A stretch of DNA of 64,000 bases from an uncultured Candidatus Poseidoniales archaeon (GTDB lineage: Archaea; Thermoplasmatota; Poseidoniia; Poseidoniales; Thalassarchaeaceae), in contig CAYFFQ010000001.1 of the NCBI GenBank assembly GCA_964342465.1, positions 279,691 through 343,690 of the forward strand, in the 5' to 3' direction. The notes beneath the pieces were generated by a model. The model saw only the letters and a list, made by a program, of their open reading frames with translations. It ran no database searches and had not been told where the DNA came from. Positions 1 through 64,000 of the stretch are shown here, piece after piece. A program made the position numbers and the translations under genes. How positions within the stretch are numbered: the stretch's first letter is position 1; each line of letters opens with the position of its first letter.

Positions 1-1
1 T

Positions 2-964
2 CTGACTAGACCGGGTGACAGGATTACCGCAGTCTCAACAGCTGATGGGGGGCATATCTCGCATGCGAGGATGGGCGCGGTTGGCCTGAGAGGATTAGAC
101 CTCTTCACCTATCCATGGGATGAGGAGAGAATGGAGCCGGATGTTGATGCTGCATGTGCAATGATAAGGGAGACCGAACCTGCACTCGCACTCGTTGGTC
201 AGTCGGTGTTTCTCTTCCCTACCCCCCTTGAAGAGATGGCGGATGCTGCTCATGAGGTGGGTGCGAGGGTGATGTACGATGGTGCCCATGTCCTCGGTCT
301 TGTGGCCGGTGGACAATTCCAAGACCCCTTGCGTGAAGGAGCCGATGTGATGACAGGTTCCTCTCACAAGACCTTCCCTGGCCCTCAGGGTGGTTTCCTT
401 TTTTCGGACAGTAGTGATGAGAAGTTTCATCGTCGCCTCAACGCGGCCATCTTTCCCGGCACCAACTCATCCTACCATCTTCACCACATGGCCGGCAAGG
501 TTGTCGCACTGGCAGAATTCCAAGAATTCGGGGCAGAATATGCGCATGATATCATCGCCAATGCGAAGGCGTTCGCCGCAGCGATGGCCGCTGAAGGATT
601 CGATGTGTTGGCAGAAGAGAGAGGATACACGGCCAGCCATCAGATTCTGACGAGGCATGGTGAACTTGATTCCGGCGCCGGAGCGAAGGCGGCGCGGTTG
701 CTTGAGGATGCAGGTATCATTACCAACATGAACATGCTACCCGGCGACACCAAGGCGCTACATCCGAGCGGGTTGCGTCTCGGTGTTCAGGAACTGACCA
801 GGGTTGGCATGGGTATCAGCGAAATGGAAGAAGTCGCACATCTCTATGCGCGGGTTCTGCTGGCCGGCGAAGAGCCGGCTTCTGTGAAAGCGGATGTACA
901 TGCGATGAAGGGTGACTACCAGATGGTCAGATACTGCTTTGATGAGGGGTCGGCATATCCTTGA
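2..964 (+). CDS. glyA: serine hydroxymethyltransferase, C-terminal ~320 codons; 5' end lies outside the window
   Basis: Frame 2 is open from nt 2 (LTRPGDRITAVSTADGGHISHARMGAV...), so the ATG at 71 is internal. PLP-lysine motif DVMTGSSHKTFPGPQGG matches the SHMT signature (..THKT..GP.GG). Confidence 0.85.
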   Translation: MTRPGDRITAVSTADGGHISHARMGAVGLRGLDLFTYPWDEERMEPDVDAACAMIRETEPALALVGQSVFLFPTPLEEMADAAHEVGARVMYDGAHVLGLVAGGQFQDPLREGADVMTGSSHKTFPGPQGGFLFSDSSDEKFHRRLNAAIFPGTNSSYHLHHMAGKVVALAEFQEFGAEYAHDIIANAKAFAAAMAAEGFDVLAEERGYTASHQILTRHGELDSGAGAKAARLLEDAGIITNMNMLPGDTKALHPSGLRLGVQELTRVGMGISEMEEVAHLYARVLLAGEEPASVKADVHAMKGDYQMVRYCFDEGSAYP

Positions 965-965
965 A

Positions 966-2240
966 TCAGAGTTTGGCGAGGATTCTGCTTCCGTCCTCGA
1001 CCCTGCAATCAGATATTGTGAGAGCCTCCTCCACCTTCCTCAACAGACCACCATCAAGTTGTCCACGATGATAGATGGTGACCCAAACTTCACCTCGCTC
1101 AACCTGCGATGAAACTCCGACTTCCAACAGCATCCCAACCTGCATGTCGATGTTCTCATCAACCCGCTTGCGGCCGGCTCCGAGGTCGCGGCAGACCTCG
1201 GCGAGAGCGAGGGCATCAATCGATTGCACCCAACCTGAATCGGCAGCCTTGATTTCCGTAGTCTTCAGGGTGTCATCCAATAATCCGAGGCCGACCATCA
1301 GAGAATGTTCGCTTCCGAATAGAGAGGGAGATGCCCCCTGATTTGTTGACATAGCGATGAATTTCGCAAGCGCTGAGCCATCATGGAGGGAATTGAATAT
1401 CATCCGAGCCCCCTCATCCTCATCGTCTGTCAATCCGGCTGCTGCGAGCATAATGCCGCCCTGCACGCATACCAACTCTTCCAAGTCGCGTGGCCCGTTG
1501 CCGAGCAATGTCTCCACCGATTCAATAACTTCCAGTGCATTGCCGATTGCATACCCGATTGGATTATCCATCTCTGTCAGTAATACCGAGGTGTCAATTC
1601 CCAAATCACGACCCGATGAAGCCAAGCATTTCGCCAACTCTTGCGCTTCCTCTACTGTCTTCATGAAGGCCGCCCTTCCAACCTTTACATCCATGACGAG
1701 AGCCGAGAGGCCGGCGGCCGCCTTCTTGGAAATGATGGAACCCGTCACAAGAGGAGTGGAGGCGATGAAGCCACTCACATCCCGTAGTGCATACATCCGT
1801 TTGTCGGCAGGTGCCATGTCAGCGGTTTGACCGACTATAGCGCATCCGATTTCTGCCACCTGCGTTTGAAACCGTTCGATGGAGAGTGATACAGTATATC
1901 CCGGCATCGCTTCCAGTTTGTCAAGAGTTCCTCCTGTATGGCCCAAACCCCTTCCAGAGACCATCGGAACCTTGGCCCCACACGCAGCGACGGCAGCCGC
2001 AAGAGGCAAGGAGACCTTATCGCCAACACCTCCAGTACTGTGTTTGTCGACCACTAGGTGCGCATACTCATCCGGCCATGAGAGTACGGTGCCTGAATAG
2101 GTCATCGCCTCTGTCAGTTCGGCGATCTCACCCCTGTTCATCCCGTTGTCAAAGACATCTTGAAGCCAATCTATGACCTCTGCATCACTCATCGAGCCAT
2201 CGACGACTCCGTCCACAATCTGTTGGATGGTCTCTCTCAT
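966..2240 (-). CDS. deoA: thymidine/pyrimidine-nucleoside phosphorylase family protein
   Basis: 424 aa. Family signatures VVDKHSTGGVGDKVSLPLA and SGRGLGHTGGTLDKLEAMPG; convergent with glyA, with 1 nt between the stops. Confidence 0.85.
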   Translation of the reverse strand: MRETIQQIVDGVVDGSMSDAEVIDWLQDVFDNGMNRGEIAELTEAMTYSGTVLSWPDEYAHLVVDKHSTGGVGDKVSLPLAAAVAACGAKVPMVSGRGLGHTGGTLDKLEAMPGYTVSLSIERFQTQVAEIGCAIVGQTADMAPADKRMYALRDVSGFIASTPLVTGSIISKKAAAGLSALVMDVKVGRAAFMKTVEEAQELAKCLASSGRDLGIDTSVLLTEMDNPIGYAIGNALEVIESVETLLGNGPRDLEELVCVQGGIMLAAAGLTDDEDEGARMIFNSLHDGSALAKFIAMSTNQGASPSLFGSEHSLMVGLGLLDDTLKTTEIKAADSGWVQSIDALALAEVCRDLGAGRKRVDENIDMQVGMLLEVGVSSQVERGEVWVTIYHRGQLDGGLLRKVEEALTISDCRVEDGSRILAKL

Positions 2241-2270
2241 TCAACATCCTCTCTGAACTGTCCACTTCCC

Positions 2271-5200
2271 TCATTTCCTGTTCTGGTTGTAGTGTTCACG
2301 CAACTGTTCGACCGTCCAGCCAGCAGCCAACGCCTCCTGCACCTGTTGTGGGGTCCAACCCTCGAACTCAAAACCGTCCATCAGAGGTGCCCCATGCACC
2401 CCGTCGTGTCTGCCGATGGCATTGTCTCGGCCTGAGAGAATTTTCGGCTCACCCGTCGCCGTCGAACTGTCAAGAACAAAGGTATCACCCTCGGCGGATG
2501 GATGGTGGTGCGAAGTGGATTGATTGATGCTGCCGAGGTCAGACGGCGAATCATCGATGAATGCTGCTTCGGTAAAATCAAGGAGGGTGTCCGATACCAC
2601 TCCGCTGGCATTTTCGCGACCGCTGAGGAGGACTGCGAGAAGAGCAATTACTAGCGCGATCATCGCCACACCGACGATGCTAAGGAGGATTCTTGCAGCC
2701 GTTGAATCTAGAGGGTTATCTGCTTCAGGCAATTGAGGTCCTTGGTCAACTGTGCCATTGGAGTTGTCATCTCCGTTGCCGTTGGTTATTCCAGCGATGT
2801 TGCTTCCGCATTCTGTCTCTTCGCCATCCGCCACGCCGTTGTTATCGGCGTCGGCGAAGAGGATGGCGTCAGTAGCAGCCACGCCAGCAGCCGTGGCGAA
2901 CAACAGTTCAGCCATGTCATCGACGCAGTCGCCATCGGTGTCGGCGTTGTGGGGGTCGCCGCCTACCTCCATCTCCCTGAAGTTATCCAATCCATCTTCA
3001 TCGAAGTCGTGTGACTGCTCGGGAAGTGATGAGCCAGGAATTACTGAACTGGTTCTGTTCAGTCCATACTCCAACTCCCATGCATCTGGAAGATTGTCGC
3101 CATCACTGTCCGTTGAATTGTCCAAGCGATACCAATCCTCTTCGAAAGAGGCGGTGTACCACTGTGCCAAGGCGGCGTTGTTGACCACGATTCCCATTTC
3201 GCGATTGCGCAGAATCGCATTCGAATTCCAGTTGATGGAAGATATCAATACCGACTCTCCATCGACGATAACGCCCTTGTTGTGCAATTTCGTGATACGT
3301 GCTCCCGGTGCCATCAGAATAGCGGTGGCGTCATATCCGTCGCTCCGGTTCCATTGATTGTTGAAATGGTCGACACTCTCCCGAATGTCGTTGTCAGTCC
3401 ACACATAGTAACCGTTGATGAGAAGTCTTACCTTCACCCCTCTTTGCAATGCTCTTTCAATCGCCGCTGAGAGGGGGTTGTCACCGAAACCCCAGTGCCA
3501 GCCGAGGTCAAATCCCTGAAGTGAGAGGTCGATGCTCGTTTCTGCTGAGTCGAGCAGGTTGACTATTCCAGAGACACAGTCGTCAGGGCAGGTGAAAACT
3601 TGACCATTGATTTCTCCGGTGATGGTGGGCGGAGTTTCAGTAGGGGGTGGTGCATCCAGTCCACTTGGGCCTGCGGAGGTCCACCCGCTCGGGCGTCCGG
3701 TCGATGGGTCAACAGTGCTGTATGCATTGAGGTGTGGATGGCTCACATCCTCATCCCATTCTAGACGAGTCAATACGAGTTGGGCTACATCGGCGGAGTC
3801 AATTATGAGGCTCCAGTCGCGATTTGAAGACCAGTCGCCGGGAGGTAATGTGGATTCTTTCAGGTTCCCTGAACTTACCCAGACAGATTCTCCATCACGA
3901 ACCGCAACCTTGCTGTGTAGGTATTGGTATGGGGCTGGTGGTGCATTTTCGCCGCGTGGATTCCCCATCCAGTAGACATCGACTCCACCGGCATACAGTT
4001 CGTAAGCCATTCCTCTTATCTTGTAGAGGTCTTCACCCTCTTCGAGGGGGTCTTCTTCCAAGACCACCGTGATGTCGACATCAGCAGCCGCCAACTCCAC
4101 CAGTTTGGCAACGATGTCGCCCCCCATCAACTCATAGACATGGATGTGAAGTTCAGTCTGTGTTCCATCCAACCACTCAAGGAATTGGTACAAACTACCA
4201 TCTGGAGAAACCATCGGTGTCACGCTTCCGGTGGTGGTGAAAACTCCAGAATCACAGAAGAGGCTCGCCCCGAGGCGAATCCAGCGCACCTCCCAATCAG
4301 CACTGCTGTTCGTGTCATCAACATCGCTACAGCCATCGCCACGCATGAAAATCAACCCTTGGAAGGTGGCAGGTGGTTTGGAGACAGCAGGGCCACTCCA
4401 CCCCTCAACACTCGTCAATCCATCACCATAAGCCACCGTGTCAGCGACCAACCCTTCGGGGGAAATCAACTGCAATGTGGCCCCCGAATCATACATCCAA
4501 GGTGAGTAATCTAGGACATCATCCATGTCCACGGCTGACAACCCGCCATCTTCGCTCAGATTCTCAGGGGATTGCGAGAGAATCACCGATTCTCTCGGCG
4601 CGAGGCTATACGCTGTGAAAGTGCCTGAATTCGAGCTTCCATCACTTTTGATGCGGTTAAGGTGCCATCCAGAGAGGTCGAGGACGCTGGTTCCCATGTT
4701 GGTTATCTCGATGAACTCGTTGTCACGGTTGTGCACTTGGCCGGGCATGATGCGAGTGAACCACACTGGGTCTTCGGGATTCCAAGGAGTAGGCGTGGGG
4801 TTCTCCTCCCCCGGGGTTGGCCACATGGTGTTGAGCCAATCCTCCTGCCATGCGGAAGAGTCTCCTTCGATGCTCCTACAATTTTCAGAACTCGTCCAGC
4901 GCGCTTCCTGTCTGACATTCCCATTCGGGTCTCTGAGGTCCACCATCTCATTGAAATTTGAAAGGAAACCGTTGTTTTCAGGCACGACTACAACATAATC
5001 ATCGGGTTGGAGATTCCACCAATCGGTTGGCGCTGTGGGTGAGCCAGTCTCAAAATGCTGCAAGAAGTTATCCCTGAGAACGAGTGCATCACCATTGTCG
5101 TTGGCGACTATCCATCTCGATAGATTGATTGTCTCGCTGCCGCTGTTGTGCAGTTCCAACCAGTCGCCATCGATGTCCAATCCTCCAGCAGTGCATTGTG

Positions 5201-7214
5201 CCATGACTTCTGATATTTCCAGCGTGACAGCCCCAATGTAGGGGTCTTCAAACTGGGGGTTTTCCTGACCGGGAGTGGGCCAAGGGGATGCTACCCAAGT
5301 GGAGGTAGGGTCATTTCCTGCGACCAGTGTGCCATTGAGAGGAGTGAGCCCATAGACAACCGTCTGCACAACTTCATCTTGAGAGTCGTGAAGGGTCACT
5401 GCATCACCACTGTTCTGAAGATTCATGGAAGTGCCGTTGCGATAGACGACGAGGTGGCCACCCGCTTCCAGCATCCAGTCATCACCGTTCGCTTCATCGA
5501 GTCCGGGTATGGTGGTCGAGTCGAATCTAAGTGATGAGTTGCGTCCATCCTTCATTCGCCAGTTCTGGAAACTTGCTGATTCATTGCCGACATTGACAAT
5601 TTCAATCCATTCTCCTTCGGGGTGGATATTGCTGTCAGAACCCGTCGGGTTGGCCATGATTTCAGAGATTCTGAACTGGGCACTTTCGTTCACGGATGAG
5701 GAAATCTGATTTGGATTCGGCCCCGCGGGTGTCGCCCAATTGGAAATTGAGAGGGGCTGGGCAGGGAGGTCGGCATCTATTGGGATGGCGGTTCGGTTGG
5801 TTCCGGGGTCAGAATCCCAGTGGATAGAATCGACGATGACACCGTCAGGGGTGAGGAGGGAGAGTGTGTCACCGCTAATCAACATCTGAGCGGTTGTCTG
5901 TGGAGCCGTGAGGACGACGTATGTTTGCGCATCAACAGTCATACCATTTCCACTGTCGCGGTCGACAAAACCCGCATCGAGCGAGAACGACTGACCACTG
6001 CCTGTGCGAATTTCCCATCCGGTCAGGTCGACGCCAGCACCACTACCGCGGTGGGAAAGTTCAAACCACTCTCCGTTGGGATATGCGAGCCAACTGTTGG
6101 TGGCGTTGACCATCACCTCGTTTATGCGAACATCGCTACTGCCGTTGACATTGCGGGCAGCAGGCTCAAGCGGAGTGGGGAATAGAGACTGAACCCAATT
6201 CCCCCCACCTGTGAGAGGAGGGACGAATGAATGGCCAGCCTTGCCGTTGCCGCTGTAATTTGCGGCAGAGACATATTCTCCCTCTGGATTTACGAGAAAC
6301 GCTGAATCGCCACCGTTGTTGAAGACGCCATACTGGTTCATGCCATTGGTGGCGACGACCCTTCGCTCGCCAGGGTTGATTACAGCTGATATAGCGTGGT
6401 CGACCAGATGGCTGGCGTTGATGGCCAAGATGTTGCCGGTTTGGTCTTTTATCGTCCAATTGTCCAGTGAAATCGGGTTGGAGCCATCGTTGATGATCTC
6501 AACCCATTCACCAGCCGGATAGGTCCCATTGTCATTCGATGGCCACGCATCGGCGAGCACTTCCGTGATTCGCAAGTCGCTGACGTTCCAAGTGGGGCCC
6601 CCACTACCACTGCCCGAGTTCACTGCGCCCGGTGTGATGGTGGAAACTTCTGGCCAGTCTGCGCTAGGTGAGGCACCCTCGACCAGTGAATTGCCCTGAT
6701 TGGCGTAGATCGACCATGTGGCCTGATGCTGGAGGTTTCCGTTGGAATCATAGAGGGAGGAGACACCCTGTCCATTGGTCATGCAGTACCCGCAAGACTG
6801 CCCATCTCCGTTGCGAGCGACGACCATGTAATCTCCAGCTTGGATGACCAGATTCTGTGGATTCTGCGGCCAGACGACGGTCATCGGAGATGATGTGATG
6901 GAGATGTCAAGTTGACGTGAGGAGTGGTCTTGCAAATACCAACCCGTGACATCAACGCTGGTGGTGCCGGAATTATACAATTCAACCCATTCGCCGCTTG
7001 TCCAATCTGTGGGGCCGACGGCATCCGTCTCAGAGCCCACCGCATTGACGAACAACTCGTTCAAGCAGACCGCGCCGACGCAACCGCTGCTCTTGGCTGC
7101 GCCTCTGATGGTAGGCGCCTCTCTGAGAAAAAGTGCGGTTTGGCTGCTTAGAATCAGTAATATCAGTATCAGGTAGATGGGTGTCTGCTTCGCTTGCATG
7201 GGGTCCACTCTCAA
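2271..7214 (-). CDS. giant cell-surface protein: signal peptide, 6 LTD-like modules, PLD-superfamily (2 x HKD) domain, Ca-binding D-x-D-x-D-G repeats, C-terminal TM anchor and 115-aa cytoplasmic tail
   Basis: 1647-aa ORF. Signal peptide TPIYLILILLILSSQTALF. LTD pattern is seen e.g. in ISEIMANPTGSDSNIHPEGEWIEIVNVGNESASFQNWRM. HKD motifs are YLHSKVAVRDGESVWVSSGNL (His codon 3917-3915) and KLHNKGVIVDGESVLISSINW (His codon 3284-3282). Ca-type repeats DSDGDNLPDAWE, DEDGLDNF, DTDGDCVDD. TM ILLSIVGVAMIALVIALLAVLL. Start is TTG 7214 (MRVD...) or ATG 7199. Confidence 0.9.
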   Translation of the reverse strand: MRVDPMQAKQTPIYLILILLILSSQTALFLREAPTIRGAAKSSGCVGAVCLNELFVNAVGSETDAVGPTDWTSGEWVELYNSGTTSVDVTGWYLQDHSSRQLDISITSSPMTVVWPQNPQNLVIQAGDYMVVARNGDGQSCGYCMTNGQGVSSLYDSNGNLQHQATWSIYANQGNSLVEGASPSADWPEVSTITPGAVNSGSGSGGPTWNVSDLRITEVLADAWPSNDNGTYPAGEWVEIINDGSNPISLDNWTIKDQTGNILAINASHLVDHAISAVINPGERRVVATNGMNQYGVFNNGGDSAFLVNPEGEYVSAANYSGNGKAGHSFVPPLTGGGNWVQSLFPTPLEPAARNVNGSSDVRINEVMVNATNSWLAYPNGEWFELSHRGSGAGVDLTGWEIRTGSGQSFSLDAGFVDRDSGNGMTVDAQTYVVLTAPQTTAQMLISGDTLSLLTPDGVIVDSIHWDSDPGTNRTAIPIDADLPAQPLSISNWATPAGPNPNQISSSVNESAQFRISEIMANPTGSDSNIHPEGEWIEIVNVGNESASFQNWRMKDGRNSSLRFDSTTIPGLDEANGDDWMLEAGGHLVVYRNGTSMNLQNSGDAVTLHDSQDEVVQTVVYGLTPLNGTLVAGNDPTSTWVASPWPTPGQENPQFEDPYIGAVTLEISEVMAQCTAGGLDIDGDWLELHNSGSETINLSRWIVANDNGDALVLRDNFLQHFETGSPTAPTDWWNLQPDDYVVVVPENNGFLSNFNEMVDLRDPNGNVRQEARWTSSENCRSIEGDSSAWQEDWLNTMWPTPGEENPTPTPWNPEDPVWFTRIMPGQVHNRDNEFIEITNMGTSVLDLSGWHLNRIKSDGSSNSGTFTAYSLAPRESVILSQSPENLSEDGGLSAVDMDDVLDYSPWMYDSGATLQLISPEGLVADTVAYGDGLTSVEGWSGPAVSKPPATFQGLIFMRGDGCSDVDDTNSSADWEVRWIRLGASLFCDSGVFTTTGSVTPMVSPDGSLYQFLEWLDGTQTELHIHVYELMGGDIVAKLVELAAADVDITVVLEEDPLEEGEDLYKIRGMAYELYAGGVDVYWMGNPRGENAPPAPYQYLHSKVAVRDGESVWVSSGNLKESTLPPGDWSSNRDWSLIIDSADVAQLVLTRLEWDEDVSHPHLNAYSTVDPSTGRPSGWTSAGPSGLDAPPPTETPPTITGEINGQVFTCPDDCVSGIVNLLDSAETSIDLSLQGFDLGWHWGFGDNPLSAAIERALQRGVKVRLLINGYYVWTDNDIRESVDHFNNQWNRSDGYDATAILMAPGARITKLHNKGVIVDGESVLISSINWNSNAILRNREMGIVVNNAALAQWYTASFEEDWYRLDNSTDSDGDNLPDAWELEYGLNRTSSVIPGSSLPEQSHDFDEDGLDNFREMEVGGDPHNADTDGDCVDDMAELLFATAAGVAATDAILFADADNNGVADGEETECGSNIAGITNGNGDDNSNGTVDQGPQLPEADNPLDSTAARILLSIVGVAMIALVIALLAVLLSGRENASGVVSDTLLDFTEAAFIDDSPSDLGSINQSTSHHHPSAEGDTFVLDSSTATGEPKILSGRDNAIGRHDGVHGAPLMDGFEFEGWTPQQVQEALAAGWTVEQLREHYNQNRK
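4425..7073 (-). repeat. intragenic array of six ~110-aa lamin-tail-domain-like modules (protein-level repeats)
   Basis: Approximate module aa ranges are 48-180, 212-331, 359-466, 512-622, 662-773 and 817-930. Each has [IL].E[VI][ML]...GEW[VIF]E[IL].N.G....[VL].L..W followed by a G[DN]...L.D..G segment. Confidence 0.7.
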
Positions 7215-7262
7215 TTGTTCCTTCGGTTTCGCTCAATGCCATTACAATTAGCGTTTTCCGAT

Positions 7263-7279
7263 TTCGCCCTATGGGCGAA
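7263..7279. promoter_or_regulatory. perfect palindrome TTCGCCC-TAT-GGGCGAA upstream of the LTD-PLD giant gene
   Basis: 7-bp arms with a 3-nt A/T centre, 49 nt upstream of TTG 7214. A run of 7 T (7288-7294; A7 on the gene strand, TATA-like) flanks it. Function is not established. Confidence 0.3.
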
Positions 7280-7371
7280 CCCATTCATTTTTTTACCGAC
7301 GATGGGTGGAGTGCTGTCTCATTATTGTGATGGTTGAACTACTCGTCAGGAGATAATCCGGCTCTCATGTA

Positions 7372-9249
7372 TCATGTGAATCCGAACGAATCCATCCTCG
7401 CTGCGAATGTGTAAATCATTATCGGTACGAGAATGATACCCATGCCGTGGCTTCTGCGAATGCCGATACGAGGTGGCATCAATCCGAGGACAGTGCCGGC
7501 GATGAGTACACCTATGCCTATCCACCCAGTAGTGAGCCAGACAAGAGCGGAGACAAATATGATGACGCTCATGACGAGTGAGCGCAGAGGAATGAGTTCG
7601 TGCAACTTCAACATACCCTGTCCGACTTTGACCATGATGGGAACAGCGAGCAGTCCTGAAGCGACTGTGACTGCGAGCAATCTGATGAAGTCTGGTGGCG
7701 GTTCGATTGCTGACCATGGGTCTATAGGATACATCATGTTGAGGGCGAGTGCCGCCCCTGAACGAGGCCGCCCCACCAGATAGAGGAAGGCGAGAACCAT
7801 CACCGTGACGGCGGTGTTTGTCGCCGAGAGGATGGCGATGACTTCGAGGTCCTGTTCACTCGATGTCATCTCAAGGTCGAGGTCGGGGGATATCTCCCTC
7901 TCCTCCCTCGCCGCACTGAGGAGAGCGAGGTCTTCAGCGCTCAGTCCACCACCAGTCAATCCCATCATGGCGTTTTCATCATCAACGAGTTGGCGACCAC
8001 CCCTCACTGAGCCATCGAGAACGATACCACCTGATGAGAAGGGGGCCGCTGCTGACCCTCCACCGTCTTGACCAGTGACAGAAGTGGAAACTCCTGACGG
8101 TGAGACGGCTTCCGGCATGGCGGTGGATGCGAGAGTGATGCTTCCTGCCGCTGGGTCAGTTGCAAGAGTGGTGACTCGTGCAGTCGGTTCGGTATTTTGG
8201 CTGGTGGCGGCGAGGGCTTCTGCTTCCTTCCTCCTAGCCATCGCCTGCATCGCCGGATGATTCGCTTGACCTGGGCCAAATTCAAAATCGGCGGGGATAT
8301 AATCTGGGTCTCGCAGTTTACCGAAGAAATTGCGTACGCTCATCACCACAACCGTCGCTTGGGCGGCGGTCATTCCAGGAAGAATAGCCATCACCGCGGC
8401 ACAGATGGAAGAGAGGAAACATGGAATCACCAGTGGCCCTGCCGGCGGCAGGTCCCACTCATCATCTTGCGAGGGCATCTCGCTCGTCGTGACATAGATG
8501 TCCAATAGATTGGCGATCCCGAAGAGACCAGCCAACCCAGGCATCAACATCGTCGCGCTCGGCATACCGACTGGTGAACGGCCCGGCAGTTCAAAGACCG
8601 CCCAGCCGTAGAAACCGCTCAACAGGAAGAAGGCGGCGGCGACGATGACTCCGACCACATTTGAATTGTCGGAGAAGGAGAAGTCCAACTCGCGGCCAGC
8701 CACTTTCACCTGCCACTTCTTCGACAGTGCCTGCATCCAGCGCGGCCAAGGCAGTCTCGTCGTCTCGGTCAGAATCAGAAAACTGGAGATGGCCAACAGC
8801 AACCACGGAAGAATCTCACGACTCTCTTCATAGAAACCGAGCCCCGGGTTCTGACCGAACAGGAATCGGGCGAACAGTAGTAGTGGAATGGATAGGAGTA
8901 GACCCAACTGTGACCCTCGCGCAGAATAGGCTACACCCTGCGTAGCCTTGCCGGCGAGCAACATACGATGGCCGGGCAACAGCGCCAACGCGGTGTCACC
9001 GTCAGGAGCACCCACCAGCGCACTCGGAATGTAGTTGAGGAAGGTATGCACAGTACCCATGGCGACGATTATCGCCGCAACCGCTGAGAGAGGAATGCCC
9101 ACTCCCACCGCCAAGGGGGAGAGACTCAGTGCGATGAGGGCCACATTGTTGACATGGAATCCAGGGATGAGTCCAGTCATGCAGCCGAGAAAGACCCCGA
9201 TGAAGAATGACGCCATCAGCCAGAGCCATTCACTCAACCAGATCTCCAT
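7372..9249 (-). CDS. polytopic membrane protein, TctA/DUF112-like, with a ~155-aa low-complexity cytoplasmic insert
   Basis: N-terminal FLGCMTGLIPGFHVNNVALIALSL and ~12 hydrophobic helices resemble archaeal TctA-family/DUF112 proteins (recognised from memory, not searched). The likely start is ATG 9249 (MEIWLSEW, GGTGAG 3 nt upstream). TTG 9303 would overlap the upstream stop at 9266. Confidence 0.6.
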   Translation of the reverse strand: MEIWLSEWLWLMASFFIGVFLGCMTGLIPGFHVNNVALIALSLSPLAVGVGIPLSAVAAIIVAMGTVHTFLNYIPSALVGAPDGDTALALLPGHRMLLAGKATQGVAYSARGSQLGLLLSIPLLLFARFLFGQNPGLGFYEESREILPWLLLAISSFLILTETTRLPWPRWMQALSKKWQVKVAGRELDFSFSDNSNVVGVIVAAAFFLLSGFYGWAVFELPGRSPVGMPSATMLMPGLAGLFGIANLLDIYVTTSEMPSQDDEWDLPPAGPLVIPCFLSSICAAVMAILPGMTAAQATVVVMSVRNFFGKLRDPDYIPADFEFGPGQANHPAMQAMARRKEAEALAATSQNTEPTARVTTLATDPAAGSITLASTAMPEAVSPSGVSTSVTGQDGGGSAAAPFSSGGIVLDGSVRGGRQLVDDENAMMGLTGGGLSAEDLALLSAAREEREISPDLDLEMTSSEQDLEVIAILSATNTAVTVMVLAFLYLVGRPRSGAALALNMMYPIDPWSAIEPPPDFIRLLAVTVASGLLAVPIMVKVGQGMLKLHELIPLRSLVMSVIIFVSALVWLTTGWIGIGVLIAGTVLGLMPPRIGIRRSHGMGIILVPIMIYTFAARMDSFGFT

Positions 9250-9265
9250 GCTCTCACCCAGTCCT

Positions 9266-10807
9266 TCACCGACGGTCAATACAGAGTTGCACTTCTCGCT
9301 CAATCACATTCTCCTGTGTAGTGAGTCTTCCACTCCAGTCTAGAGGAACCTGCCCAGTGGCGTTCTGGGTGGCCATCTCCGTGCCATCTCCTAGGAGACA
9401 GAGTTTCTCACCGAGTTGTGTTCCTTCCCTATTCACCCATAGAGTTCCATTGTCCTCACTGACGATGCCGTTGATCTTCACCAATTTGTTGATGTCCCAC
9501 TGCCACGAGTCATAGCCCTCAGTCCAAGCGAGGGTGACCACAGGTATCGGCTCTTCAACCCAGATTGACATGGTGTGAACCTGAAGGAGCAGCCGTGCAT
9601 CAACGGAGTCCCAGATGAGTGTAGCAGAGACCGTCACCTTGGTGCCGGCTTCGACCCATTCGTCACGCGCCCCTTCCAAGACGATTCTCAGTTTCGTTGA
9701 GCGGCTGAAGTAGTCCGGTCCGTCAGCGAGGTATCCCTTGTTGTAGTCGGGGGAAATCGGGCTGTCAATCCAACCGACGAGGTCCAATGTCTGATTGCGG
9801 TAGGCGTTGGGGTCGCGCACAAGGTCGGACAAGGGGGTGGTATCGCCTCCGATGTCTCCAGTCGGGTTGATGAGTTCTGTGGATTGTCCGTGGTCGAGAC
9901 AGAGTTGGATTCTCTCCTCTTCCCACACCAGTCTGCCGGAAAAATCACCGATGTCACCATGACTGTCATTTTCATGGGGGAGTAGACATAGTTTGTTGTT
10001 CTCCCCCGGTCCCATTATCCACCACGCACCGCTGTCGTTATTGGCTTCACCTTCGATGGTGACCAGCGAGCCGATATCATAGGACCAAGTTGTCGAATCT
10101 GCGCTCCAAGAGAGCCTCTTGGCACCGGCGGCGTGGATGATGGTTATCTGGGTCGAATGAGTCTGAAGTTGCCAGCGGAAATCACGCTCAGACCAGCGTA
10201 CCCAACCGGTCACGATGATTTTTGAACCAGCCTCATAACTCTCATTGAGCCGCCCCTCAATCGCCAGTGAGATGATGTGGTCGGCATTTCCGTATGATGG
10301 ATGGTCCATCAGTGATGAAACTTGGCGGGTGACATTCCCTTCGAGCACATCACCCGAATATCCGACCAGTGAGATGAGGTCACCCTCGAACGCTGCAGGG
10401 TCGTGCGATACGCCAGTGAGATTCATGTTGTGAACCTCAGGAACCCAATCGCGGTCCCACTGAACCGCACCAGCACCCTTTGATGAGAGCCAGATTCTGC
10501 CATTCCACTCAGTCACCTCGCCTACTACCTGCACCAATGTCCCGATTGGTGGGAGGATGCCTGTCTCGGTCCATCTCACCTCACTGACATTGTAGCCATC
10601 CTCGACCAGCAGGTCGATTCTGTCCGTACCACTATCGTAGGGGTCACGCACATAGGAGGTCAATTCCCCACGAATTTTCACTGACTCCCTGATGTGTTCA
10701 TGCAGGTCAGCGATTTCCACGATGTCAGGTTCCCTGACAACAGCATAGAAATTCATCACGCTGACGAGGAGAATGCTCAGGAAGAACATCGCCCATAGTT
10801 TCGCCAT
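9266..10807 (-). CDS. N-terminally anchored/secreted hypothetical protein with duplicated two-part module
   Basis: 513 aa. N-terminal hydrophobic segment MAKLWAMFFLSILLVSVMNFYAVV. Internal duplication is described in the findings. It lies 16 nt upstream of the next gene on the same strand. Confidence 0.75.
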   Translation of the reverse strand: MAKLWAMFFLSILLVSVMNFYAVVREPDIVEIADLHEHIRESVKIRGELTSYVRDPYDSGTDRIDLLVEDGYNVSEVRWTETGILPPIGTLVQVVGEVTEWNGRIWLSSKGAGAVQWDRDWVPEVHNMNLTGVSHDPAAFEGDLISLVGYSGDVLEGNVTRQVSSLMDHPSYGNADHIISLAIEGRLNESYEAGSKIIVTGWVRWSERDFRWQLQTHSTQITIIHAAGAKRLSWSADSTTWSYDIGSLVTIEGEANNDSGAWWIMGPGENNKLCLLPHENDSHGDIGDFSGRLVWEEERIQLCLDHGQSTELINPTGDIGGDTTPLSDLVRDPNAYRNQTLDLVGWIDSPISPDYNKGYLADGPDYFSRSTKLRIVLEGARDEWVEAGTKVTVSATLIWDSVDARLLLQVHTMSIWVEEPIPVVTLAWTEGYDSWQWDINKLVKINGIVSEDNGTLWVNREGTQLGEKLCLLGDGTEMATQNATGQVPLDWSGRLTTQENVIEREVQLCIDRR

Positions 10808-10915
10808 ACCTTCGCACGGTCAACTATTCGGCTTGAAGGTTGGGGGGAATGAAGTGAGAGAACAGATGGAAAAATCGTAGAGTGGTTTATCCTCTATCGC
10901 TATAGTGGTAGGGCT

Positions 10916-12262
10916 GTGAAGCAACCGCCAAGCCACTCCCGTCTTCTCTTCGCATTGACCATCTTCGCCCTCTGTGCCACATTGAGCACACCACCTCACA
11001 ATTCTCTCGGGAACATCTATTCCGGACAATCATCCGATGCTGATACAGCGGGCGACTCTGAGAGAGTCACTTCCAATTGGACAGCGCATCTCCCAGTTTG
11101 GCAGGTGGGTGAAAAGTGGGTCTACGACATCGTCCTCGACGCGAGGGAGATGGTGGCTAACTCGTCCGACCTTGAAGGTGCGGAATTGGACCCATTGGTG
11201 GGAGAAGCGACCATTGAAGTCATGGGTGTGGAAGAGAGAGATGTTGGCGGTGCAATCACTCCTGTCTATCGAATACTCACTGATGCCGAGGTAGTAGGAG
11301 ATGGGAGGGATTTCCCTGCCCCTATCCTTGGAAGGGTGGATGGTTATCTTACCTCTGGATTCACCCTCACCGAATACCTCAGGGTCGGCGACTTGGCGCT
11401 GGTGGAATATGACAAAGAGATTCAAATGAGATTCACTGCTGAGGTCGCCTTCGTTGAACAGACGGTGGAAGTTGCTGATTTCGTTGAGTCAGGCGCATAT
11501 ACACCGCCCCTAGAGTTCTATGATTACCCGATGGCGGACAACGAATCGTGGAATTTAGTGACCAATCTGACCAAGACTTACAGTGGAAGCAGTGATGTGG
11601 TCACCCTACCCGAGCAACCCGAATACTTTGACCAAGAGTGGTTGTTCAACATCAATGAGAGTGGGGATGGTGGTTACGCTGGTTGTGAGAACAGCACCCG
11701 AGTCTGGCAGACCAACCCCGACGGAGAGGTTGAAGAGTGGAGGTGGTGGTGTCCAGCCGTCAATCAGTATTCGCGACGATGGACCAACGATATCGCCCTC
11801 GGTGGAGTGGATGCGGACCTTCAGTTGACCGCATACACAACCCCGACTTCCTCGATGTTCGTAGAAGTGGTTGTGCAACCGGAATCTACTCCCCTGAACA
11901 GCGAAGTTGATATTGTGGTCAACATCACTGACTCATTCGGGAATGCTGTTGTAGGGGAGTCTGGGTTCATTTATCTTCATGGTGTCACACCACTGACATT
12001 CATTACCGACGAAAACGGAACATCACAAGTGAGGATGCAGGTCGGGAACAGTATGGATGACACCCCCACTGCTGATGATTGGGCCACTCATGGGATCGTC
12101 GCCTATCTGCACGCCGACCAAAGTGTCGGGGCGACAACCGTGACGCTTGAAGGAAGTGCGATAGGTGGTCTGTTGAGAATTCATGCCAATAATCTTGCAT
12201 ATCACGCCTCATCAACGATGGCCTCCCAATCGGCAATGTTTGAGGCTTCGGTTAGATACTGA
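10916..12262 (+). CDS. secreted hypothetical protein with C-terminal Ig-like segment
   Basis: 448 aa, GTG start. Signal peptide SRLLFALTIFALCATLSTPP. The segment VVQPESTPLNSEVDIVVNITDSFGNAVVGESGFIYLHG looks like a bacterial Ig-like (Big) strand pattern. No C-terminal TM. Confidence 0.7.
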   Translation: MKQPPSHSRLLFALTIFALCATLSTPPHNSLGNIYSGQSSDADTAGDSERVTSNWTAHLPVWQVGEKWVYDIVLDAREMVANSSDLEGAELDPLVGEATIEVMGVEERDVGGAITPVYRILTDAEVVGDGRDFPAPILGRVDGYLTSGFTLTEYLRVGDLALVEYDKEIQMRFTAEVAFVEQTVEVADFVESGAYTPPLEFYDYPMADNESWNLVTNLTKTYSGSSDVVTLPEQPEYFDQEWLFNINESGDGGYAGCENSTRVWQTNPDGEVEEWRWWCPAVNQYSRRWTNDIALGGVDADLQLTAYTTPTSSMFVEVVVQPESTPLNSEVDIVVNITDSFGNAVVGESGFIYLHGVTPLTFITDENGTSQVRMQVGNSMDDTPTADDWATHGIVAYLHADQSVGATTVTLEGSAIGGLLRIHANNLAYHASSTMASQSAMFEASVRY

Positions 12263-12267
12263 ACTCC

Positions 12268-13374
12268 TCACAGGTCAAGGTCATCCAAGGGGTCGTGTGG
12301 CTCGTCTTCTCCACTCTCATCTGCCGCCTCGCTGTCGCTTACAATCGGAATCACCGGAGCGGTCATTCGTGGTTTCGGCACCATACTCAGCCCGAATCGA
12401 GTGGCTCCGATTCCGATGACGACAAGAACCGCGAAACAGGCGAGCAGTATAGGCATCAGAGAATTAGTTGATTCATTCGCGTCGTGCGGTTCAGTGACAT
12501 AATATCGATAGTCGACCAAGGTGGCCGAAAGGGTCAATGTTCCATTGTGCCATCTCTCCGTGCGCGCAAGAAATCCCTCAGAGCGGAAGAAATCGACGGT
12601 CGTGGTGTTATCGGAAAGGTCAACCCTCTCGACAGCCAAGGTGTCGTGCCTCTTTTCGTTGAGGTCGCCATAGTGAACATCCCTCTCACCTAACACACGA
12701 AATGCAACCTGTGTCACATTGGAGTGGTTGTATTCCCTCTCAGACCAGAGGCCGTGGTTTTCGCGAACCCTCTCAGTGCCACTCACTTCAACCCTCTCTT
12801 CGACATCCCAGATTCCTCCGAGTTCAACTCTCACGGGGAAATGCCCAACCCTCTCGACGAGTTTGACTTCTCTCAGTTCGTGTTCAAGGAGGTTTTCTTC
12901 CCCCCCACCGGAAAATGTCGTGGTGGTGCTCGTCACGCTGTCCAGTTTTTCCCAACCGGCAGTTCCACGCGCCTGCCAATGGGTCGCGTAGTGAGTGATG
13001 CTCATGTTCAGGGTGTCGTTGTCGTAGTTGGTGGTATTTGCCTGCCAACCGACGGAGATGTTGACGGTGTGACTGATTTCCGCCTTGATACAATCACCGG
13101 ACCAAGAGAGGATGGTGCATACTTCGTTTCCCTTATGGGTGACGCGCAATTCTTCCACATCGTTCAGGGTTACCCCTTCGAAGTTCTCTTCGCCTTCCCA
13201 CTGTTCTCTCAGTTTTGCTGTCAGTGATTCAGAGTATCCCTCGTAGACGAACCAGTCATCGGGAGTGTAGTCCGGATTGCTCACCATCTCTATTGCCGAT
13301 ACATGAGGCAGAGGGATGAAGAGGATGATTAATAGGCAGATGAAAGCGTTACGCCCACACTTGACCAGCCTCAT
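12268..13374 (-). CDS. type I membrane protein, hypothetical, acidic DDLDL C-terminus
   Basis: 368 aa, ATG start. Signal peptide NAFICLLIILFIPLPHVSA, C-terminal TM LMPILLACFAVLVVIGIGA, tail ending DEPHDPLDDLDL. Confidence 0.7.
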   Translation of the reverse strand: MRLVKCGRNAFICLLIILFIPLPHVSAIEMVSNPDYTPDDWFVYEGYSESLTAKLREQWEGEENFEGVTLNDVEELRVTHKGNEVCTILSWSGDCIKAEISHTVNISVGWQANTTNYDNDTLNMSITHYATHWQARGTAGWEKLDSVTSTTTTFSGGGEENLLEHELREVKLVERVGHFPVRVELGGIWDVEERVEVSGTERVRENHGLWSEREYNHSNVTQVAFRVLGERDVHYGDLNEKRHDTLAVERVDLSDNTTTVDFFRSEGFLARTERWHNGTLTLSATLVDYRYYVTEPHDANESTNSLMPILLACFAVLVVIGIGATRFGLSMVPKPRMTAPVIPIVSDSEAADESGEDEPHDPLDDLDL

Positions 13375-13442
13375 GTTGTAGCAAGGTGAGAGTTTTTGTT
13401 TTCAGCGTGACGGCGGAATGGGGCAGATTCAAAGCGATTAGG

Positions 13443-13461
13443 GCTCACCCAAAGGGTGAGC
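13443..13461. promoter_or_regulatory. perfect palindrome GCTCACCC-AAA-GGGTGAGC, 21 nt upstream of the subtilase ATG
   Basis: 8-bp arms with an AAA centre. Its core ACCCAAAGGGT is identical to the site at 49615-49625. It sits between a T-rich box (13393-13402) and the GGAG at 13473-13476. Confidence 0.4.
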
Positions 13462-13482
13462 GATATGCAGGTGGAGTCAGGT

Positions 13483-15474
13483 ATGAACCTCAAGCGAGTC
13501 GTCATTTTGACGATAAACCTCTCAGTGATGGCCCTGTTCATCATGCCGTTGATTGGTGCTGCTGCTACCATTCCCGCTTCTGAGGGGGGCGCTCTGAAAC
13601 CGTGGTGGGAGACTACCAACATGGACAAGGATGGCGATAAGATTCACGATGCCATTCCGATAGCAATTCGTAGCACTCAGCGCGATTGGGTTGACGCTGA
13701 GGGGCGCATCGGAGTCATCGTTGATTTTGACCACACACCGACTGAAGCGGATGAAAGAATGTTGGAAAAGAGGGTGGATTTCAGAGTTGAGTTCAGGTAT
13801 CATCTGATAGATTCAATCGCCGGAACCGTCGAAACCAGCAGGATTGGGACTCTTGCCAATCTCCCCGGTGTCGTGCTGGTCGAAATTGACGGAATACTGA
13901 CCATCCAAATGGAGGATGTGAAAGAAGTTCACGGGGTCACTAATGTTTGGGATGAGACAGGTTACACAGGTGCAGGCTCAGTCGTGGCCATCATCGATAC
14001 CGGTATTGACGGCAACCACACTGGTCTTGATGACCTTGATGATGACAATTCCACAAATGACCCGAAAATCATAGGATTCTATGATGTAATCAACGCCCCC
14101 GACCAGACCAACGGTACCGATGTCACGCCTTATGACGACCAAGGTCACGGAAGTCACTGCGCCGGTATCACTGCGGGAACCGGAGCGCCGACCTACGAGC
14201 ATGTCGGCATCGCCCCAGAGGCGCAACTCGTCGGGGTGAAGGTACTCGACTCCGGCGGTTCTGGTTCATTCGCACAGGTGATGCAGGGGATGCAGTGGAC
14301 GGTTGACAATCGTCACAAATTCAACATCAGAGCCGCCTCGATGAGTCTCGGCGGCCCTGGTGCATCAGAATGGACCGCAAGTGAACAGGAGAGCACCAAC
14401 CGGATGGCCAACGAGATGGTCAGGGCAGGTATTGCCCTCTTCATCGCTGCCGGCAATTCAGCCTTTTCCGCCCAGATAGGAACCCCCGGCAGCGCCGAGG
14501 ATGTCATCACGGTGGGTGCGCTGGACAAGGACACCGGCATCGCCATCTATTCATCTCAAGGACCGACTGAAGAGGGTAGAATCAAGCCAAACATAGCCTT
14601 TGTCGGAAGCAATGTCATGTCAGTGGAAGCAAACAGCGGCGATGGCTACACATCTATGTCTGGGACCAGCATGGCGACTCCCGGAGCCGCCGGCCTCGCC
14701 GCTCTCATGTATCAAGCCAATCCAGACCTCTCACCTTTCGATGTCCGTAACATCATGCAGGAGACTGCCACCTATCGGCAATGTCACTACCTGCTCAAGA
14801 ACGAACCTTGTGCTGAAGACCTCATCCCCAAGAATCGTCAGAACAATGTCTACGGACATGGTCATACGAATGCAGAACCCTCGGTAATGGAAGCAGCCAA
14901 CAGGGTGTTCGGCTTAACCCTCTCAATCAATGTATCATCCTTGACAGAAACCGCTAGTGACAACAAGGTTCACATCGGACCGGGTGAAGTGGTTGATTTC
15001 AACATCATTGGAGAACCTGCCGGCAAGGTTCAATGGCGAACATGGGATATGCGTGACTACTGGTCTGACCATCCTGATTTCATAGCCGGTGATACAGATT
15101 TCGCCATCACGCACGCCATGCTGAATGACCGACTCAAGTACCTGCCGGGCAACGAGGTGGTGGGCAACCAGACCATCATCGTTAGGGCTATCACAGGGGA
15201 TAACGCATCAACCAACGCGGTGGTTCACCTGCATGTCATGGGCGACACTCCTCTCACAGTTGGGCAAGAGGGTGGGGGAATTGATGGATTGGTTCTGCTT
15301 CTCGCAGCCCTGTTGTTCATCTTCGCCATCGGCTTGGTGGTCATGTTCCTCATGCTCCGTGGCGTCATCTCCTCTCCTGACAGATGGGCGGAGGTCATTG
15401 AAGGCGATGACTTCGGTGACCGCGAGATGATGGATGGAGAGTTGCTCGACATCATCTCAGGCGACTCCGGTTGA
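13483..15474 (+). CDS. subtilisin-like serine protease (S8), secreted, C-terminal TM anchor
   Basis: Catalytic motifs VVAIIDTGIDGNH (Asp), HGSHCAGI (His), SGTSMATPGAAG (Ser). Signal peptide MNLKRVVILTINLSVMALFIMPLIGAAA, with GGAG 6 nt before ATG 13483 (the ORF is open from GTG 13456). C-terminal TM GLVLLLAALLFIFAIGLVVMFLML plus an acidic tail. Confidence 0.9.
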   Translation: MNLKRVVILTINLSVMALFIMPLIGAAATIPASEGGALKPWWETTNMDKDGDKIHDAIPIAIRSTQRDWVDAEGRIGVIVDFDHTPTEADERMLEKRVDFRVEFRYHLIDSIAGTVETSRIGTLANLPGVVLVEIDGILTIQMEDVKEVHGVTNVWDETGYTGAGSVVAIIDTGIDGNHTGLDDLDDDNSTNDPKIIGFYDVINAPDQTNGTDVTPYDDQGHGSHCAGITAGTGAPTYEHVGIAPEAQLVGVKVLDSGGSGSFAQVMQGMQWTVDNRHKFNIRAASMSLGGPGASEWTASEQESTNRMANEMVRAGIALFIAAGNSAFSAQIGTPGSAEDVITVGALDKDTGIAIYSSQGPTEEGRIKPNIAFVGSNVMSVEANSGDGYTSMSGTSMATPGAAGLAALMYQANPDLSPFDVRNIMQETATYRQCHYLLKNEPCAEDLIPKNRQNNVYGHGHTNAEPSVMEAANRVFGLTLSINVSSLTETASDNKVHIGPGEVVDFNIIGEPAGKVQWRTWDMRDYWSDHPDFIAGDTDFAITHAMLNDRLKYLPGNEVVGNQTIIVRAITGDNASTNAVVHLHVMGDTPLTVGQEGGGIDGLVLLLAALLFIFAIGLVVMFLMLRGVISSPDRWAEVIEGDDFGDREMMDGELLDIISGDSG

Positions 15475-15516
15475 GCCATCCAGTTTGGATTCCTCTCTAT
15501 CGTGAGGTGTTGAATA

Positions 15517-16368
15517 ATGGGTTGGCCAATCCTCATCTCAGCACTTATCGCCGGGTTGGCGGCGATAACTGTCACAGTGGTGATTGAGAAATGGGGTGGC
15601 CTACATGGTGGGGCGTTGGCTACAGTACCCTCAACCATCATTCCTGCAGCCATCGGTATTTGGTATGGCTCAGAAAGTGTTGAGACATTTCAGTCGGCCA
15701 TGTACATAGTTCCTCTCGGGTTGGTGGTCAATGGGCTCTTCCTTTACATGTGGCGTATCCTCCCCTCGAGAATACCGCACCACCCCCTCACTCTTCGTCT
15801 GACCATGATTTCGACCCTTTCTCTCATTGTCTGGGCTGCTGCTGCCGCTGCCGGCATTGAATTATTCATCAGATTGATTGCTATCGGGGTTCCTAGCCTC
15901 ACTCTCGCTGTCGCATGGCTATGCACAGGTCTTATTTTCGGTCTGCTCTCGACCCGCACCCATCGTCCAACTCCGCGCGGTAAGAGGAAGGTAAGCACAT
16001 TGACACTCGTAGCCCGCGGTTTGGCTGCCGCCATTTCCATCGGGGCTGCAGTCTGGTTGGCTGGTATCGGCATACCGCTGCTGAGCGGAATAATGACCAT
16101 ATTTCCAGCCATATTCCTCACCAGCATGGTCGCCCTCTGGCTGGCTCAAGGCGAAGCCGTTCCAGCAGGAGCAATCGGACCGATGATATTCGGGGCTCAA
16201 TCGGTATCCCTCTTCGCGATACTAGTGGCTAGCCTATACCCTCACACATCTACCATTGTCGGTCTTTCCGTTACAACAATGGCGGCTTGGGTGGTCTCGG
16301 TGGGGGCAGTCAACTTGCCAGTTTGGTATTATCTAAGGAGCAGGTCAGAGGGAGTTGAATTGGTGTAG
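15517..16368 (+). CDS. polytopic membrane protein (about 8 TM), hypothetical
   Basis: 283 aa, almost entirely hydrophobic helices. GAGGTG (15504-15509) lies 7 nt before the ATG. The gene starts 43 nt after the subtilase stop on the same strand. Two similar halves are possible (..GGALATVPSTIIPAAIG.. vs ..SGIMTIFPAIFLTSMVA..). Confidence 0.7.
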   Translation: MGWPILISALIAGLAAITVTVVIEKWGGLHGGALATVPSTIIPAAIGIWYGSESVETFQSAMYIVPLGLVVNGLFLYMWRILPSRIPHHPLTLRLTMISTLSLIVWAAAAAAGIELFIRLIAIGVPSLTLAVAWLCTGLIFGLLSTRTHRPTPRGKRKVSTLTLVARGLAAAISIGAAVWLAGIGIPLLSGIMTIFPAIFLTSMVALWLAQGEAVPAGAIGPMIFGAQSVSLFAILVASLYPHTSTIVGLSVTTMAAWVVSVGAVNLPVWYYLRSRSEGVELV

Positions 16369-16605
16369 GATGGTGGATGCTACACCCACTCCTAAACATC
16401 GTTTATTCACCAATCGGAGCAATAACTCAGGACGATTAACCTACTACCCCCGAGACATTGAAACTTGATGTACAGGAGTAATACGATTTTGAGCCGTATT
16501 GAAAGCCATACCTCTCCTTGGCCCCATCAGGGCGGAGATAGTGTAATGGGGATAGGTGCATTGAAAATGAACAACAAGCCCCCGTCACTGATGGAGGGGT
16601 GACTG

Positions 16606-17856
16606 TTGGGCGACAAGCGATACATCAGAGATGCCCTTCATGGAGACATCATCCTTCCCGACACAGTCAGCAGAATCGTCGATACTCAGACCTTTCAGCG
16701 GCTCCGCTACATCCAACAGTTGGCAACATGTCATTACGCATTTCCTTCGGCGACACATACCCGTTTTTCCCATTCCATAGGGGTTTTTCACCTCGCTACC
16801 CGCTTGGTTGCGTTACTCAGAGAGCGACACCCTCGAAAAATTAGTGACCGAGATGCTGAACTCGTCCCCCTCGCGGCCCTCTTACACGACGTCGGGCATC
16901 CACCCTTCTCACACATGTTCGAGACACCTGAGGTTTTCACAACCTACGCCTCCCATGAACAGTGGGGTAGGGCGATGATGGTTGACCATGAGTGTGACCT
17001 CTCACGTTCGCTATGTGAACAACTTGGGGATGATGTCAAGAGATTGCTCGCCATCATGGAAGGTGATGAGTCAGTGGAACCATTTCTACATGAGATTGTT
17101 TCATCACAACTCGATGTCGACCGCCTTGATTATCTGATGCGTGACCAGTTTGTGACCGGAGCGGATGTCGGTGGATTCGATATGGAGCGGATTCTCAGAG
17201 CCATCAGGATTTCAACTGATGGACACCTCGTCATCAGCGAAGAATCGGTCTCAGCGGTGGAAGCGTATCTAGTCACCAGACTACACATGTATCAATCAGT
17301 ATATTTCCACAAACTCACCATGCTCACTTCCGTCTACTATGTCAGAGCCCTGAACAGAGCGCGACAATTGCACGAAGAAGGCTCACTCCCTCTCTCATTG
17401 AAGATGCGAGACATGCTTTCGAGCAGGACACTAACCCCCTATCGATACTCCCAGTTGACCGACCCGTTCGTCATCGCTGATGTTTTCCATTGGTCGGACC
17501 ATGATGATGAGATTCTTTCCGGTTATGCGCGAAGACTCTCCAGCCGCGACCATTTTCACAAGAGAATTAGAATTGTCATGGATGAAAACTCAGTTTCTGA
17601 TGTGCGAGACGGACTTTCGGACATTCTGCAAGAACACGGTTATGATGAGCAACATGACTTGATACACACTCGCCTCTCCAAGGAGGGATACATGCCCTAC
17701 AAAGGTGGTGTCAGGCTTGAGGATGGGAGGGATGTTTCTGAGGTATCTCCGATGATTGCCTCGATGTCCGAGCCGTTCACCTCATCGATGCTCTTCGTGC
17801 CGGCTGATGTGCGAGAGGAATGCGAGCGTTACATACGAGCCACCCAAGTCCGATGA
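16606..17856 (+). CDS. HD-domain phosphohydrolase, SAMHD1/dGTPase-like
   Basis: IRDALHGDI...FQRLRYIQQL, THTRFSHSIGV, LLHDVGHPPFSH and QLDVDRLDYLMRD match the HD ..H..HD..D pattern of SAMHD1-like dNTP triphosphohydrolases. TTG start as given by the ORF track; the true start is uncertain. Confidence 0.8.
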   Translation: MGDKRYIRDALHGDIILPDTVSRIVDTQTFQRLRYIQQLATCHYAFPSATHTRFSHSIGVFHLATRLVALLRERHPRKISDRDAELVPLAALLHDVGHPPFSHMFETPEVFTTYASHEQWGRAMMVDHECDLSRSLCEQLGDDVKRLLAIMEGDESVEPFLHEIVSSQLDVDRLDYLMRDQFVTGADVGGFDMERILRAIRISTDGHLVISEESVSAVEAYLVTRLHMYQSVYFHKLTMLTSVYYVRALNRARQLHEEGSLPLSLKMRDMLSSRTLTPYRYSQLTDPFVIADVFHWSDHDDEILSGYARRLSSRDHFHKRIRIVMDENSVSDVRDGLSDILQEHGYDEQHDLIHTRLSKEGYMPYKGGVRLEDGRDVSEVSPMIASMSEPFTSSMLFVPADVREECERYIRATQVR

Positions 17857-17863
17857 AGGGCTT

Positions 17864-17960
17864 GGTTGCGGCCATCGCTGTTCACATCCTGATGTGCAGT
17901 AGTTTGCGCCTCGTAGGTAGGATGAGTGGCTAGGTTGCAGCCATCGCTGTTCACATCCTG
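17864..17960. repeat. 28-bp direct repeat x2 (27/28 identical), period 69 bp
   Basis: GGTTGCGGCCATCGCTGTTCACATCCTG (17864-17891) and GGTTGCAGCCATCGCTGTTCACATCCTG (17933-17960). They lie in the convergent gap between the HD gene stop (17856) and the tRNA 3' end (17999). Confidence 0.85.
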
Positions 17961-17998
17961 GTCTGCGACAAATAATGAAGAGCAGAGATGAATCAAGG

Positions 17999-18073
17999 TG
18001 GGCCTGACCGGATTCGAACCGATGGCTACTCGGTTATGAGCCGAGTGCTCTAACCAGACTAAGCTACAGGCCC
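17999..18073 (-). tRNA. tRNA with anticodon CAU (elongator tRNA-Met, or tRNA-Ile2 if C34 is modified)
   Basis: A 75-nt cloverleaf folded by hand: acceptor GGGCCTG/CAGGCCC, D stem GCTT/GAGC, anticodon stem CTCGG/CCGAG with loop CTCATAA, 5-nt variable loop, T arm ATCGG-TTCGAAT-CCGGT, discriminator A. CCA is not fully encoded. G1:C72 argues against an initiator. Confidence 0.9.
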
Positions 18074-18165
18074 CCGCTCCGCCGGTGATGCCTGCCATTG
18101 TTGAAAGTTGGCTTTGATACGGATGCGCCCGCACGCTGAAATAGGATTGGCTGAGAGGCGCAATC

Positions 18166-19185
18166 ATGCGGTGCGAAAAGTTCGCTTCGGCGGTGACCAC
18201 ATCCCTTCTCATCGGCACCATCCTTGCCCTCTTTGCCGCGCCTGCGTCGGCGCAGTTGGGCAATCCCAACCCCGCAATCAATCTGACCTGTGAGGGAGAA
18301 ATTGTGGAAATCGATGTCAGTCCGGGTGCCAGCAGGGTGGGCTCATTGGATTGCTTGTTGGAGAACCCCTCTATCCATCAAGAGGATGTCAATATCTCAG
18401 TCGATGAGATAGACCTTCAGGTCTCCTATCCCAACAGCATCTCGGTGGCGCCGAACAGTGATACAACATTCACCGTCAGTTGGGCGGGCGAAATCGGCGC
18501 ACCGGTAGCCTCGTTCTCCACCATAGTGGAAGCGACCGTCACCACAGTGAACGGTCTGCCGTACCCCTTGGGTGAATCAAAGAGTGAGAGTGTGACGGTT
18601 GACATTCTTCCGTTTGGGCGGCCGTGGATTGACATTTCAGGGCAGGAGTTGGCGCTTGAACATGGTCAGAGTTCGACGGTGAATTTCTCACTTCGCAACA
18701 CTGGAAATGCCGAGGATACGCTGCGGGTCACCATTGAAAACCAGAGCGGTTTGGAACAGTTCGGATTCACCTTCGACTACTCAGCCACTTCTGCGAGGTT
18801 GGGGGTCAACGAATCAGAGGAGATCACCCTCACCATCACCGCATCTGAAGAGATTCTTGACGGCTCATTCGTCGTCATCCTTCAGGCTACGAGCGAGATG
18901 GCAGAAGATGATGGTGAACCTTGGGTGGTGGAGGAGAACTTCAGATTACAATCTCTTGCCAAGGAAGAATCCTTCCTCACGACATCAGTTGACAGTGTAC
19001 CTGCTTGGGCCATCACCACAACTATGGTGCTGGCCGGTTTGGCTGTCGTTGGTGTCATCGTGGTGGCTGTCAGAGTGATGCTTTCCAAGCGTGGTGGGAT
19101 GAAAATATCCGGCGACAGCGCCGCAGACGTTGATTTTGAATTCGACGATGAGGAGTTCGCAGATTTCGAGTTGGATGACCTTTGA
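18166..19185 (+). CDS. cell-surface protein, two-domain, TM-anchored, acidic tail (paralog of 19266..20222)
   Basis: 339 aa. Signal peptide LLIGTILALFAAPASA. The segment FSLRNTGNAEDTLRVTIEN resembles CARDB/COG1470-type surface domains. TM WAITTTMVLAGLAVVGVIVVAV; tail ends DVDFEFDDEEFADFELDDL. Confidence 0.8.
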   Translation: MRCEKFASAVTTSLLIGTILALFAAPASAQLGNPNPAINLTCEGEIVEIDVSPGASRVGSLDCLLENPSIHQEDVNISVDEIDLQVSYPNSISVAPNSDTTFTVSWAGEIGAPVASFSTIVEATVTTVNGLPYPLGESKSESVTVDILPFGRPWIDISGQELALEHGQSSTVNFSLRNTGNAEDTLRVTIENQSGLEQFGFTFDYSATSARLGVNESEEITLTITASEEILDGSFVVILQATSEMAEDDGEPWVVEENFRLQSLAKEESFLTTSVDSVPAWAITTTMVLAGLAVVGVIVVAVRVMLSKRGGMKISGDSAADVDFEFDDEEFADFELDDL

Positions 19186-19265
19186 ATCAGTTGCAACTAT
19201 CAAGCATCCTACTGCCCCATATCCTTAAAACCGATGGACTGTGACAACTCACCGTAGGTGAGGAT

Positions 19266-20222
19266 ATGGATGGACGAGTGATGCGCAGGATGGCTTTTAT
19301 CTTGGTGCTTTATACCTTGAGCATGTGGGCTGGGGTCGCCACCAGCAATGTCGCAGCGCAGGGTGTTTCACCCAATCCGACCGTAGCAGTCACCTGCTCT
19401 CCGGCGGCTATTCCGATTGAGGTCTACCCCGGCGCCCCTCGAACTGGCACGACCTACTGCACTGCCACCAATCCGACTCAATATGTTGAGGATGTGACCA
19501 TCACCGTGACTGCAGGTGGTCTCGCTGTTGCCCACCCCGGTCTCATCACGGTGGGCGCCTACGATTCCACGACATTCGAAGTGGTTGTTCGTGGGGACAA
19601 CAGAATGGCCGAAGGAAGCCGTACAATCACCATCGTCGCCCGTGTGACTTCCGCAAGTGGGGTACCCTGTACAACCTGCCCCTCAGTCCAGTCAGCGGTG
19701 ATGGCGACCATCATGCAGTTCAGCAGACTGCGTGTGGAAGCAGAAGAACCATTTAGACAACTCAGGCCAAAGGTCGATTACATCTTCGAGTTCAAGGTCT
19801 ATAACGACGGCAACGCATACGACCGATTCAATGTTGACATCGTCAATCGTGATGACTTGGAGGAGAAGGATTTCCAAATCGTTCTGCCAACCATCAGCAC
19901 CGAGATTGAGCCACAGGCCCCACCGGATAAAATGCGGGTGCAGATACGTACTCCCAAGATTCAAGGATGGTCGGACGACTATCATCAACTTCAGTTCAGA
20001 GCGACAAGTGATTACAGTGTCAGAACTGAAGGGGTGGCTAACTATCAAACTCAGATGGTGACCATCTATGTTCGTGGCATCTATCTGCCCGGTTTTGAAC
20101 TCCTCCCTTCCATCTCCATGGTGGCTCTAGGAGCCGCATTCGCAGCCCGCCGTCGCAATTCTGACAGTGAGGAGATGATTGACTTTGACGACCTCACTCC
20201 ACTCGGCGCTCCCGGACTCTGA
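19266..20222 (+). CDS. cell-surface protein, paralog of 18166..19185
   Basis: 318 aa. N-terminal regions align: AQGVSPNPTVAVTCSPAAIPIEVYPGAPRTGTTYCTATNPTQYVEDVTITV vs AQLGNPNPAINLTCEGEIVEIDVSPGASRVGSLDCLLENPSIHQEDVNISV. Second domain has FKVYNDGNAYDRFNVDIVN. C-terminal TM and tail EEMIDFDDL. The start (19266, 19281 or 19290) is uncertain. Confidence 0.8.
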   Translation: MDGRVMRRMAFILVLYTLSMWAGVATSNVAAQGVSPNPTVAVTCSPAAIPIEVYPGAPRTGTTYCTATNPTQYVEDVTITVTAGGLAVAHPGLITVGAYDSTTFEVVVRGDNRMAEGSRTITIVARVTSASGVPCTTCPSVQSAVMATIMQFSRLRVEAEEPFRQLRPKVDYIFEFKVYNDGNAYDRFNVDIVNRDDLEEKDFQIVLPTISTEIEPQAPPDKMRVQIRTPKIQGWSDDYHQLQFRATSDYSVRTEGVANYQTQMVTIYVRGIYLPGFELLPSISMVALGAAFAARRRNSDSEEMIDFDDLTPLGAPGL

Positions 20223-20539
20223 ACACTTTCCTTTGTCCATGGGGTTCGGTCGTATCGAACGATGTGTTTCTCTCTGCTTGACGGGGCGATTATCCCATCT
20301 CCACGAGGTGGTTGGGGCGAAAACATAACGCAAAACACATCTCATTTATTTATGTGGAAATGTAGTGCTGAAATAGATTCATAATTCCCTTTGTCGGTGA
20401 GATGCACGAGAACAACGGTCAATTCTCGGCTCCCGAAAATGAGGACATCAAGGATAAACAGTTCTTTCCTATTGCCACTAAGGCAACGGGTTCATAACTG
20501 TTGGTGAATCACAAACCACCGTATTGAGGGGTTTGCTGG

Positions 20540-21895
20540 ATGACAGGTGGTTTACTTGAAAAAGCGAAAAGTCAGGAGATTGAGTTATCCCCAGATTCAG
20601 ATGACGAGGTCGAAGCAGCCGTGCAACAGATTGATGATGGCGCTGGTGGACTTCTCGCCAAAGTTTCAGCATCTGAGGATTCGGCCCATCCTACTCAAAT
20701 GGACAAGATTCTCGCAGGTCTCTCCGTCGCGCTGATGCTCTTCTCGATGTACGGCCTTTTCAATCTCAGTTCACTCTTTTCATCAACTCCGGTTATCGGT
20801 GACAATGCTGGCTGGCTCATCCTAGTGACCACGATTGCTGCACTGGCTACAGGTTCGTACGCCTTGAGGAATCTCGTAAATGGGGGGACACCTCTTTCCA
20901 AAGCGCAATGGATGGCCCTCGTCGGGGCGTGGTTGGTGCTCTCGCTCGGACCATACTTGGCGGCGATGAACTTCGCTGGTTCGGTAGCCATTACCGGCAT
21001 GACCCACGACGAGGATTCAAATTCCATCTCCTTTGATTACCGTTATTCATCATCCCTTTTATCCTCCTCCGGACCGTTTGAGACAGTAGATGTGCGCGTA
21101 ACTCAAGGAGGTGAAGAGGTCTGGAGTGGTACGGCTGTGGCAGAGGAAAGTTCTCCCGGACTCGGTTCCTTCACCCTCTCAATATCCGATTTTTATTCAG
21201 AAAACGCCTTCCAAGTGACGGGCAAGAAGGTCACCTTGGAGACAAATGATGGTTCATCATACAGCGCGACCACCACCGAGGTTCCGTATCGCGTTCACGC
21301 CGCCCTTTCAGGTTTGAGTGAGGGTATGGCGGTGCTTGACAGCCGCTCCCTGACTCGTACGATTGACGATGCAGACGGAGCCATGACCGGTGTTATCGAC
21401 GACTGTGACAACTGCAAGGATTTGCTCGGTGTGGTCTTGGATGTGTGGGCTGGGTCCGGCCTCTTAGATGTGGACAGCGATACAAGGCCGGCGCCGGCAC
21501 AGGGGGATTACACGATTCTTGGAGAGGTCTTCGGCCCCGATGGCAATATCGCATTCACCTACCCGTTGGTGACTGTGGATGGCACGGTAGCGTCGTGGGA
21601 CAATTCGGCAGGTCACGGTTCGGGGAATGGAGTCATCGGCGACTACGGCTCCCAACTCAATTTGCCGGGGACCACCACGGATGGCGACCCCTTGGGTAGG
21701 GAGTACATCGAGAGAGACGATGTCCTCAGTGACTACGGCTGCTACGAGTTCAAGGTGACCGTCACCATGTTGGAAGATTGGGCCTCAGGCCTTGCGCCGA
21801 CAGTATCTACTGACGAGTTCACATTCCAGCGTGAGATGAACAGCGATGAGAGTGGTGAGCAGGGCATAGAAACCCTTACTCTCGGGTGCAACTGA
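20540..21895 (+). CDS. membrane protein: acidic N-terminal cytoplasmic segment, ~4 TM, large extracytoplasmic C-terminal domain; hypothetical
   Basis: 451 aa. The N-terminus has two GGLL.K motifs (MTGGLLEKA, GAGGLLAKV) around EIELSPDSDDEVE. Hydrophobic helices span aa ~57-155. The TGA stop lies inside the first degenerate unit of the downstream 21-bp array. Confidence 0.7.
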   Translation: MTGGLLEKAKSQEIELSPDSDDEVEAAVQQIDDGAGGLLAKVSASEDSAHPTQMDKILAGLSVALMLFSMYGLFNLSSLFSSTPVIGDNAGWLILVTTIAALATGSYALRNLVNGGTPLSKAQWMALVGAWLVLSLGPYLAAMNFAGSVAITGMTHDEDSNSISFDYRYSSSLLSSSGPFETVDVRVTQGGEEVWSGTAVAEESSPGLGSFTLSISDFYSENAFQVTGKKVTLETNDGSSYSATTTEVPYRVHAALSGLSEGMAVLDSRSLTRTIDDADGAMTGVIDDCDNCKDLLGVVLDVWAGSGLLDVDSDTRPAPAQGDYTILGEVFGPDGNIAFTYPLVTVDGTVASWDNSAGHGSGNGVIGDYGSQLNLPGTTTDGDPLGREYIERDDVLSDYGCYEFKVTVTMLEDWASGLAPTVSTDEFTFQREMNSDESGEQGIETLTLGCN

Positions 21896-21914
21896 CCCAT
21901 CCTTCAGAGCCGAC

Positions 21915-22126
21915 TGGCCTTGCGTGGGGTGCAACTGACCTTTCTTTGGGATGCGCCTGGCTTTGCGTGTGGTGCAACTGGCCTTGCGTGGGGTGCAACT
22001 GACCTTGCGTGTGGTACAACTGGCCTTGCGTGTGCTGCAACAGGACTTGCGTGGGGTGCAACTGACCTTGCGTGGGGTGCGACTGGCCTTTCCTTGGGAT
22101 GCTCCTGGCCTTGCGTGGGACGAAAC
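21915..22126. repeat. 21-bp tandem repeat array, about 10 units (consensus TGRCCTTGCGTGKGGTGCAAC)
   Basis: Units start at 21915, 21936 (22-nt variant), 21958, 21979, 22000, 22021, 22042, 22063, 22084 (22-nt variant) and 22106. Degenerate copies extend to ~21876 and ~22135. The array fills the convergent gap between the stops at 21895 and 22222. All overlapping ORFs are repeat artefacts. Confidence 0.9.
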
Positions 22127-22221
22127 TGACAATCCAACCTGCTCGGATGCCGTCAGTCCACACCGTTCTGCGGTCTGTTTTGTTCTATAGAATAAATGTT
22201 CTTTCCGAGGTGTGTGCCGAT

Positions 22222-23964
22222 TCACAAGTCGTCCAAATCCTCATCTAGATGGTTGATTACTTCCCGTGAGATGGTGATGGTCTTGGGACTTGCATCCTTG
22301 TCGCGAGTTGCGGTGAAGTAGACCACGAGTCCTAAACCGACGACCAGAGCGACTATGAAACTGATGAGTAGCGCACTATCTCCCTCACTCACTTCAGCGG
22401 CGGTGCTCCATTCGGTTGTAAGGGTGCTATCACCTCCACCGAGGGTGCCATTCACAACCACTTGCGACGGGGTCATCGGCATACACCTCAATGTATGATT
22501 ACCACTTGATGGTACTCCCCATTTGAGGTCAATCGTGGCGGTTTCACCAACTCCGAGGAGTGCTGCTGGATAGGGTGGTGAAATATCCGCCCTAACTTCT
22601 CCGACATGACACTCCAGTGGTACACTCGCTGCGGCGAGGCCGTTATTGGTTATGGTCACCCTCACCTCTGCTCTCTTACCGACCGAGGCCGCTTTCTCCA
22701 ATGAGATACCGGTCACCGAAACATCAGGTAGAATTGGGAAAAGGACTTCCACATCACTGCTCTTCTCAAGTGAGTTGTTGGCTCCATAGTAAGTGCCCCA
22801 GGCGGTGAACCATTCAACATCGGAGATTCTCGCATCCTCACTCCAAACCGTTCCGTTGGCATACCCAATCTCGACGATGCGAGGTCCCTGTTGATAGTTG
22901 GCTGGGACGATGTAGGAGCCATCAACCATGGAATGACCGAAGAGAGTCTTTTCTTGAGGCCCGACGCCAGTCAGATTGAATGTGATGCCGGAGCCGGGGA
23001 AATGAAGAGTCTGTTCTCCCACCTGCCTCTCCCAGAGGTCGATTATTCCACCTGAGCCATCTACTTCGCTCAATGATATCTCAGCCGCGGCATCTGCTTT
23101 GATGTCATGGTCCTCCCTGCTTCCACTGAAAGAGCCGCCGCTCATGGTAATCGATGCTGATTCCCCCGCCAATATCAATGGGCCAGAGGTATTGATGTCT
23201 GTTGAAGTTGAGGAAAATGCGCCGTTGATGGTCACATCAGCCCCATTCATCTCTGAGTCAATGGCGACAAGAGTGCCGCCTTCGGAGATGTGGAGAGAGA
23301 ATCCGGCGCTTCCTCGCAGCAACCAGTTTTCATTGTCGAGGTCCGCTGCTTCATAGACATTGGTGGTGGTCGCCCGATTGACTTCAATTCTGTCCACCAC
23401 CAGTTGCCCATATTCACCGACATTCTGATTGAAGTAGAGTGTACCACCTCCGCCGCTGACAACTCCGGCGGTGATGGTGTGGCTGTCTCCTGACATGTCC
23501 TCGTTCGGCCCTTCATTCCAGCGCACCGTGAAATTCGACAGATTGTAATCTGTGGAACTGAAGATGGTGATTGTGAACAGACCGAACTGCTCAGGCACGA
23601 ACAATGTCGCTTCGTCTCCATAACCAGCCCACATCTGGAGGTCAGAGGGTGGATACTGCGAACTGAGAGATGCGTTTTCAAGAACGACTCCGCCGTTAAT
23701 CACGATACTTGTACCGTTGGCAATTGATAGGTTGCCATCAATCCTCAGAGTGGCGCCAGCCGCGACGGTCACCATTCCATCAAGAACCATATTCCCCGAC
23801 CAGTCGGTGTCATCTGAAATGGTGACGGCGGAGCCATCTTGCGGGGGGGGGTCTCCAGCAACAACCAGTGCACTGTTCATCATCATAGTGAGGCATACCA
23901 AGACGACCAACCCAGTCACTAGCGTTCCTCTCGCCATACTTCCTGCGAGTCGGTGGTAGGCCAT
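22222..23964 (-). CDS. TM-anchored surface protein with beta-helix-like N-terminal half and CARDB-like domain
   Basis: The likely start is ATG 23964 (MAYHRLAGSMARGTLVTGLVVLVCLTMMMNSALVVA) or 23937. The TTG-extended ORF to 24102 would overlap carS. CARDB-like VSVTGISLEKAASVGKRAEVRVTITNNGLAAASVPLECHVG. TM ALLISFIVALVVGLGLVVYF; tail ends HLDEDLDDL. Confidence 0.8.
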   Translation of the reverse strand: MAYHRLAGSMARGTLVTGLVVLVCLTMMMNSALVVAGDPPPQDGSAVTISDDTDWSGNMVLDGMVTVAAGATLRIDGNLSIANGTSIVINGGVVLENASLSSQYPPSDLQMWAGYGDEATLFVPEQFGLFTITIFSSTDYNLSNFTVRWNEGPNEDMSGDSHTITAGVVSGGGGTLYFNQNVGEYGQLVVDRIEVNRATTTNVYEAADLDNENWLLRGSAGFSLHISEGGTLVAIDSEMNGADVTINGAFSSTSTDINTSGPLILAGESASITMSGGSFSGSREDHDIKADAAAEISLSEVDGSGGIIDLWERQVGEQTLHFPGSGITFNLTGVGPQEKTLFGHSMVDGSYIVPANYQQGPRIVEIGYANGTVWSEDARISDVEWFTAWGTYYGANNSLEKSSDVEVLFPILPDVSVTGISLEKAASVGKRAEVRVTITNNGLAAASVPLECHVGEVRADISPPYPAALLGVGETATIDLKWGVPSSGNHTLRCMPMTPSQVVVNGTLGGGDSTLTTEWSTAAEVSEGDSALLISFIVALVVGLGLVVYFTATRDKDASPKTITISREVINHLDEDLDDL

Positions 23965-23984
23965 CAATGCGCCGCTCTCGGGGG

Positions 23985-23994
23985 ATAGATTATA
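23985..23994. promoter_or_regulatory. TATA-like box ATAGATTATA in the 56-nt divergent gap
   Basis: It lies 21-30 nt from ATG 23964 (minus gene) and 27-36 nt from ATG 24021 (carS). This fits one bidirectional archaeal promoter driving near-leaderless transcripts. Inference only. Confidence 0.3.
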
Positions 23995-24020
23995 CCACCA
24001 TCTGCACAGCCGAGGGAGTG

Positions 24021-24701
24021 ATGGCAGGGACACCTCCTTGGGATTCGCTGTGGATGGCTCCTCTATTGGTCCTATGGCTCTATCTGCCGGGCTACCTGTC
24101 AAACACCACGGCGATGCTCGGGGGCAGGTGGATCCCAGCTCTCATCGGTGTATCATCCAAACCGATTGATGGGGGTCGGATTCATAGTGACGGCAACCGC
24201 TTGCTGGGGGACGGCAAGACTTGGAACGGCCTTGTCGGGGGAACCATCGGTGGTGGTCTTGTCGGCATGCTCACACATTGGCTCGGGAGTGCATCTCTTT
24301 CCTCCGCTCCGTTTCTCGACCCGCTCGGCGAATATCCTTCACTAGGGATGGGAGACATCACTTCTGCGTGGTATTGGGTCGGTGGTCAATGGGGTGCATC
24401 TCTCATACTCGGAATGGTGCTGGGATTCGGTTGTATGGTAGGTGATTCCACAGGTTCATTCTTCAAGAGAAGAAAAGGGCTGAAGCGAGAGGGCGAGGTG
24501 AGCAGCAGTGCTCCACTCCTTGACACAATACCGTTCGCCATATCCACATTCATCTTCGGCCAGCTTTTCCTCGCTCCTTCCATAGTATCGGATTCTGAGT
24601 TGTTGGTCGGTATGGTGCTGTTGCTCCTCCTTACGCCAATCATTCACCGTTCATTCAATGTCATGGGCTACAAACTCGGGTTGAAATCGGTCCCTTACTG
24701 A
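24021..24701 (+). CDS. carS: CDP-archaeol synthase (CDP-2,3-bis-O-geranylgeranyl-sn-glycerol synthase, DUF46/CarS family)
   Basis: Polytopic. YLPGYLSNTTAMLGG...KPIDGG...DGNRLLGDGKTWNGLVGGTIGG matches the CarS pattern (..PAY.AN....LGG..PID.G....G.R..GDGKTW.G). Start is ATG 24021 or nearby; the ORF is open from 23967. Confidence 0.75.
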   Translation: MAGTPPWDSLWMAPLLVLWLYLPGYLSNTTAMLGGRWIPALIGVSSKPIDGGRIHSDGNRLLGDGKTWNGLVGGTIGGGLVGMLTHWLGSASLSSAPFLDPLGEYPSLGMGDITSAWYWVGGQWGASLILGMVLGFGCMVGDSTGSFFKRRKGLKREGEVSSSAPLLDTIPFAISTFIFGQLFLAPSIVSDSELLVGMVLLLLLTPIIHRSFNVMGYKLGLKSVPY

Positions 24702-24819
24702 TGTCATCTCTAAGCGAATCAAGAGCCTACACTTCGATAATCGTGAAGTACCTCCCCCCAAATTATCTGATAATGGTAAGAGGGATTGCTTATTTCCCCC
24801 TTCCCGCCGAGTCGTCCTC

Positions 24820-26088
24820 ATGGCAGAGGCGTGTGTGCTGGTGGTTGGCGGCGGCGGAAGGGAGCACGCCCTTGTCATGGGATTGGTTGCTTCGCCATCG
24901 GTGGGAGAGGTACATGTCGCCCCCGGTAACGCTGGAACCTCTCAGGTAGCCACCAATCACCCAATTTCTACGGAAGATACCGATTCACTCGTCGGGCTTG
25001 CTCAATCACTCGGATGTGACCTCGTCGTCGTCGGGCCAGAGGGCCCTCTTGTCAATGGAATAAGTGAAAGATTGAGGGTCGTGGGAATCCCCTGTTTCGG
25101 CCCGCATTCAGCCGGTGCTAGCCTTGAAGGCAGCAAATTGTACGCCAAGCAGGTGATGGACTCGCTCGACATTCCTACAGCCCGCTTCAAGATGCTAGAG
25201 CATGAATCTGAAATCGAGGAAGCAGTTGACGGATTCCCGTCACCGTGGGTGGTAAAGCGAGATGTGCTCGCCGGTGGCAAGGGCGTGACGGTCACATCAA
25301 AACGGAGTGATGCGATTGAGGCCCTCACGGATGGACTGAGGAGAGATGGATATGTGCTCCTCGAGGAGTTTCTAACCGGAGAGGAGGCCAGTATGTTGGT
25401 GATGATGGATGAAAGTGGCTGGGTCGCACTTCCTGCATCTCAGGACCACAAGCGGGTTGGCGAAGGGGACACTGGGCCAAACACGGGGGGTATGGGTGCT
25501 TATGCTCCCGCCCCCATAGTGACTGAATCGGTCAGGCAGAGGGTGTTCTCACGGATTGTCGAGCCGATGCACGAATGGCTATCCTCCGAGGAGGAACCCT
25601 ACCGAGGCTGCCTCTATGTCGGTTTGATGATTGATGAGAATGGTGACCCATCTGTAGTCGAATACAATGTGAGATTCGGTGACCCTGAGACTCAGGTCAC
25701 TGTTCCGCTCATCAGAAGCGACCTCTATCGCCTCTTGTCTGCGGTGGCGATGGGGAGAGTTGTAGGAGAAGAGCCGGAGTTCAGTGAGGGTCATGCGATG
25801 ACCGTAGTTCTCGCTTCGGAAGGTTATCCCGGCCCACCGAGAGTAGGACTTCCAATCAATATCGAGACGGCGATGATAGCCAACGAAGATGGGGGGGCGT
25901 TCATCCATCACGCTGGAACCACCTGGGGGGTCAAGGGGGAATTGCTCTCAACAGGCGGCCGGGTTCTCGCCTGCACCGGCATCGCTCCGACACTGCATGA
26001 GGCGAGAGCCCTCTCATACTCGTTGATGGAAGGTATCGTGTTGGAGGGTTCCCATTTCCGGAATGACATAGGACACCACGCCCTCTGA
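24820..26088 (+). CDS. purD: phosphoribosylamine--glycine ligase
   Basis: 422 aa. N-terminal VLVVGGGGREHALV, ATP-grasp core WVVKRDVLAGGKGV, and GPNTGGMGAYAP and VEYNVRFGDPE motifs. Confidence 0.9.
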   Translation: MAEACVLVVGGGGREHALVMGLVASPSVGEVHVAPGNAGTSQVATNHPISTEDTDSLVGLAQSLGCDLVVVGPEGPLVNGISERLRVVGIPCFGPHSAGASLEGSKLYAKQVMDSLDIPTARFKMLEHESEIEEAVDGFPSPWVVKRDVLAGGKGVTVTSKRSDAIEALTDGLRRDGYVLLEEFLTGEEASMLVMMDESGWVALPASQDHKRVGEGDTGPNTGGMGAYAPAPIVTESVRQRVFSRIVEPMHEWLSSEEEPYRGCLYVGLMIDENGDPSVVEYNVRFGDPETQVTVPLIRSDLYRLLSAVAMGRVVGEEPEFSEGHAMTVVLASEGYPGPPRVGLPINIETAMIANEDGGAFIHHAGTTWGVKGELLSTGGRVLACTGIAPTLHEARALSYSLMEGIVLEGSHFRNDIGHHAL

Positions 26089-26258
26089 CCTTGGCCGCCG
26101 ATAAAACGCCGATTCAGGAGAAAAAACAGCCATACTCGGCCTGTTGGATTAGGGGGATGTGGTTTGGATTTCTTACCCGCCTCTGCGAATCGCCACCACA
26201 TCGGCATCACGCCATGCCTGTGCGGGCTCGCGGGCGCAGGTGAATTGAATCGGCAACC

Positions 26259-26268
26259 ATTAAAAAAA
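26259..26268. promoter_or_regulatory. TATA-like A-rich box ATTAAAAAAA upstream of the giant aglB-like gene
   Basis: It lies 59-68 nt upstream of ATG 26327. GAGGT (26315-26319) sits 7 nt before the ATG. Position-based guess only. Confidence 0.25.
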
Positions 26269-26326
26269 GGGGTCAGGTGGCGGCGACGCTGACAGTCGAG
26301 AGACTGGCTAAACCGAGGTAATGTAA

Positions 26327-29300
26327 ATGGAAAACGAAACGAAGTCACCGATGCCGTTCAATGCGGCGTGGGGGCTGGCCAGAGCGCCTTTGGCAGCGAT
26401 GATTCTGCTGCTGATGACGATGGCCATCTACCCTCTTGGCGTGACATACGACAGTGAAACAGCGATAATGACGGTAGTGTTGCCATTCGTCCTTCTGACG
26501 ATTGGCGCAATGTTCGGCAGTGTGCCCCGCATCATCTTCTCCCACCTCGGTGTGAAGCCTGCACAGGTCACTCTGCTTATCTACGCGCCACTTGTCATCG
26601 CTGCTGCCATCCCACAACTGGTCATCGGCAACACCCTGCTCGGGGTTCTGTTCCTCGTGCTCGCTCTAGGTGTCCATTTCTTTGACAGGGTTGGACGAAA
26701 TGAGGAAGCGACAATCCTGATGTGGGCGGTGATGGGCTTTTGGGCGGCTCTGACAGTCGCCTCAGCGGCAGCACCAGTCTGGAATGGCGCATACTTCACC
26801 AATGGTGCATGGTTGCCAGCGATGGGTGAAGACAACTGGGCATCAATTGATGGCCACAGAGCAGCGACAGCCTATCTATTCTTCAACGGCTGGATGACCG
26901 CTATTCTAACAGGGGTCATCTTCTCCCTCGCCACTCGTGGTCGTTTCATCAAGGCTAGTGGAAGTGGTTGGTTCGAGAATCTTCCTGCGAAGTTGTCTGA
27001 CAAGGCGTTCGCACCGCTCTACGGAGGCTTCGGAGTATGGTTGTTCGCCCATCTGCTCTCATTCGCCTCATTCTTCACGGCATCAGAATCGGAGCGATTA
27101 GCTGGCGATACCATCGGCATCTGGTGGCCACTGTTCACCGGATTGGTGGCCCTTTTCGTCGCATACTGCTACGCAGAGAACCACAGAACCCGCGGTTCAC
27201 TCGTTGCCGTAAACTGGTTCATCTATTCTCTTGGAAGTTTCCAAGAAAACGGAATCATCCTCGATGGTTCAGCCGATTGGCACTCTTACTTCACCGAATC
27301 GAACGGTCTGGTGGTCTGGGTTGCAATCTTCTTCTGGCTCAATGTTCTAGCGGTGATGCTGAGCGTGAAGGGTAAACTGGGGGACATCTCCCCTCGCCGG
27401 CAACCCGGTCTAGCCAGCCAGTTCTGGTCGAACAATTGGTATGTATTGACAGTAGGCAGCGCTCTCTTCGTTGGCTTGTTGGTTCGTGTGGTGTGGAATG
27501 TTCTGCCCTTCATGAACGCAAGTGGTACACATGAATGGGACCTGACCGGTGGTTCTGACCCGTGGTACATGATGAGGACAGTCGAGTACATCCTCGCTGA
27601 GCACAACCATTTCATCATTGATATGGACCGCTCCTACCCGCTCGGTGCTATCAATCCAAGGCCCCCCCTCTTCTCTTGGTCACTCGCTCTTGGTGGTATG
27701 TTGCTGGCACCTCTGCTAGGTGTGCCCGCTTCCGAGGCTGTTTGGTGGTCGGTCGCTGCTCTGCCGGCAATCTACGGGGCTCTCTGTGTGCTGCCGATTG
27801 CCGGTATTGGCAGCCGCTTCTTTGGCAGGGCCACAGGCGCGGTATCTGCTTGGTTGATTGCTCTGATGCCCGGTCACGTTGGACACAGCACATTCGCCCT
27901 TGCCGACCACGACGCGTTCGCCATCCTCTTCCTATCACTAGGATTCTATTTCTGGCTCAAAGCGGTTCAGGCTGCAGGCGATGACAAATTAGTCGCCGAT
28001 GCGACTTGGAACCCAGCCTACCTGTTGAAGGGGGTAAGGGCCACATTCGAACAGCGGCCAGCCGCAATCGCCAATGCGGTGCTGTCGGGGATTTCATTCG
28101 CCACCGTCGCCCTCGGTTGGAAAGGGTTCGTCTATGGTCTCGGCATCGTGTTCCTCGCATTCTTCGCTCAGATAGTTCTCAACCAATTCAGGAGGAGGGA
28201 CAGCATGGCACTCTATGTGTCAGCATTGACCATGATGGTGGTGGCTTTTCTGCTACCTCTCCCGTTCTATGCTCACATGCAACTCGGTCTGATTTGGGAC
28301 GCAAGCGGATTCCAACCGATGTTCTATATCGTCGGATTCACATTCGCCGCAGGTTGGGTGGCCGTCTCATTCCGTGACAAGCCTTGGCTTCTGGTTCTCG
28401 TCAGCGGTGCCGGCCTTGCAGGTGCGATTCTCGGCATACTTTGGCTACTCCAGTTTGCAGGGATCTACAATGGCTGGGACGTTCTGTTCACCGGTGGTTA
28501 CTACCTCTCGAAGAACAAGATATTCGACACTATCGCTGAAGCTCAGGCGCCGAGTCGGGCTATGCTTTTCGCTTCTTTCGGGCCGATTGTCGCTCTCGCC
28601 GCACTCGGGGCGGGAATCATCGCCTTGTGGCAGGGATTGAGGAAGCGAGATGCGAGCCGGCTCGTTCTTGCAATCTGGATTCTCGTCGCCGGTGTCATGG
28701 CATGGCGAGCGGGACGATTCGTCTTCAACGCCACCCCCCCCGTCGCGGTGATGGGGGCTTGGGCCTTTGTCATCATCTGGCAATGGGTCGGTGGAACGGA
28801 TTTCGCCAAATCGTGGCGCAGGTTTGGAATCAGTACACCCGCCTCACGCTTCCGCTCGACTCGAAAGGCGTCTAGGAAATATCCCGGTGTAGTCGCCGTC
28901 CTGATGATTTTCATGCTCGTCGGAGCGCAACACGCCACCTACGGCCTCGATTCCGGCATTCCAAGCGGAAACTCCGCAGCCAAGGAGATTGACTCTAACA
29001 TCTACAACATCACTCCTAACATCCTCCGAGCGCAAGCACCTCTGTTCGGTTGGTCTCTCCTCGACTCCACTGCCTACAACCCCCCTAACCACTGTCGTGG
29101 GGTCACCAAGGAGACGAGTTGTTGGTACATGGGTGCCTTTGGACCCGGATTCAACGGTCAATACTGGAACGATGGCTATCAATGGTTGGAAGAACAGGAT
29201 TCAGATGTTCCATTCGGTCAGAAACCGGCATTTGTCTCATGGTGGGATTACGGTTTCCAAGCACTCGCACAGGGCCAACATCCAACGGTGGCGGACAACT

Positions 29301-32300
29301 TCCAGTCTGGCATTCCAGCAGCAGGAAACATGCTTCTCGCCCAGAGTGACGAGGACCTCCTCGCTCTATATGTGATGACTCTAGCAGAGGGTGACCTTAG
29401 GTACAACGACGGCGAGTGGACGAGAGACTTCTCACGCTCCATTGACAAATACTTCAACGATGCTCAGATGGAAGAGTTCTATCTGATTAACACGCTCGGC
29501 GGCGAAAATGGCGCCGACCTGCTGCAAGCCCGTTCCATCAGAATCATTCGTCAGGCAGGTGATATTTCGCTCGGCAAGGGGTTCACCATCGACTCGAGTG
29601 GCCTCCCGACGATAGCCACGGTCTACCGCGTCTATGAGAGTGAAGTTCAGGTTGCATCTGATTTCACTTCGCTGAATGAGGCCCTCTCGCAATTCAATCA
29701 GTCCAAAGACCGAAATGACGAAGTGACCGAGGAGTTCACCCATCAAGTGATTGGAAACTACTGGTACACAAGCGACATCGTAAATGATTTTGACGATGTT
29801 TCTTCTTCCATTCACCGCCAGAACTCACGCCTCGCCCTTGGCAAGGTCTTCCTCACCGAGGCGCTCGACTACGACGAATTGGTATCCCTTTACCACACCC
29901 TGACCCACGATGTCGAATACACGGTTGCAGATTCAGAAGGAAACCCCGGAGATACACTGACTCGCAACCACGACATCCGCTACTTCGCCGTCGACAACCG
30001 CCTCTACCCAGTCGGCGGTTCATACTCCAGTTCGGGTGGAAACCCAACCGGTATTTTCTATGCGCCGACGACGCTCTCGGGACTCGACCCCGAGACCTAC
30101 ATGAACACTTGGTATGTCACCCAGAGAGGCTCATCCGGATTCTATGTGGACATGACTCAAGAGGAGTATGAGGAGCAATACCGCAACGATGTTATTCTTT
30201 CTCAGTCGCAGAACACTCAGGATGTGATTCAGGCGGTCGATGTGCGCGTCGACCAGCAACCGGAGTTCTTCGACACGATGGTTGCGCGCGCCTATGTCGG
30301 CTATGGTAGCCCTCAACTCGGACTTCCGGGAAACCCAGCACAACCAGGTCAACACTTCGACCTGAGAGGAACCACCAACAGTTCACTCCAGAACGCCTTC
30401 CCTCTCCCCGGTGCGATGATGAACAACTTTGTAATCGCCAACTGGTATGACGAGGAAGCAGATGAGAACACTCAATGGTACGCCGCCAACACCGGTGTGA
30501 AGATTCTCAAGTACTATTCCGGTGCAACACTTGCGGGCGAGGTCAAATTAGGTGACTTCGGGAATGTCCCGAAGGCGCGCCTGCTTATTGAGAGAGATGC
30601 ATACAGCGGCGAAGGAGTCAGCGATGAGGACCCACGGGAATACTGGATTCCAATAGGTGCGGTAGATGCCGATGACCTCGGTCGATTTGAGTTCCGCGTT
30701 CCCGCTGGACACATCAGAGTAACGGCCTTCTCCGGATTTGCTGAAGACCCCGATGTTCTACGCAACCAAGACCGTGACGAGATTGTCTCGGCTCAGAACG
30801 ATTTTCAGGCATGGCAGGCGTGGTTCGCCGACATCCTCGGGCAGTCATTGACCGATGGCGAACGGGAGGTCAATCCCATCACCGCGATTCTCGCCAATGT
30901 CAGCGGCGGTAAGATGCTCGGCGAAATCGAGTTCAATGTGACAGGTAGCCAAGCCGACACAGATGGGGGCGCAGTGATATCGCAATCTCTCAACGTCGCT
31001 GCATCCAGCGCCACCGGAGTAGTCAAGTGGCAGGGCCACTCATCGTTCAACGACCAACCCCTCTCATCCCATGAATTGATTTTCACGGATATCTGGACCG
31101 AGGATGAACTCCCACATGTGTGGACCAACAACGGTACAGTCGTGACCGATGGTGAACACCCCAGAGTCTTCCGAGGCGAGGGTGAGGTGACCTTCACAGG
31201 TGCAGGATTGATGATGAGCGACGGTGATGTACTAGTCTCCGACTTCACCGGAAACTACACCCGTCAGATAGCCAACAACCATTCATTCACTGGCGAGGGA
31301 ATGTTCTCTGGAGCAGGTTCGTTTGTTGGTACCATCACCAGCGATGAAACCTTGACATCATGTGTGAATGGCACTCTACCGGCGACCCACGAGATCTGTT
31401 CAGTGGCTGGCTCAAACCCACCCGAATACTTGTTTGAAGGGGTCTTTGACGGAGTTGGCAGGGCGACAGCCAACGGCACAGTTGACTTCACCGCGGCACT
31501 CTACCGTGAGACATTGGTCGGAAACGGCATTTTCATGGTCACTGGTGACGACGATTCTCTCGAGACATTCGGCACGATAAATGGGAGCGGAACATTCAGT
31601 GGAGAGGGAATCTTCAGCGGTCCGATGGTCGAGCCAGGCAGTTTCCATGTCGTTGACGCACTGCCCGGTTCATACCGTGTCTTCGTCGTGTTGCCGAACG
31701 GTAACATCACCCGTCTTTCCACTCCGCTCGAGATTGATACCACTCCGACTACCGATGTTGACCTCTTCCTCCCCGGTTCTTGGATAGATGGTGAATTGGT
31801 CTGGTTCAATGGTACTCCGATAGCGGACACCGCCCTTCATCTCACAGACATCAGCCTAGACGAGGAAGCGACACAGAGTTGTGAAGATGTGCTCTTCGCA
31901 CCATGTATCATCTACACTGATGAGAATGGTTCGTTTGGTTATGGGCCAATCCCTGATGGTTCGTACGAACTGGCTATGGACCACGATGGAGACGGCTTTT
32001 ACGAGTGCGTACCGTGGTTGACCCCGACCAGTACGAATGCTTGTGATGGCACCGCCGCGGTCCGCGTCTCGATAGACCCGACAAACACCACACTCGCCAA
32101 GACCAACACACCAGTACCTATTCATCACGACATTGAATTCATCCTCCTTGAGGATATAGGTGGTGGCACGGTTCAGACCGTTAGTGATGTTGAAGTCAAT
32201 TTCCATGGCGCCATGCTTGCGGATGATGAGTACATACAAGCGGTCTACGATGAAGAGTCAGCGACATACCGTGTTGAACTTCCAGAGGGTGAATGGGTGG

Positions 32301-35300
32301 CCAACGCCTCTGCTGAGGGCGGATTGATGTTGTGGGAAGAGTTTGAACTCTTGGAGGAGATGGAAGGCATCTCGTGGGAGTTGCGCCGTAGCATCAATGT
32401 GAGCGGACAGATTCTCGTCCAGACTTTCAAGGAGGAGTCACCTGAAGAGGGCGTCCCCAACCTCGAAGTGAAATTCCAGTGGGGTGGAATCACCACCAGC
32501 ACTCAGACCGGATTCGGAGCGGAGGCGGGCAACTTCTCAATCTTCTTGCCCGAGGGGATATCTGTCAACATGACCACTGTGTCGATTGCGAGTCAGATGG
32601 TAAACGGAACCAACTTTGTAGTTTCACAGGAAGTATCGCCTGTAATTCTGATAATCGAAAATGGAATCTCTGTTACTGGTGCGGTCACTCTGAACGACAA
32701 TGTGACGGCCTATACTCCCGATGTTCCTGGATTCACACCTCTCCACCTCGAGGCATACAATGCTGATAGGGATGTGTGGTGGTATTACGATATTGATGTT
32801 GACACCGGTCGATTCTCAGAGAAACTTCAGCCGGGGAACTGGACCATCGGCCTTGATGATGTTCGGTTGAATGTCCCGACTCAGCAGATAGAAGTGAGCG
32901 CCGAGACAGCAGATGAACTACTCCATCTTCAATTCATTGCCCAACCTGACAATGTCTCTGTTGAAATCACCACATTCCTAGACCACACCGGCGATGGAAA
33001 TGTCAGCAATGGCACTCTCGTGGACATTGATTTCTCACTCACACCACTATCCGATGGTGGAATCGGGGAGCGCATCAATGTCACTGCCGAGATGATGGTA
33101 AATGGCGTAGTATCTCTCGATTTGGAACCGGGGGCGTACGCGGTTCTCGTAGACCCCCAACCTGCCGTCAACGGCAGCGATTGGGACACAGTGGCTACGG
33201 TATCGGAAACCGTTCTCATTCTTGGATTGGACAACACCACTACCGTTTATGAGGAGATCTCATTGCAGCCACGATGGCTCGTGAGCGGAGAATTGAACAA
33301 CCAATACGGCGGAAATGTCAGCAATGAGTCGATTTCCTTCACCAGAGTTGATTCTACAGAATCCTTCACTCTCATCACCGACGAAAACGGCACTTTCAGC
33401 CGCTACATCGATGAGGGTGAATGGCAAGTAGTAGTCACCCGCAGAGTCATGGTGGATGTTGAAGAGGAATTCCGCGGCATACTCACGGTCGATGCAGAAT
33501 CGAATCGAGGCGACCTAGTGTGGAGAACACTCGAATCCGCAGAACTGGCCATCCATCTCTCAGTGGAAGATACTGGAGACGCCCTGGCCGGATTTTCACT
33601 TATCGCCACCAACAACGACGGATTGGGCGAAGTGACACTTCCCCCCACCAGTGACACAGGGGATGTCACAGGATATCTCTATCCCGGAAATTGGACATTG
33701 TCACTCAACTTCACCGAATCACAGGACCGTTGGATTCTCAGTGAACAAGAGATTGGAATCCTCTCCGCAGGCCAACCCTTCACCCAGAACTACTCGGTGG
33801 AACACTGGGTCATGTTGGGCGGGAACCTGTTTTGGGATTTGGATTCGGACGACGAATACGATTTCAATGAGGGTGTTGAGGATGCCAACATCACAGTCTC
33901 AGGCGGGGGCCTGAACGAGAGTGTGAATCTGACGAGTTCCGCCCAAGGAACTTGGACTCTTTTCGTCCCGACATTGGAAAACTACACCGTCGAGGCGGCG
34001 AAACTTGGATTCAGCGATGTTACAATCGTCGTCGAGGTTGGCACTATCACCAATTCAACAGATATTGAACTTTCAGCGGGTAATGTGACCATCAGTGGAA
34101 CCATCGACTATGTACAGATGGATATTTGGGATGACATCTCCGATGATGTCACCATCCGACTCCTCCCCAAGGCCGGAATTGAGAGAGAAGTGCGCACCCC
34201 CACCAAGGTGATGGCCGGAGATGGCACTTGGGATGGGGAGTGGAGTGCCGATGTCGAACCAGGGGATTGGGTCATCCACGCTTCAGTTGAATCAGCCGGA
34301 ATTGTCGGCGTCGCCAATGTCGAAGCGGGAGTCCACGACGGTGCAGTCGTCAACATGACGATGGCACCGGGAGGCACTCTGCATCTTTTCACCGAATGGA
34401 TTGATTTCAATGGCGTTGTGCATGACCTCGGCGATGTTGACATCGAAGAGGCGGATATCATCGGAGTGCCGAAGGTCAAGGTCACAACAGGTGGGGCAAT
34501 TTCATGGAACATCACCGTTGACTCCAATGGAGAATACGACTTCCTGCTACCTGCGGGAGACCTCTACTTTGAAGGGGAATTTGAGAGTGATGAGAAGGGT
34601 ATGGTCATGACCTATCGTGCTGGCCTGACGAGTACCATCGCTTCGCAACAGGGAGCGCCGGACACAACCTTGACATTCAGCAGAATCTTGGAGCACGGAG
34701 TCTCGTTCAACGTATCAGAAATGGCTGGAGCGACCCCTCTTGAAGACCTGAACAACGAGGTAGTAGCAGATTATCTCAACGATACCACCTACCAGCCAAT
34801 CGAGTTCACAATAGACTTGGAATACGAAGGCAACGAAGGTTTCGACGAGTACACAGTTGGCACGGTGTTCGACGCCGAAGATGTCGCCTATTGGGAGGTG
34901 GAGTTCTTCAACGGAAGCGGTGAGGATGGTGAGGAATCGTGGGAGTCTGAGATTCCCGTCAGCCTCGGCCTTGACGACGACGCTTCAACACAGATTCGTA
35001 TGCGCGTCACTCCCGCCGATGTCGAAAACGCCCGTTCCATTGAGGGCGGTCATGTCATTAAACTGAGGACGACCCACTCAACCGGTACGTGGAGTGAATA
35101 CATAATCAAGGTACATATCCCGCAGACCTTCTCCATAGAAGTCGTATCTGCGCCAACTGGTACGGTTGGTGTCTTCCCAGGCGAGGAAGAGAGAGTCGAA
35201 TTCTCAATCCTCAACACAGGAAATGGTCAAGACATGCTCTCCTTCACCATCGACAAGACATGGTTGCCGGATGGCTGGAGTGCCACAGGTCCTTCCTCAT

Positions 35301-35911
35301 CACCGTGGGCCAGCGGAGAGGAGAGAACCTACTCCTTCACTGTCGTCGCGCCCGCTGATGCTGGAACCACTCCGTTCACTCTCTCGGTTCAGGTCAACAG
35401 CTCGGATGGCACGAGTTATGACCCTCTTGAGGTGACGGTGAAGGCAGCGAAGCCGATTCTGAAGTTCATCACTGAAGATACCGGTACTTTCGATGGCAAG
35501 GATGCGGTGACTGGCAAGAGCAACAAGATGATTGTCAGGGTGCAGAACAGTGGATTGGTGAGGGCGGAGCACATCCGCGTGAACATCACCATTGAGGGAT
35601 ATCCAGATGTCTATATTCTATCAGACATGGAGGACATCGCTGCGGACTCCACAGTAGAATACATCATGTTCATCGACCTCGATGGAGTCGGAATCGGCAA
35701 GCAGAATTTCTTCTTCACTCTTGAGAGCGAATTTGGAATGGACCTCGATGAGGAGTCGGAGGAGAGCCTGACTAGGAAGATACAGGTCTCAACACCGCCA
35801 CCAGAGGATGTCAATGTCTGGGTTCCACTCATCATCATAGCAGTATTCGTTCTCGGATTTTTCGGATTCCGTAGAATACGTGACTCGCTCTCGGGACAGA
35901 TGCCATTCTGA
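26327..35911 (+). CDS. aglB: giant oligosaccharyltransferase-family protein: extra polytopic N-terminal region + STT3/AglB core + ~2000-aa beta-sandwich repeat region + C-terminal TM
   Basis: 3194 aa. WWDYG motif (FVSWWDYGFQ, aa 972-976, nt 29240-29254). First-loop acidic motif GGSDPWYMMR (D411, nt 27557). ADHDAF second acidic motif. About 9 TM lie before the STT3-type TM1 (NNWYVLTVGSALFVGLLV). CarboxypepD_reg-like motifs include IYTDENGSFGYGPIPDGSYEL and LITDENGTFSRYIDEGEWQVVV. CARDB/COG1470-like motifs include VEFSILNTGNGQDML and MIVRVQNSGLVRAE. Final TM is WVPLIIIAVFVLGFFGF. Confidence 0.85.
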   Translation: MENETKSPMPFNAAWGLARAPLAAMILLLMTMAIYPLGVTYDSETAIMTVVLPFVLLTIGAMFGSVPRIIFSHLGVKPAQVTLLIYAPLVIAAAIPQLVIGNTLLGVLFLVLALGVHFFDRVGRNEEATILMWAVMGFWAALTVASAAAPVWNGAYFTNGAWLPAMGEDNWASIDGHRAATAYLFFNGWMTAILTGVIFSLATRGRFIKASGSGWFENLPAKLSDKAFAPLYGGFGVWLFAHLLSFASFFTASESERLAGDTIGIWWPLFTGLVALFVAYCYAENHRTRGSLVAVNWFIYSLGSFQENGIILDGSADWHSYFTESNGLVVWVAIFFWLNVLAVMLSVKGKLGDISPRRQPGLASQFWSNNWYVLTVGSALFVGLLVRVVWNVLPFMNASGTHEWDLTGGSDPWYMMRTVEYILAEHNHFIIDMDRSYPLGAINPRPPLFSWSLALGGMLLAPLLGVPASEAVWWSVAALPAIYGALCVLPIAGIGSRFFGRATGAVSAWLIALMPGHVGHSTFALADHDAFAILFLSLGFYFWLKAVQAAGDDKLVADATWNPAYLLKGVRATFEQRPAAIANAVLSGISFATVALGWKGFVYGLGIVFLAFFAQIVLNQFRRRDSMALYVSALTMMVVAFLLPLPFYAHMQLGLIWDASGFQPMFYIVGFTFAAGWVAVSFRDKPWLLVLVSGAGLAGAILGILWLLQFAGIYNGWDVLFTGGYYLSKNKIFDTIAEAQAPSRAMLFASFGPIVALAALGAGIIALWQGLRKRDASRLVLAIWILVAGVMAWRAGRFVFNATPPVAVMGAWAFVIIWQWVGGTDFAKSWRRFGISTPASRFRSTRKASRKYPGVVAVLMIFMLVGAQHATYGLDSGIPSGNSAAKEIDSNIYNITPNILRAQAPLFGWSLLDSTAYNPPNHCRGVTKETSCWYMGAFGPGFNGQYWNDGYQWLEEQDSDVPFGQKPAFVSWWDYGFQALAQGQHPTVADNFQSGIPAAGNMLLAQSDEDLLALYVMTLAEGDLRYNDGEWTRDFSRSIDKYFNDAQMEEFYLINTLGGENGADLLQARSIRIIRQAGDISLGKGFTIDSSGLPTIATVYRVYESEVQVASDFTSLNEALSQFNQSKDRNDEVTEEFTHQVIGNYWYTSDIVNDFDDVSSSIHRQNSRLALGKVFLTEALDYDELVSLYHTLTHDVEYTVADSEGNPGDTLTRNHDIRYFAVDNRLYPVGGSYSSSGGNPTGIFYAPTTLSGLDPETYMNTWYVTQRGSSGFYVDMTQEEYEEQYRNDVILSQSQNTQDVIQAVDVRVDQQPEFFDTMVARAYVGYGSPQLGLPGNPAQPGQHFDLRGTTNSSLQNAFPLPGAMMNNFVIANWYDEEADENTQWYAANTGVKILKYYSGATLAGEVKLGDFGNVPKARLLIERDAYSGEGVSDEDPREYWIPIGAVDADDLGRFEFRVPAGHIRVTAFSGFAEDPDVLRNQDRDEIVSAQNDFQAWQAWFADILGQSLTDGEREVNPITAILANVSGGKMLGEIEFNVTGSQADTDGGAVISQSLNVAASSATGVVKWQGHSSFNDQPLSSHELIFTDIWTEDELPHVWTNNGTVVTDGEHPRVFRGEGEVTFTGAGLMMSDGDVLVSDFTGNYTRQIANNHSFTGEGMFSGAGSFVGTITSDETLTSCVNGTLPATHEICSVAGSNPPEYLFEGVFDGVGRATANGTVDFTAALYRETLVGNGIFMVTGDDDSLETFGTINGSGTFSGEGIFSGPMVEPGSFHVVDALPGSYRVFVVLPNGNITRLSTPLEIDTTPTTDVDLFLPGSWIDGELVWFNGTPIADTALHLTDISLDEEATQSCEDVLFAPCIIYTDENGSFGYGPIPDGSYELAMDHDGDGFYECVPWLTPTSTNACDGTAAVRVSIDPTNTTLAKTNTPVPIHHDIEFILLEDIGGGTVQTVSDVEVNFHGAMLADDEYIQAVYDEESATYRVELPEGEWVANASAEGGLMLWEEFELLEEMEGISWELRRSINVSGQILVQTFKEESPEEGVPNLEVKFQWGGITTSTQTGFGAEAGNFSIFLPEGISVNMTTVSIASQMVNGTNFVVSQEVSPVILIIENGISVTGAVTLNDNVTAYTPDVPGFTPLHLEAYNADRDVWWYYDIDVDTGRFSEKLQPGNWTIGLDDVRLNVPTQQIEVSAETADELLHLQFIAQPDNVSVEITTFLDHTGDGNVSNGTLVDIDFSLTPLSDGGIGERINVTAEMMVNGVVSLDLEPGAYAVLVDPQPAVNGSDWDTVATVSETVLILGLDNTTTVYEEISLQPRWLVSGELNNQYGGNVSNESISFTRVDSTESFTLITDENGTFSRYIDEGEWQVVVTRRVMVDVEEEFRGILTVDAESNRGDLVWRTLESAELAIHLSVEDTGDALAGFSLIATNNDGLGEVTLPPTSDTGDVTGYLYPGNWTLSLNFTESQDRWILSEQEIGILSAGQPFTQNYSVEHWVMLGGNLFWDLDSDDEYDFNEGVEDANITVSGGGLNESVNLTSSAQGTWTLFVPTLENYTVEAAKLGFSDVTIVVEVGTITNSTDIELSAGNVTISGTIDYVQMDIWDDISDDVTIRLLPKAGIEREVRTPTKVMAGDGTWDGEWSADVEPGDWVIHASVESAGIVGVANVEAGVHDGAVVNMTMAPGGTLHLFTEWIDFNGVVHDLGDVDIEEADIIGVPKVKVTTGGAISWNITVDSNGEYDFLLPAGDLYFEGEFESDEKGMVMTYRAGLTSTIASQQGAPDTTLTFSRILEHGVSFNVSEMAGATPLEDLNNEVVADYLNDTTYQPIEFTIDLEYEGNEGFDEYTVGTVFDAEDVAYWEVEFFNGSGEDGEESWESEIPVSLGLDDDASTQIRMRVTPADVENARSIEGGHVIKLRTTHSTGTWSEYIIKVHIPQTFSIEVVSAPTGTVGVFPGEEERVEFSILNTGNGQDMLSFTIDKTWLPDGWSATGPSSSPWASGEERTYSFTVVAPADAGTTPFTLSVQVNSSDGTSYDPLEVTVKAAKPILKFITEDTGTFDGKDAVTGKSNKMIVRVQNSGLVRAEHIRVNITIEGYPDVYILSDMEDIAADSTVEYIMFIDLDGVGIGKQNFFFTLESEFGMDLDEESEESLTRKIQVSTPPPEDVNVWVPLIIIAVFVLGFFGFRRIRDSLSGQMPF

Positions 35912-36010
35912 GCGACAATCAGTGAGGGTGATAACCTTCCTTCACTCCGGTATGGATGAGCGTAGCCGATGGTCGGCGGTGGTCAGTGAGAATAGTCTGA
36001 GGTGAATGGA

Positions 36011-37273
36011 ATGATTCCTGGATTCAAGGACTCTGAACTACTGCCCGAACCGGAGGACCCGAGGATGCTTTCCATCATTGACGAGAAGGCTGAAGGATAT
36101 CCTGCAGAGGCGTATGGACTCCCTCCAGAGCGAGACCCTCAGGCATGGAAGGATGCAGATGCCGTGAAACCGAAGAGACCGCGCCGCCTACCTTGGGGGG
36201 TTTGGCTCGTCACCGGATTGGTCATCGTCATTCTCGTGACCTATTCATCAATCGTCGGGTTCATCGATGAGTTCGTCCCCGATTCGGAATGGGCTTACGA
36301 ATCGACAGGAATCAGGTCTCTGAATGGAGAGGGGTGGTATGGTTCAGGTATCCGAGTTTGTATCGTGGATACTGGGATAGAGGTCACTCATCCCGACCTC
36401 ATCTCTGTTAATCTCGTTGGATTCAAAGATTTCATCGATGGCACTGAAGGGGCGCCGCATGACAACGATGTCTCCCAATCACACGGCACGATGATGGCCG
36501 GCATTCTCGTCGCCAACGGCACATTTCAAGGTGCGGCGCCGAGGGTCCAGTTGATTGTCGCCGCCGCCCTAGGCTCAGATGGTGCCTCTGGCTCTGAAGT
36601 CGCCGTAGCAGATGCCATCACTTGGTGTTGGGCGGAGATGGGCGCTCAGATAATCAGCCTCAGTCTCGGTGGAAAACCAGACATTATTTCCACCTTCGGT
36701 GGCCGTACCGAGGCGGCAGTGGAGGATGCTCTTGACAACGGTGTCTTCGTCGTCGCCGCGGCTGGTAATCACGGCGGTCTGGGTCAGGATTACCCCGATG
36801 TGTCAGTCCCATCGAATGTTGAGGGGGTGATCAGCGTCGGCGCAGTACATCGCAACGGGACCCTTTGGGCTCAATCCAGTGGTGGCTCTGCAACCGATGC
36901 CGCAGGGGATGTGAGAGAATGGCCAAACCAGAAACCGGAGATTGTGGCTCCGGGTGTTGACATCCACTCGACCTTCTACTCTGAAAGAACTGGTCCAACT
37001 TGGTCTCGTAGTGACGGCACCAGTGATGCGACGGTCTTTGTCACCGCTGCTCTCTGTCTGATTCTTCAGAAGTATCAAGGAAATCCGGGTATGGAACAGA
37101 GCCACGCAGGCGACAGGGCGCCACTTGAACTGGTCAAGGCTGCGCTCGCCAAATCCGCTTCACCAGCACTCTTCCAAGAAGCAGGAACCCATCATCTGCG
37201 CTATGGATATGGCTCATTGGATGCCGATGCGTGGGCCGATGAAGTCGGCGAGGCGTTGGCTTCTGTCGAATGA
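36011..37273 (+). CDS. subtilisin-like serine protease (S8), N-terminal signal-anchor
   Basis: VCIVDTGIEVTHPDL (Asp), SQSHGTMMAGIL (His), SDGTSDATVFVTAA (Ser). There is a ~60-aa acidic cytoplasmic N-tail, then TM LPWGVWLVTGLVIVILVTYSSIVGF. GAGGTGA (35999-36005) lies 5 nt before ATG 36011; the ORF is open from GTG 36002. Confidence 0.85.
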   Translation: MIPGFKDSELLPEPEDPRMLSIIDEKAEGYPAEAYGLPPERDPQAWKDADAVKPKRPRRLPWGVWLVTGLVIVILVTYSSIVGFIDEFVPDSEWAYESTGIRSLNGEGWYGSGIRVCIVDTGIEVTHPDLISVNLVGFKDFIDGTEGAPHDNDVSQSHGTMMAGILVANGTFQGAAPRVQLIVAAALGSDGASGSEVAVADAITWCWAEMGAQIISLSLGGKPDIISTFGGRTEAAVEDALDNGVFVVAAAGNHGGLGQDYPDVSVPSNVEGVISVGAVHRNGTLWAQSSGGSATDAAGDVREWPNQKPEIVAPGVDIHSTFYSERTGPTWSRSDGTSDATVFVTAALCLILQKYQGNPGMEQSHAGDRAPLELVKAALAKSASPALFQEAGTHHLRYGYGSLDADAWADEVGEALASVE

Positions 37274-37338
37274 GGCGTCATCCCTCTTCTACAACGGTGA
37301 AAAGTGGATGGGAGAGGAGTGCTTCATAGAGAGCCCGA

Positions 37339-37418
37339 ATGATATTTTTCATCGGAAATGATACTTTGATAGAATATGCGGCGGAAAAATAATGATACAA
37401 ACGAACCAATTATGATAC
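37339..37418. promoter_or_regulatory. four direct copies of ATGATAY upstream of the beta-helix giant gene
   Basis: ATGATAT at 37339, and ATGATAC at 37358, 37392 and 37412. The last two are ATGATACAA exactly 20 bp apart. They lie in the AT-rich 200-bp gap after the stop at 37273. Confidence 0.4.
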
Positions 37419-37440
37419 AATTTCAATTGCAGCAAGGCAT

Positions 37441-37450
37441 TTGATTATAA
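37441..37450. promoter_or_regulatory. TATA-like box TTGATTATAA bracketed by inverted repeat AAGGCA(N17)TGCCTT
   Basis: It lies 43-52 nt upstream of ATG 37493. GGAG lies 9 nt before the ATG. The inverted-repeat arms are at 37434-37439 and 37457-37462. Confidence 0.3.
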
Positions 37451-37492
37451 CTAAGGTGCCTTTCAACAGGTTTGACCAAGGAGTCTGTATCA

Positions 37493-40400
37493 ATGAATGT
37501 GAATAATCGAACAACCAGTCTGTTTCTCGTCGTTTTGTTCTTGGCCAGTTCGCTGACGACCATCGTCAGTGTGGTGCCCGAAGCGATGCCGACAGTGGTG
37601 GCTAGCAATGAAACAACAAGCGGAACCATCACCGGTACGGAGGTGTGGCAGGGTGGGCACATTCTGTCGGGAGATGTTGAGATTGCACCGGGTGCGAAAT
37701 TGATCATCCAACCCGGAACTACTGTGACCTTCCCCAATGGCACCTTCCTCCATGTCAAGGGGAACCTCTGTGCGGCCGATACATCCTGTGGGGCGAATGG
37801 GATGGGTAGCAATTCTAGCCGCGTGACCTTCACTTGGAGCACTCCAACCAATCAATCGCAGACCGGTCGTTGTTATCGGATGCTCAATCCTGCGAGTGGA
37901 CAACCTCTGTGGCATCCCGATGCTTCCTGCTTTGAGGGTGTCTTGGTTCGTGACACGATTGATATCGCCCAAACACGATTCAACCATGTCACCATACAGA
38001 ACGCCTACGGTATGCCGAGGTATGTGCAAGACCTTGGCGAAATCAGGTGGGGTGCATTGATCCTCGATGGTGCCAGCCCAACACTGACCGAGATGAACTT
38101 CAACAACATCAACACCTCAAGTGTACTGACGTTGGACCTCGCTGCACCGATTTTCAATGGTGGAACCTTCCAAGTCGGAGTCGAGGCGGCAGTTGAAACT
38201 CTGGCTGGAAACGCAGTTCAGACCTATGGGGCAGGGAATTCAATCAGTCCGGTACAATTCAACAGTCCAGTGTTTACCGGGACTCAGAATGGCTGTTCAT
38301 CTCAGGACAACGGCAGGCATGTTCTATGGGCTCAGAAATCGTTTGTCGACATCGACCACGGAGTTGTGGCGAGTGCGGATTACGGCTACCGTTACACTGA
38401 CTCTGCCGGCACAATCCATGCCAGTACGATTCAGACAGATTGCACAGGAATTGACATCAATGGTCGATATTCCAATTTCGGCATCGACCATACTTTGGCA
38501 GTGACGAGTAATACCATCACCACCACCGACAATTCTCCTCTCACTGTATACAACCGTGCCCTATCCCATATCGCAGATAATGTGCTCAGCGGCGCCGACC
38601 AAGGTTCGGGGATTCAGGTTGTCTCCTCGGCAGCAGCCGGCCCGACCGAGGCGAGGATAACCAACAACGCTATCGGGCCCATCACCGGCTACAATGGAAT
38701 CTGGGGTGTCGGCAGTTTCGATATGGAGATTGACAACAACACCTTCACCGACATCAACCGCGAACCCCTCATCATCGGCGAGTATCACTACAGCGACAAC
38801 GGTTGGTCCGTCGACGCACCGTCATCCGCCCGCGCAGTCGTGACGGACAATGTGATTACCGGAGTCACGGGAACCTGTGATTCAGAGAAGGTTTGGGACG
38901 AGTCATTCAACTGTCCAGCATTCCACGTGTTCAGAGCCTCGGCAACCATTCAGAGGAACACCGTTTCAGGAGTGGCGGGAGATGCCATCCGCGCCATCGG
39001 TGCGCTCCTCGATGTCCGTGACAACGATTTCGATGTCGGTGGCGAGGGTGCCAAGATAGTTGACCACGGGCACATTTACGCCTCACTTGCGTTCTTCTCT
39101 GGCAACCAGTGGACCAATGTGAGCGACATAGTCTACAATGTCACCAAGAGTTCTCTGACCATTCAGTCTGAAACGATTCCACCGCTGGCCGGCCCAACCT
39201 CACCGATGCCGATTCAACTCAACTGGGATAGGGGTGAGGCATACGAATACAACAACTGGGACAATCAGGTTGTTCTTCCACCGACGACATCCATGCCACC
39301 GCGGGATTTTCCCCTCGCCCTCTCAGCGGTCAACAATTCGACGGTACTGACCTTCGCCAACATGTCGGGACTCAATCTCGCCAAGATACAGATCGCCGCA
39401 TCGCCCAGCATCTGGTCAGTCCAAGTGAGGGAAGCGGCACTGGTTCGCATCCGCGCTACTGTCGGCGGAGTCAGAGTTCCAGGGGCAACCATTCTGTTGG
39501 AAGATGCTCATGGAAACGACCTCTACAACATGCTGACAGACTCACAGGGATTCGCACCGTGGGTCGCCCTGCCCTCAGATTTCCATCTCGACATCAGGGG
39601 TAATGGCCCCAATCCCGATGGCTTCGCCGACGATGAAGGCGAGGACTCCTGTTCCGACGGGATGGATAACGACGGAGACCTGCTATACGATTCTGCCGAC
39701 CCAGATTGCGCAGCAGGCTCGTCGACACGTGAACTCTCGATGTACTTCGTCACAGCATACAAGTTCGGAAAGGGATACCACAAGTCTCAGTTCAACCTCA
39801 CAGGAACCTACGAGGACACAGTGGCGATGACCAACCTCGCTCCAACCACCGTGGTGACTCAGAGTGACGGGCATTCGTTCCTTCGGGTTGTGAACTTCAC
39901 CGGATACGCTTGGGATGGGAATGTCGGTACCGGCGTTTTCGCCACCGATGAAGTCGCCCAGTGGGCACAACAGGGGGCCGTTCAGAGAGTTGAGGTCAAG
40001 ACACCGGATTCATCGTCGTGGAGCGATGTCAGATATGCAACTGATGACAGTGGAGCAAACGGAGAGGTCACCCGCAACAACAGGCCGTTCAAGAACTGGC
40101 ATTTCGAATATGACATGTCCGACCAACCGGAAGGGGATTACACTTTCGACTTCAGAGCCTACGACGGCGTCGACCACAGCCCAATAATCACTCGCACCAT
40201 CAAACTCAACACCAATGCCCCGACGGTGAATGTAGCCTCACCTGTGAACGGGTCTATGCACAATTCTGGAAGCGTAGTCTTCTCAGGAACCGCACATGAC
40301 GATTATGCCGGCGCATTAGGGAGTGACATTCAGGAGATCCATTTCCAGATGTCGAGCCCTACTTGGCCTACCACGACCACTTCGTTGGCTCGCGACCTAG

Positions 40401-41908
40401 ATGGGAACGGAAACCCGATTGGCAGCCTAGCCGAATGGTCATGGGAGTGGGATTTCTCGGTCATGCCGAAGGTTCGTGAGACATGGATTTTCACTATCTG
40501 GGCCTCTGATTCGGGATTCTGCAAAGAGACAATCGGGTCGTGTCAATCAGTCACTTTGATGTTGGATATCGACAACAGCAACGCGGCCCCTGTGGTATCA
40601 CTGCTGGCTCCGTATGAGAATGAGGTGATTACCGCCTCACCGGACACTCTAATCAGTGGAATAGCACGCGATACCGATGGCGCGGTGAGCCGCGTCGAGG
40701 TTGTGATTCTCGACCCGCAGGATGCCCTTAGGGAACTTCCCAACTCGCCACCGTATGTCACTCAGATCGCTGAAAACGGAGTGTGGGAGACCTCTTGGGA
40801 CACCAGCAATCTCATCCATGACTTCCATTACCTGATCCGCGCTCGCTCATTTGACGGACATTCGTATAGTCAGTGGTCGGAGGTTGAGGTAATCATCCAC
40901 AACCCCTTGGACGCTGACAATCGCCCACCTGTGTTTGACAACACCGGTTGGGATGGCGAAGTGATAATCTTCTGTGAGGAAGGCAGCCAAGCATTGGACC
41001 GCTGCGGCAACGGTGGAATTGTGGACCTCGCCCCATTCTTTAGCGACGAGGATGGGGACGAACTCGCATTCGATGTTTGGGATGACCCTGATGTCATCGC
41101 CAACAGCGACCTGAATCACGACCTGCTCTGTGCCGACATCATCTCCATCGCCATCAACGGCCGAGCCACATACGACCCCGTCGGAATGTCGTTCCACACC
41201 TCCGACATGGACCTGTGGAGTTGTGAGGGCATGAAGTTCATCGCCCGAGACGGCTCTTCAACCACCTACAGCATGAATGTAGACTTCATCGTCCGAGCCG
41301 TCACCTTCTCTGTGGAACGGATTGACGGCATCGAGGAGTTGGCAGACGAGCAGACAGTCATACTCACTGGGCAGGGGCGACCTGGTGTCGAAGTTGTTGC
41401 CCGTTCCACCAACACCGGTCTGCGCCTGAACAACACACTGGTCGGTGAGGACGGCACATGGACCATTGAAATCCCGAGCCAAAAACTTGAGACCGGTCTG
41501 AACACGATAGCCTTTGAGTATGACGGTCAACAGACCGGCCAGTCACTTCCTGTTCAGGTCGGCATAGCCGAAAGTGAGGGGGGTCTCGGCTGGGTGCTCT
41601 ATGCAGCGCTCGCACTGTTCGCATTGGCTGTGCTGGTAGGTATCGGCCTCTTCTTCTTCGTGGAGTTTGAGGAAGAATTTGATGAATCAGTTGTCGACGA
41701 GGCCGCCACCCAGCACCACGAAGACCCCTATGCTTGGGGTAAGGAGAGAGAGCAGATAGGGGTCCAATCCGATGCTCATCAGGCGCAAGCGGCATATCAA
41801 CAGCAGGTGGCACAACAACACCAAGCCCAGCATGTCGCCCAACCACAACCCACCTACCCTGGCTGGAAGTGGGACCCTGAGACCAATCAGTGGGTGCCGG
41901 ACCAGTGA
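37493..41908 (+). CDS. giant surface protein with right-handed beta-helix (PbH1-like) repeats, Ig-like modules, TM anchor and Q-rich cytoplasmic tail
   Basis: Signal peptide MNVNNRTTSLFLVVLFLASSLTTIVSV. PbH1-like repeats include ITNNAIGPITGYNGIWG, IDNNTFTDINREPLIIG, VTDNVITGVTG and IQRNTVSGVAGDAIRA. Cys/Asp motif CSDGMDNDGDLLYDSADPDC (~39650-39710). TM GWVLYAALALFALAVLVGIGLFFFV. Tail runs EFEEEFDE...QAQAAYQQQVAQQHQAQ...PGWKWDPETNQWVPDQ. Confidence 0.85.
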   Translation: MNVNNRTTSLFLVVLFLASSLTTIVSVVPEAMPTVVASNETTSGTITGTEVWQGGHILSGDVEIAPGAKLIIQPGTTVTFPNGTFLHVKGNLCAADTSCGANGMGSNSSRVTFTWSTPTNQSQTGRCYRMLNPASGQPLWHPDASCFEGVLVRDTIDIAQTRFNHVTIQNAYGMPRYVQDLGEIRWGALILDGASPTLTEMNFNNINTSSVLTLDLAAPIFNGGTFQVGVEAAVETLAGNAVQTYGAGNSISPVQFNSPVFTGTQNGCSSQDNGRHVLWAQKSFVDIDHGVVASADYGYRYTDSAGTIHASTIQTDCTGIDINGRYSNFGIDHTLAVTSNTITTTDNSPLTVYNRALSHIADNVLSGADQGSGIQVVSSAAAGPTEARITNNAIGPITGYNGIWGVGSFDMEIDNNTFTDINREPLIIGEYHYSDNGWSVDAPSSARAVVTDNVITGVTGTCDSEKVWDESFNCPAFHVFRASATIQRNTVSGVAGDAIRAIGALLDVRDNDFDVGGEGAKIVDHGHIYASLAFFSGNQWTNVSDIVYNVTKSSLTIQSETIPPLAGPTSPMPIQLNWDRGEAYEYNNWDNQVVLPPTTSMPPRDFPLALSAVNNSTVLTFANMSGLNLAKIQIAASPSIWSVQVREAALVRIRATVGGVRVPGATILLEDAHGNDLYNMLTDSQGFAPWVALPSDFHLDIRGNGPNPDGFADDEGEDSCSDGMDNDGDLLYDSADPDCAAGSSTRELSMYFVTAYKFGKGYHKSQFNLTGTYEDTVAMTNLAPTTVVTQSDGHSFLRVVNFTGYAWDGNVGTGVFATDEVAQWAQQGAVQRVEVKTPDSSSWSDVRYATDDSGANGEVTRNNRPFKNWHFEYDMSDQPEGDYTFDFRAYDGVDHSPIITRTIKLNTNAPTVNVASPVNGSMHNSGSVVFSGTAHDDYAGALGSDIQEIHFQMSSPTWPTTTTSLARDLDGNGNPIGSLAEWSWEWDFSVMPKVRETWIFTIWASDSGFCKETIGSCQSVTLMLDIDNSNAAPVVSLLAPYENEVITASPDTLISGIARDTDGAVSRVEVVILDPQDALRELPNSPPYVTQIAENGVWETSWDTSNLIHDFHYLIRARSFDGHSYSQWSEVEVIIHNPLDADNRPPVFDNTGWDGEVIIFCEEGSQALDRCGNGGIVDLAPFFSDEDGDELAFDVWDDPDVIANSDLNHDLLCADIISIAINGRATYDPVGMSFHTSDMDLWSCEGMKFIARDGSSTTYSMNVDFIVRAVTFSVERIDGIEELADEQTVILTGQGRPGVEVVARSTNTGLRLNNTLVGEDGTWTIEIPSQKLETGLNTIAFEYDGQQTGQSLPVQVGIAESEGGLGWVLYAALALFALAVLVGIGLFFFVEFEEEFDESVVDEAATQHHEDPYAWGKEREQIGVQSDAHQAQAAYQQQVAQQHQAQHVAQPQPTYPGWKWDPETNQWVPDQ

Positions 41909-41978
41909 ACTACATCGGTCCACCCGACCAAACCATTGAATGTGTATGGGTGGCGAGCAGAGAGGGGGAGGTGTAGGG

Positions 41979-44498
41979 ATGACGTCAGTGAAGCCGGGTG
42001 TGCAGGAGCGAATCCTTCTACATCTGCGGGACTATGCCGACTATACCGAGAGGGTAGAGGTGCCCTTCGCTCTCTCCCAGATGGGAATAGCCAATGCAGT
42101 GGCCATCGCTCGCAGCAATGTCCCGCGCGCCATCGCTGGCCTCAAGGACAAGGGACTGTTGATTGAAAGACAGACTCATGTCACCGGTGTGACCCGCAAG
42201 CGGAAGGCCTACTTTCTGACCAGCCCTGGAATGACCGTTGCTGACGAGACTTGGGAGCGGCTCTCTTCGCATCCGCTACGAGTCATTTCCGAAGATGGAG
42301 CAGTGCAACACACGACACTTTCAAACGCCATAGAGACCACTCCGTTCACGATTCGTGCAGTTGACATTATCCGCTATATGGATGACAACGGCTTGGTCGA
42401 CCTACGCTCTCTCAATCCGGAATTGATTGAGAGGGATCTTTCCAAACATGTTGAGAAGCAACTCGTCACCTCATTGGAAGACCTGCCGAGAATCCGCAGT
42501 TTCTATGGGCGAGGAAATGAATTGAAAACGATGGTCGACCTTCTGGATGCTCGTTCGACCACAATCCTAGTCCCCGGTATCGCCGGTATAGGAAAGACCG
42601 CTCTCGCTGGAAAACTCATCGAGACCTTCACCCACAAGAGGAATCTTTTCTATCACCGAGTGCAGGATTGGGAGGGCTCACGCGCCTTCTTAGAGGCACT
42701 GAGCGAGTGGCTGGCAGCAATCGGAAATGATTCGTTAGCCACATATCTGTCTGTTACACCCGTTCCGACACCTCAGATGGCTGTTGACTTGGTTGTCGAC
42801 TCACTCGCAGATGTTCCAGCACTGGTAATAGTAGATGACCTGCACAAAGTAGCGGATGAGATTCTCTACGCGGTGATTCGCGGTCTCACCCAACGGATGG
42901 ACGACTTGGATGAGACGGGGCTCATTCTCTTCTCTCGCTCATTCCGGACAGTCGTTCCCCTCAAGGACGCAGAAGGGAAGATCACCACCCTCGTGGTACC
43001 ACTAGACGGGCTAGACAGAGAGGCGTGCAGAAACCTCCTCCCCTCCTTGGAACCTGTGGACGAGGTGACGTACCAACACATCTACGGACTTTCGCGAGGA
43101 CACCCTCTGGTCTTGGACCTCATTAACAGAGGTTCAATTGGAACGACATTCTATGAAACGCTGGAGATGTATGTGGAGAAGGAGATTTTCTCTAAACTAT
43201 CAGGCGGAGAGAAGCGTCTTCTCGGCGCCATAGCGGTGTTCCGTGAACCGATGCCACTTGAGGCACTGAGTGGCCATGACCTAGAGACCGACCTGTTGGA
43301 TGGTCTGGTGGAGAAGGGACTTGTTCGGCTTGCTGACTCGGAGATGTACGATGTTCACGACCTCATAAGAGAGTTCATGACTCGCTCGATTGACGCGGCG
43401 ATGCATACTGAATTGCACGCCCGTGCCTGTGAATGGTATCGGATGCGTCGAGAGCGGCCTGAACATCGGATTGAGTTTCTCTACCACCTGTCACATACCG
43501 GCGATTCGGACGAGTTGGGGACGGAATTGGCTGAAACCGGTGCGGAACTGGTCAACTCGGGTCATATGGAACTATATGCGACTCTTGACCATGTCTCGCG
43601 GGACGATGTGACTGATAGCACCTGGCCGGTCATCTTGGAATTGAAGGCCAATATCCTCTCAATGCAGGGTAGATGGGATGAGGCTCGAGACGATTACAAC
43701 GAGGCCATCGAGATGCTCTCTTCTTCGCGTAAGGATGAACTGATGAGAGCTAGAATCAAATCGAGCCTCGCTGATATTTCCGTGACTCAGGGCAACGCCG
43801 AGGAAGCACTCGCATTGCACAAGGAAGCACTCGAGTCCTTCATCAAACTCGATGACCCGCGCGGGGCAGCGAGAACATACAACAACATGGGCTACATCTA
43901 TCGAAGGTTGAGAGATGATAAACTTGCCATGGAAGTCTATGAGAACGTTGAGGGGCTCCTCGATTCCGAGCAGGACCCTGAACTGGTGGAATCGCGTATC
44001 AAGTTGGCGTCGGCTCTGTTGGAGATGGGAGATTCCGAGAGAGCGAAGGAACACGCCTTCAAGTCGTACGACGAGACCAACGAAGGGGATGATGCTGGAT
44101 TGGCGGCGCGCGCCCGCGCCGTGTTGGGGCGGTATTACTCTAAGACCGGCGACTCCGAACTCGCTCTTCACCACTACACCGAAGCGCTGGCGGGACTCTC
44201 AGAGGAGAGTGATAGTCACGCCGAAGTCGAAATCACCCTGCTGCTCGGTGAAGTTCTCGTCGATGCCGGCCGCAGAGAGGAAGCGATGGACTGCTATCGT
44301 GATGCACTGATGTTGGCCGAGTCGAACGACTACCGCATGCTCATCGGTGAACTGCTCGCTCGCCTCGGCGAGGCTGCTCCTGACAGAAGTCGGCGAATGG
44401 ACTACCTGCAGCGTTCACTGACCGTCTTCAGAGAACTGGGTGCGCGTGAGAGAATGCGGGACATTCAGACCAAGGTCCACCGCGCCTTGATGGGATGA
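41979..44498 (+). CDS. wHTH - STAND/AAA-type P-loop NTPase - TPR regulator
   Basis: GGAGGTG (41967-41973) lies 5 nt before ATG 41979. The N-terminal winged-helix-like segment is LSQMGIANAVAIARSNVPRAIAGLKDKGLLIERQ. Walker A is ILVPGIAGIGKTALAGK and Walker B is ALVIVDDLHKV. The C-terminal third is TPR-like (ARTYNNMGYIYRRLRDDKLAMEVYE, ELALHHYTEALAG, EEAMDCYRDALML). Confidence 0.8.
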   Translation: MTSVKPGVQERILLHLRDYADYTERVEVPFALSQMGIANAVAIARSNVPRAIAGLKDKGLLIERQTHVTGVTRKRKAYFLTSPGMTVADETWERLSSHPLRVISEDGAVQHTTLSNAIETTPFTIRAVDIIRYMDDNGLVDLRSLNPELIERDLSKHVEKQLVTSLEDLPRIRSFYGRGNELKTMVDLLDARSTTILVPGIAGIGKTALAGKLIETFTHKRNLFYHRVQDWEGSRAFLEALSEWLAAIGNDSLATYLSVTPVPTPQMAVDLVVDSLADVPALVIVDDLHKVADEILYAVIRGLTQRMDDLDETGLILFSRSFRTVVPLKDAEGKITTLVVPLDGLDREACRNLLPSLEPVDEVTYQHIYGLSRGHPLVLDLINRGSIGTTFYETLEMYVEKEIFSKLSGGEKRLLGAIAVFREPMPLEALSGHDLETDLLDGLVEKGLVRLADSEMYDVHDLIREFMTRSIDAAMHTELHARACEWYRMRRERPEHRIEFLYHLSHTGDSDELGTELAETGAELVNSGHMELYATLDHVSRDDVTDSTWPVILELKANILSMQGRWDEARDDYNEAIEMLSSSRKDELMRARIKSSLADISVTQGNAEEALALHKEALESFIKLDDPRGAARTYNNMGYIYRRLRDDKLAMEVYENVEGLLDSEQDPELVESRIKLASALLEMGDSERAKEHAFKSYDETNEGDDAGLAARARAVLGRYYSKTGDSELALHHYTEALAGLSEESDSHAEVEITLLLGEVLVDAGRREEAMDCYRDALMLAESNDYRMLIGELLARLGEAAPDRSRRMDYLQRSLTVFRELGARERMRDIQTKVHRALMG

Positions 44499-44560
44499 AC
44501 CGTCATGCTTCTGTGGGGTGAGACCATCCTTCATCTGTCACCATTCGGGGTATCTCTGTT

Positions 44561-44620
44561 CAAGTGCTCAACAGTTCTCCACTCAAGTAGTTCCGTCCAA
44601 GTGCTCGATAGTTCGCCACT
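44561..44620. repeat. 23-bp direct repeat x2 (20/23), period 37 bp, in a convergent gap
   Basis: CAAGTGCTCAACAGTTCTCCACT (44561-44583) and CAAGTGCTCGATAGTTCGCCACT (44598-44620). The second copy overlaps the TAG stop (44619-44621) of the 158-aa pilin-like gene. Confidence 0.75.
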
Positions 44621-45095
44621 AAAACCCGGGTTGGGAGGTGCGGATGGTGATGTTTCCACCCTGTGAGGTCACCCAGACCTGTTTAATCCCCGCCAATTCG
44701 ACTTCCCCTGAGTGATGCGTACTCCCAGTGCCAGAGATTGAACGAGTGGCACTCATTCCTCCCGATTTATCCTGCATCAACAACTCCTCGTCGTCAAGTA
44801 GCATTCTGAACTCCATGTTGACCGCTCCTGACAAGAGCAGGTCCACAGGCTCGGCGTAGGTGACATTTCCATCAAGACGGCTGGCACTCTCGGCTCTCTC
44901 GACTGCTGCAGCGACAGAGTCGAGATTCTCCTCCATCGCCTGTTCCATCCACACCTCACCTCTCGCATCCTGCATCTGCCAAGTTACAACGCTGAAGAAC
45001 GACATGAAGGAGAGCCACATCAGGAATGTCAGAACATATCCGAGTTCGGTTGCCGCTGCGTTATCGTCTCTGACGAACTCCTTTACTCGCCTCAT
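44619..45095 (-). CDS. small pilin-like protein (class III signal-peptide-type N-terminus)
   Basis: 158 aa. The N-terminus MRRVKEFVRDDNAAATELGYVLTFLMWLSFMSFFSVV has a basic-acidic leader followed by a ~22-aa hydrophobic helix. Its ATG overlaps the upstream stop (ATGA, 45092-45095). Confidence 0.65.
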   Translation of the reverse strand: MRRVKEFVRDDNAAATELGYVLTFLMWLSFMSFFSVVTWQMQDARGEVWMEQAMEENLDSVAAAVERAESASRLDGNVTYAEPVDLLLSGAVNMEFRMLLDDEELLMQDKSGGMSATRSISGTGSTHHSGEVELAGIKQVWVTSQGGNITIRTSQPGF

Positions 45096-47302
45096 TCTGT
45101 CACCTCGGTTGTGATTGAAATCTGACTGAGTTGCAAATTGAATTGAATCTGTTCACCGCTGGCATGGTAAATCGCTTCAGGGCTGGAGTGGGTCAGTTGC
45201 ACCCACCCCACATAGTCTGTCAGCAGGTCAACCTGACCGGGGAAGGTGAGCCAGTCGGAAGAAAAGGCCAGTTCTCTAGCTGCGTCGGCGGCTATGGCTG
45301 CACCATAAGGTCCATCCCAGCCGCGGCGGATTTCGTGGGCTTGCAGGGAGGCGAGTTGTTCTCTGAGGTCCAACCTGACAGTCATCTCGATTTCACTGCT
45401 CCCCATCGCATCTCCACTGTTTGGCATTGTTAGGGGGATGGTTGCCGCAAGACGGGGGCCCGGTCCCTCTCTCGATGGTGGCTCCTTTAGGACATCGGGC
45501 TGATACTCGGGATGATTGGTGCCGACGAAACCACCTCTGAATCCTATCTCCATTCCAGAGACAGAACTCTCAAATCGGTAATTCAACCGTGGAAGATGGA
45601 TACCCCAACCTGTTGCCAGTGTGGAGTGTGGGGCTGCCTCTTGTGGGCCGAGCACCGAGACCTCCAACCCCAACGGGTGACTGCCATCGAACCACGCCAC
45701 TCTCGCTTGAGAATCACTGGAGAGAGAGAGGTCTGTCCACGGTAGGTCAAGAAGCACCCAACCGGATGCCCAACCTGATATCGGTTGGCACCTCTCCTTG
45801 CCATCGTGTGCGACTTCCATCAACCCGTCATCACCACTCTGAACGATAATTCTGAATGGGGCATCTTTGAGCGCGTCACTTGAATTGACCGCTGTTCTCA
45901 CCAAAGTCGAGATAGGTGAAAGAGTTCTCGTGGTGCTTGTCTCTGAATCATTGAAAATGACCTGAGGAGACTCTCCTACATTCAGGTCTGTGAGAATCGT
46001 CAAACTCGTCTCCGGTGCTGCCGGTTGAATCAGAAGAATCTCGTCTCCAGTGGAAGATGGAGTTGAGAAAATGTGACTATGCCCGCTCGCTCGGCCGCTG
46101 TCCTGTGCAGGAACCACTTCCAAGGAACCACTTCTGCTGCTGCCAGTAGACTGCTCGGCTAGCCAATGGACGGTCACGGGTCCCGTTGAAGTGATTTGTT
46201 TTCCGACTCCACCCCAGTTGATTCGGGTCATCCCCTGAGCGGGAACCGTGTTGTATAGGCCATCGATTTTCACCGCCACCGATGTGGTGGCGCTGTTCTC
46301 GACCATAATGCTTCCACCAGCACCCGGAAGCGTGTGGGTGATGCCGATGCCACTTCCACCGTCATCAGGCCAGACAGTGGCCCCTGTGCCGTTCCCCCAC
46401 ACCATCAGCAGGCGGCCATCAGAGCTAGATTCGAGGTTTAGCACATCACCCTGTGCAGCATTGAATTGGGTGGACCAAGATGGCACAGAACCGCTGCTGA
46501 ATCCGTCGCCGGATGCTGAACCAGCGGCCCAAGTCACAGTGGCGAGCACATCTGTCTGGAGGTGAAGCGACACCCCTCCCTGTGGGAGTGGAACAGTCCA
46601 GGACCTGCCCTTTCCGTCTACCGAGTCAGCCCCTATCGGAGAGACGATTGTCGCACCACTGTTCCCTCTCAGGAAGAGCACTTTGAGGGGGGTGGTCGAG
46701 GTGAGCCAACTGTTCCCAGCCGTGTTGCTCTCGAGAGTTTCGCCTTGTCGCAGATTGAAAGTCTGACTGCTGGTTTCGTTGGCGAGAACCACTTCACTCT
46801 CCCACAACGATTGTTGGAGGGTTGAGATCGGTGTGGCTATGACCTTGCCACTTGTCAGGGGGAGTCGATAATTCCACTTGGCAAGACTGCTCGCCCTAAG
46901 GTCACTGAAACAGACCGATGAGGTTTCACCACTCGGGTATCTGATTCTGGCAACATCATCCAAATCGAGAAGGTCGTCGAAGCGTAATGAGGTTCCCGGT
47001 GAATATGTGGTGGTGTACCATGTACCTCCTCTAGCGAAATCCCAATCCAATTCGCCGCGGTGCGGGTGAAGCGGTATTGTCGCCTCTTCACCCGGCACTC
47101 CAGTTTCAGAGAGGCGTACGGTTTCCTCGACGAGGTCTAGCATCTGACCGGCCATCGCCTGCCTTTCGATAGAACCGTGTTTCTCCTCAATGACGGGGAT
47201 GATAGTGACCATCATCCCAGAGATGATGGTCAGCACTCCAGCGAACAGCAGAACCGTGGCGATAGCGGCTGACACCGCCTCCTCATCCATTCTTCTGCGC
47301 AT
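45092..47302 (-). CDS. large (736 aa) pilin-like protein with class III signal-peptide-type N-terminus
   Basis: MRRRMDEEAVSAAIATVLLFAGVLTIISGMMVTIIPVI resembles the archaeal type IV pilin N-terminal domain (consensus ..RAVSPVIGVILLVAITVILAA). The rest is S/T/G-rich with no other TM. Its start shares 1 nt with the upstream stop (TGATG at 47300-47304). Confidence 0.7.
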   Translation of the reverse strand: MRRRMDEEAVSAAIATVLLFAGVLTIISGMMVTIIPVIEEKHGSIERQAMAGQMLDLVEETVRLSETGVPGEEATIPLHPHRGELDWDFARGGTWYTTTYSPGTSLRFDDLLDLDDVARIRYPSGETSSVCFSDLRASSLAKWNYRLPLTSGKVIATPISTLQQSLWESEVVLANETSSQTFNLRQGETLESNTAGNSWLTSTTPLKVLFLRGNSGATIVSPIGADSVDGKGRSWTVPLPQGGVSLHLQTDVLATVTWAAGSASGDGFSSGSVPSWSTQFNAAQGDVLNLESSSDGRLLMVWGNGTGATVWPDDGGSGIGITHTLPGAGGSIMVENSATTSVAVKIDGLYNTVPAQGMTRINWGGVGKQITSTGPVTVHWLAEQSTGSSRSGSLEVVPAQDSGRASGHSHIFSTPSSTGDEILLIQPAAPETSLTILTDLNVGESPQVIFNDSETSTTRTLSPISTLVRTAVNSSDALKDAPFRIIVQSGDDGLMEVAHDGKERCQPISGWASGWVLLDLPWTDLSLSSDSQARVAWFDGSHPLGLEVSVLGPQEAAPHSTLATGWGIHLPRLNYRFESSVSGMEIGFRGGFVGTNHPEYQPDVLKEPPSREGPGPRLAATIPLTMPNSGDAMGSSEIEMTVRLDLREQLASLQAHEIRRGWDGPYGAAIAADAARELAFSSDWLTFPGQVDLLTDYVGWVQLTHSSPEAIYHASGEQIQFNLQLSQISITTEVTE

Positions 47303-48330
47303 CAGTAGACCTCCACCGATTGCAGGGTGACATGTAGTGATATCCGCTCACCCTGTGGGTGAACTGTGATGCCGTCAAGGCCGGATAGCCGACCTGTCGG
47401 CCCGAATCCTTGGTATTGACCGATAGCCCCACCAGCGAGGTAGATGTTGTAGTCACCACTCCAATGGTTGATGTATTGCGGCTCAATCACCGATTCTGTG
47501 GCTACATCGAACTCAACGATGAGATTCCTCGCCTCACCGTCAAACAGGCTCTTCTGACCACCTGAATCGATGTGGATGTTGGTCATCTGACTGCGTGATG
47601 TGGTGGTGATATCGATGTCGAGAAGAACCAGTGACACCCGTGCTGTGCCGTTGAGTAGCAGGTCTGTGGAGAAGCGAGGGAATTGTTGCACACTTATCGC
47701 CTGTCCGGGAAGTTGTTCATGGCGCGCCCCATTGACCAAGTCCACTTCGTAATTGCCTTCCGCAAGCCGGTTGTTCAATTGGACACCGTCGAGGCTAATC
47801 TCAACGAACCGGTGCGAGGTCGCTCCGAAGATGTCTTCTACATCGACGACGACATTGCCCTGAAGATTGGAGAGGGTGAAGTTTCCGCTGCCGTTGTTCA
47901 GCGAGAAGGTCTGAGTGGTATTATCATCGGTGACATGTATGCGAGCAGCAGTTCTGTTGATGCTATCTACCGTGAGTTGATTGCCAGACAACTCTACAGT
48001 GGTTCGGTCAACTCCCGCGAGACCGGCCTGAATCGTCCAAGTTTCGGCGTTCCTCAGCGGATGGATGGAGCGAGAAACCACGGAGTTATGTTGCACGACG
48101 CCGGTCCCATCGGGCGACTGGGCGACAATCAGAATTCTGTCGTTCAATTGCGTAGCAGCGACAGAACTCGATGACCAGACACGATTGTCATCTATATCCT
48201 CCATGAATGGCATGACGAGGACGAAGACCCCACCAGTGACGGCCACCACCATCGCCAACAGCATGGTGACACCGAGAATCTCGCTGACCGCATCGGCCTC
48301 GCCCATCTCCCTGCGCCTCACGGCACACAC
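47302..48330 (-). CDS. pilin-like protein (about 342 aa) with class III signal-peptide-type N-terminus
   Basis: ..VRRREMGEADAVSEILGVTMLLAMVVAVTGGVFVLV matches the AVS..I.GV pilin N-terminal pattern. The likely start is GTG 48330 (GAGGTGG at 48342-48336, 5-nt spacer). The ORF is open to TTG 48366, and ATG 48306 is also possible. Confidence 0.7.
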   Translation of the reverse strand: MCAVRRREMGEADAVSEILGVTMLLAMVVAVTGGVFVLVMPFMEDIDDNRVWSSSSVAATQLNDRILIVAQSPDGTGVVQHNSVVSRSIHPLRNAETWTIQAGLAGVDRTTVELSGNQLTVDSINRTAARIHVTDDNTTQTFSLNNGSGNFTLSNLQGNVVVDVEDIFGATSHRFVEISLDGVQLNNRLAEGNYEVDLVNGARHEQLPGQAISVQQFPRFSTDLLLNGTARVSLVLLDIDITTTSRSQMTNIHIDSGGQKSLFDGEARNLIVEFDVATESVIEPQYINHWSGDYNIYLAGGAIGQYQGFGPTGRLSGLDGITVHPQGERISLHVTLQSVEVY

Positions 48331-48362
48331 TAATCCCACCTCTCTCTTATGGGTTGCCTTAT

Positions 48363-48382
48363 CCAACCGCTATAGCGGTTGG
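48363..48382. promoter_or_regulatory. perfect 20-bp palindrome CCAACCGCTA|TAGCGGTTGG with TATA centre
   Basis: It sits between the MBL stop (48432) and the first pilin-like gene, 33-52 nt upstream of GTG 48330. Confidence 0.45.
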
Positions 48383-48431
48383 TTCGATGTTCGTTGCAGA
48401 ACAACCGAAATCTCGTTAGTTGACGCACCAT

Positions 48432-49232
48432 TCATTGAGTCACTTTTTCCGCCTCACTTTGGCCGAGGAAATGGGAGAATTCCGGACCATCCTGCCTACT
48501 GATGGCCAAGTCGCCCCCGAATAATTCTTCAATCTCCAACAACACCTCGCTCTCAGCCATGTGTGGTGCGTTGTTCTGTGCCGAAAGGTGACAAAGTGTG
48601 ATGCTCCGAGTTTTGTCACTCACAGTGTTGGCCAGCAGTTCCGCTGTCTGCTGATTTGAAAGATGGCCTCCTCGGCTGGCGATTCTCTGTTTCAGCCGAT
48701 GCGGGTAGGGGCCATTCCAAAGTCGGGAAGCGTCGTAGTTTGACTCGATGGAGATGTGGACACACTTTGAGAGATGGCGCGCCAACTCATCATTCCATGA
48801 GCCGAGGTCGGTGACCACCGCCGCCCTCTCGCCTCTGTGGCTGGCGATGAATCCGACATTATCTGCGCCATCATGATTGACACTAACTGGCAGAACGGCG
48901 AGGTCATCTGAAATCTCAATCAGGTCCAGTGCCTCAAACAGTCGGCATTCATTGACTGGGTCAAGACCCATTCTCGCACAGGTCTCAAAATTGGCCTGTA
49001 TCGGCACACCCCACTTCCTCGATACGATAGTGGCGCCGGCAGAATGGTCGCTGTGATGATGGCTGATGAGAATCGCATCAAGGTCACTTGGAGACAATTC
49101 AAGCAGCCCCAATCTCTTCTCCAATTGCCTGCCTGAGAAGCCACAATCCAGCAGAACTCTCGTCTCCTCCGTGGCGAGAAGGGTGGCATTTCCCTTGGAG
49201 CCGGAACCGAGATGAGTAATGGACAGGGTCAT
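48432..49232 (-). CDS. metallo-beta-lactamase-fold hydrolase (YycJ/PhnP-like)
   Basis: N-terminal MTLSITHLGSGSKGNATLL, then HxHxDH motif ILISHHHSDHSAG, and later VNHDGADNVGF and GHLSN. The likely start is ATG 49232 (GAGGGGG 5 nt upstream). The ORF is open to GTG 49364, but the extension has no family-like sequence. Confidence 0.8.
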   Translation of the reverse strand: MTLSITHLGSGSKGNATLLATEETRVLLDCGFSGRQLEKRLGLLELSPSDLDAILISHHHSDHSAGATIVSRKWGVPIQANFETCARMGLDPVNECRLFEALDLIEISDDLAVLPVSVNHDGADNVGFIASHRGERAAVVTDLGSWNDELARHLSKCVHISIESNYDASRLWNGPYPHRLKQRIASRGGHLSNQQTAELLANTVSDKTRSITLCHLSAQNNAPHMAESEVLLEIEELFGGDLAISRQDGPEFSHFLGQSEAEKVTQ

Positions 49233-49353
49233 GGTGTCCCCCTCGCAGCGCGCCAGCACCTTGAACCACACCCCTCCTCCATGACGATTTTCACTATTCT
49301 CTAGAGTAGGTGTCGTAGCGCCGAAGCAACTCGCCTCATACCTATCAATCAGA

Positions 49354-49435
49354 GACATCCCCACGATTGGGAGTCTAGCGATTCACGCATCGGTTTTGGT
49401 CATCGGTGAAGGCGACATTCCGACGATTGGGGGTC
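49354..49435. repeat. 22-bp direct repeat x2 (19/22), period 60 bp
   Basis: GACATCCCCACGATTGGGAGTC (49354-49375) and GACATTCCGACGATTGGGGGTC (49414-49435), in the 426-bp divergent gap 49233-49658. Confidence 0.7.
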
Positions 49436-49612
49436 AAGAGACGATGGTGGATGGCCACGATGTTTCCGTCCAATAAAATACATTAGTTTCAAGATGGAAA
49501 TAGCGATGGTTAATCGTTATCCTGACCCTTTCTTCTTGTTCTCCAGATTTTGATTTTACAAGCGAAATGCTGCCGACACCTGTACGAACTGTGCTCCATA
49601 GGCATGATAAGG

Positions 49613-49627
49613 CAACCCAAAGGGTTG
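49613..49627. promoter_or_regulatory. perfect palindrome CAACCC-AAA-GGGTTG, 31 nt upstream of ATG 49659
   Basis: The core ACCCAAAGGGT is identical to 13446-13456. It is preceded by ATGATAA (49604-49610) and a T-rich box ATTTTGATTTTA (49547-49558). Confidence 0.4.
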
Positions 49628-49658
49628 AGATACCGCAGCGAATGCTGTGGGTGGACAC

Positions 49659-52600
49659 ATGCGCAGAAATCAGACGGTACTAATCATCACCTTGCTTCTC
49701 CTCAGCAGCCTCACATTCGTTTCGTGGACGCGACCCACATCCGAAGTCGATTCAGTTCATCCTGACGATACCACGGGTGAGGGGCCGCCTGTCACTGATA
49801 CCGACAAGGACACGATTCCCGACCTACACGAACAGATGTATAGTTCGGAACGAAATATCACCCTTGACGAGGTGATTTACACTATTCCGGGCCTTGATTA
49901 CCAAAATGCATCTGACAATGAATCAGATTTCGACCAAGACGGTTTGAACGCTCTAGAAGAGTATTGTTGGCCCTACGACCTGACCCACTGTTTCACCGAC
50001 CGCAAATCATTGACCGGTATTCCTCCCGAGGAGAGCGAGTCAGGGATGCGGGAGTTCCTCGACCCTCGACTGGGAGACACAGACGGGGATGGTTTGCCGG
50101 ACGGTTACGAGGTTTGGATGTGTATGCGCGAGAGCGGGGCCAAGAATGAATCGATGGCGTGGGAATGTGATGGATTTGACCCCCTTAATTCACAAGATGG
50201 GCATAACGATTCTGACCGATGCTGGGATGGGGAGATGGGCTGTGGAGATGGCTTCGATGTCGACCGAGATGGGGTTATAGAAGTTCATGAGTGGTACACC
50301 AATGCCGAAGAGTACAGTTATGGTGCTCCGGACAATTGGACGACCGAAATTCACGGGTTGAGATGTCTTGGGTTGATGGATGCCTGCGCTGACAATGTCA
50401 CCCGCCCAACCGGCTCAGATGGCTGGTTGGGAACTGACCCGCTGAGAAATGACAGCGATTTCTACTACTGGTCGGGCAGCAGGGAGTTGGCGAAGAGCGC
50501 GAGGGGGGATGCCATACCTGATGGTTGGGAGGTCTTCTTCGGATTGGACCCTCTCAATGAGAGTGACAGCCTTCTCGACAGTGATTTGGATGGCTGGGAC
50601 CTCGACCGCGACGGCATGGTGATGCCGGATGGCTCGAGGGCGACAATTCACATCGGTGAAGCCTATTCAAATCTTGAAGAGTACTACACATTCATCGACA
50701 ATGGCGCTTGGGTCATTTCCGGCTTGAAATCGACGATACTCGACGCGGTGGATGCTGATGTCAACTTGTACGACCAAGGCACCACCCCGTCCATCATGCA
50801 CCACGACATCCGCTCTCTCGTCGCTGATGAGAGCCTCGGTTTCATCTATGTCGCCACCAAGAGAGGAGTGACGATTCTTGACCCGGAGAGTGGTGGAAGT
50901 TGGGACCTCGCTCTGCCTCCCGGTGATGAATTGAACGAGATGATGATGTGGGAGGACCAAGGTGGCGAGAAGCGGCTCATACTTGCCACCGACAGTGGTG
51001 TCGAGGTGTGGACTTTGGCTGCTGATGGATTTCTCAATCCAGCCACTGCCATCAATGGTGTGGAAATCGGTTATGTCACCCATCTGACGCGGTTGCAGAC
51101 AGGGTCTGGAAATCTTGACCTGCTGGCCGCAGGCCCCGACTCGACGGCATGGACCATGACGATTGATGGTGCTGGCCAGGTGGGCGACCTGAGGGTCGCC
51201 GAGACTTTAGTCGAGGCACTGCAGGCGGAGAATGCCACCATCCAAACCACCGCGCAGGCTTCAGTGGATGGTGGTACGATGAAACTCTATGTGGGTACTG
51301 ACAAGGGATTCTTCGTCGCCAACACCGCCGATGCAACAGGTGATTTTCCCGCCCTGTGGATTTTCAATGAGACCGATGCTGAGGACTATGTGAGGCAGGC
51401 GAACCCACAGAACATCTCACACTCAGCCAATGTGCGCACTTTGGTGGTGGATGGGCCGAGGCAACCGGATGGTTCGCTCTCAAGCGCTCAGACCATTTGG
51501 GTCGGAACCGCAGGCGGAGTTCACCATTTTTCACTTCTCGATGAAGCAGACCCCGCAGTCGCCTTCAGCCGAGACAGAATGCAGAACGATGAGTTTGACC
51601 TACAGGGTGCCAATGATGTCCACGCCATTCTCCCCCTCGGCGAGGAGGTCTTGATAGGTTCTCGTTATGGGACTTGGGTGCTGGATGGAGACCATGCGAA
51701 ATCCCTCGGTGTTGATTCTGAGCAGACGAGAATCCCAGGATTCGTCACTGAACTGCTGGTCATGGAAGTGAATGGGGCGGAGACGGTCTTCGCTGGCTTG
51801 CACCCAGGCAAGTTCTCCAACAGGATGCTGATCAATCCATTCAGTAATGACTCAGACCTCGATGGGATGCCTGATGGCTGGGAAATCGCACATGGCCTAG
51901 ACCCGACAGACCCCTATGACAGAGACGAGGACTTGGATGTTGACGGCATCAACCTCAACCCCTTCACCGATGATCTGATAGACCACAACTGGACCAATCT
52001 CGACGAATACAGATACATCGCCAGCACGCCGGATGGGTGGAATGGTACAGACCCGAGGCTCGCAGACACCGATGGAGACGGTCTTCTCGACGGTGCCGAA
52101 TACTGGGGTTGGTTCTTTGATGAGACCAACTTCACCTGCCACTACGAAGTGGGTGAGTATGTCTGTGACCAGACGGCAGGTGACTTGGCTGCGCAGGTAT
52201 ATGCTGTCGGGTATCCCGGCACGCAGGCGAGTGGGGGTACGGACCGAACGACAGACCCCACAAACTCTGACTCTGATGGCGACGGTATGCCCGACGGTTG
52301 GGAGATCCTCAACCGAAGATGGTTAGGGACAGAGTTCCACGGCGGCAATGAGTGGTCGATGGACCCGAGAGACCCGACTGACGCATACGAAGATGCAGAC
52401 GGCGATGGACTGACCAATCTCTGCGAATATCAGTGGGAACTCCTGCTCCAAGATGTCCTTGAAAATGGACTTCCTTCACATGGCGAGAGTGCTGAAGCAG
52501 CTGTTGATTGGGTAAAGATTGACCCCAACAACCCAGACTCCGACGGTGATTCTCTGCCGGATGGGTGGGAATCGAGGTATTCGTGTTCATGGTCGGTCTC

Positions 52601-55391
52601 CAACATAGGAATCAATCCACTCAATGGGAGCGATGCACTTTCTAATCCGGATGGCGACGGCTATGATGTCAATCTCGATGGCAACATCAGCGCCGATGAG
52701 GAATTCAACAACTGGATGGAATATCACATCCAACACGCACAGGTGTTTGGCAACAACACCGATGATGGTACGCCCCTCCCTGAAGGATTCAGCACCGCTC
52801 TGTGGAATGCCACTTGGCTGTCCAGCGCCTCACGCCCCTTCGGAGAGTTTGCTTCACCGACCGTCACCGGCTCCGTTCCGGGGATGATTCTCGAAGACAA
52901 GGGTTCTGCCAACCCGCTTTCGGCAGACAGCGACGGCGACGGTATGCCTGATGGATGGGAGGTCTACTTCGCCCGCTGGGACGCATTTGACTCACTCTGG
53001 ACGCTTAATCCAGTCAACGAATCAGATGTCTTCCTCGACCCTGATGGTGACGGGATGACCAACTGGGAGGAATACAACTCCATCTCCGCAGTGAAGAGCG
53101 AAACCGATTCTAATCAGACTTCCCCACAATACCATCCTTTCAAGTTGGGCAACTCGATAATCCTCACTCCATGGGCAACGGCCTCTGGGACACCGTCGTT
53201 CGGAGCCTACCTCACACCCGAACAATACGCCATCTCCGGCCCGACCTGTGACCCCAACGACAGCGACACCGACAACGATGGTCTGCTCGACGGTATTGAA
53301 CTTCTGTTCACTCAGTGGAACTCCACCTTTGAAAATTGGACTCTGAACCCACTCGTCTCCGGCGATGGTGGTGCTGATGGTGACCAAGACGCGCTGACCG
53401 ACAGGCAGGAGTTGAACCTCACTTACGAGAACCCCCTCAATGGTGGACTGGCCCCTCCCGATGCCCCCAAGATGTGGGAGGAGGCATTTGGTCTCGAACC
53501 GGCCAACTTCACAAGTCGCCTTCAGTCCATACTCGACACCAAACTGGGTCGCGCCTACCTCGCCCTCGAACAACACTCCGAATGGGTGGTCACCGGAGTT
53601 CCCGGCCCTCTGCTATCCACCCTTATAGGAATCACTGACCCGACCAACAATGACACCGATGATGATGGGATGATTGATGGATATGAATATTGGTTCACCG
53701 AATGGGATTTGGACGACAACCGTTGGTCGATGAACCCGCTGACACAATCAGACATCGATGCGGACAGTGATGACGATTCCTTTGACTGCAATGAGGATGG
53801 AATCATCCAGATGGATGAAAGATACACCAATCTGCGCGAATACGAAGCGAGAATCTACGGCAAGGAATCACTCCGTTATCAATTCCCGCCCGGTTCAGGA
53901 TTGGTGGACTTCGGTGATGATGCGATTGATGCACAGATGGGCGAGAACGGACTCGATTTTTCACAAGCGAGAATGGCCATCGTCAATCTCTTCGCTGCCA
54001 AGGATGCGACCAGCGCAGAGCGGTTGAACAGAATCAACAGCGCTTGGCCTGACAACTTTAACCTCTCACTGTTCGGCATCTCCGACCCGACCCACCCTGA
54101 CAGCGACCTCGACGGGATGCCTGATGGCTGGGAATTCTGCTACGGTGTCTATGATGAGGTGATGCCGGTCAATGAATATCGCTGGACATTGAATCCCGTC
54201 AATCCACTGGATGTCGACTATGACCCTGACGAAGATGGATGGTTTGACAGAACTTCTGGAGATACGCCGGCCACACAGGGGAGGTGGTCCGACCATCAGT
54301 TCACTCCGGGTGGGGTGGATGACCAATATGCACCGGGTAACACCCCCCTCTTCTTCACCAACTGGATGGAGTACGACAACGGCACCCGGCCCGATAAAAA
54401 CGACACCGATGGAGATGCGGTCAACATGGTCAGGGTGGCGAATGCTGTTGATGATACGCTCACTGACGATTATTACCGAAGTTATGACCTCTCAGATGGA
54501 CGCGAGGTGTTCAAGTATGGTACTGACCCCATCGACAACGACACTGATTGGGATATGTTGCCAGATTGGTATGAACTGCACCACGGCTGGAACGAGAGCA
54601 ACGACAACTGGTCTAGTTACAAACAGGTTCAGGTGGTGTGGGAGCAATACTCCATCCTCGGCAACATCGCCATGCGACCACTACACGCCAACGGAAGTCT
54701 CCTCGAAAGACCTCTGCTGAACTATACATGGGTGACTTTCGACGCTACAGACCCATCTGACGCGCTGGATGACCCTGACATGGATGGAAATTGGGACTGC
54801 ACCAATGCTGGATGTACCTACACTCCATACAACAATTTTCAGGAGTTCTTCGGTCTGACCAATCAGTCGGTCACTTCAGCCAGCCTTGCTCGGGCTACAC
54901 CCATCACTATCGCTGGAACTGAACCACCTATACAGATAGTACCAGAGGAGTGGTGGGAACTTCGTAACGCTCTGCTGGCCAAGGGGCGAGCCAACGAGTA
55001 CGATTGGAATTATTTCAGGATGTACAGAATCAACCAGATGAGCGACCAACTCTACGCCTTGGTTATGAATGACCATGACTCCGACTACCTCACCATCAAC
55101 GGCAGCGACGACACACCAATTGTCAAGGGTGATTGGACTGCCGATTGGAACCGCGTGTTCGGTGACCAATATCACCTTCCCAACACCGGATTGGGAGAGA
55201 TGGTCTACGGTTGGTGGCTACTCGATATCGATGGCGACCAGATGGCCGACGGCACAGACCCTGTAAACTGGGACACCGATGGAGATTGGCTGAACGATTG
55301 GTTCGAGATTGAGAACGACATGTTGGACGGCATCAGGGGCAACGGACCTTCGCCCATCAGATACGATGACAGGACAACCAGTCCAAACTGA
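49659..55391 (+). CDS. giant secreted protein with about two dozen thrombospondin-type-3-like Ca-binding repeats and a central propeller-like region
   Basis: Signal peptide MRRNQTVLIITLLLLSSLTFVSW (ATG 49659; the ORF is open from GTG 49647). Repeats include DTDGDGLPDGYE, DSDLDGMPDGWE (x2), DSDGDGMPDGWE (x2), DPDGDGMTNWEE, DTDNDGLLDGIE and DTDDDGMIDGYE. The central region has VATKRGVTILD, LATDSGVEVWTL, YVGTDKGFFVAN, WVGTAGGVHHFSL and LIGSRYGTWVLDG. No C-terminal TM. Confidence 0.85.
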   Translation: MRRNQTVLIITLLLLSSLTFVSWTRPTSEVDSVHPDDTTGEGPPVTDTDKDTIPDLHEQMYSSERNITLDEVIYTIPGLDYQNASDNESDFDQDGLNALEEYCWPYDLTHCFTDRKSLTGIPPEESESGMREFLDPRLGDTDGDGLPDGYEVWMCMRESGAKNESMAWECDGFDPLNSQDGHNDSDRCWDGEMGCGDGFDVDRDGVIEVHEWYTNAEEYSYGAPDNWTTEIHGLRCLGLMDACADNVTRPTGSDGWLGTDPLRNDSDFYYWSGSRELAKSARGDAIPDGWEVFFGLDPLNESDSLLDSDLDGWDLDRDGMVMPDGSRATIHIGEAYSNLEEYYTFIDNGAWVISGLKSTILDAVDADVNLYDQGTTPSIMHHDIRSLVADESLGFIYVATKRGVTILDPESGGSWDLALPPGDELNEMMMWEDQGGEKRLILATDSGVEVWTLAADGFLNPATAINGVEIGYVTHLTRLQTGSGNLDLLAAGPDSTAWTMTIDGAGQVGDLRVAETLVEALQAENATIQTTAQASVDGGTMKLYVGTDKGFFVANTADATGDFPALWIFNETDAEDYVRQANPQNISHSANVRTLVVDGPRQPDGSLSSAQTIWVGTAGGVHHFSLLDEADPAVAFSRDRMQNDEFDLQGANDVHAILPLGEEVLIGSRYGTWVLDGDHAKSLGVDSEQTRIPGFVTELLVMEVNGAETVFAGLHPGKFSNRMLINPFSNDSDLDGMPDGWEIAHGLDPTDPYDRDEDLDVDGINLNPFTDDLIDHNWTNLDEYRYIASTPDGWNGTDPRLADTDGDGLLDGAEYWGWFFDETNFTCHYEVGEYVCDQTAGDLAAQVYAVGYPGTQASGGTDRTTDPTNSDSDGDGMPDGWEILNRRWLGTEFHGGNEWSMDPRDPTDAYEDADGDGLTNLCEYQWELLLQDVLENGLPSHGESAEAAVDWVKIDPNNPDSDGDSLPDGWESRYSCSWSVSNIGINPLNGSDALSNPDGDGYDVNLDGNISADEEFNNWMEYHIQHAQVFGNNTDDGTPLPEGFSTALWNATWLSSASRPFGEFASPTVTGSVPGMILEDKGSANPLSADSDGDGMPDGWEVYFARWDAFDSLWTLNPVNESDVFLDPDGDGMTNWEEYNSISAVKSETDSNQTSPQYHPFKLGNSIILTPWATASGTPSFGAYLTPEQYAISGPTCDPNDSDTDNDGLLDGIELLFTQWNSTFENWTLNPLVSGDGGADGDQDALTDRQELNLTYENPLNGGLAPPDAPKMWEEAFGLEPANFTSRLQSILDTKLGRAYLALEQHSEWVVTGVPGPLLSTLIGITDPTNNDTDDDGMIDGYEYWFTEWDLDDNRWSMNPLTQSDIDADSDDDSFDCNEDGIIQMDERYTNLREYEARIYGKESLRYQFPPGSGLVDFGDDAIDAQMGENGLDFSQARMAIVNLFAAKDATSAERLNRINSAWPDNFNLSLFGISDPTHPDSDLDGMPDGWEFCYGVYDEVMPVNEYRWTLNPVNPLDVDYDPDEDGWFDRTSGDTPATQGRWSDHQFTPGGVDDQYAPGNTPLFFTNWMEYDNGTRPDKNDTDGDAVNMVRVANAVDDTLTDDYYRSYDLSDGREVFKYGTDPIDNDTDWDMLPDWYELHHGWNESNDNWSSYKQVQVVWEQYSILGNIAMRPLHANGSLLERPLLNYTWVTFDATDPSDALDDPDMDGNWDCTNAGCTYTPYNNFQEFFGLTNQSVTSASLARATPITIAGTEPPIQIVPEEWWELRNALLAKGRANEYDWNYFRMYRINQMSDQLYALVMNDHDSDYLTINGSDDTPIVKGDWTADWNRVFGDQYHLPNTGLGEMVYGWWLLDIDGDQMADGTDPVNWDTDGDWLNDWFEIENDMLDGIRGNGPSPIRYDDRTTSPN

Positions 55392-55523
55392 ACCGCGCCA
55401 AGAAGAACCCACCTCAGAGTTCCCGAATCGGTTGTTGTTTTGGAGATACGATGCTGACCATCCCGTTGAGTTTTTTGTAGCCAGAAATTTGTTTTGGGTG
55501 GTGCTGGAAACTATGCATTGATA

Positions 55524-55540
55524 TCTGGCCTTAGGCCAGA
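55524..55540. promoter_or_regulatory. perfect palindrome TCTGGCC-TTA-GGCCAGA between two giant genes
   Basis: 7-bp arms with a 3-nt A/T centre. It lies 133 nt after the stop at 55391 and 67 nt before TTG 55608. It is followed by CACCAAAGGGG (55552-55562), a one-base-shorter version of the ACCCAAAGGG core. Confidence 0.3.
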
Positions 55541-55607
55541 GTCAACCGTGACACCAAAGGGGAGATTTCAAAGGTGGCGTTTGACTGTCCGAGCGGGAGG
55601 GGATGTC

Positions 55608-58600
55608 TTGAGAGTGGACAAGAGGAACAATTGTCTTCCTCTCTTCATCTTCCTTCTTTTCGTTATCTCGTCACTCACCCCCCTCATGGAGTTCACCGCC
55701 TCCACCGTATCTGCTAGTGGCGGCGGTCGTCATGTCTACACATTCAGTGATGGCTCCACCGAAGCCATCGCCCTCTATCACAGTGGCCAAAAGGCTACCA
55801 ACATCAAGGTGTCCCTGCCGAAAGGAGCTGAAGTCACGGATGTCGAGATGACTCTTTCGGGCGCTTCTTCGACTGGTTGGAATCAGATCAACCACAACCT
55901 CCGTCCAGATTGGATGGCCGGCGAAGCGCAAGGCACTGACACCCGCTCTGATGACATCTCTCTCGGCTTTACATCCTCAACCCTCAATTTTTCCACCCAC
56001 GGAATGGGTGAGGAATCAGCGTCTGGCACGGCTTGGAGGGACAACGGTTCATTCAGCATACGCCAACCCCATCAGTCCAACGCCTCGGAGACTAGGTTCA
56101 ATCCACAGAGAACCTCGACCTCTCCGTTCTCAAATCAAGGAGCGGGGGCCACCCTGAACTACCGTGGTTGGACCTATGTGTCGACATTTTCCTCCCAGAA
56201 TCTGAACCAACTGGTGAAAAAGACCTATCCGAACAATCTATCGACAGCCTCAACAGTTGTTTTCGAGGAGGGAACTTGCAACATCCCTGCACCAACCGGC
56301 AATCAGTGGTCAGCCTACTATGGATTCAGAGATTGGACCATCGGCGATGACGAGAGGATGTACGGTATTCTTGGCCTTAACCGCCAGAGCGCCGGGGTGA
56401 ACGACCTTGTAATGGTGGTCATGGATGTGCGCTACGAAGATGTCTGGACTTGCATCAACACCTACGACATCTCGGTCAATTCTTTCGGGCCATATACCGG
56501 TATTTCCTACGACAGAAGTAGGGATTTAGTCTGGGTTCTTCACTCTGTTCGGAGTTCTATCCTACCCTACACTTTCAACGACGACGGCACATTTGAGAGG
56601 GATTCATCCCTGCAATACTCATTCTTCACGAGTTATAGTGAGGTGAATGGGCTGGTCGCTCACAACAACCTCTTCTTCTTCCGCAGTAAGGCAAGTTGGA
56701 GTCAGGACCGTCTGGAAGCGTATGCCATCAGCGGGACCTCCACAACCCTCGCAAAACAGACCGGTGAACGCACCATCAGTGCCACCGGTTTCGGCCTCTA
56801 CTACGACGGCAAACGCCTCTCTCTGATTGACCACTATCAGTGGTCGGCGAGATACTTTCGGGAATATGGAAGTGGCTGGGCCTACCCGATTTCAGCCCAG
56901 CCGGGGACTTCAACATGGATTTCCGAGCCGATTGATACACAATCCGATGTGGTTGCCGCCAACATCGGAACCGAATGGAGCGCCAGTTCTGCTGGTGACA
57001 GAGTCGATTACTGGGTCAGTGCTGACAACGGAACACATTGGGTTTCGGTGACCAACAATGAGACAGTCCACTTCGTTAATTCAGGGAATCAACTCCGTTG
57101 GAAACTGCAGTTGGTCGGTGGCACTGCGGTTTCTTGGTGGGTTTCAATGGAGTACTCCACCGACTATGCTGCCACAGGCACTTGGACATCACCGATAATT
57201 CCCACAGGAACACAGGTAGGAACTCTGAAGCCAGCATGGAGTTCCACCACTCCCGCTGGCACATCATTGGATGTCGAAGTCAGTAATGACAATGGTACAA
57301 ATTGGCATACAGCAAGCAACAATCAGATGATAGAGTTGCAGACTCAAGGGGCGCAACTGAAATATCGCCTGACCATGGCGAGTCAGAATTCCGACATCAC
57401 ACCCCTTCTCCACTCTTTCACTCTCGACTATGAAGAAGGATACCCCACCGCGGTCCGACTGGATATCGGAAATGACAATGTCAATGATTACATCGGTTCT
57501 GGTCTGTTGAACTCGCCTGTTGACATCAGTGGGCCGGAACTCGTCAACGCCTTCAATGCGCACATCATCGACAACGGTGTCGGAGTCTCCAACATCACAC
57601 TCGCACTCTCTGCCGGTTCTCCCGGCAGGATAAAAGTCTCCAATCTCGACATCACATACCGTCTCAACACGAGAGTCTTGGATGTTTCAATCGAAGGGGA
57701 CATGTTGGTTCCAGACGGTGAAAACCGCGTGATGCAGGTGCGGGTCGCCGAAGGGGATGAGGCCGACAGAATCGTACAGGTGCAGGTTGAACTGTTGGCT
57801 GATAACTTCAACAACTCAGTGCTTCAGTGGCAGAGTGGCAATTCCTGCGACCTAGTCAGTGACAGTGACAACCTCATCATTTTTGATGCTGGAAACTGCT
57901 CTTCATCGGTGGGGCAAGATGGTTTTCTCTCTCTCCATCTCCCCATACAATCCACTTGGGAATGGAATGACCAGAACGAGGTCGAGGCGGCCATCACGGT
58001 CGATGACGACCTCGGACGACAGGTGAACGGCTGGCAGACCACCGACATGAATGTCAGGGTTGAGAATGATATCTTACTCACCGACTTGGGTGTCGTTGAC
58101 GAGACTGGTCGGGTTCTCCAATCGTCAGACTGGGTCAGAGGTGGTATGACCCTCACATTCTCCGGCGGAATCTACTTTGAAGGAACGACATACACTCCGA
58201 AGGCCGGCCAGTTCAACATTGAACTGACCGGCCAGAACCTCACCATCAATGGTGACCCTGAGGAACCAGAGAAACAGTTCCACATCGAACCGAATCCGAG
58301 CCACGGTGCCTACTCCTTTACCATTGTATCACCTATTGAATCATCACAAGGTGGAATGCTTTTCCGCGTGAAGGCAGTGGCGATGCAGAACGATTCTCTC
58401 TATGTAAATCCGGAGTTCAACTCGGTGAGAATCGTCCTCGACGGCAACAGTCCACTGGTAGTCGATGCCGACCCCGTAGACGGCTCAGAGAGGCACAAAG
58501 GAAACCCGAATCAACCAATTCGCATTGTGGTGCAGGATTCGGTAGACCCCCCTACCCTGTTGACCCTTCACTACTGGCGTCAAGGTCAGGACGACCTGAA

Positions 58601-61259
58601 TTACGACCAGATTCCCGATGAGAATGAATATGTCACAATGTCGCTGAGGACCCCCGAACTCCAGCCAGGAGGTATCAACATCTTCGAGGGTTTGATTACT
58701 GATTCGATGAACAAACACGGCGAACGGGTCTCCTTCTATCTCACCGGCGCAGACGAACAGGGAAATGAACTGGCCATGGGTGGGGGTGCGGTATGTCCGA
58801 GCGACGCTGCTCCGTGCGGGAACCTTCCAAGCCAAACGCTGCCCGACTGGGATGCAGATTTGGTGACCTACCGAATACGAGAGGAATTTGAACCAGAATT
58901 GGTGTTGGATGGCAACACCACCATCGTTGGGCACGATGATTCTGCACCGTTGCACCCCGGTATGACCTACAAGGCGAACCTCAGAGTCTGGGATAACAAC
59001 GGCTGGACCGATATTGAGAACATCAAGATATCACTCGGGGGCTCGTTCGATGACAATGATTCAGCAATCTGGGCCAACTTCACCAAGTTGGCGAATGGCT
59101 CATTGTCGATGTATCTTGAATCTGGGAGTTCTGGTCTCGCCGTCTCGAATCTCTACAGTTCGTTCTCGATAGTGAATGATACTGCCATCGACCTCTCCAT
59201 CAATTTCCAACTCACTTGGCTCTTTCCGGAGGAGTGGGACACAGACGGCGAAGAGACATTCATCCCCGTGATAGAGGTGTTGGATTGGCCGTGTCACGAC
59301 GGCTCAACCCTACCCTGTTTTGAACATCGCGGGGGGTTGGGTAATGACCGCTGGAGCCTAGACAACGACCTCCGTTTCGACATGGCTCCCGGCCATTTCA
59401 CCGCCATCGACCTCGCCACCGGCAGGAATCTCTACACCGGTGGAGATGAGCAGGCGACTATCGCTGCCGGACAGGTCGTCAGAGTGAATGGGCGGATTCT
59501 GTTCAGTGAGGATGAGACTCCCGCCCCAGAAGGTGCTTTCGACATAGTGGTCGGAAACCTCGAACTTGAATGGCGGGCAGTGCCGAGAGAAGGAGGCGAG
59601 TTCACCAGCGATATTCTCGTACCCAACGTCAGAAGCGGACACCTCGACATGATTGCTTGGCTCGAAGAACTGCCCGGACTCGCTTCTGACGAGACCGAAG
59701 AGGCGCCAAGAATCCTGTTGGAGGTGGATGGGGTCTCACCTCAGATAAATGCCATTTCCCCATCGGGTGATATCACCATAGACGGAGCGTCAGCGATTGA
59801 TGTCTTCGTCAATTCGAGCGACGACCACGGATTTATCCCCCAGAGAACGGCAGTTCTCCATTACAAGGTGAAGGCGGGGGAGTCGGAGGTTTCGCGCGGT
59901 TCACAGGAACTTGGAACTCTCCTCGAGGCGTATGGATATGGGCATTGGACGGGTAGTGTCGACCTCACCGATGGCGGTGTCACTGAACTCCTACCGGGTT
60001 ATACAGTGGATGTCTGGGTGACTGGTGCAGATGCCGCCGGTAATCCCTATGTCTCAGAAAACAACACCGAACACGCCCCCCTCACGGTGTGGAGAATCAT
60101 CAGGGTTGGTCCTACAGTGACTCTCACTTCCCTCGATGTTCGCTGGTCTGACGCAACACCCGAATCGGGTGATAATGTTACACTGCACATCTCCGGTGTG
60201 AATGAGAACAGCGAGGAGGGTTCTTTGACTTTCCAATTACAACAGAAGACGAAGGATGGAGATTGGGTTGATGTTCAAGATGGTTCAACAGATTCTTTGT
60301 TGAGACCTGAGGGTGAATTTATCGCCGACATCACGATTGCCACCAACGAAGTCGATGAGGAGACAGTCGAGAGGTATCGATTGGTGGTCAAGGATGGGCA
60401 TGTGATTCTTGACCGAATGTCTCTCGACCCCTTGATTCTACAGCCGCCCATCGCTAGAGATGGGGCCGCCATCAGCGAACAGTTCACAGAGAGAACGGGA
60501 ACGGTTCTGCTCTATCTAGCATTGATGGTGGCCCTCATTGCAATCGTTATTCTTGTCGTCATGAACAGACAGTTGACAGCGCTTGAAATCGACTTGGATG
60601 AAGATGACCATACTGCACAGTTGGCATTAGAGATGGAGCCACCACCGCCGACGGGATTTGACCCCAACTCAGCCCCGCCGCCCGCTGGTTTCGACCCCAA
60701 TGCCCCCCAACCCACCTTCATAGCAGGCGTTGGGGCCGCGAGTTCTCAGGCGACGGACTCAGCGGCGCTAGGACTACATCCTCCAGCAGAAGAGAGAGCA
60801 AATGTCCATCAGACCCATTCATCAGTTCAATCAGCCCAATGGACAGATGAGATGCTGCTGGGGCAGGGTTGGACTCAATGGCAGATAGACACATGGAGGG
60901 CTGGACAAGAGGGGACCTCTTCTCCAACAGGTGGCGACAGCCCGCTTACTACTTCCTCAGCAGTCGTGACTGGCGACCCCTCGCTAGGAGCAGCCACTCA
61001 AGACATCGGCGCGGGGAGCGGAGCGGCCATCTCCACCACAGGAGGTGCCGATGAGCCAGCCTCGCAAGAGTTGCCCGCCAACCATCCCGCTGCCGGATTC
61101 AATTTCAGCGACTCGGTGGTTGATTCAGTCATGTCGGAACACGGCATCACCGACAGGCAAGCCTTCCTCACACATGCGATAGAATTTGACTTCGATGGCA
61201 ACAACTATCTGAACCACAAGGAACTGCAAGAGGCGGCAAAATCGTTCACTAAGAAGTGA
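55608..61259 (+). CDS. giant surface protein, TM-anchored, ~230-aa cytoplasmic tail with Pro-rich repeats and an EF-hand-like loop
   Basis: The ORF is open from 55494. The probable start is TTG 55608 (GGAGG at 55596-55600, 7-nt spacer), giving MRVDKRNNCLPLFIFLLFVISSLTPLMEFTASTVSA. GTG 55614 is the alternative. TM VLLYLALMVALIAIVILVVM (~60501-60565). EF-hand-like DFDGNNYLNHKE (61188-61223). Confidence 0.85.
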   Translation: MRVDKRNNCLPLFIFLLFVISSLTPLMEFTASTVSASGGGRHVYTFSDGSTEAIALYHSGQKATNIKVSLPKGAEVTDVEMTLSGASSTGWNQINHNLRPDWMAGEAQGTDTRSDDISLGFTSSTLNFSTHGMGEESASGTAWRDNGSFSIRQPHQSNASETRFNPQRTSTSPFSNQGAGATLNYRGWTYVSTFSSQNLNQLVKKTYPNNLSTASTVVFEEGTCNIPAPTGNQWSAYYGFRDWTIGDDERMYGILGLNRQSAGVNDLVMVVMDVRYEDVWTCINTYDISVNSFGPYTGISYDRSRDLVWVLHSVRSSILPYTFNDDGTFERDSSLQYSFFTSYSEVNGLVAHNNLFFFRSKASWSQDRLEAYAISGTSTTLAKQTGERTISATGFGLYYDGKRLSLIDHYQWSARYFREYGSGWAYPISAQPGTSTWISEPIDTQSDVVAANIGTEWSASSAGDRVDYWVSADNGTHWVSVTNNETVHFVNSGNQLRWKLQLVGGTAVSWWVSMEYSTDYAATGTWTSPIIPTGTQVGTLKPAWSSTTPAGTSLDVEVSNDNGTNWHTASNNQMIELQTQGAQLKYRLTMASQNSDITPLLHSFTLDYEEGYPTAVRLDIGNDNVNDYIGSGLLNSPVDISGPELVNAFNAHIIDNGVGVSNITLALSAGSPGRIKVSNLDITYRLNTRVLDVSIEGDMLVPDGENRVMQVRVAEGDEADRIVQVQVELLADNFNNSVLQWQSGNSCDLVSDSDNLIIFDAGNCSSSVGQDGFLSLHLPIQSTWEWNDQNEVEAAITVDDDLGRQVNGWQTTDMNVRVENDILLTDLGVVDETGRVLQSSDWVRGGMTLTFSGGIYFEGTTYTPKAGQFNIELTGQNLTINGDPEEPEKQFHIEPNPSHGAYSFTIVSPIESSQGGMLFRVKAVAMQNDSLYVNPEFNSVRIVLDGNSPLVVDADPVDGSERHKGNPNQPIRIVVQDSVDPPTLLTLHYWRQGQDDLNYDQIPDENEYVTMSLRTPELQPGGINIFEGLITDSMNKHGERVSFYLTGADEQGNELAMGGGAVCPSDAAPCGNLPSQTLPDWDADLVTYRIREEFEPELVLDGNTTIVGHDDSAPLHPGMTYKANLRVWDNNGWTDIENIKISLGGSFDDNDSAIWANFTKLANGSLSMYLESGSSGLAVSNLYSSFSIVNDTAIDLSINFQLTWLFPEEWDTDGEETFIPVIEVLDWPCHDGSTLPCFEHRGGLGNDRWSLDNDLRFDMAPGHFTAIDLATGRNLYTGGDEQATIAAGQVVRVNGRILFSEDETPAPEGAFDIVVGNLELEWRAVPREGGEFTSDILVPNVRSGHLDMIAWLEELPGLASDETEEAPRILLEVDGVSPQINAISPSGDITIDGASAIDVFVNSSDDHGFIPQRTAVLHYKVKAGESEVSRGSQELGTLLEAYGYGHWTGSVDLTDGGVTELLPGYTVDVWVTGADAAGNPYVSENNTEHAPLTVWRIIRVGPTVTLTSLDVRWSDATPESGDNVTLHISGVNENSEEGSLTFQLQQKTKDGDWVDVQDGSTDSLLRPEGEFIADITIATNEVDEETVERYRLVVKDGHVILDRMSLDPLILQPPIARDGAAISEQFTERTGTVLLYLALMVALIAIVILVVMNRQLTALEIDLDEDDHTAQLALEMEPPPPTGFDPNSAPPPAGFDPNAPQPTFIAGVGAASSQATDSAALGLHPPAEERANVHQTHSSVQSAQWTDEMLLGQGWTQWQIDTWRAGQEGTSSPTGGDSPLTTSSAVVTGDPSLGAATQDIGAGSGAAISTTGGADEPASQELPANHPAAGFNFSDSVVDSVMSEHGITDRQAFLTHAIEFDFDGNNYLNHKELQEAAKSFTKK

Positions 61260-61358
61260 GTGGGTCAGCCCCTATCCCAACGGCCGAGGCTCAAAAGGAG
61301 CCTATCCTTCTATTGCCACCTCCATGTAGCCCACAACTCACTGGATACTCTCTACCTT

Positions 61359-61552
61359 GGTGGTCGGCGAGGAGTCTGCATCCGGCGTAGTTACCCCTCA
61401 TGGTGGTCAGTTAGAAGTCTCGATGACCGGATATTTTCCCTCATGGTCGCCGGCAAGGAGTCCGCATCCGGCGTAGTTACCCCTTGTGGTGGTCAGTTAG
61501 AAGTCTCGATGACCGGATATTTTCCCTCATGGTGGCCGGCAAGGAGTCTGCC
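61359..61552. repeat. 86-bp tandem repeat, ~2.25 copies, each unit an older 43-bp duplication
   Basis: Copies are at 61359-61444, 61445-61530 and a partial one at 61531-~61552. Each 86-bp unit consists of two 43-nt halves that both start GGTGGTC and end CCCTCAT. Confidence 0.85.
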
Positions 61553-61583
61553 CACCCCATGTCTCCTTGAGAATGCGTGGCGC

Positions 61584-61760
61584 GGTGTCACTCCACCCAA
61601 TATCCTTCGCCCAGCCCGACCCGCTGTGCCTTGCTACTCGCCGCCCCCATTACGGTGTCACTCCACCCAATATCCTTCGGCCAGCCCGACCCGCTGTGCC
61701 TTGCTGCTCGCCGCCCCCATTCCGGTGTCACTCCACCCAATATCCTTCGCCTAGCCCGAC
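61584..61760. repeat. 70-bp tandem repeat, ~2.5 copies
   Basis: GGTGTCACTCCACCCAATATCCTTCG.. starts at 61584, 61654 and 61724. The first two units are near-identical over 70 bp. Confidence 0.85.
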
Positions 61761-61769
61761 TGGTCGGGC
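61754..61769. terminator. hairpin GCCCGAC-TG-GTCGGGC at the end of the 70-bp array
   Basis: 7-bp perfect arms, 33 nt downstream of the stop (61802) of the minus-strand gene 61802..62149. In the earlier repeat units GCCCGAC is followed by CCGCTGT instead, so the palindrome is unique to the last unit. Confidence 0.3.
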
Positions 61770-61801
61770 AATCCACCGCCCCCACAGAGAGCCCCTTCGC
61801 C

Positions 61802-62149
61802 TCATGCGACATTCTGACTGGCGACCGAAAGCATCGCATTCTGATAGGCATCAAAGAGGGACCAGAGCCAGAGAAGGGGCCACAGTAGGCAGAAGAGCAA
61901 CGGAATCTGTAGGGCAAACCAATCGAACGCCTTGCCGTGTTGCCGGTTGAAATGTTGGCCTAGGAATAGGAAGGGAACAACCGCCAATGCCGTAGCAATG
62001 AGAGGCCTGAGCGCACCCCACGGCCCGACACCTCCGGTGATTTCACTGATTACCACCATGACTACATGGAACGGGGTCGCCAAACGGGATGAATTCTCCA
62101 ACCTCTCGCGCAGACGCTCGCCAACACGGTCTGAGAATCCACCACTCAC
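61802..62149 (-). CDS. small membrane protein (3 TM), hypothetical
   Basis: 115 aa, GTG start. Hydrophobic helices FHVVMVVISEITGGVGPW, LIATALAVVPFLFLG and IPLLFCLLWPLLWLWSLF. No recognisable family. Confidence 0.5.
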   Translation of the reverse strand: MSGGFSDRVGERLRERLENSSRLATPFHVVMVVISEITGGVGPWGALRPLIATALAVVPFLFLGQHFNRQHGKAFDWFALQIPLLFCLLWPLLWLWSLFDAYQNAMLSVASQNVA

Positions 62150-62203
62150 ATACCCCCCGTCGGTGTTCGTATATTTTGAGTCACACGGTCGTAGGTGTTG
62201 GAA

Positions 62204-62755
62204 TCAGGCTAATTGGTTGTAATCGTCATCCTTGTCGATGAGTCTGAACCAGTACAGTGAGAGCAGGAGCAGAGCCAATGCGACAGCATAGATGACGAGA
62301 TGGAACTCCAGACCTACTCGAGTCGTCAGTCCTGAGTGTGAAACAGAGATTCTCCAGCCAGCGATGAAGGAGAGGGCAGAGGCGATGGCGAGTGTGTAAG
62401 CCCTCCGGATGCGCGCTCCCCTCGATTGCTCGGCGAACTCCTTCGGGCCGATGCTCATCCGCAACACCATCCTCAACCAGAGGGGCAGAAGCCGTTTGAA
62501 ATCGTTGAGAGATTGGGAACATAGCCAGAGGAGCAGGCCACAGGATAAGAGAAGGAAATCGCCATCTGCCAATCGCCATTCACTGGGTGAGATTCCGGTG
62601 GTTATTTTGAAGAATTCAAGGATGAAACAGATGAATCCTATGGCGTAAACCATCGCATCCGCCAACAGGAGACCGTTGTTGGCGACTGCTTCACCTCCGA
62701 CACTGTGGAATCTCTCTCGTGATTGTCTTAGCGACAACTCCTCGATGTCTTCCAT
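62204..62755 (-). CDS. membrane protein (4 TM), hypothetical
   Basis: 183 aa, ATG start. Four hydrophobic segments. Divergent from the Pcp-Nudix gene across a 77-nt gap. Confidence 0.5.
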   Translation of the reverse strand: MEDIEELSLRQSRERFHSVGGEAVANNGLLLADAMVYAIGFICFILEFFKITTGISPSEWRLADGDFLLLSCGLLLWLCSQSLNDFKRLLPLWLRMVLRMSIGPKEFAEQSRGARIRRAYTLAIASALSFIAGWRISVSHSGLTTRVGLEFHLVIYAVALALLLLSLYWFRLIDKDDDYNQLA

Positions 62756-62832
62756 CGTAGTGGCGGCGACCTTCTGTGCAATAATTCATGTCCCTTCGCC
62801 ACCGCCGCAGTGTCGGGTTTGAGGGGAAGCAG

Positions 62833-63891
62833 ATGGCCGTCGAGATTCTTCTCACCGGATTCGAAGCCTTCGGTGGGGCAGAGACAAACATCAGCGAAAC
62901 CATAGCCAATCGCCTCGATGGAATAACCAAATTGGTTCGACTCGCTGATGAAACGGGTCCTATGTCAGCACCGGAGAGGGAGTTGGAGATTACCATCGAA
63001 TCGCACATTCTTTCAGTCGATGAGGCTGGAAGTGAGAAAGTATCCGAACTTCTGAGAGGCACCTTGCGCACAAACCCTCAGGTGGTTGTGTTGCTCGGAA
63101 TGTCATCTCGAAGCGGAAGCATCCGCATAGAAGAGGTGTCTTACAACGAACAGAATTTCTCCTTTCCGGACAATTCGGGGCGGAAACTCGTCGACTCCTT
63201 CATCAGTGACAGCGGTCACAGCGTCCTCCACTCTACAGCACCAATCAATCTCCTCAAAGAGGAACTACGACAGGAAGAGAATCTCACATTCAGCAGCGAC
63301 CCAGGCCGATTCGTCTGTAACGAGACCTATTTCAGAACCATCTCAGCAGTTGAAGAACTCGGCTTGCGGGAGCGACATGGAAGAGCTTTGCCGGTTATAT
63401 TCGTACACATCGACGAGTCAGGAATAGACGTGGATGAAGCGAGTGAGCAGATACTCAGAATCGCCGCCATCTGCGCCCAACGGCCGCAGATGCAGGTCGT
63501 CGGTGGGATGCTCCGTGATGGTGGAGGCAGACTGCACGCCGCCCGCAGAGCAGAGGGAGAATACATGGCCGGCTACTGGGAGTTCCCTGGTGGGAAGGTC
63601 GAGAGGGGGGAGAGCAGGCGGGAGGCGCTGATACGAGAATACAAGGAGGAGTTCTCTTGGGACATCACCCCCCTACATATCTGCGAGGAATACTCACATG
63701 CTTGGCCTGAGATGGAGGTTCATCTCACTTTTTTCCACTGTCAATATGATGGAGAATTGCCGCCAGCGGTGATGACTTCACATGATGAGAGCCGCTGGCT
63801 GGCTGAAGAAGAACTGATTTCGGTTGATTGGCTGCCACCCGATGTCAAGTTCATCGAACGACTGATTGAGAAAGGGGTCGCCAACCTGTGA
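62833..63891 (+). CDS. fusion protein: pyroglutamyl-peptidase I (C15)-like N-domain + Nudix (MutT-like) C-domain
   Basis: The Pcp-like part has MAVEILLTGFEAFGG, catalytic-Cys context GRFVCNETYF (Cys codon 63316-63318) and VIFVHID. The Nudix box is GKVERGESRREALIREYKEEFSW (63592-63660, G.5E.7REU.EE.GU). One uninterrupted frame; the ORF is open from ATG 62788, with the likely start at ATG 62833. Confidence 0.75.
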   Translation: MAVEILLTGFEAFGGAETNISETIANRLDGITKLVRLADETGPMSAPERELEITIESHILSVDEAGSEKVSELLRGTLRTNPQVVVLLGMSSRSGSIRIEEVSYNEQNFSFPDNSGRKLVDSFISDSGHSVLHSTAPINLLKEELRQEENLTFSSDPGRFVCNETYFRTISAVEELGLRERHGRALPVIFVHIDESGIDVDEASEQILRIAAICAQRPQMQVVGGMLRDGGGRLHAARRAEGEYMAGYWEFPGGKVERGESRREALIREYKEEFSWDITPLHICEEYSHAWPEMEVHLTFFHCQYDGELPPAVMTSHDESRWLAEEELISVDWLPPDVKFIERLIEKGVANL

Positions 63892-64000
63892 AACAGCCAT
63901 CAACTACCGCCTCCATCTCACGCCACCCTGTCACGAGGTGGGCGCCCCTTGCGCACCAACCCGTCAGCAAGACCGATGGTGAAGGAGATATGCAACAATA

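Follow-up and report, generated by a model that had tools for sequence, protein, structure and literature searches.

The Candidatus Poseidoniales gene described here encodes LTDx6-PLD, a giant protein in which six lamin-tail domains (LTDs) precede a two-HKD phospholipase D (PLD)-superfamily domain, and which on balance appears to be a phosphodiesterase that cleaves nucleic acid at the cell surface and to belong to a gene cluster for harvesting extracellular DNA. This reading is built on the observed domains, intact catalytic residues, topology signals, fold, subfamily affinity and synteny of LTDx6-PLD. The cell surface of this member of the Poseidoniales (Marine Group II) would display it as a type-I membrane protein with a short acidic TSP3-like stalk, probably calcium-binding, nearest the membrane. 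Next outward would stand the two-HKD phosphodiesterase, which would act independently of metal through a covalent phospho-histidine intermediate, and outermost a flexible arm of six Ig-like LTDs, roughly 25 nm long, that may hold polymer or particles. The likeliest substrate would be extracellular nucleic acid, that is DNA and perhaps RNA as well. A surface-anchored tandem-OB protein is the putative DNA receptor and a TctA-type permease the putative importer of breakdown products; the product of the LTDx6-PLD gene, the third member of this fixed cluster, may be coupled to both, and a cytoplasmic thymidine phosphorylase would catabolise the resulting deoxynucleosides.

The features are collected in Table 1 with their positions in the window, the whole stretch of 64,000 nucleotides that was analysed. 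The open reading frame (2271..7214, minus strand) has 1647 codons counted from a TTG, but this TTG is a mechanical start only. The true start is the ATG at 7199, five codons after the TTG, from which the identical database protein P0001 of 1642 aa begins.

Table 1. Features of LTDx6-PLD and its conserved neighbours in the window
Feature	Position	Strand	Evidence or remark
LTDx6-PLD gene	2271..7199	(-)	1642 aa + stop
N-terminal signal peptide or hydrophobic leader, MQAKQTPIYLILILLILSSQTALFL	7125..7199	(-)	hydropathy
LTD1 module	6576..7070	(-)	Pfam LTD; module boundaries by inter-module alignment
LTD2 module	6132..6575	(-)	Pfam LTD + alignment
LTD3 module	5676..6131	(-)	Pfam LTD + alignment
LTD4 module	5223..5675	(-)	Pfam LTD + alignment
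LTD5 module	4767..5222	(-)	Pfam LTD + alignment
LTD6 module, contiguous with the PLD domain	4275..4766	(-)	Pfam LTD + alignment
Bilobed two-HKD PLD-superfamily catalytic domain	3120..4274	(-)	Pfam, AF2, Foldseek, profile vs PDB
HKD motif 1, HSKVAVRDGESVWVSSGN, H1100 (numbering of the earlier note)	3864..3917	(-)	regex + alignment
HKD motif 2, HNKGVIVDGESVLISSIN, H1311 (numbering of the earlier note)	3231..3284	(-)	regex + alignment
Acidic TSP3-like (DxDxD) stalk between PLD domain and membrane, probable calcium-binding repeats	2706..3119	(-)	
C-terminal transmembrane helix	2616..2705	(-)	hydropathy
Cytoplasmic tail, 114 aa	2274..2615	(-)	
Thymidine/pyrimidine-nucleoside phosphorylase, 30 nt downstream, same strand	966..2240	(-)	NCBIfam; synteny 51/52
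TctA-family permease, immediately upstream, same strand	7372..9249	(-)	Pfam; synteny 44/44
Predicted tandem OB-fold barrel protein, N-terminally anchored, first gene of the conserved trio	9266..10807	(-)	AF2, Foldseek, synteny

Two stretches of the PLD region matched Pfam PLDc_2 with a combined score of 116 bits (E = 1.1e-33, cut-off 27 bits), and the HxK(x)4D(x)6(G/S)SxN motif occurs twice in intact form (H1100/K1102/D1107 and H1311/K1313/D1318 in the numbering of an earlier note on this DNA, which had reported both motifs). Comparison of 89 orthologue clusters showed that the H, K, D, S and N residues of both motifs are invariant or conserved in 88 of the 89. In the numbering of P0001 the two histidines are H1095 and H1306, and the PLD domain covers aa 976-1360. 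As judged from the sequences, the catalytic machinery is thus intact and under selection. The AF2 model of this region, a prediction that the earlier note had proposed, forms a single compact, bilobed, pseudo-dimeric domain (pLDDT 94.1, pTM 0.93), and Foldseek searches with the model gave full-length alignments to two-HKD enzymes with E-values of 1e-22 to 1e-18. By its motifs, its profile score and its fold, LTDx6-PLD is a member of the PLD (HKD) superfamily.

Searches of the PDB with the family profile placed the domain closest to Nuc (6.6e-18), mouse Zucchini (3.9e-13), NucT (2.5e-12) and SpPLD (6.7e-11). The phospholipases PLD1, PLD2 and Streptomyces PLD matched the same profile only at 1e-3 to 6e-3, about 15 orders of magnitude more weakly than Nuc, and no solved cardiolipin or phosphatidylserine synthase was among its PDB matches. 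Likewise, the NCBIfam models ranked DrmC (7.7e-18) and NucT (1.8e-9) far ahead of ClsB (5e-3, 16 bits vs a cut-off of 281), every match lying below its equivalog cut-off. The sequence of LTDx6-PLD is therefore nearer to characterised nucleases (Nuc, NucT, Zucchini, BfiI) than to the lipid-acting PLDs. The fold separates the two groups less sharply. The top Foldseek matches are PLD3 and PLD4, 5' exonucleases of single-stranded DNA and RNA (E = 4e-22, TM 0.66), but the Streptomyces and human PLDs also match strongly (1e-19 to 1e-18), only ~3 orders of magnitude below.

These fold matches would also suit a genuine phospholipase D or transphosphatidylase at the cell surface, which we consider unlikely. 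Such an enzyme could strip head groups from the phospholipids of membrane debris and vesicles that come from algae or bacteria and are caught on the LTD arm. Alternatively, it could remodel the outer leaflet of the membrane to which it is anchored, as this may lie within reach of the nearby PLD domain. HKD chemistry is common to PLDs and cardiolipin synthases, the relatives carry the automated name 'cardiolipin synthase-like', and genes for a GDPD and a diacylglycerol kinase lie near one distant relative. Mans et al. (2004), as quoted in PMC6085458, moreover suggested that LTDs guide proteins to membranes. The best match in a single-sequence search of the PDB, SpPLD (7e0m), was deposited as a phospholipase; however, its own authors describe nuclease-like loops and the absence of an acyl-binding gate (PMC8004604). 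The profile distances given above argue against lipid substrates, as do the conserved partners, a DNA-binder-like OB protein and a thymidine phosphorylase with no lipid enzymes. Distant standalone relatives bear only generic labels, COG1502 or 'cardiolipin synthase', which were uninformative and were set aside. The earlier note had hedged between DNA and phospholipid as the substrate of an extracellular phosphodiesterase. That inference is supported, and the evidence leans towards nucleic acid because the profile is nearest to Nuc, Zucchini and NucT, the fold is nearest to PLD3 and PLD4, and the neighbours are an OB protein and a thymidine phosphorylase.

The three-gene context, which is absent from the earlier note, carries most of the functional information on LTDx6-PLD. 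The OB-protein gene followed by the TctA gene lies immediately upstream in all 44 species loci, and the thymidine phosphorylase gene lies downstream on the same strand in all but one of 52; this neighbourhood spans both Poseidoniales families. The downstream product scores 426 bits against the NCBIfam thymidine phosphorylase model (cut-off 269). By sequence, the OB protein gave only a sub-threshold Pfam match to tRNA_anti-codon (E = 0.007), a profile match to RPA2 in the PDB at E = 0.59 and no match in NCBIfam, and its assignment as an OB-fold protein rests on the AF2 model (pLDDT 82) and Foldseek. The Foldseek matches comprise tandem-OB proteins that bind DNA, namely the p204/IFI16 HIN-200 domains, RPA70, Teb1, POT1, CST, LEF-3 and SSB, with E-values down to 3.7e-11, in a PDB that is skewed towards DNA-binding OB proteins; OB folds bind non-nucleic-acid ligands too. 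The OB protein, the permease and LTDx6-PLD might even form one machine that captures, digests and imports dissolved DNA, with the OB protein as the binding partner of the permease and the permease moving nucleotides or nucleosides. We advance this only tentatively; the known substrates of the TctA family are carboxylates, not nucleotides. At the two distant LTD-PLD loci examined (P0094 and P0097), the neighbours are unrelated and OB and TctA genes are absent. The synteny could therefore partly be inherited gene order, and the context argument is limited to one order.

A surface nuclease need not be nutritional, and LTDx6-PLD could instead process DNA for uptake or destroy viral or foreign DNA at the surface. 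NucT of Helicobacter, a PLD-type enzyme, acts in natural transformation, and NucT is among the closest profile matches. A putative OB-fold DNA receptor together with a membrane protein and a nuclease may also resemble competence machinery, and of the NCBIfam models the one nearest to the domain describes DrmC, a defence protein. However, TctA is a family of small-solute permeases rather than a DNA channel, the downstream thymidine phosphorylase points towards catabolism, and the conserved cluster contains no recombination or competence genes. Thus, a non-nutritional role seems improbable. The more specific reading of the domain as DrmC of a DISARM defence system was ruled out because the PLD domain is extracytoplasmic and its score (65 bits) is far under the cut-off of 133.

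The Pfam LTD model (PF00932) matched six stretches of the protein with 264 bits in total (E = 1.1e-79, cut-off 34.3 bits), so that the profile search proposed in the earlier note bore out its LTD as well as its PLD assignment. The earlier count of six LTDs stands, but the modules, described there as ~110 aa long and spanning aa 48-930, recur with a period of ~150 aa (domain plus linker), and LTD6 extends to about aa 980. Pairwise identity between the modules is 17-31%. A recent tandem duplication of the LTDs was rejected because of this low identity and because the module at each position is conserved throughout the order.

The hydrophobic helices of LTDx6-PLD lie at aa 11-30 and aa 1504-1533. 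Together with the tail, they support a type-I membrane protein, as predicted from sequence, with an ectodomain of ~1490 aa tethered to the cell. This agrees with the membrane-anchored, cell-tethered protein of the earlier note, including its transmembrane helix; the tail is one residue shorter than the 115 aa given there. The D-x-D-x-D-G repeats described in the same place are acidic DxDxD motifs with conserved D/G columns, in which the strict form occurs only once, beside three copies of D-x-D-x-D. The pI is 4.1, and lysine makes up 1% of the proteome. The TSP3-like label of the stalk derives from sub-threshold NCBIfam matches to CglD and MtsD.

The six-LTD and PLD architecture was found in about 90 protein clusters (90% identity), in 506 GTDB species genomes and, without exception, in the marine Group II archaea examined, with 32-72% identity overall among the 89 orthologue clusters. 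LTDx6-PLD is therefore a core gene of the Poseidoniales and no oddity. The domain order, which the earlier note had considered unusual, is the standard form in this order, and LTDs are also fused to the PLD domain in 36 of the 47 closest non-orthologous PLD relatives, from other Thermoplasmatota. Most distant relatives also keep the core of LTD followed by PLD. Other LTD-PLDc_2 proteins of the Thermoplasmatota, such as P0237, P0241, P0249 and P0250, belong to the same PLD subfamily (28-34% identity) and, like LTDx6-PLD, have an LTD directly upstream of the PLD domain and are often giant surface proteins. In contrast to LTDx6-PLD, they carry one to four LTDs and additional CARDB or PKD domains, and some have two complete PLD domains.

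Ig-like LTD repeats make up more than half of LTDx6-PLD, and giant surface proteins that share its type-I anchoring are the products of many genes in its neighbourhood. In relatives, the PLD domain occurs together with PKD, CARDB and cohesin domains. All of this would suit a protein that serves mainly as an adhesin or a surface-layer component, its LTDs attaching to particles or cells and its PLD domain acting on other phosphodiesters (phosphoglycans, teichoic-acid-like material, or small phosphodiesters for phosphate acquisition). We hold such a role to be a poor prospect, as it leaves the affinity to the nuclease clade unexplained, along with the OB and thymidine phosphorylase neighbours. 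Furthermore, the pairing of LTD and PLD in 36 of 47 relatives and the invariant catalytic residues argue that catalysis is central.

Comparisons with known systems place the proposed nucleic-acid phosphodiesterase as a variant of the LTD-bearing extracellular nucleases. A layout of LTD, OB and nuclease is known from ExeM and from the DNA-degradation locus of Izemoplasma (PMC6085458, PMC8289736). ExeM of Shewanella, Xds of Vibrio and the Izemoplasma protein share with the archaeal set a signal peptide, one or more LTDs, OB module(s), a phosphodiesterase and a C-terminal anchor, which in LTDx6-PLD is the transmembrane helix with its cytoplasmic tail, and they too are linked to genes of nucleoside catabolism or transport (PMC6085458, PMC8289736). 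In comparison with the ExeM/Xds type, LTDx6-PLD has six LTDs instead of one, an archaeal host and PLD instead of EEP catalysis: Pfam identified PLDc_2 as the catalytic domain. Pfam also found no OB domain within the polypeptide; the predicted OB folds are on a separate protein encoded two genes upstream.

Nuc, NucT and Zucchini share the HKD motif chemistry and are the closest sequence-profile matches. However, they are proteins of ~150-200 aa with a single HKD that form homodimers, whereas LTDx6-PLD has two fused halves on one chain in a domain of ~385 aa, embedded in a membrane-anchored multidomain protein. PLD3 and PLD4, the best structural matches, resemble it as single-chain, two-HKD, membrane-tethered enzymes with a non-cytoplasmic catalytic domain, but they are eukaryotic, lysosomal 5'-3' exonucleases. 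Their identity of 15-18%, type-II topology and lack of LTDs indicate that LTDx6-PLD is not their orthologue. The classical phospholipases D and cardiolipin synthases have the same two-HKD bilobed fold. LTDx6-PLD differs from them in its weak profile likeness, its extracytoplasmic location and its non-lipid gene context.

The archaea of Marine Group II count among the most abundant surface-ocean heterotrophs; they are uncultured, and their diet is inferred from genomes only. Dissolved DNA is a large reservoir of phosphorus and nitrogen in organic form. Searches of the literature on lamin-tail domains in combination with the Poseidoniales (Marine Group II) or with PLD/HKD enzymes returned no account of LTDx6-PLD, and a general review of Marine Group II contained nothing that bears on it. 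The order-wide syntenic cluster of nuclease-like surface enzyme, putative DNA receptor, permease and thymidine phosphorylase offers a concrete, testable hypothesis of dissolved-DNA harvesting. If the tentative single-machine reading is true, Marine Group II would consume dissolved DNA and its phosphorus in the surface ocean on a major scale that had gone unrecognised, and nucleotides or nucleosides would extend the TctA permeases to a new class of substrate. LTDx6-PLD is the first obvious candidate among archaeal proteins for an extracellular nuclease of the PLD type that needs no metal, and it provides a natural system for learning what prokaryotic lamin-tail domains bind.

The cytoplasmic tail showed no significant match in Pfam (DUF433, E = 0.16; PRD1_DD, E = 0.08). 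Its final 47 aa (2274-2414) contain a conserved, family-specific double GWTxEQ(V/L) motif, and an HMM of this conserved end, searched against 1.1 Mb of related loci, matched members of the LTDx6-PLD family only.

The gene of interest, LTDx6-PLD, is one uninterrupted ORF of 1647 codons counted from a TTG at window position 7214, from which the motif residues below are numbered. An ATG five codons further on (window 7199) is the start of the identical database protein P0001 (1642 aa, on contigs of up to 345 kb), and the orthologue alignments begin at the same Met. Pfam profile searches bear out the six lamin-tail domains (LTDs) and the two-HKD phospholipase-D (PLD) domain described in an earlier note: LTD scores 264 bits (cut-off 34, E 1.1e-79) over six stretches, and PLDc_2 scores 116 bits (cut-off 27, E 1.1e-33) over two. 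The HKD motifs, HSKVAVRDGESVWVSSGN and HNKGVIVDGESVLISSIN, lie exactly where that note placed them, at H1100 and H1311. The six LTD modules, with a mutual identity of just 17-31%, recur with a period of ~150 aa and extend to about aa 980, rather than the ~110 aa and aa 930 previously proposed. The acidic D-x-D-x-D-G repeats are present, with the strict form occurring once and the other three being DxDxD; sub-threshold NCBIfam matches to CglD and MtsD suggest that they are TSP3-like. Hydropathy analysis placed a single leader at the N terminus (aa 11-30) and a single strong helix at aa 1504-1533, with 114 residues beyond it, in agreement with the transmembrane (TM) helix and 115-aa tail proposed earlier. 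LTDx6-PLD is strongly acidic (pI 4.1, Lys 1%). It is secreted and anchored by its C terminus, and its two-HKD site is intact.

Close homologues are all from Poseidoniales (Marine Group II archaea), with both Thalassarchaeaceae and Poseidoniaceae represented. They form about 90 clusters at the 90% identity level, with lengths of 1560-1690 aa, identities of 32-72% and a common LTD and PLDc_2 content. In a pattern scan across the species genomes of GTDB, 506 encoded a relative, and the best 80 of these are Poseidoniales without exception. The orthologue alignment is conserved along its full length with few gaps, and within the HKD motifs His, Lys, Asp, Ser and Asn are each invariant or shared by 88/89 clusters, leaving no sign of the substitutions that the earlier note had considered. 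LTDx6-PLD is therefore an order-wide core gene for an active-looking enzyme rather than a rare fusion, and the domain order once thought unusual is the standard build in Poseidoniales. That a protein joining six LTDs to these conserved residues is mainly an adhesin with another phosphodiester substrate is improbable.

When 1.84 billion cluster representatives were searched with the PLD domain, 3070 matched at E<=1e-3, of which 84 reached E<=1e-30. LTDs are present in 36 of the 47 nearest non-orthologous relatives, and those with a name come from Thermoplasmata or Thermoplasmatota MAGs; thus the LTD directly upstream of PLD is an old, stable pairing in Thermoplasmatota, which Poseidoniales extended to six LTDs. 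PKD or CARDB domains are often found in these relatives, and two full PLD domains sometimes. Three Thermoplasmatota giants of 2000-2300 aa (P0237, P0241 and P0246) combine four LTDs and a CARDB domain with four PLDc_2 stretches, equivalent to two complete PLD domains per surface protein.

Structure prediction of the catalytic region (aa 975-1375, alignment of 48 sequences) yielded a single compact domain (pLDDT 94.1, pTM 0.93), which bears on the earlier question of whether the two HKD halves form one site. In Foldseek comparisons with the PDB, PLD3 and PLD4, both ssDNA/RNA 5' exonucleases, came out on top (E ~4e-22, TM 0.66). Next was Serratia SpPLD (7e0m, 6e-20), and after it came the PLDs of Streptomyces and human (PLD1/2; 1e-19 to 1e-18) together with poxvirus F13. 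The predicted fold thus confirms a two-HKD bilobed enzyme but by itself discriminates substrates weakly. Sequence profiles discriminate substrate class better. The family profile matched the Nuc endonuclease (6.6e-18), mouse Zucchini/MitoPLD (3.9e-13), NucT (2.5e-12), SpPLD (6.7e-11), a poxvirus nicking-joining enzyme (2.9e-5) and PLD3 (1.4e-4), with PLD1, PLD2 and Streptomyces PLD at just 1e-3 to 6e-3. The NCBIfam models, all scoring under their cut-offs, gave 7.7e-18 for DrmC and 1.8e-9 for NucT vs. 5e-3 for ClsB. At the profile level the PLD domain shows affinity to the nuclease clade. A lipid-directed PLD, to which the fold matches with Streptomyces PLD and PLD1/2 would be congenial, is unlikely given these profiles. 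SpPLD is the sole "phospholipase" by name among the top matches, and its authors describe nuclease-like loops and the lack of an acyl-chain gate and ask whether it is truly a nuclease (PMC8004604).

Gene context was analyzed in detail at five loci and, by tblastn, at GTDB loci. The genes follow a fixed same-strand order of a 513-593-aa OB protein, a TctA permease, LTDx6-PLD and thymidine phosphorylase (see table). The OB protein and TctA genes lie directly upstream at 44/44 loci with enough DNA, and thymidine phosphorylase lies downstream at 51 of 52. In the window it begins 30 nt past the LTDx6-PLD stop and passes the NCBIfam cut-offs for thymidine phosphorylase (426 bits vs. 269) and pyrimidine-nucleoside phosphorylase (418 vs. 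409). The fixed partners of LTDx6-PLD are an OB-fold surface protein, a permease and an enzyme of deoxynucleoside catabolism. This context is absent at the distant LTD-PLD genes outside Poseidoniales (P0094 and P0097 loci); therefore, the linkage evidence is confined to one order, albeit a deep one. In Poseidoniaceae (including L003-L005, about 10900-12700), genes for BaxI, a Bax-inhibitor-like membrane protein, and a DIOX_N/2OG-Fe(II) oxygenase intervene before thymidine phosphorylase; the oxygenase alone does so in the Thalassarchaeaceae locus L002, and neither does in the window. Any connection between the oxygenase and pyrimidine salvage is speculative. A divergent, weakly dGTPase-like HD/HD_assoc_2 gene adjoins the cluster in Poseidoniaceae and is several genes away in the window. 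The palindrome lies in the 172 nt separating TctA from the LTDx6-PLD start, occurs once in the window (0 expected by shuffling) and could be a regulatory or terminator hairpin.

Features of the window
Feature	Position	Strand	Description
Thymidine phosphorylase	966-2240		
LTDx6-PLD	2271-7214	(-)	six LTDs, two-HKD PLD domain
Tail motif	2274-2414	(-)	47 aa, end of LTDx6-PLD
Palindrome	7263-7279		perfect 7-bp stem, TTCGCCC-ATA-GGGCGAA
TctA-family permease	7372-9249	(-)	625 aa
OB protein	9266-10807	(-)	513 aa; tandem OB-fold from AF2 and Foldseek
Surface protein	12268-13374	(-)	
Surface protein	13456-15474	(+)	
Surface protein	18166-19185	(+)	
Surface protein	22222-24102	(-)	
STT3 protein	26327-35911	(+)	3194 aa; STT3 (AglB-type oligosaccharyltransferase) domain
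NTPase	41940-44498	(+)	852 aa, cytoplasmic; HTH, STAND/AAA_16 NTPase, TPR repeats
Giant, first	49647-55391	(+)	~1900 aa
Giant, second	55494-61259	(+)	~1900 aa
Apparent fusion	62788-63891	(+)	single ORF; pyroglutamyl peptidase (Peptidase_C15) and NUDIX hydrolase domains

The OB protein is Poseidoniales-specific, with no Pfam or NCBIfam family assigned, and has an N-terminal helix, conserved cysteine pairs and invariant Trp, Cys and Arg columns. Its AF2 model (pLDDT 82) is a string of small beta-barrels, and the top of its Foldseek ranking consists entirely of tandem-OB DNA binders: HIN-200 domains of p204, IFI16 and AIM2-type (E 3.7e-11), RPA70, Teb1, POT1, CST, LEF-3 and SSB. Sequence matches point weakly in the same direction (Pfam tRNA_anti-codon, E 0.007; RPA2, E 0.59; PF01336 in two family members). 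The model suggests a membrane-anchored array of OB-fold barrels resembling the HIN-200, RPA and POT1 DNA binders. The TctA permease of the window exceeds its Poseidoniaceae orthologues (~500 aa) by an acidic, Ala/Ser/Gly-rich low-complexity insert of ~130 residues in mid-protein, and it has no TctB or TctC partner gene next to it.

On balance, LTDx6-PLD is somewhat more probably than otherwise a surface nucleic-acid-cleaving enzyme in a DNA-harvesting module. The six Ig-like LTDs would make up a distal arm, some 25 nm long, that holds polymer or particles, and a calcium-binding acidic stalk would keep the PLD domain ~140 residues or less from the membrane. There it would cleave nucleic acid, the DNA being held by the OB protein, via a phospho-histidine intermediate without need for metal ions. 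The products would be imported by TctA or another carrier and passed into metabolism by thymidine phosphorylase. A surface nuclease serving DNA uptake or antiviral defence would share the catalytic domain; with thymidine phosphorylase so constantly downstream of the gene, such a non-nutritional role is quite unlikely.

The layout of LTD, OB and nuclease is common to this cluster and ExeM (PMC6085458), and the Izemoplasma DNA-degradation locus is similar (PMC8289736). However, the catalytic domain here is PLD-type whereas theirs is EEP, and the OB folds are supplied in trans. Removal of the LTD from ExeM lowered activity in vitro, yet the LTD was not needed to degrade extracellular DNA in vivo (PMC6085458). 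With its Nuc-like, PLD3/4-like two-HKD domain, LTDx6-PLD is best filed among LTD-bearing extracellular nucleases. Its sequence and domain content are already public under the labels "lamin tail domain-containing protein" or "hypothetical", and no discussion of the protein was found in the literature searched. The value of the finding lies more in the order-wide three- or four-gene module than in the fusion, and through this module the idea that Marine Group II archaea scavenge DNA can be tested directly.

The tail of LTDx6-PLD ends in a conserved motif with a doubled GWTxEQ(V/L), consensus DGVSGAPQLDLARFPGWTEEQVQDYLDQGWTIEQLAEYYQEQ, which matches no Pfam or other known domain. Among all ORFs of 87 related loci the doubled motif is limited to this family, and it may couple the ectoenzyme to something within the cell. 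Four unrelated surface proteins of the window share a build of signal peptide, C-terminal TM helix and short, highly acidic tail. The tails of three of them terminate in ...DDLDL, ...ELDDL and ...DLDDL, and the acidic ends may be a shared signal for sorting or anchoring. The STT3 protein starts with about 10 TM helices and the STT3 domain, continues in an extracellular region of ~2400 aa and closes with a C-terminal TM helix; for an oligosaccharyltransferase it is unusually large. The two adjacent giants have essentially no Pfam matches apart from a TSP3_bac repeat in the first, and the NTPase gene sits amid the giant surface-protein genes.

Follow-up and report, generated by a model that had tools for sequence, protein, structure and literature searches.

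A C-terminal hydrophobic-Asp-Asp-hydrophobic peptide recurs on cytoplasmic tails of unrelated type-I surface proteins in a Poseidoniales archaeon and may act as a docking motif

The window (the whole stretch of 64,000 nucleotides that was analysed, from an uncultured Candidatus Poseidoniales archaeon) carries a gene cluster that contains five genes for membrane-anchored proteins, called here p1 to p5 (Table 1). Besides p1 to p5, which include a subtilase, the cluster encodes a secreted 448-aa protein, an HD-domain protein and two other membrane proteins. When p1 to p5 were compared, their order and spacing (p5, p4, p3, p2, p1) were the same in relatives from the genus and from the family, with all five genes on one contig (e.g., G001:C6, G022:C2 and G021:C5). 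Pfam and NCBIfam searches with p1 returned no family. Note that gene calls were made with a home-made codon-score ORF picker and transmembrane (TM) helices were predicted with a home-made Kyte-Doolittle window.

Table 1. Features of the cluster (positions in the window)
Feature	Position	Strand	Description
Gene cluster	10916..24102		three motif-bearing genes inside
p1	12268..13374	-	368-aa type-I membrane protein, signal peptide, one C-terminal TM
p1 tail	12271-12378	-	43-aa, cytoplasmic, ends ..DPLDDLDL; motif codons about 12271-12291
p2	13456..15474	+	membrane-anchored subtilase, Peptidase_S8 (Pfam PF00082, E=1e-52)
p2 tail	15358-15471		31-aa, acidic
Polytopic membrane protein	15517-16368		283-aa
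HD-domain protein	16606-17856
p3	18166..19185	+	339-aa choice-of-anchor T surface protein (NF041740, 146.3 bits vs cut-off 70)
p3 tail	19084-19182	+	32-aa, cytoplasmic, repeated acidic-Phe units, ends ..EEFADFELDDL; terminal FELDDL 19165-19182
p4	19266..20222	+	318-aa paralogue of p3 (NF041740, 269.1 bits vs cut-off 70)
p4 C-terminal signal	about 20088-20159	+	PGF-type tripartite YLPGF-TM-RRRN, then 20-aa extension
p4 tail	20148-20219		contains FDDL
Membrane protein	20540-21895		451-aa
p5	22222..24102	-	626-aa type-I surface protein containing CARDB (Pfam)
p5 tail	22225-22308	-	27-aa, cytoplasmic, ends ..HLDEDLDDL; motif about 22225-22248

An initial annotation of this DNA had proposed that five unrelated surface proteins share a design of a TM helix, a basic stretch and an acidic tail with a common motif. 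Indeed, all five quoted tails were present at their coordinates, letter for letter, and a predicted last TM with a few basic residues precedes each of them, while the hydrophobic-DDL was found in four tails (LDDL, LDDL, FDDL and LDDL) and not in that of the subtilase p2 (..GELLDIISGDSG). The description as unrelated does not hold for p3 and p4, which are paralogues (BLASTP E=2e-22; both NF041740) and gave the sole match in BLAST among the member proteins; it holds for the other members, and Pfam domains differ between members.

Conservation of a shared motif was found for p1, p3 and p5, whose common hydrophobic-D-D-L end is kept by orthologues only 45-68% identical overall, but not for p2, a generic acidic tail, or p4, whose FDDL is found only in this genome. 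The motif of p3 is kept in 17 of 18 distinct tails of genome orthologues, and all 28 database homologues (54-68% identity) end in ..[EDN][FL][GAE]LDDL, 24 of them as ..FDD[FL]GLDDL. For p5, 12 of 21 distinct tails keep it, with different motifs in orthologues from other families of the order; its database homologues mostly end in ..DELD[DE]L[DE]DL, with 29/41 ending ..L[DEN][DE][LI] and 8 more having internal ..ELD[DE]L.. units but ending ..LDEIED. An ..IDSLDD[LI]D.. end was present in 7 of 16 distinct p1 versions, the other nine having short acidic ends without the motif. The orthologue comparison that had been suggested thus shows the terminal peptide kept in these three proteins, and likewise in four more unrelated families described below. 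Two candidates were rejected as members: p2, whose orthologues have no conserved terminal hydrophobic-DD-hydrophobic and keep juxtamembrane PEWAPF and an acidic ..DDFEV.. patch (with ends such as ..KKRSAS), and p4, since FDDL is absent from its orthologues. Four additional examples that had been listed from elsewhere all lacked a conserved version of the motif; three of them (LLDFTEAAFIDD, EFEEEFDE and EIDLDEDD) were rejected as juxtamembrane acidic patches; two of the three tails finish with a Trp-rich segment and one with ..FDFDGNNYLNHKELQEAAKSFTKK. Trp-rich cytoplasmic tails sit on two giants within the window, and the LDDL-type ends, which are acidic peptides of 4-8 residues, on different proteins.

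The core motif can thus be described as hydrophobic-Asp-Asp-hydrophobic, typically LDDL or LDDLL and often as repeated hydrophobic-D-D units, at the free C-terminus or a few residues before it, in disordered tails on the cytoplasmic side. Its carriers are Poseidoniales (Marine Group II) surface proteins that cross the membrane once (type I). Each begins with a signal or anchor and has a last TM immediately followed by K/R; the tail behind it, of about 25-150 residues, drifts freely among orthologues in length and in its remaining sequence.

The initial annotation had stated that no PGF-CTERM or archaeosortase-type signal is present and that the tails could be an alternative organising signal. 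The first statement is contradicted by the genome, in which PGF-type signals and an archaeosortase (C2:160791-161624; TIGR04125, 99.6 bits vs cut-off 75) exist together, and the tails are therefore no substitute for such signals. p4 itself carries LPGF-TM-RRRN, and its orthologues (..RRRNxEE[FI]DESLNPxP[IL]SAPGL) conserve both LPGF-TM-RRR and the ..APGL end, although p4 scored 18.4-21.6 bits against Heimdall-CTERM (NF045529), below the cut-off of 24. PGF-like signals also terminate at least 8 other proteins of the genome, with CTERM scores of 13-21 bits, all sub-threshold. YLPGF was found in p4 only: p1, p2, p3 and p5 showed no conserved signature before the last TM, and their tails matched none of the curated CTERM models. 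Like the PGF-CTERM/archaeosortase A system and related CTERM signals, the LDDL-type tails mark archaeal surface proteins at their C-terminus, together with a TM helix and a basic cluster. In those signals the signature precedes the TM and the chain stops directly behind the basic cluster, whereas here 27-147 residues follow the TM and the LDDL signature ends this cytoplasmic extension. That the motif is a new archaeosortase- or rhombosortase-type processing signal, i.e., a cleaved sorting tag, might be suggested by its occurrence on surface proteins of a genome with an archaeosortase and by the p3/p4 family being called ‘choice-of-anchor’ since its members use differing C-terminal anchors. This is nevertheless very improbable, since a sortase-type signature lies on the outer side of the TM with few basic residues and then the end, while the conserved LDDL element lies 25-150 residues past the TM on the cytoplasmic side, in proteins (p1, p3 and p5) with neither a conserved pre-TM signature nor a match to a CTERM model.

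On the proteome scale, a hydrophobic-DD-hydrophobic ending at most 6 residues from the C-terminus occurred in 12 TM-predicted proteins against 2.26 expected from shuffles of the last 25 residues (P<3e-4, about five-fold), numbers that are small (about 8-10 motif proteins per genome) and rest on a motif definition sharpened after seeing the data. Holding out the window cluster left 9 observed vs 2.14 expected (P=3e-4), and soluble proteins gave 2 vs 2.05. Thus, in the comparison with shuffled tails and soluble proteins that had been suggested, the sharpened motif is enriched in TM proteins and not in soluble ones, whereas the pattern as originally written was too specific (2 tails matched vs 0.11 expected in shuffles). 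A first within-tail shuffle, with tails of at most 80 aa outside the window cluster, gave 1 observed vs 0.84 expected. The enrichment is positional and confined to the last ~10 residues of TM proteins: their last 3 residues reach 3.4 hydrophobic-DD-hydrophobic per 1000 positions vs a background of about 0.4, and soluble proteins displayed no rise toward the C-terminus. When every 4-mer of the last 9 residues was scanned without bias in a reduced alphabet, hDDh came third, behind xEEE patterns, with DDhh and DhDD within the top ten; in an exact-tripeptide scan nothing was significant after multiple testing.

Chance production by an acidic proteome had been named as a caveat, and it applies to the loose acidic-hydrophobic flavour, which simply reflects the acidic proteome (D+E 13.7% vs K+R 8.7%), but not to the sharpened motif (12 vs 2.26). 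A more elaborate form of this explanation supposes that there is no reader, that acidic low-complexity tails grow by slippage of hydrophobic-D-D (9-nt) units, and that selection acts on bulk properties only, such as negative charge balancing the basic juxtamembrane stretch, solubility, a cytoplasmic C-terminus or cation binding. It is consistent with the proteome composition, with the equal hydrophobic content of acid-rich segments everywhere (hydrophobic share of non-acidic residues 0.42-0.44 in soluble proteins vs 0.44 in TM tails), with the differing unit number among orthologues (LDDLDDL vs LDDLDDLDDL; DDF repeats), and with motif-free acidic tails in p2, in part of the p1 orthologues and in those of p5 from f3.

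Outside the window, no fewer than four additional unrelated type-I surface proteins of the genome have the same ending. At least seven families, unrelated outside the tail, keep the motif under purifying selection on the protein sequence (p1, p3, p5, a 2,881-aa beta-propeller giant, a WD40/TSP3-like protein, an M6 metalloprotease and an NPCBM_assoc protein). The giant (C17:34934-43579) ends in ..DDLL in 23/23 orthologue versions across the order Poseidoniales, as ..LDSLIDDLL within the genus and as ..IDTSFLDDLL in the other families, where identity has fallen to about 30%, and yet its 120-aa tail is otherwise neither acidic nor conserved. In all 23 versions, its last two Leu are Leu with all six codons used, and its Asp-Asp is kept with both Asp codons used; since such synonymous codon turnover, observed for p3 as well, is heavy, selection acts on the protein. 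The other families end in ..ALPDALDLDDL[LF] (C14:4966; across the order ..AIPTM[LM]DLD.. or ..[NS]L[DE]DL(L)), ..DPNAIPDLDD[LMF][LFY] (C2:12752; other motifs in place of the LDDL type in orthologues from another family of the order) and ..DDLDEIEL[IV]DD (C4:65859). Note that the motif is not indispensable, since it was lost in 9/16 p1 versions and replaced in p5 and C2:12752 orthologues of another family.

These observations make the explanation by bulk properties without a reader unlikely. Bulk charge leaves unexplained an invariant Leu at fixed spacing with six codons in use, the restriction to the last ~10 residues, and the conserved ..DDLL after the 120-aa non-acidic, non-conserved tail of the giant, and equally acidic soluble C-termini do not have the same enrichment. 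A short conserved island that recurs on non-homologous proteins, with flanks that are poorly conserved and differ in length, is what is expected of a short linear motif. The best explanation overall, which we hold with about half of full confidence, is a cytoplasmic short linear docking motif on the tails of type-I surface proteins, and we infer that it is read by a cytoplasmic partner. The terminal peptide would fold as one turn of an amphipathic or 3-10 helix, whose Leu side chains would insert into a hydrophobic, basic-rimmed pocket of a cytoplasmic protein; the tail, being flexible, would serve as a leash, and the repeated units (p3, p5 and the C21 protein) may add avidity. Such docking could tether, cluster or position surface proteins from inside. 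A survey of the neighbourhoods of member genes found no recurrent adjacent cytosolic gene and no candidate partner.

The position at the free C-terminus may also fit a C-degron or anti-degron. A protease or unfoldase at the membrane (e.g., LonB, the PAN-proteasome or Cdc48) would then recognise the peptide and determine how long surface proteins persist. Hydrophobic/acidic tags at the C-terminus are classically recognised by proteases or their adaptors, and the second proteome-wide C-terminal feature, x-EEE, suggests special selection on C-termini in the lineage. On sequence grounds, this turnover role appears improbable: 2-4 residues often follow the motif (..LDDIDET, ..LDEIELIDD, ..DDLDEIED), so that the free carboxylate is not always part of it, and multivalent repeats would suit docking better than a degron.

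Judged by its sequence, the motif falls into one class with the C-terminal PIP box of PolD, the DIDDI tail of eIF1A and the tip of the ribosomal stalk. The C-terminal PIP peptide (cPIP) of PolD DP2 (P. abyssi KKRVISLEEFFS) adopts a 3-10 helix in its binding to PCNA and primase (PMC7101311); this genome's DP2 ends in ..KVFTLDDFV, which aligns with the P. abyssi ..VISLEEFFS. As in the cPIP, a hydrophobic-acid-acid-hydrophobic-hydrophobic stretch lies at the extreme C-terminus after a variable flexible linker and lacks the canonical Gln, and the DP2 end ..TLDDFV is almost letter-identical to the surface tails ..DLDDLF and ..LDDLL; the cPIP binds a hydrophobic pocket as one 3-10 turn, but belongs to a soluble replication enzyme and has aromatic last positions, whereas the best-conserved tails here have Leu only and are membrane-anchored. 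PIP position 1 is D, T, I or E instead of Gln in the C17, C2, C14, p3 and p5 families, as the PolD cPIP also lacks Q. For eIF1A, the likeness is an acidic disordered tail with hydrophobic-D-D-hydrophobic last (DIDDI, which binds eIF5B in eukaryotes), and DIDDI-type ends were found in p3 (..LDDL), p5 (..LDDL), C17 (..DDLL) and C14 (..LDDMF); the difference is that a translation factor is bound there by eIF5B domain IV, while the carriers here sit in the membrane and have ectodomains that are unrelated. Archaeal aIF1A is said to be without such an acidic tail (PMC9226500); the aIF1A of this genome (PF01176) has a 55-aa acidic tail ending ..DDDDDVDDLFE. The stalk peptide (aP1 ..LSALFG) likewise has an acidic run followed by L-x-x-L-F and is multivalent, its residues L103, L106 and F107 binding hydrophobic grooves of GTPases in a recognition stressed to be generic, on several partners (PMC5887453). 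It differs in its conserved Gly and aromatic residue and in being part of the ribosome; in the tails here the x residues are Asp, and Gly is mostly absent.

It could be argued that the tails are membrane-tethered copies of this cytoplasmic peptide class, moonlighting as ligands of known receptors (PCNA, primase, or a translational GTPase such as aIF5B, aEF1A or aEF2) with no dedicated system. The same genome's DP2, EndoIV-like AP_endonuc_2 protein (..DDDLFGEDEEDDDLF), aIF1A and aP0 (..GFGGLGDLFG) end in this class; the hydrophobic-x-x-hydrophobic-hydrophobic PIP-like spacing is present in the C17, C14 and C2 families, the last two sometimes with F or Y at PIP positions 7/8 (LDDLF, LDDMF, LDDFY). 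We regard this as an improbable reading of the motif. Its best-conserved members never have an aromatic residue (Leu-Leu at positions 7 and 8 in 23/23 versions of the giant, a single terminal Leu in p3, p5 and p1), whereas the likely PIP peptides of the genome end aromatic (DP2 ..DDFV, EndoIV-like ..DDDLF, ..QTSLFDF). Moreover, Gln is absent from PIP position 1, membrane sequestration of PCNA or translation factors has no obvious rationale, and a receptor cannot be assigned from sequence class alone. The specific proposal that LDDL(L)-COOH tails mimic the PolD cPIP, aIF1A or stalk peptide while tethered to the membrane, recruiting PCNA, primase or a translational GTPase, is quite improbable; if true, it would couple the Marine Group II envelope to replication or translation at the inner membrane face, and the mimic tails, beside the Trp-rich tails and other end-tags of the order, would provide one channel in a ‘cytoplasmic tail code’ resembling that of eukaryotes. 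We know of no GGA or AP adaptors in Poseidoniales. Eukaryotic acidic-cluster/dileucine motifs (DxxLL, [DE]xxxL[LI]) are alike in being on type-I proteins with a basic juxtamembrane stretch, an acidic cluster and Leu-Leu near the C-terminus, and differ in spacing, with DxxLL vs DDLL here.

Translation of the window sequence reproduced exactly the five C-terminal tails that the initial annotation had quoted from surface proteins (p1 to p5, see the table). Each of these proteins has an N-terminal signal or anchor, and in each the last hydrophobic helix is followed by a few Lys or Arg residues and then by the tail, so that, from the positive-inside rule, we infer a cytoplasmic location for the tails. 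Our results partly confirm the recurrent acidic tail design proposed for all five: the motif (hydrophobic-Asp-Asp-hydrophobic, hDDh, e.g. LDDL or LDDLL, at or near the C-terminus behind the last transmembrane (TM) helix) is real and conserved, but it is narrower than described, since the orthologue ends leave a conserved terminal hydrophobic-D-D-L common to three of the five tails (p1, p3 and p5), and it is also wider in the genome than had been noticed.

Orthologues were drawn from up to 40 relatives across three families of the order, plus homologues from a large protein collection. All 28 p3 homologues at 54–68% identity end in ..[EDN][FL][GAE]LDDL (24 of them in ..FDD[FL]GLDDL), and more distant ones in ..LDDF or ..LDEF. 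Among the matches listed for p5, 29 of 41 homologues have a ..L[DEN][DE][LI] end, with one sub-clade ending in ..ELDDLEDDLDEIED, and p1 shows ..IDSLDD[LI]D.. in 7 of 16 distinct tails, the remaining ones having short acidic ends. In contrast, p2 orthologues keep a generic acidic patch with Phe and nothing more, their ends being variable, and the FDDL of p4 is found in this genome only, its orthologues conserving LPGF-TM-RRR as well as a final ..P[IL]SAPGL. Terminal peptides of motif-bearing tails, not all from these five proteins, read ..SGDSELDSLIDDLL, ..EALPDALDLDDLL, ..DEEFDDFGLDDL, ..ERDELDDLDDL and ..DPNAIPDLDDLL. Note that p1, p3 and p5 all lie inside one cluster, in which the p1-to-p5 gene order is conserved among relatives.

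Positions and tail ends of the proteins discussed (bare coordinates, window; C numbers, contigs of the same genome)
Protein	Position	Strand	Family or description	Tail end
p1	12268-13374	-		..DEPHDPLDDLDL
p2	13456-15474	+	Peptidase_S8 subtilase	..GELLDIISGDSG
p3	18166-19185	+	choice-of-anchor T	..DFELDDL
p4	19266-20222	+	choice-of-anchor T	..MIDFDDLTPLGAPGL
p5	22222-24102	-		..HLDEDLDDL
Window giant	2271-7214	-		other
Window giant	37472-41908	+		other
Window giant	55494-61259	+		other
Non-window giant	C17:34934-43579		beta-propeller, 2,881 aa	..LDSLIDDLL (within genus)
Carrier	C14:4966		WD40/TSP3-like, 1,136 aa	..ALPDALDLDDL[LF]
Carrier	C2:12752		M6 metalloprotease	..DPNAIPDLDD[LMF][LFY] (within genus)
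Carrier	C4:65859		NPCBM_assoc protein	..DDLDEIEL[IV]DD
Carrier	C21:28381			..FDFDDDDL
DP2	C14:46759-50754		PolD subunit	..KVFTLDDFV
aIF1A (L222)	C18:757-1245		PF01176, 162 aa	..DDDDDVDDLFE
EndoIV-like (L224)	C8:68070-69239		AP_endonuc_2	..DDDLFGEDEEDDDLF
PIP-like end	C21:27350-28384		344 aa	..QTSLFDF

The five proteins had been called unrelated, which stands except for p3 and p4: these are paralogues (BLAST E=2e-22; 146 and 269 bits, respectively, to the NCBIfam ‘choice-of-anchor T’ model, cut-off 70), and no other BLAST match was found among the members. Paralogy as the cause of the shared ends is ruled out, as p3 and p4 form the sole homologous pair. The claim that no PGF-CTERM/archaeosortase-type signal is present proved wrong, since p4 carries a PGF-type tripartite signal (YLPGF-TM-RRRN; 18–22 bits to the Heimdall-CTERM model, slightly under the cut-off of 24), PGF-like C-terminal signals occur on eight or more further proteins encoded in the genome, and an archaeosortase is encoded (TIGR04125, 99.6 bits, cut-off 75). 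In p4 and its orthologues (fetched loci L002-L018), a conserved 20-aa extension, ..EE[FI]DESLNPxP[IL]SAPGL, stands behind this signal, which is unusual because PGF-type signals normally end the protein; if an archaeosortase cleaves p4, the extension would be lost together with the helix. Unlike PGF-CTERM-type signals, the hDDh tails have no signature before the TM helix, continue well past the basic residues and match none of the models.

Other examples cited from outside the five tails (LLDFTEAAFIDD, EFEEEFDE and EIDLDEDD) are acidic patches directly behind the TM helix and not an end motif; of the three tails with such juxtamembrane patches, two end Trp-rich and the third in ..FDFDGNNYLNHKELQEAAKSFTKK. 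Among the window giants, two have the Trp-rich ends ..GFEFEGWTPQQVQEALAAGWTVEQL.. and ..TYPGWKWDPETNQWVPDQ, and one has ..FDFDGNNYLNHKELQEAAKSFTKK, EF-hand-like as judged by eye alone. The accompanying caveat, that an acidic proteome (here D 6.7%, E 7.0%, K 3.1% and R 5.6% over 1,501 gene calls) could itself yield such tails, holds for the loose acidic flavour, as the hydrophobic content of acid-rich segments is 0.42–0.44 in soluble proteins versus 0.44 in TM tails. ‘Acidic plus hydrophobic’ is thus ruled out as special to TM tails, and on this negative composition test the looser examples were dropped.

Non-window carriers, again type-I surface proteins, were found by listing all proteins of the 2.2-Mb genome (45 contigs; the window is C1:279691-343690) that have hydrophobic-D-[DE]-hydrophobic close to their C-terminal end, followed by orthologue checks, and the ectodomains of the carriers differ by Pfam. 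In the beta-propeller giant, the ~120-aa tail is unconserved and weakly acidic, and its end becomes ..IDTSFLDDLL in other families at ~30% identity, with D-D-L-L invariant in all 23 distinct versions. The WD40/TSP3-like protein ends order-wide in ..AIPTM[LM]DLD.. or ..[NS]L[DE]DL(L). The tail ends are kept in orthologues for p1 (in part), p3, p5 and four of the non-window carriers (the giant, in which this holds throughout the order, the WD40/TSP3-like protein, the M6 metalloprotease and the NPCBM_assoc protein). It should be noticed that p5 orthologues from a different family of the order (L038-L045) are without the LDDL end, as are orthologues of the M6 metalloprotease (L137-L144), and that their tails conserve W.DA[DE]GNPI[VI] and LDPWGRP[IV]D; it seems that one protein family can exchange its end-tag for another from lineage to lineage.

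Among versions of the giant, every one of the six Leu codons is found at the two terminal Leu and both Asp codons at the Asp pair, with zero amino-acid change, and the terminal codons of p3 and p5 show a similar synonymous turnover. Such turnover rules out a conserved DNA element over the 3′ end (terminator or regulatory site) and counts against selection for charge alone; judging from the codons, selection is acting on the protein sequence of the tail ends.

The regular expression initially proposed, [LIMF][DE]x(0,1)[LIMF]D[DE]L, was too narrow, matching two tails and none outside the window. Shuffling within tails of 5–80 aa, at any position, gave 5 observed versus 1.04 overall, and 1 versus 0.84 (no signal) without the window cluster, from which came an early view of the motif as cluster-specific; this shuffle is misleading because it ignores position and excludes long tails, and the positional tests overturned that view. 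In TM-predicted proteins (gene calls and TM predictions being our own simple ones, with a few false ‘TM’ assignments, e.g. PolD DP2) the frequency of hDDh per 1000 is 3.4 for the last 3 positions, 1.5 for positions 3–6, 1.8 for positions 6–10 and ~0.4 elsewhere, and the same profile shows no rise toward the C-terminus in soluble proteins. Shuffles of the last 25 residues gave 12 TM-predicted proteins versus 2.26 expected (P<3e-4), 9 versus 2.14 when the window cluster was held out (P=3e-4), and 2 versus 2.05 for soluble proteins. An unbiased reduced-alphabet 4-mer scan of the last 9 residues of TM-tail proteins ranked hDDh third (9 versus 1.76), behind xEEE patterns, with DDhh and DhDD in the top ten. 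In an exact-tripeptide scan of the last 8 residues, DLL and DDI reached P~0.006 among hundreds of candidates, which is not significant after multiple testing, so that a degenerate motif is needed. Enrichment over composition-matched controls holds for the sharpened terminal motif in TM proteins, and not for the loose acidic flavour.

Altogether, an island of 4–8 residues, under purifying selection, terminates flexible tails that differ in length; it lies on the cytoplasmic side, as judged above, of surface proteins with no relation to one another, and some of them have it repeated. That proteases, adhesin-like giants and beta-propeller proteins, all mutually unrelated, share a conserved end-peptide on their cytoplasmic tails implies a reader in the cytoplasm; the tail end would be a docking peptide whose Leu side chains enter a hydrophobic, basic-rimmed pocket of that reader. 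The earlier interpretation, a common cytoplasmic partner, is partly supported: the conserved terminal motif speaks for it, but two of the five tails and the PGF claim do not hold.

Which protein might read the tails can be discussed from soluble look-alikes. The DP2 end resembles the C-terminal PIP peptide of P. abyssi PolD DP2, KKRVISLEEFFS, a Gln-less sequence that adopts a 3-10 helix and is a ligand of both PCNA and primase (PMC7101311). In this genome, the acidic C-terminal tail of aIF1A is ~55 aa long; the eukaryotic eIF1A terminus is DIDDI, reported as important for eIF5B interaction, and archaeal aIF1A was stated to have neither a long tail nor DIDDI (PMC9226500). The aP0 ends in ..GLGDLFG, and the stalk tip uses L103, L106 and F107 for binding to hydrophobic grooves on aEF2, aEF1A and aIF5B (PMC5887453). 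In the EndoIV-like protein, the acidic tail contains ..DDDLF twice, with the latter copy forming the free C-terminus, and the pair probably represents non-canonical PIP boxes in tandem; the end of the 344-aa protein is a canonical PIP box by sequence. By analogy with the ends of DP2, aIF1A, EndoIV-like and aP0, the reader could formally be PCNA, primase or a translation GTPase. However, aromatic residues never occur in the best-conserved surface tails and are present in the soluble look-alikes, which favours a separate reader, distinct from these proteins. The FtsZ C-terminal peptide was considered too and rejected, since the ends of both FtsZ homologues (..SRNLDFIN and ..SRFGFQRFD) are dissimilar to the motif, and a neighbourhood survey found no recurrent cytosolic gene adjoining carrier genes as a partner candidate.

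The surface tails can be likened to C-terminal PIP, DIDDI and stalk-type short linear motifs in their mode of working, here on membrane proteins. Type-I membrane proteins whose tails bear short motifs for sorting or docking are an organisation usually discussed for eukaryotic cells; a literature search on Poseidoniales cytoplasmic tails returned nothing relevant, and the papers and family libraries consulted describe nothing comparable for archaeal surface proteins. Database homologues of window proteins carry the labels Candidatus Poseidoniales or Thalassarchaeaceae, i.e. Marine Group II, which rank among the most abundant surface-ocean microbes; to our knowledge no member has been cultured. 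Being short, sharply defined and invariant order-wide in one giant, the motif offers a concrete bait for a partner search.

Other C-terminal features were observed in this genome. Exact x-EEE ends occur in 37 of 1,501 called proteins (e.g. C8:45427-46212 and C1:165196-165963; none inside the window), soluble and membrane proteins alike, mostly preceded by G, S, A or T, with TGA next in 32 of 37, TGA being the stop codon in 1,271 of the 1,501 called genes (85%). Terminal Glu runs are non-monotonic in length (208, 20, 34 and 3 for runs of 1, 2, 3 and 4). A Shine-Dalgarno by-product was ruled out because most of these ends have no close downstream gene. Genomes of all 40 order-wide relatives contain the DNA pattern GARGARGARTGA, each in 16–53 copies (reversed control, 0–7), and a LivG-like ABC ATPase bears ..GxGEEE as a terminal extension confined to the closest (Poseidoniales) homologues. 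Finally, the last 9 residues of TM-tail proteins also show enrichment of [DE]-hydrophobic-hydrophobic-Gly (DhhG 7 versus 1.4, EhhG 8 versus 1.6), weaker in soluble proteins; this pattern, e.g. ..DLEDFFG or ..SEMFG, recalls the ..DLFG end of the stalk.

What the first reader, a model, noticed from the sequence alone, without database searches (positions are those of the whole stretch)
26327..35911. 3194-aa AglB/STT3 oligosaccharyltransferase embedded in a giant two-anchor surface protein
Seen: the catalytic-core hallmarks of STT3/AglB are present. These are WWDYG at aa 972-976, the first-loop motif GGSDPWYMMR with D411, and ADHDAF.
The core is preceded by ~370 aa containing about nine extra hydrophobic helices. 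It is followed by ~2000 aa of repeated beta-sandwich-type modules (TDENG.F...G.Y motifs, NTGN/NSG CARDB-like modules) and a final TM helix (aa ~3165-3181).
Established: characterised archaeal AglB enzymes are roughly 600-1050 aa, with one periplasmic C-terminal domain and no second anchor.
Inference: the N-glycosylation enzyme is physically coupled to a large surface scaffold. Possible roles are positioning it at sites where the neighbouring giant proteins emerge, or the scaffold acting as a substrate or carbohydrate-binding platform.
Basis: partly seen in the sequence, partly recalled or inferred. Interest (0 to 1): 0.78.

Follow-up and report, generated by a model that had tools for sequence, protein, structure and literature searches.

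The report
Giant two-anchor archaeal N-glycosylation enzyme
This is a real, conserved 3,194-residue gene of marine group II archaea that joins the enzyme attaching sugar chains to proteins (AglB/STT3) to an extra ten-helix membrane module and to a roughly 2,000-residue surface arm that is rich in sugar-attachment sites and has its own membrane anchor; the long-arm design is shared by a whole archaeal phylum, and I found no study of it.

Summary
Window 26327-35911 (+) is one 3,194-codon ORF with every motif at the stated residue.

It is not an assembly artefact. More than 120 collinear full-length homologues (3,141-3,298 aa, down to 37% identity) come from independent marine metagenomes, with the same gene order: CarS, PurD, giant STT3, S8 subtilase, ~1,450-aa surface protein, STAND/TPR.

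The STT3 core keeps D411, D527-H528-D529, T735-I-A-E738 and WWDYG invariant. Its model matches AglB, STT3 and PglB structures.

The "giant two-anchor AglB" is not unique to this genome. At least 525 species-representative Thermoplasmatota loci encode 2,000-2,800-aa homologues that also end in a transmembrane (TM) helix. A profile alignment covers residues 342-3001.

What is specific to group II is a confidently modelled ten-helix N-terminal membrane module with no Pfam or PDB relative, plus an insertion of roughly 110-190 aa.

The extracellular arm has at least nine transthyretin-like and two CARDB-like domains. It carries 44 N-X-S/T sequons against 13 expected (z 9.9), so it is probably the enzyme's own substrate.

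Best reading: a working oligosaccharyltransferase built into a self-glycosylated surface arm. Verdict: a new variant of a known kind, annotated in databases but uncharacterised. Interest is moderate.

The parts
26327..35911 (+). Complete giant AglB/STT3 gene (3,194 aa plus stop)
   Evidence: One ORF. More than 120 collinear full-length homologues of 3,141-3,298 aa.
26327..27409 (+). N-terminal extension, aa 1-361: ten predicted TM helices with the N-terminus in the cytoplasm; specific to marine group II
   Evidence: AF2 model pLDDT 80, pTM 0.81, ten helices. No PDB fold match, best Foldseek E 0.58. No Pfam hit at E<=5. Predicted inside loops carry 11.8 K+R against 0.8 in outside loops, averaged over 25 homologues. 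The N-extension HMM hits 121 of 121 proteins over 3,000 aa; among 204 proteins of 2,000-2,900 aa it hits only two, both labelled partial.
27410..28966 (+). STT3/GT-C membrane domain, aa 362-880 (about 13 TM helices)
   Evidence: Pfam STT3 E 4e-14. Aligns with A. fulgidus AglB 3WAJ. Foldseek top hits are AglB, STT3A/B, Stt3 and PglB. Column identity 0.67-0.76.
27548..27568 (+). EL1 motif GGSDPWY with D411 (first DXD-type metal ligand)
   Evidence: Aligned to AfAglB GGNDPWY (D47). Invariant in 25 homologues. Role of D47 from PMC8342417.
27902..27919 (+). EL2 motif ADHDAF (D527-H528-D529; second DXD motif)
   Evidence: Aligned to AfAglB 'NDHH' (D161, H163). D527, H528 and D529 are invariant.
28529..28540 (+). 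TIXE motif T735-I-A-E738 in external loop 5
   Evidence: Same four residues as the AfAglB TIAE motif (E360; PMC8342417). T735, I736 and E738 are invariant. TIAEAQ served as a clade-wide search pattern.
28967..30826 (+). Extracytoplasmic catalytic and core domain, aa 881-1500
   Evidence: AglB_core-like weak hit at aa 969-1010. The profile matches AfAglB-S C-terminal domains 3VGP and 3VU0 at E 8e-10. Column identity 0.52-0.72.
29240..29254 (+). WWDYG motif (aa 972-976)
   Evidence: Invariant.
29294..29311 (+). DNFQSG (aa 990-995), at the position of the DGGK-type motif
   Evidence: Aligned with AfAglB-L 'NPFQAG' and AglB-S 'NNFQAG'. D990, N991, F992, Q993 and G995 are invariant.
29348..29911 (+). 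Insertion region, aa ~1008-1195, between WWDYG and the DK/MI-like block; group II proteins carry about 110-130 extra residues here (folded alpha/beta)
   Evidence: Mostly absent from non-group-II giants in alignment A4. AF2 pLDDT mostly 70-90 over this stretch.
29975..30076 (+). IRYFAVD...TGIFYAPTTL block (aa 1217-1250), the candidate DK/MI-type Ser/Thr-pocket motif with Ile in place of Lys
   Evidence: D1223, G1242, I1243, F1244, A1246 and P1247 are invariant. The block is shared with most non-group-II Thermoplasmatota giants. Equivalence to the DK/MI motif is inferred, not shown (one search found no alignment).
30827..35806 (+). Extracellular arm, aa 1501-3160: acidic, sequon-rich array of beta-sandwich domains
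   Evidence: D+E 15-19%. 44 N-X-S/T sequons against 13.4 expected, z 9.9, with 13 conserved sequon columns. Invariant Cys pair C1679/C1691. Homologous to the arms of non-group-II giants (hhalign probability 100, residues 342-3001).
30605..30802 (+). CarboxypepD_reg-like domain 1 (aa 1427-1492)
   Evidence: Iterative HMM. Corresponds to the first 'LKYYDGA...TDE.G.Y' domain of other giants.
31892..32932 (+). CarboxypepD_reg-like domains 2-5 (aa 1856-1922, 1945-2022, 2036-2113, 2133-2202)
   Evidence: Iterative HMM, E 4e-4 to 2e-12.
33290..34687 (+). CarboxypepD_reg-like domains 6-9 (aa 2322-2402, 2413-2492, 2508-2585, 2703-2787)
   Evidence: Pfam PF13620 42 bits at aa 2514-2582. Segment scan. 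Iterative HMM.
35174..35647 (+). Two membrane-proximal NTGN/NSG modules (NPCBM_assoc-like aa 2950-3023; CARDB aa 3058-3107)
   Evidence: Pfam on the last segment: CARDB 26 bits (cut-off 22.7), NPCBM_assoc E 2e-4. The NTGN modules are also conserved in non-group-II giants.
35810..35866 (+). Second membrane anchor, TM helix aa 3162-3180
   Evidence: Hydropathy 2.39. A C-terminal TM helix is present in nearly all relatives over 2,000 aa.
35867..35908 (+). Basic cytoplasmic tail FRRIRDSLSGQMPF with invariant terminal Phe
   Evidence: Consensus RRxGAPF, F3194 invariant. K+R 3.6 per 13 residues.
36002..37273 (+). Downstream membrane-anchored S8 subtilase (conserved neighbour; functional link only inferred)
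   Evidence: Peptidase_S8 E 6.5e-39. Single TM at aa 67-85. Same position in relatives at 38-43% identity.

Best explanation
This is the marine group II (Poseidoniales, at least the Thalassarchaeaceae) version of a 'giant AglB' found across the phylum Thermoplasmatota. It is a functional oligosaccharyltransferase permanently fused to a large surface arm.

Shown:
- The protein has an STT3 core of about 13 TM helices (aa ~362-1500) in which every catalytic motif is invariant.
- Beyond the core lie about 1,700 aa of acidic beta-sandwich domains, then a second TM helix and a short basic tail.
- Ahead of the core lies a ten-helix membrane module specific to group II.

Inferred mechanism:
- The core binds a dolichol-phosphate-linked glycan and a divalent cation through D411, D527/H528 and E738.
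- It holds the acceptor sequon with the TIAE strand, and with WWDYG plus the GIFYAP block.
- It transfers the glycan to Asn of N-X-S/T on polypeptides emerging outside the membrane.
- The arm is outside the cell, disulfide-bonded and itself heavily N-glycosylated (44 sequons, 13 of them conserved).
- Because it is tethered at both ends, the arm forms a glycoprotein arch over the enzyme. It probably contributes to the cell envelope or glycocalyx and keeps the enzyme at the surface layer it decorates.

The ten-helix N-terminal module (N-terminus inside; conserved R124/E126/E127, R204 and E284 predicted on the cytoplasmic face) is an added membrane subunit of unknown role.
For: The gene is real and under constraint.
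- More than 120 collinear homologues reach down to 37% identity.
- Gene order is conserved in relatives at 38-43% identity.
- Conservation peaks over the core at 0.7-0.76 per column.

The catalytic apparatus is intact.
- Pfam and NCBIfam STT3 hits.
- Alignment with AfAglB 3WAJ places D411 on D47 and D527-H528 on D161-H163 (residue roles from PMC8342417).
- TIAE and WWDYG are invariant.
- The Foldseek top 19 hits are all OST catalytic subunits.

The arm is extracellular and a likely substrate.
- Sequon z-score 9.9 in aa 1501-3160, with no excess in the core or TM parts.
- 13 sequon columns are kept in at least 70% of homologues.
- There are invariant Cys pairs and D+E of 15-19%.
- Other secreted ORFs in the window are also sequon-rich.

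The architecture is ancestral.
- hhalign probability 100 over residues 342-3001 against non-group-II giants.
- A C-terminal TM helix occurs in nearly all relatives.
- At least 525 GTDB loci encode a relative.
- The non-group-II genes sit in housekeeping neighbourhoods.

Topology of the N-terminal module: ten helices and a strong positive-inside bias.
Against: - There is no experimental evidence for activity, glycan occupancy or an intact full-length protein.
- The AF2 model of the core is only moderate (pLDDT 61) and poor around WWDYG.
- The Lys of the DK motif is replaced by Ile, and equivalence of the GIFYAP block to DK/MI is unproven.
- The NCBIfam archaeo_STT3 score (186) is far below its cut-off of 450.
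- I could not test whether this is the only STT3 gene in the genome. One record labelled Thalassarchaeaceae carries a giant AglB without the N-terminal module.
- The scaffold or envelope role is inference from anatomy.
- The function of the N-terminal module is unknown.
Confidence: 0.7

Rival explanations
1. Polyprotein or precursor. The gene is translated as one chain, but the arm is cut from the enzyme outside the cell, for example by the membrane-anchored S8 subtilase encoded immediately downstream. That would yield a normal-sized AglB plus a separate C-terminally anchored surface (S-layer-like) glycoprotein.
For: - An S8 subtilase with an extracellular catalytic domain sits directly downstream and is syntenic across group II relatives.
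- The arm resembles C-terminally anchored archaeal surface glycoproteins.
- Some non-group-II relatives carry PGF-CTERM-like signals that imply C-terminal processing.
- Conservation drops after about aa 1500.
Against: - No conserved linker or cleavage motif was identified.
- Non-group-II giants lack the adjacent subtilase, yet keep the fusion.
- Retention of the fusion across a whole phylum argues that covalent linkage, at least during biogenesis, matters.
Confidence: 0.15
2. Specialised paralogue. The form with the N-terminal module is a second, dedicated OST (for instance for a subset of giant surface proteins or a particular glycan), while another STT3 does general N-glycosylation in these cells.
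For: - Archaea can carry several AglB paralogues; A. fulgidus has three (PMC3703281).
- A GTDB record labelled Thalassarchaeaceae (L068) holds a giant AglB without the N-terminal module.
- The window is crowded with giant secreted proteins.
Against: - L068 is 94% identical to P0146, whose 90%-identity cluster includes a protein labelled Marine Group III. A mislabelled or misbinned contig is therefore at least as likely.
- No short STT3 of intermediate similarity appeared between the group II giants and the other giants in the exhaustive search.
Confidence: 0.2
3. Structural pseudoenzyme. The STT3 core has lost activity and the protein is only a membrane-anchored surface or adhesion protein.
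For: - The Lys of the DK motif is absent.
- The score against the curated archaeal STT3 model is low.
Against: - All metal-binding and sequon-binding motifs (D411, D527-H528-D529, TIAE, WWDYG, DNFQ.G) are invariant over sequences that are only 37% identical overall.
- The core is the most conserved part of the protein.
Confidence: 0.03
4. Assembly chimera or missed stop/frameshift that joins separate genes.
For: None beyond the unusual length.
Against: - Identical architecture and length appear in more than 120 cluster representatives from ENA, JGI, NCBI, Logan and Tara assemblies, including contigs of 0.2-1.7 Mb.
- Composition is uniform across the gene.
Confidence: 0.01

Closest known systems
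Archaeoglobus fulgidus AglB-L (PDB 3WAJ/3WAK/5GMY/7E9S), the structurally characterised archaeal oligosaccharyltransferase
   Same: - GT-C membrane domain of about 13 TM helices.
- GG(S/N)DPWY with the first metal-binding Asp, a D-H-(H/D) second motif, a literal TIAE motif, WWDYG, and a (N/D)xFQxG motif after it.
- Best sequence and fold match.
   Different: - AfAglB-L chains are 875 residues with one C-terminal globular domain and no further anchor.
- This protein adds 361 aa (ten TM helices) at the N-terminus and extra sequence (~110-130 aa more than other giants) within aa ~1008-1195 after WWDYG.
- It also adds about 1,700 aa of beta-sandwich domains and a second TM helix.
- Sequence identity is only about 14-18%.
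- The DK-motif Lys is replaced by Ile.
Uncharacterised 'giant AglB' proteins of Thermoplasmatota (Methanomassiliicoccales, DHVE2/Aciduliprofundum, Thermoplasmata MAGs, Marine Group III), known only as database entries annotated 'STT3 domain-containing' or 'carboxypeptidase regulatory-like domain-containing protein'
   Same: - Homologous over core plus arm (hhalign probability 100, residues 342-3001).
- The same motifs after WWDYG.
- CarboxypepD_reg arrays, terminal NTGN/CARDB modules, and a C-terminal TM helix with a basic tail.
   Different: - They are 2,000-2,800 aa and start directly with STT3 TM1, with no ten-helix module.
- They lack the extra sequence that group II proteins carry at aa ~1008-1195.
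- Some carry PGF-CTERM-like signals, which the group II protein lacks.
- Their gene neighbourhoods differ.
Eukaryotic OST complex and NOMO-type arrays (functional analogy only)
   Same: - A catalytic STT3 works together with additional membrane helices and large extracytoplasmic subunits; that these are beta-sandwich proteins is from my own knowledge.
- Weak NOMO_5th and EMC7 beta-sandwich Pfam hits in the arm. NOMO1-like domains are precomputed for non-group-II relatives.
   Different: - Here everything is one polypeptide.
- No homology of the N-terminal module or arm to Ost1/Ost3/Wbp1/Swp1 was detected.
- The analogy is from general knowledge and was not tested.
Haloferax volcanii S-layer glycoprotein and other C-terminally anchored archaeal surface glycoproteins
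   Same: A large, acidic, sequon-rich extracellular polypeptide ending in a C-terminal TM helix with a basic tail (general knowledge; PMC6098224).
   Different: - No sequence similarity was tested or found.
- The arm here is covalently part of the OST.
- No PGF motif.

Membership tests
STT3/AglB/PglB oligosaccharyltransferase catalytic subunit (GT-C; Pfam PF02516) | N-terminal multi-span (13 TM) GT-C membrane domain | tested here: met
   PF02516 53 bits against a cut-off of 24.5. About 13 hydrophobic helices at aa 372-872. Foldseek top hits are AglB, STT3 and PglB, E 2e-12 to 4e-6.
STT3/AglB/PglB oligosaccharyltransferase catalytic subunit (GT-C; Pfam PF02516) | First DXD-type acidic motif in external loop 1 (AfAglB D47) | tested here: met
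   GGSDPWY (D411) aligned to GGNDPWY. Invariant. Role per PMC8342417.
STT3/AglB/PglB oligosaccharyltransferase catalytic subunit (GT-C; Pfam PF02516) | Second DXD motif in external loop 2 (AfAglB D161-H-H163) | tested here: met
   D527-H528-D529 aligned to D-H-H. Invariant.
STT3/AglB/PglB oligosaccharyltransferase catalytic subunit (GT-C; Pfam PF02516) | TIXE/SVSE motif in external loop 5 | tested here: met
   T735-I-A-E738 is present and invariant. The pairwise HMMER alignment is out of register in this loop, so equivalence rests on motif identity, position and conservation.
STT3/AglB/PglB oligosaccharyltransferase catalytic subunit (GT-C; Pfam PF02516) | WWDYG motif in the extracytoplasmic domain | tested here: met
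   aa 972-976, invariant, aligned to AfAglB WWDYG.
STT3/AglB/PglB oligosaccharyltransferase catalytic subunit (GT-C; Pfam PF02516) | DGGK-type motif after WWDYG | tested here: inconclusive
   DNFQSG (aa 990-995) aligns with 'NPFQAG' and 'NNFQAG' of A. fulgidus AglBs and is invariant. It is not a literal DGGK.
STT3/AglB/PglB oligosaccharyltransferase catalytic subunit (GT-C; Pfam PF02516) | DK or MI motif completing the Ser/Thr pocket | tested here: inconclusive
   A conserved D1223...G-I1243-F-Y-A-P1247 block lies at the expected distance, but no alignment to solved AglBs was obtained. Lys is absent.
STT3/AglB/PglB oligosaccharyltransferase catalytic subunit (GT-C; Pfam PF02516) | Oligosaccharyl transfer from a lipid-linked glycan to Asn | not testable with these tools
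   Needs biochemistry or genetics.
NCBIfam TIGR04154 archaeo_STT3 (archaeosortase A-associated AglB subfamily) | Score at or above the curated cut-off (450 bits) | tested here: not met
   185.7 bits over aa 379-1010. Related, but outside the curated subfamily.
PGF-CTERM / archaeosortase A substrates | PGF motif, TM helix and basic cluster at the C-terminus | tested here: not met
   The C-terminus is ...PPPEDVNVWVPLIIIAVFVLGFFGFRRIRD..., with no PGF before the helix. No PGF-CTERM model hit. Several non-group-II relatives do have 'PGFE' before the helix.
Thermoplasmatota giant AglB clade (database-only, uncharacterised) | STT3 core, IRYFA(V/I)D...GIFYAP block, CarboxypepD_reg array, NTGN/CARDB modules, C-terminal TM helix | tested here: met
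   hhalign probability 100, E 2e-230, residues 342-3001. Shared motifs. Domain array. C-terminal helices.
CarboxypepD_reg (PF13620) transthyretin-like domain | Pfam gathering score | tested here: met
   42 bits against 32.3 at aa 2514-2582. Eight further copies were found only by the iterative clade-specific HMM.
CARDB (PF07705) | Pfam gathering score | tested here: met
   26.0 bits against 22.7 when the last 294 aa are scanned, but 17.9 bits in the whole-protein scan. Borderline.

The most novel reading that the evidence does not exclude
The ten-helix N-terminal module specific to group II is a new device for handling lipid-linked oligosaccharide, fused directly to the transferase. It could be the still-unidentified archaeal flippase, or a unit for recycling or channelling dolichol phosphate. 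Alternatively or in addition, the two-anchored glycosylated arm could be the principal cell-envelope protein of these abundant, uncultured ocean archaea, so that the envelope is built from the enzyme that glycosylates it. My evidence does not exclude either idea: the module folds confidently, has conserved charged residues predicted on the cytoplasmic face, and has no known relative.
Probability: 0.12. Interest if true: 0.85.

Novelty: new variant of a known kind. Interest (0 to 1): 0.55.

Why it matters
Every characterised oligosaccharyltransferase catalytic subunit is a protein of roughly 600-1,050 residues (my own knowledge). It either works alone or recruits separate subunits.

Here a whole archaeal phylum keeps the enzyme covalently joined to a surface arm of 1,400-2,100 residues with a second membrane anchor. 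That phylum includes marine group II, one of the most abundant archaeal groups in the surface ocean. Group II adds a further ten-helix membrane module whose fold has no recognisable relative.

If the arm is a self-glycosylated envelope component, three things follow.
- It links glycan transfer and envelope construction in organisms whose cell surface has never been seen.
- It offers a single-chain natural analogue of the multi-subunit eukaryotic OST.
- It provides conserved surface glycoprotein targets for metaproteomics and virus-host studies.

Genera with cultured members appear among the relatives (Methanomassiliicoccus, Aciduliprofundum), although the sequences recovered here are from MAGs. 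That may make the question experimentally tractable.

Tried and rejected
- **Assembly chimera or frameshift:** rejected.
- **N-terminal module as a duplicated STT3 membrane domain or an internal repeat:** hhalign probabilities 0.2-0.3%, rejected.
- **N-terminal module as a known family or fold:** no Pfam hit at E<=5. Foldseek against PDB gave a best E of 0.58, and the WzxE flippase hits at E 1.4-1.7 with TM-score 0.17-0.19 are not significant.
- **Word-indexed homologue search with the N-terminal module alone:** returned nothing, not even the protein itself, so it is uninformative.
- **Recent tandem repeats in the arm:** only weak motif-level self-matches, so the domains are old and divergent.
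- **Aligning the region after WWDYG to solved AglBs to fix the DK/MI motif:** the single sequence found nothing relevant. The profile matched only the WWDYG-DNFQ stretch.
- **PGF-CTERM sorting signal in the window protein:** absent.
- **Literature:** seven full-text searches linked AglB, STT3 or N-glycosylation with Marine Group II, Poseidoniales, Thermoplasma or Methanomassiliicoccales. None found a description of giant AglBs. Haft et al. 2012 was not held.
- **Synteny as a test of orthology with the Marine Group III-type gene:** different neighbours, inconclusive.
- **Whether the genome holds another STT3:** could not be tested.
Full report
**Observation**

Window 26327-35911 (+) is a single ATG-initiated ORF of 3,194 codons.
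- GGSDPWY at aa 408-414 (D411)
- ADHDAF at 526-531
- WWDYG at 972-976

Pfam finds STT3 at aa 410-764 (E 4e-14), a CarboxypepD_reg domain at 2514-2582, and weaker AglB_core-like and CARDB hits. NCBIfam's archaeal STT3 model covers aa 379-1010 at 186 bits, below its cut-off of 450. Hydropathy shows 8-9 peaks before STT3 TM1 (aa 372-390) and a last helix at aa 3162-3180.

**Not an artefact**

A protein search returned more than 120 full-length homologues of 3,141-3,298 aa.
- They cover 96-100% of the query at 37-73% identity.
- They come from ENA, JGI, NCBI, Logan and Tara assemblies, some on contigs of 0.2-1.7 Mb.
- Where named, they are 'Candidatus Thalassarchaeaceae archaeon', 'uncultured marine group II/III euryarchaeote' or 'STT3 domain-containing protein'.

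In relatives at 38-43% identity the gene order is the same as in the window. That order is CDP-archaeol synthase, PurD, giant STT3, S8 subtilase, a ~1,450-aa Big_7/beta-helix protein, and a STAND/TPR protein. Base composition is uniform across the gene. A chimera or missed stop is excluded.

**The enzyme core**

phmmer against PDB sequences aligns aa ~370-1000 with A. fulgidus AglB-L (3WAJ). GGSDPWY falls on GGNDPWY, ADHD on NDHH, and WWDYG on WWDYG. According to PMC8342417, D47, D161 and H163 of AfAglB bind the metal, and E360 of the Thr-Ile-Ala-Glu motif completes the site and pairs with the sequon.

The corresponding D411, D527, H528, T735, I736, E738 and WWDYG are invariant in a 25-sequence alignment that spans 37-73% identity. 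So is DNFQ.G (aa 990-995). Per-column identity by region is as follows:

| Region (aa) | Column identity |
|---|---|
| N-terminal 400 | 0.40-0.57 |
| 400-1000 | 0.67-0.76 |
| 1200-1500 | 0.65-0.70 |
| after 1800 | 0.41-0.54 |

An AlphaFold2 model of aa 340-1500 is moderate overall (pLDDT 61). It is good in the membrane domain and poor around WWDYG. Even so, its 19 best PDB matches are all OST catalytic subunits: AglB, human STT3A/B, yeast Stt3 and PglB. Other GT-C enzymes follow.

One feature is unresolved. At the expected place for the DK/MI motif there is an invariant D1223...G-I-F-Y-A-P1247 block with Ile where DK-type enzymes have Lys. No alignment to solved AglBs could be obtained for it.

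**The architecture is phylum-wide**

An exhaustive HMMER search with aa 371-1500 found 891 cluster representatives.
- The group II giants (3,146-3,228 aa) have a core starting at residue ~340-405.
- After them come more than a hundred proteins of 2,000-2,800 aa at 27-39% identity, whose core starts at residue ~5-155.

Where named, these are from Thermoplasmata, Methanomassiliicoccales and other Thermoplasmatota MAGs. They are annotated 'STT3 domain-containing', 'carboxypeptidase regulatory-like domain-containing' or 'glycosyltransferase family 39'.

A scan of GTDB species representatives found at least 525 encoding loci. The best 80 span Thermoplasmata, Methanomassiliicoccaceae, Methanomethylophilaceae, DHVE2/Aciduliprofundum, halophilic Thermoplasmatota and Poseidoniia.

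Nearly all of these proteins end in a hydrophobic helix followed by a basic tail. Several have a PGF-CTERM-like 'PGFE' before the helix.

Profile-profile comparison of the group II alignment with a 12-sequence non-group-II alignment gives probability 100 (E 2e-230) over group II residues 342-3001. Core and arm are therefore homologous throughout. Shared motifs after WWDYG are visible.

The non-group-II genes lie in housekeeping neighbourhoods, next to RNA polymerase, OMP decarboxylase and PurD. The statement that no such enzyme has been characterised appears to hold, because seven literature searches found nothing.

**What is specific to group II**

An HMM of aa 1-365 hits all 121 retrieved proteins longer than 3,000 aa. 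Among 204 proteins of 2,000-2,900 aa it hits only two, both labelled partial and with group II-like identity to the query.

The module models confidently (pLDDT 80, pTM 0.81) as ten TM helices. With STT3 TM1 running from inside to outside, this gives an N-terminus in the cytoplasm. Averaged over 25 homologues, predicted inside loops carry 11.8 K+R against 0.8 in outside loops.

The module has no known relative.
- No Pfam match at E<=5.
- No PDB fold match, best E 0.58.
- It is neither a copy of the STT3 membrane domain nor internally repeated.
- Invariant or nearly invariant polar residues include R124/E126/E127, D175/R178, R204 and E284.

Group II also carries extra sequence after WWDYG: about 110-130 more residues than other giants, within a folded alpha/beta region at aa ~1008-1195.

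Giant AglBs of the sister group lack the module. These are loci L038, L068 and L069 and the clade of P0145, P0139 and P0146, one member of which is labelled Marine Group III. L068 is labelled Thalassarchaeaceae. This is either a mislabel or a hint of a second paralogue, and it remains unresolved.

**The arm**

Residues 1501-3160 are acidic, with D+E at 15-19% and K+R at 3-4% over aa 1501-3000. They contain invariant Cys pairs.

The arm holds at least nine CarboxypepD_reg/transthyretin-like domains. It also holds two membrane-proximal NTGN modules that match NPCBM_assoc and CARDB. The domains are old and divergent, not recent repeats.

The arm carries 44 N-X-S/T sequons against 13.4 expected from shuffles (z 9.9). 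The N-terminal module, the membrane core and the catalytic domain show no excess. Thirteen sequon columns are conserved in at least 70% of homologues. Other secreted ORFs in the window are also sequon-rich. No lectin-type domain was found.

**Interpretation**

- **Shown:** an intact, strongly conserved OST core; an extracellular-type, sequon-rich beta-sandwich arm; a second TM helix; and a ten-helix module specific to group II.
- **Inferred:** the protein is an active OST. Its own arm is among its substrates. Tethered at both ends, the arm forms a glycoprotein arch that is part of the envelope or glycocalyx.

Rivals are listed with their tests: cleavage of the arm, perhaps by the syntenic membrane-anchored S8 subtilase; a specialised second OST; and a pseudoenzyme.

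**Verdict**

This is a new variant of a known kind. It is widespread and annotated in databases, but uncharacterised.

Noticed in passing
window 36002-37273 (+): An S8 subtilase with a ~65-aa cytoplasmic N-terminus and a single TM helix (aa 67-85), so it is type II anchored with the protease outside. It lies immediately downstream of the giant AglB in all group II relatives examined.
   Followed up: partly
window 12268-13374 (-), 18166-19185 (+), 22222-24102 (-): Three predicted surface proteins end in a TM helix followed by an acidic tail with a terminal LDDL-like motif (...DPLDDLDL, ...FELDDL, ...DEDLDDL). This may be a lineage-specific cytoplasmic tail signal. It differs from the basic RRxGAPF tail of the AglB.
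   Followed up: no
window 35867-35908 (+): The very last residue of the giant AglB (F3194) is invariant in 25 group II homologues. Tails are either RRxGAPF or end in (R/K)F, as in ...SRSGSRF or ...SRGGTKF. A conserved C-terminal aromatic residue on the cytoplasmic side is unexplained.
   Followed up: partly
L085 14519-15771 (Methanomassiliicoccales MAG, GCA_014361295.1): Directly downstream of that organism's 2,172-aa giant AglB lie a 256-aa CARDB protein and a 107-aa thioredoxin with a weak Pfam OST3_OST6 hit. This recalls the thioredoxin-like Ost3/Ost6 subunits of eukaryotic OST.
   Followed up: no
L068 (GTDB record titled Ca. Thalassarchaeaceae archaeon CB11b_AW.22), 1351-7248: A giant AglB without the N-terminal module (GC 44%). 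It is 94% identical to P0146, whose 90%-identity cluster includes a protein labelled Marine Group III. Either the record is mislabelled or misbinned, or some group IIb genomes hold a second giant AglB.
   Followed up: partly
window 2271-7214 (-): A 1,647-aa secreted protein with six lamin-tail domains (E 1e-79) followed by two PLD-like phosphodiesterase domains.
   Followed up: no
window 49647-55391 (+) and 55494-61259 (+): Two adjacent proteins of about 1,915 aa with almost no Pfam matches. The first has 39 sequons against 14.7 expected (z 7.0), the second has no excess.
   Followed up: no
window 41940-44498 (+): An 852-aa protein with an HTH, a STAND/AAA_16 NTPase and TPR repeats. It is syntenic with the AglB-subtilase-surface protein cluster in distant group II relatives.
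   Followed up: no
window 28727-28738 (+), aa 801-804: N801-A-T-P804 is an invariant N-X-T 'sequon' inside the STT3 membrane region (RFxFNATP). It is probably a structural or functional motif rather than a glycosylation site.
   Followed up: no
window 17997-18073 (-): A single tRNA-Met (CAT) gene, the only RNA gene detected in the window.
   Followed up: yes
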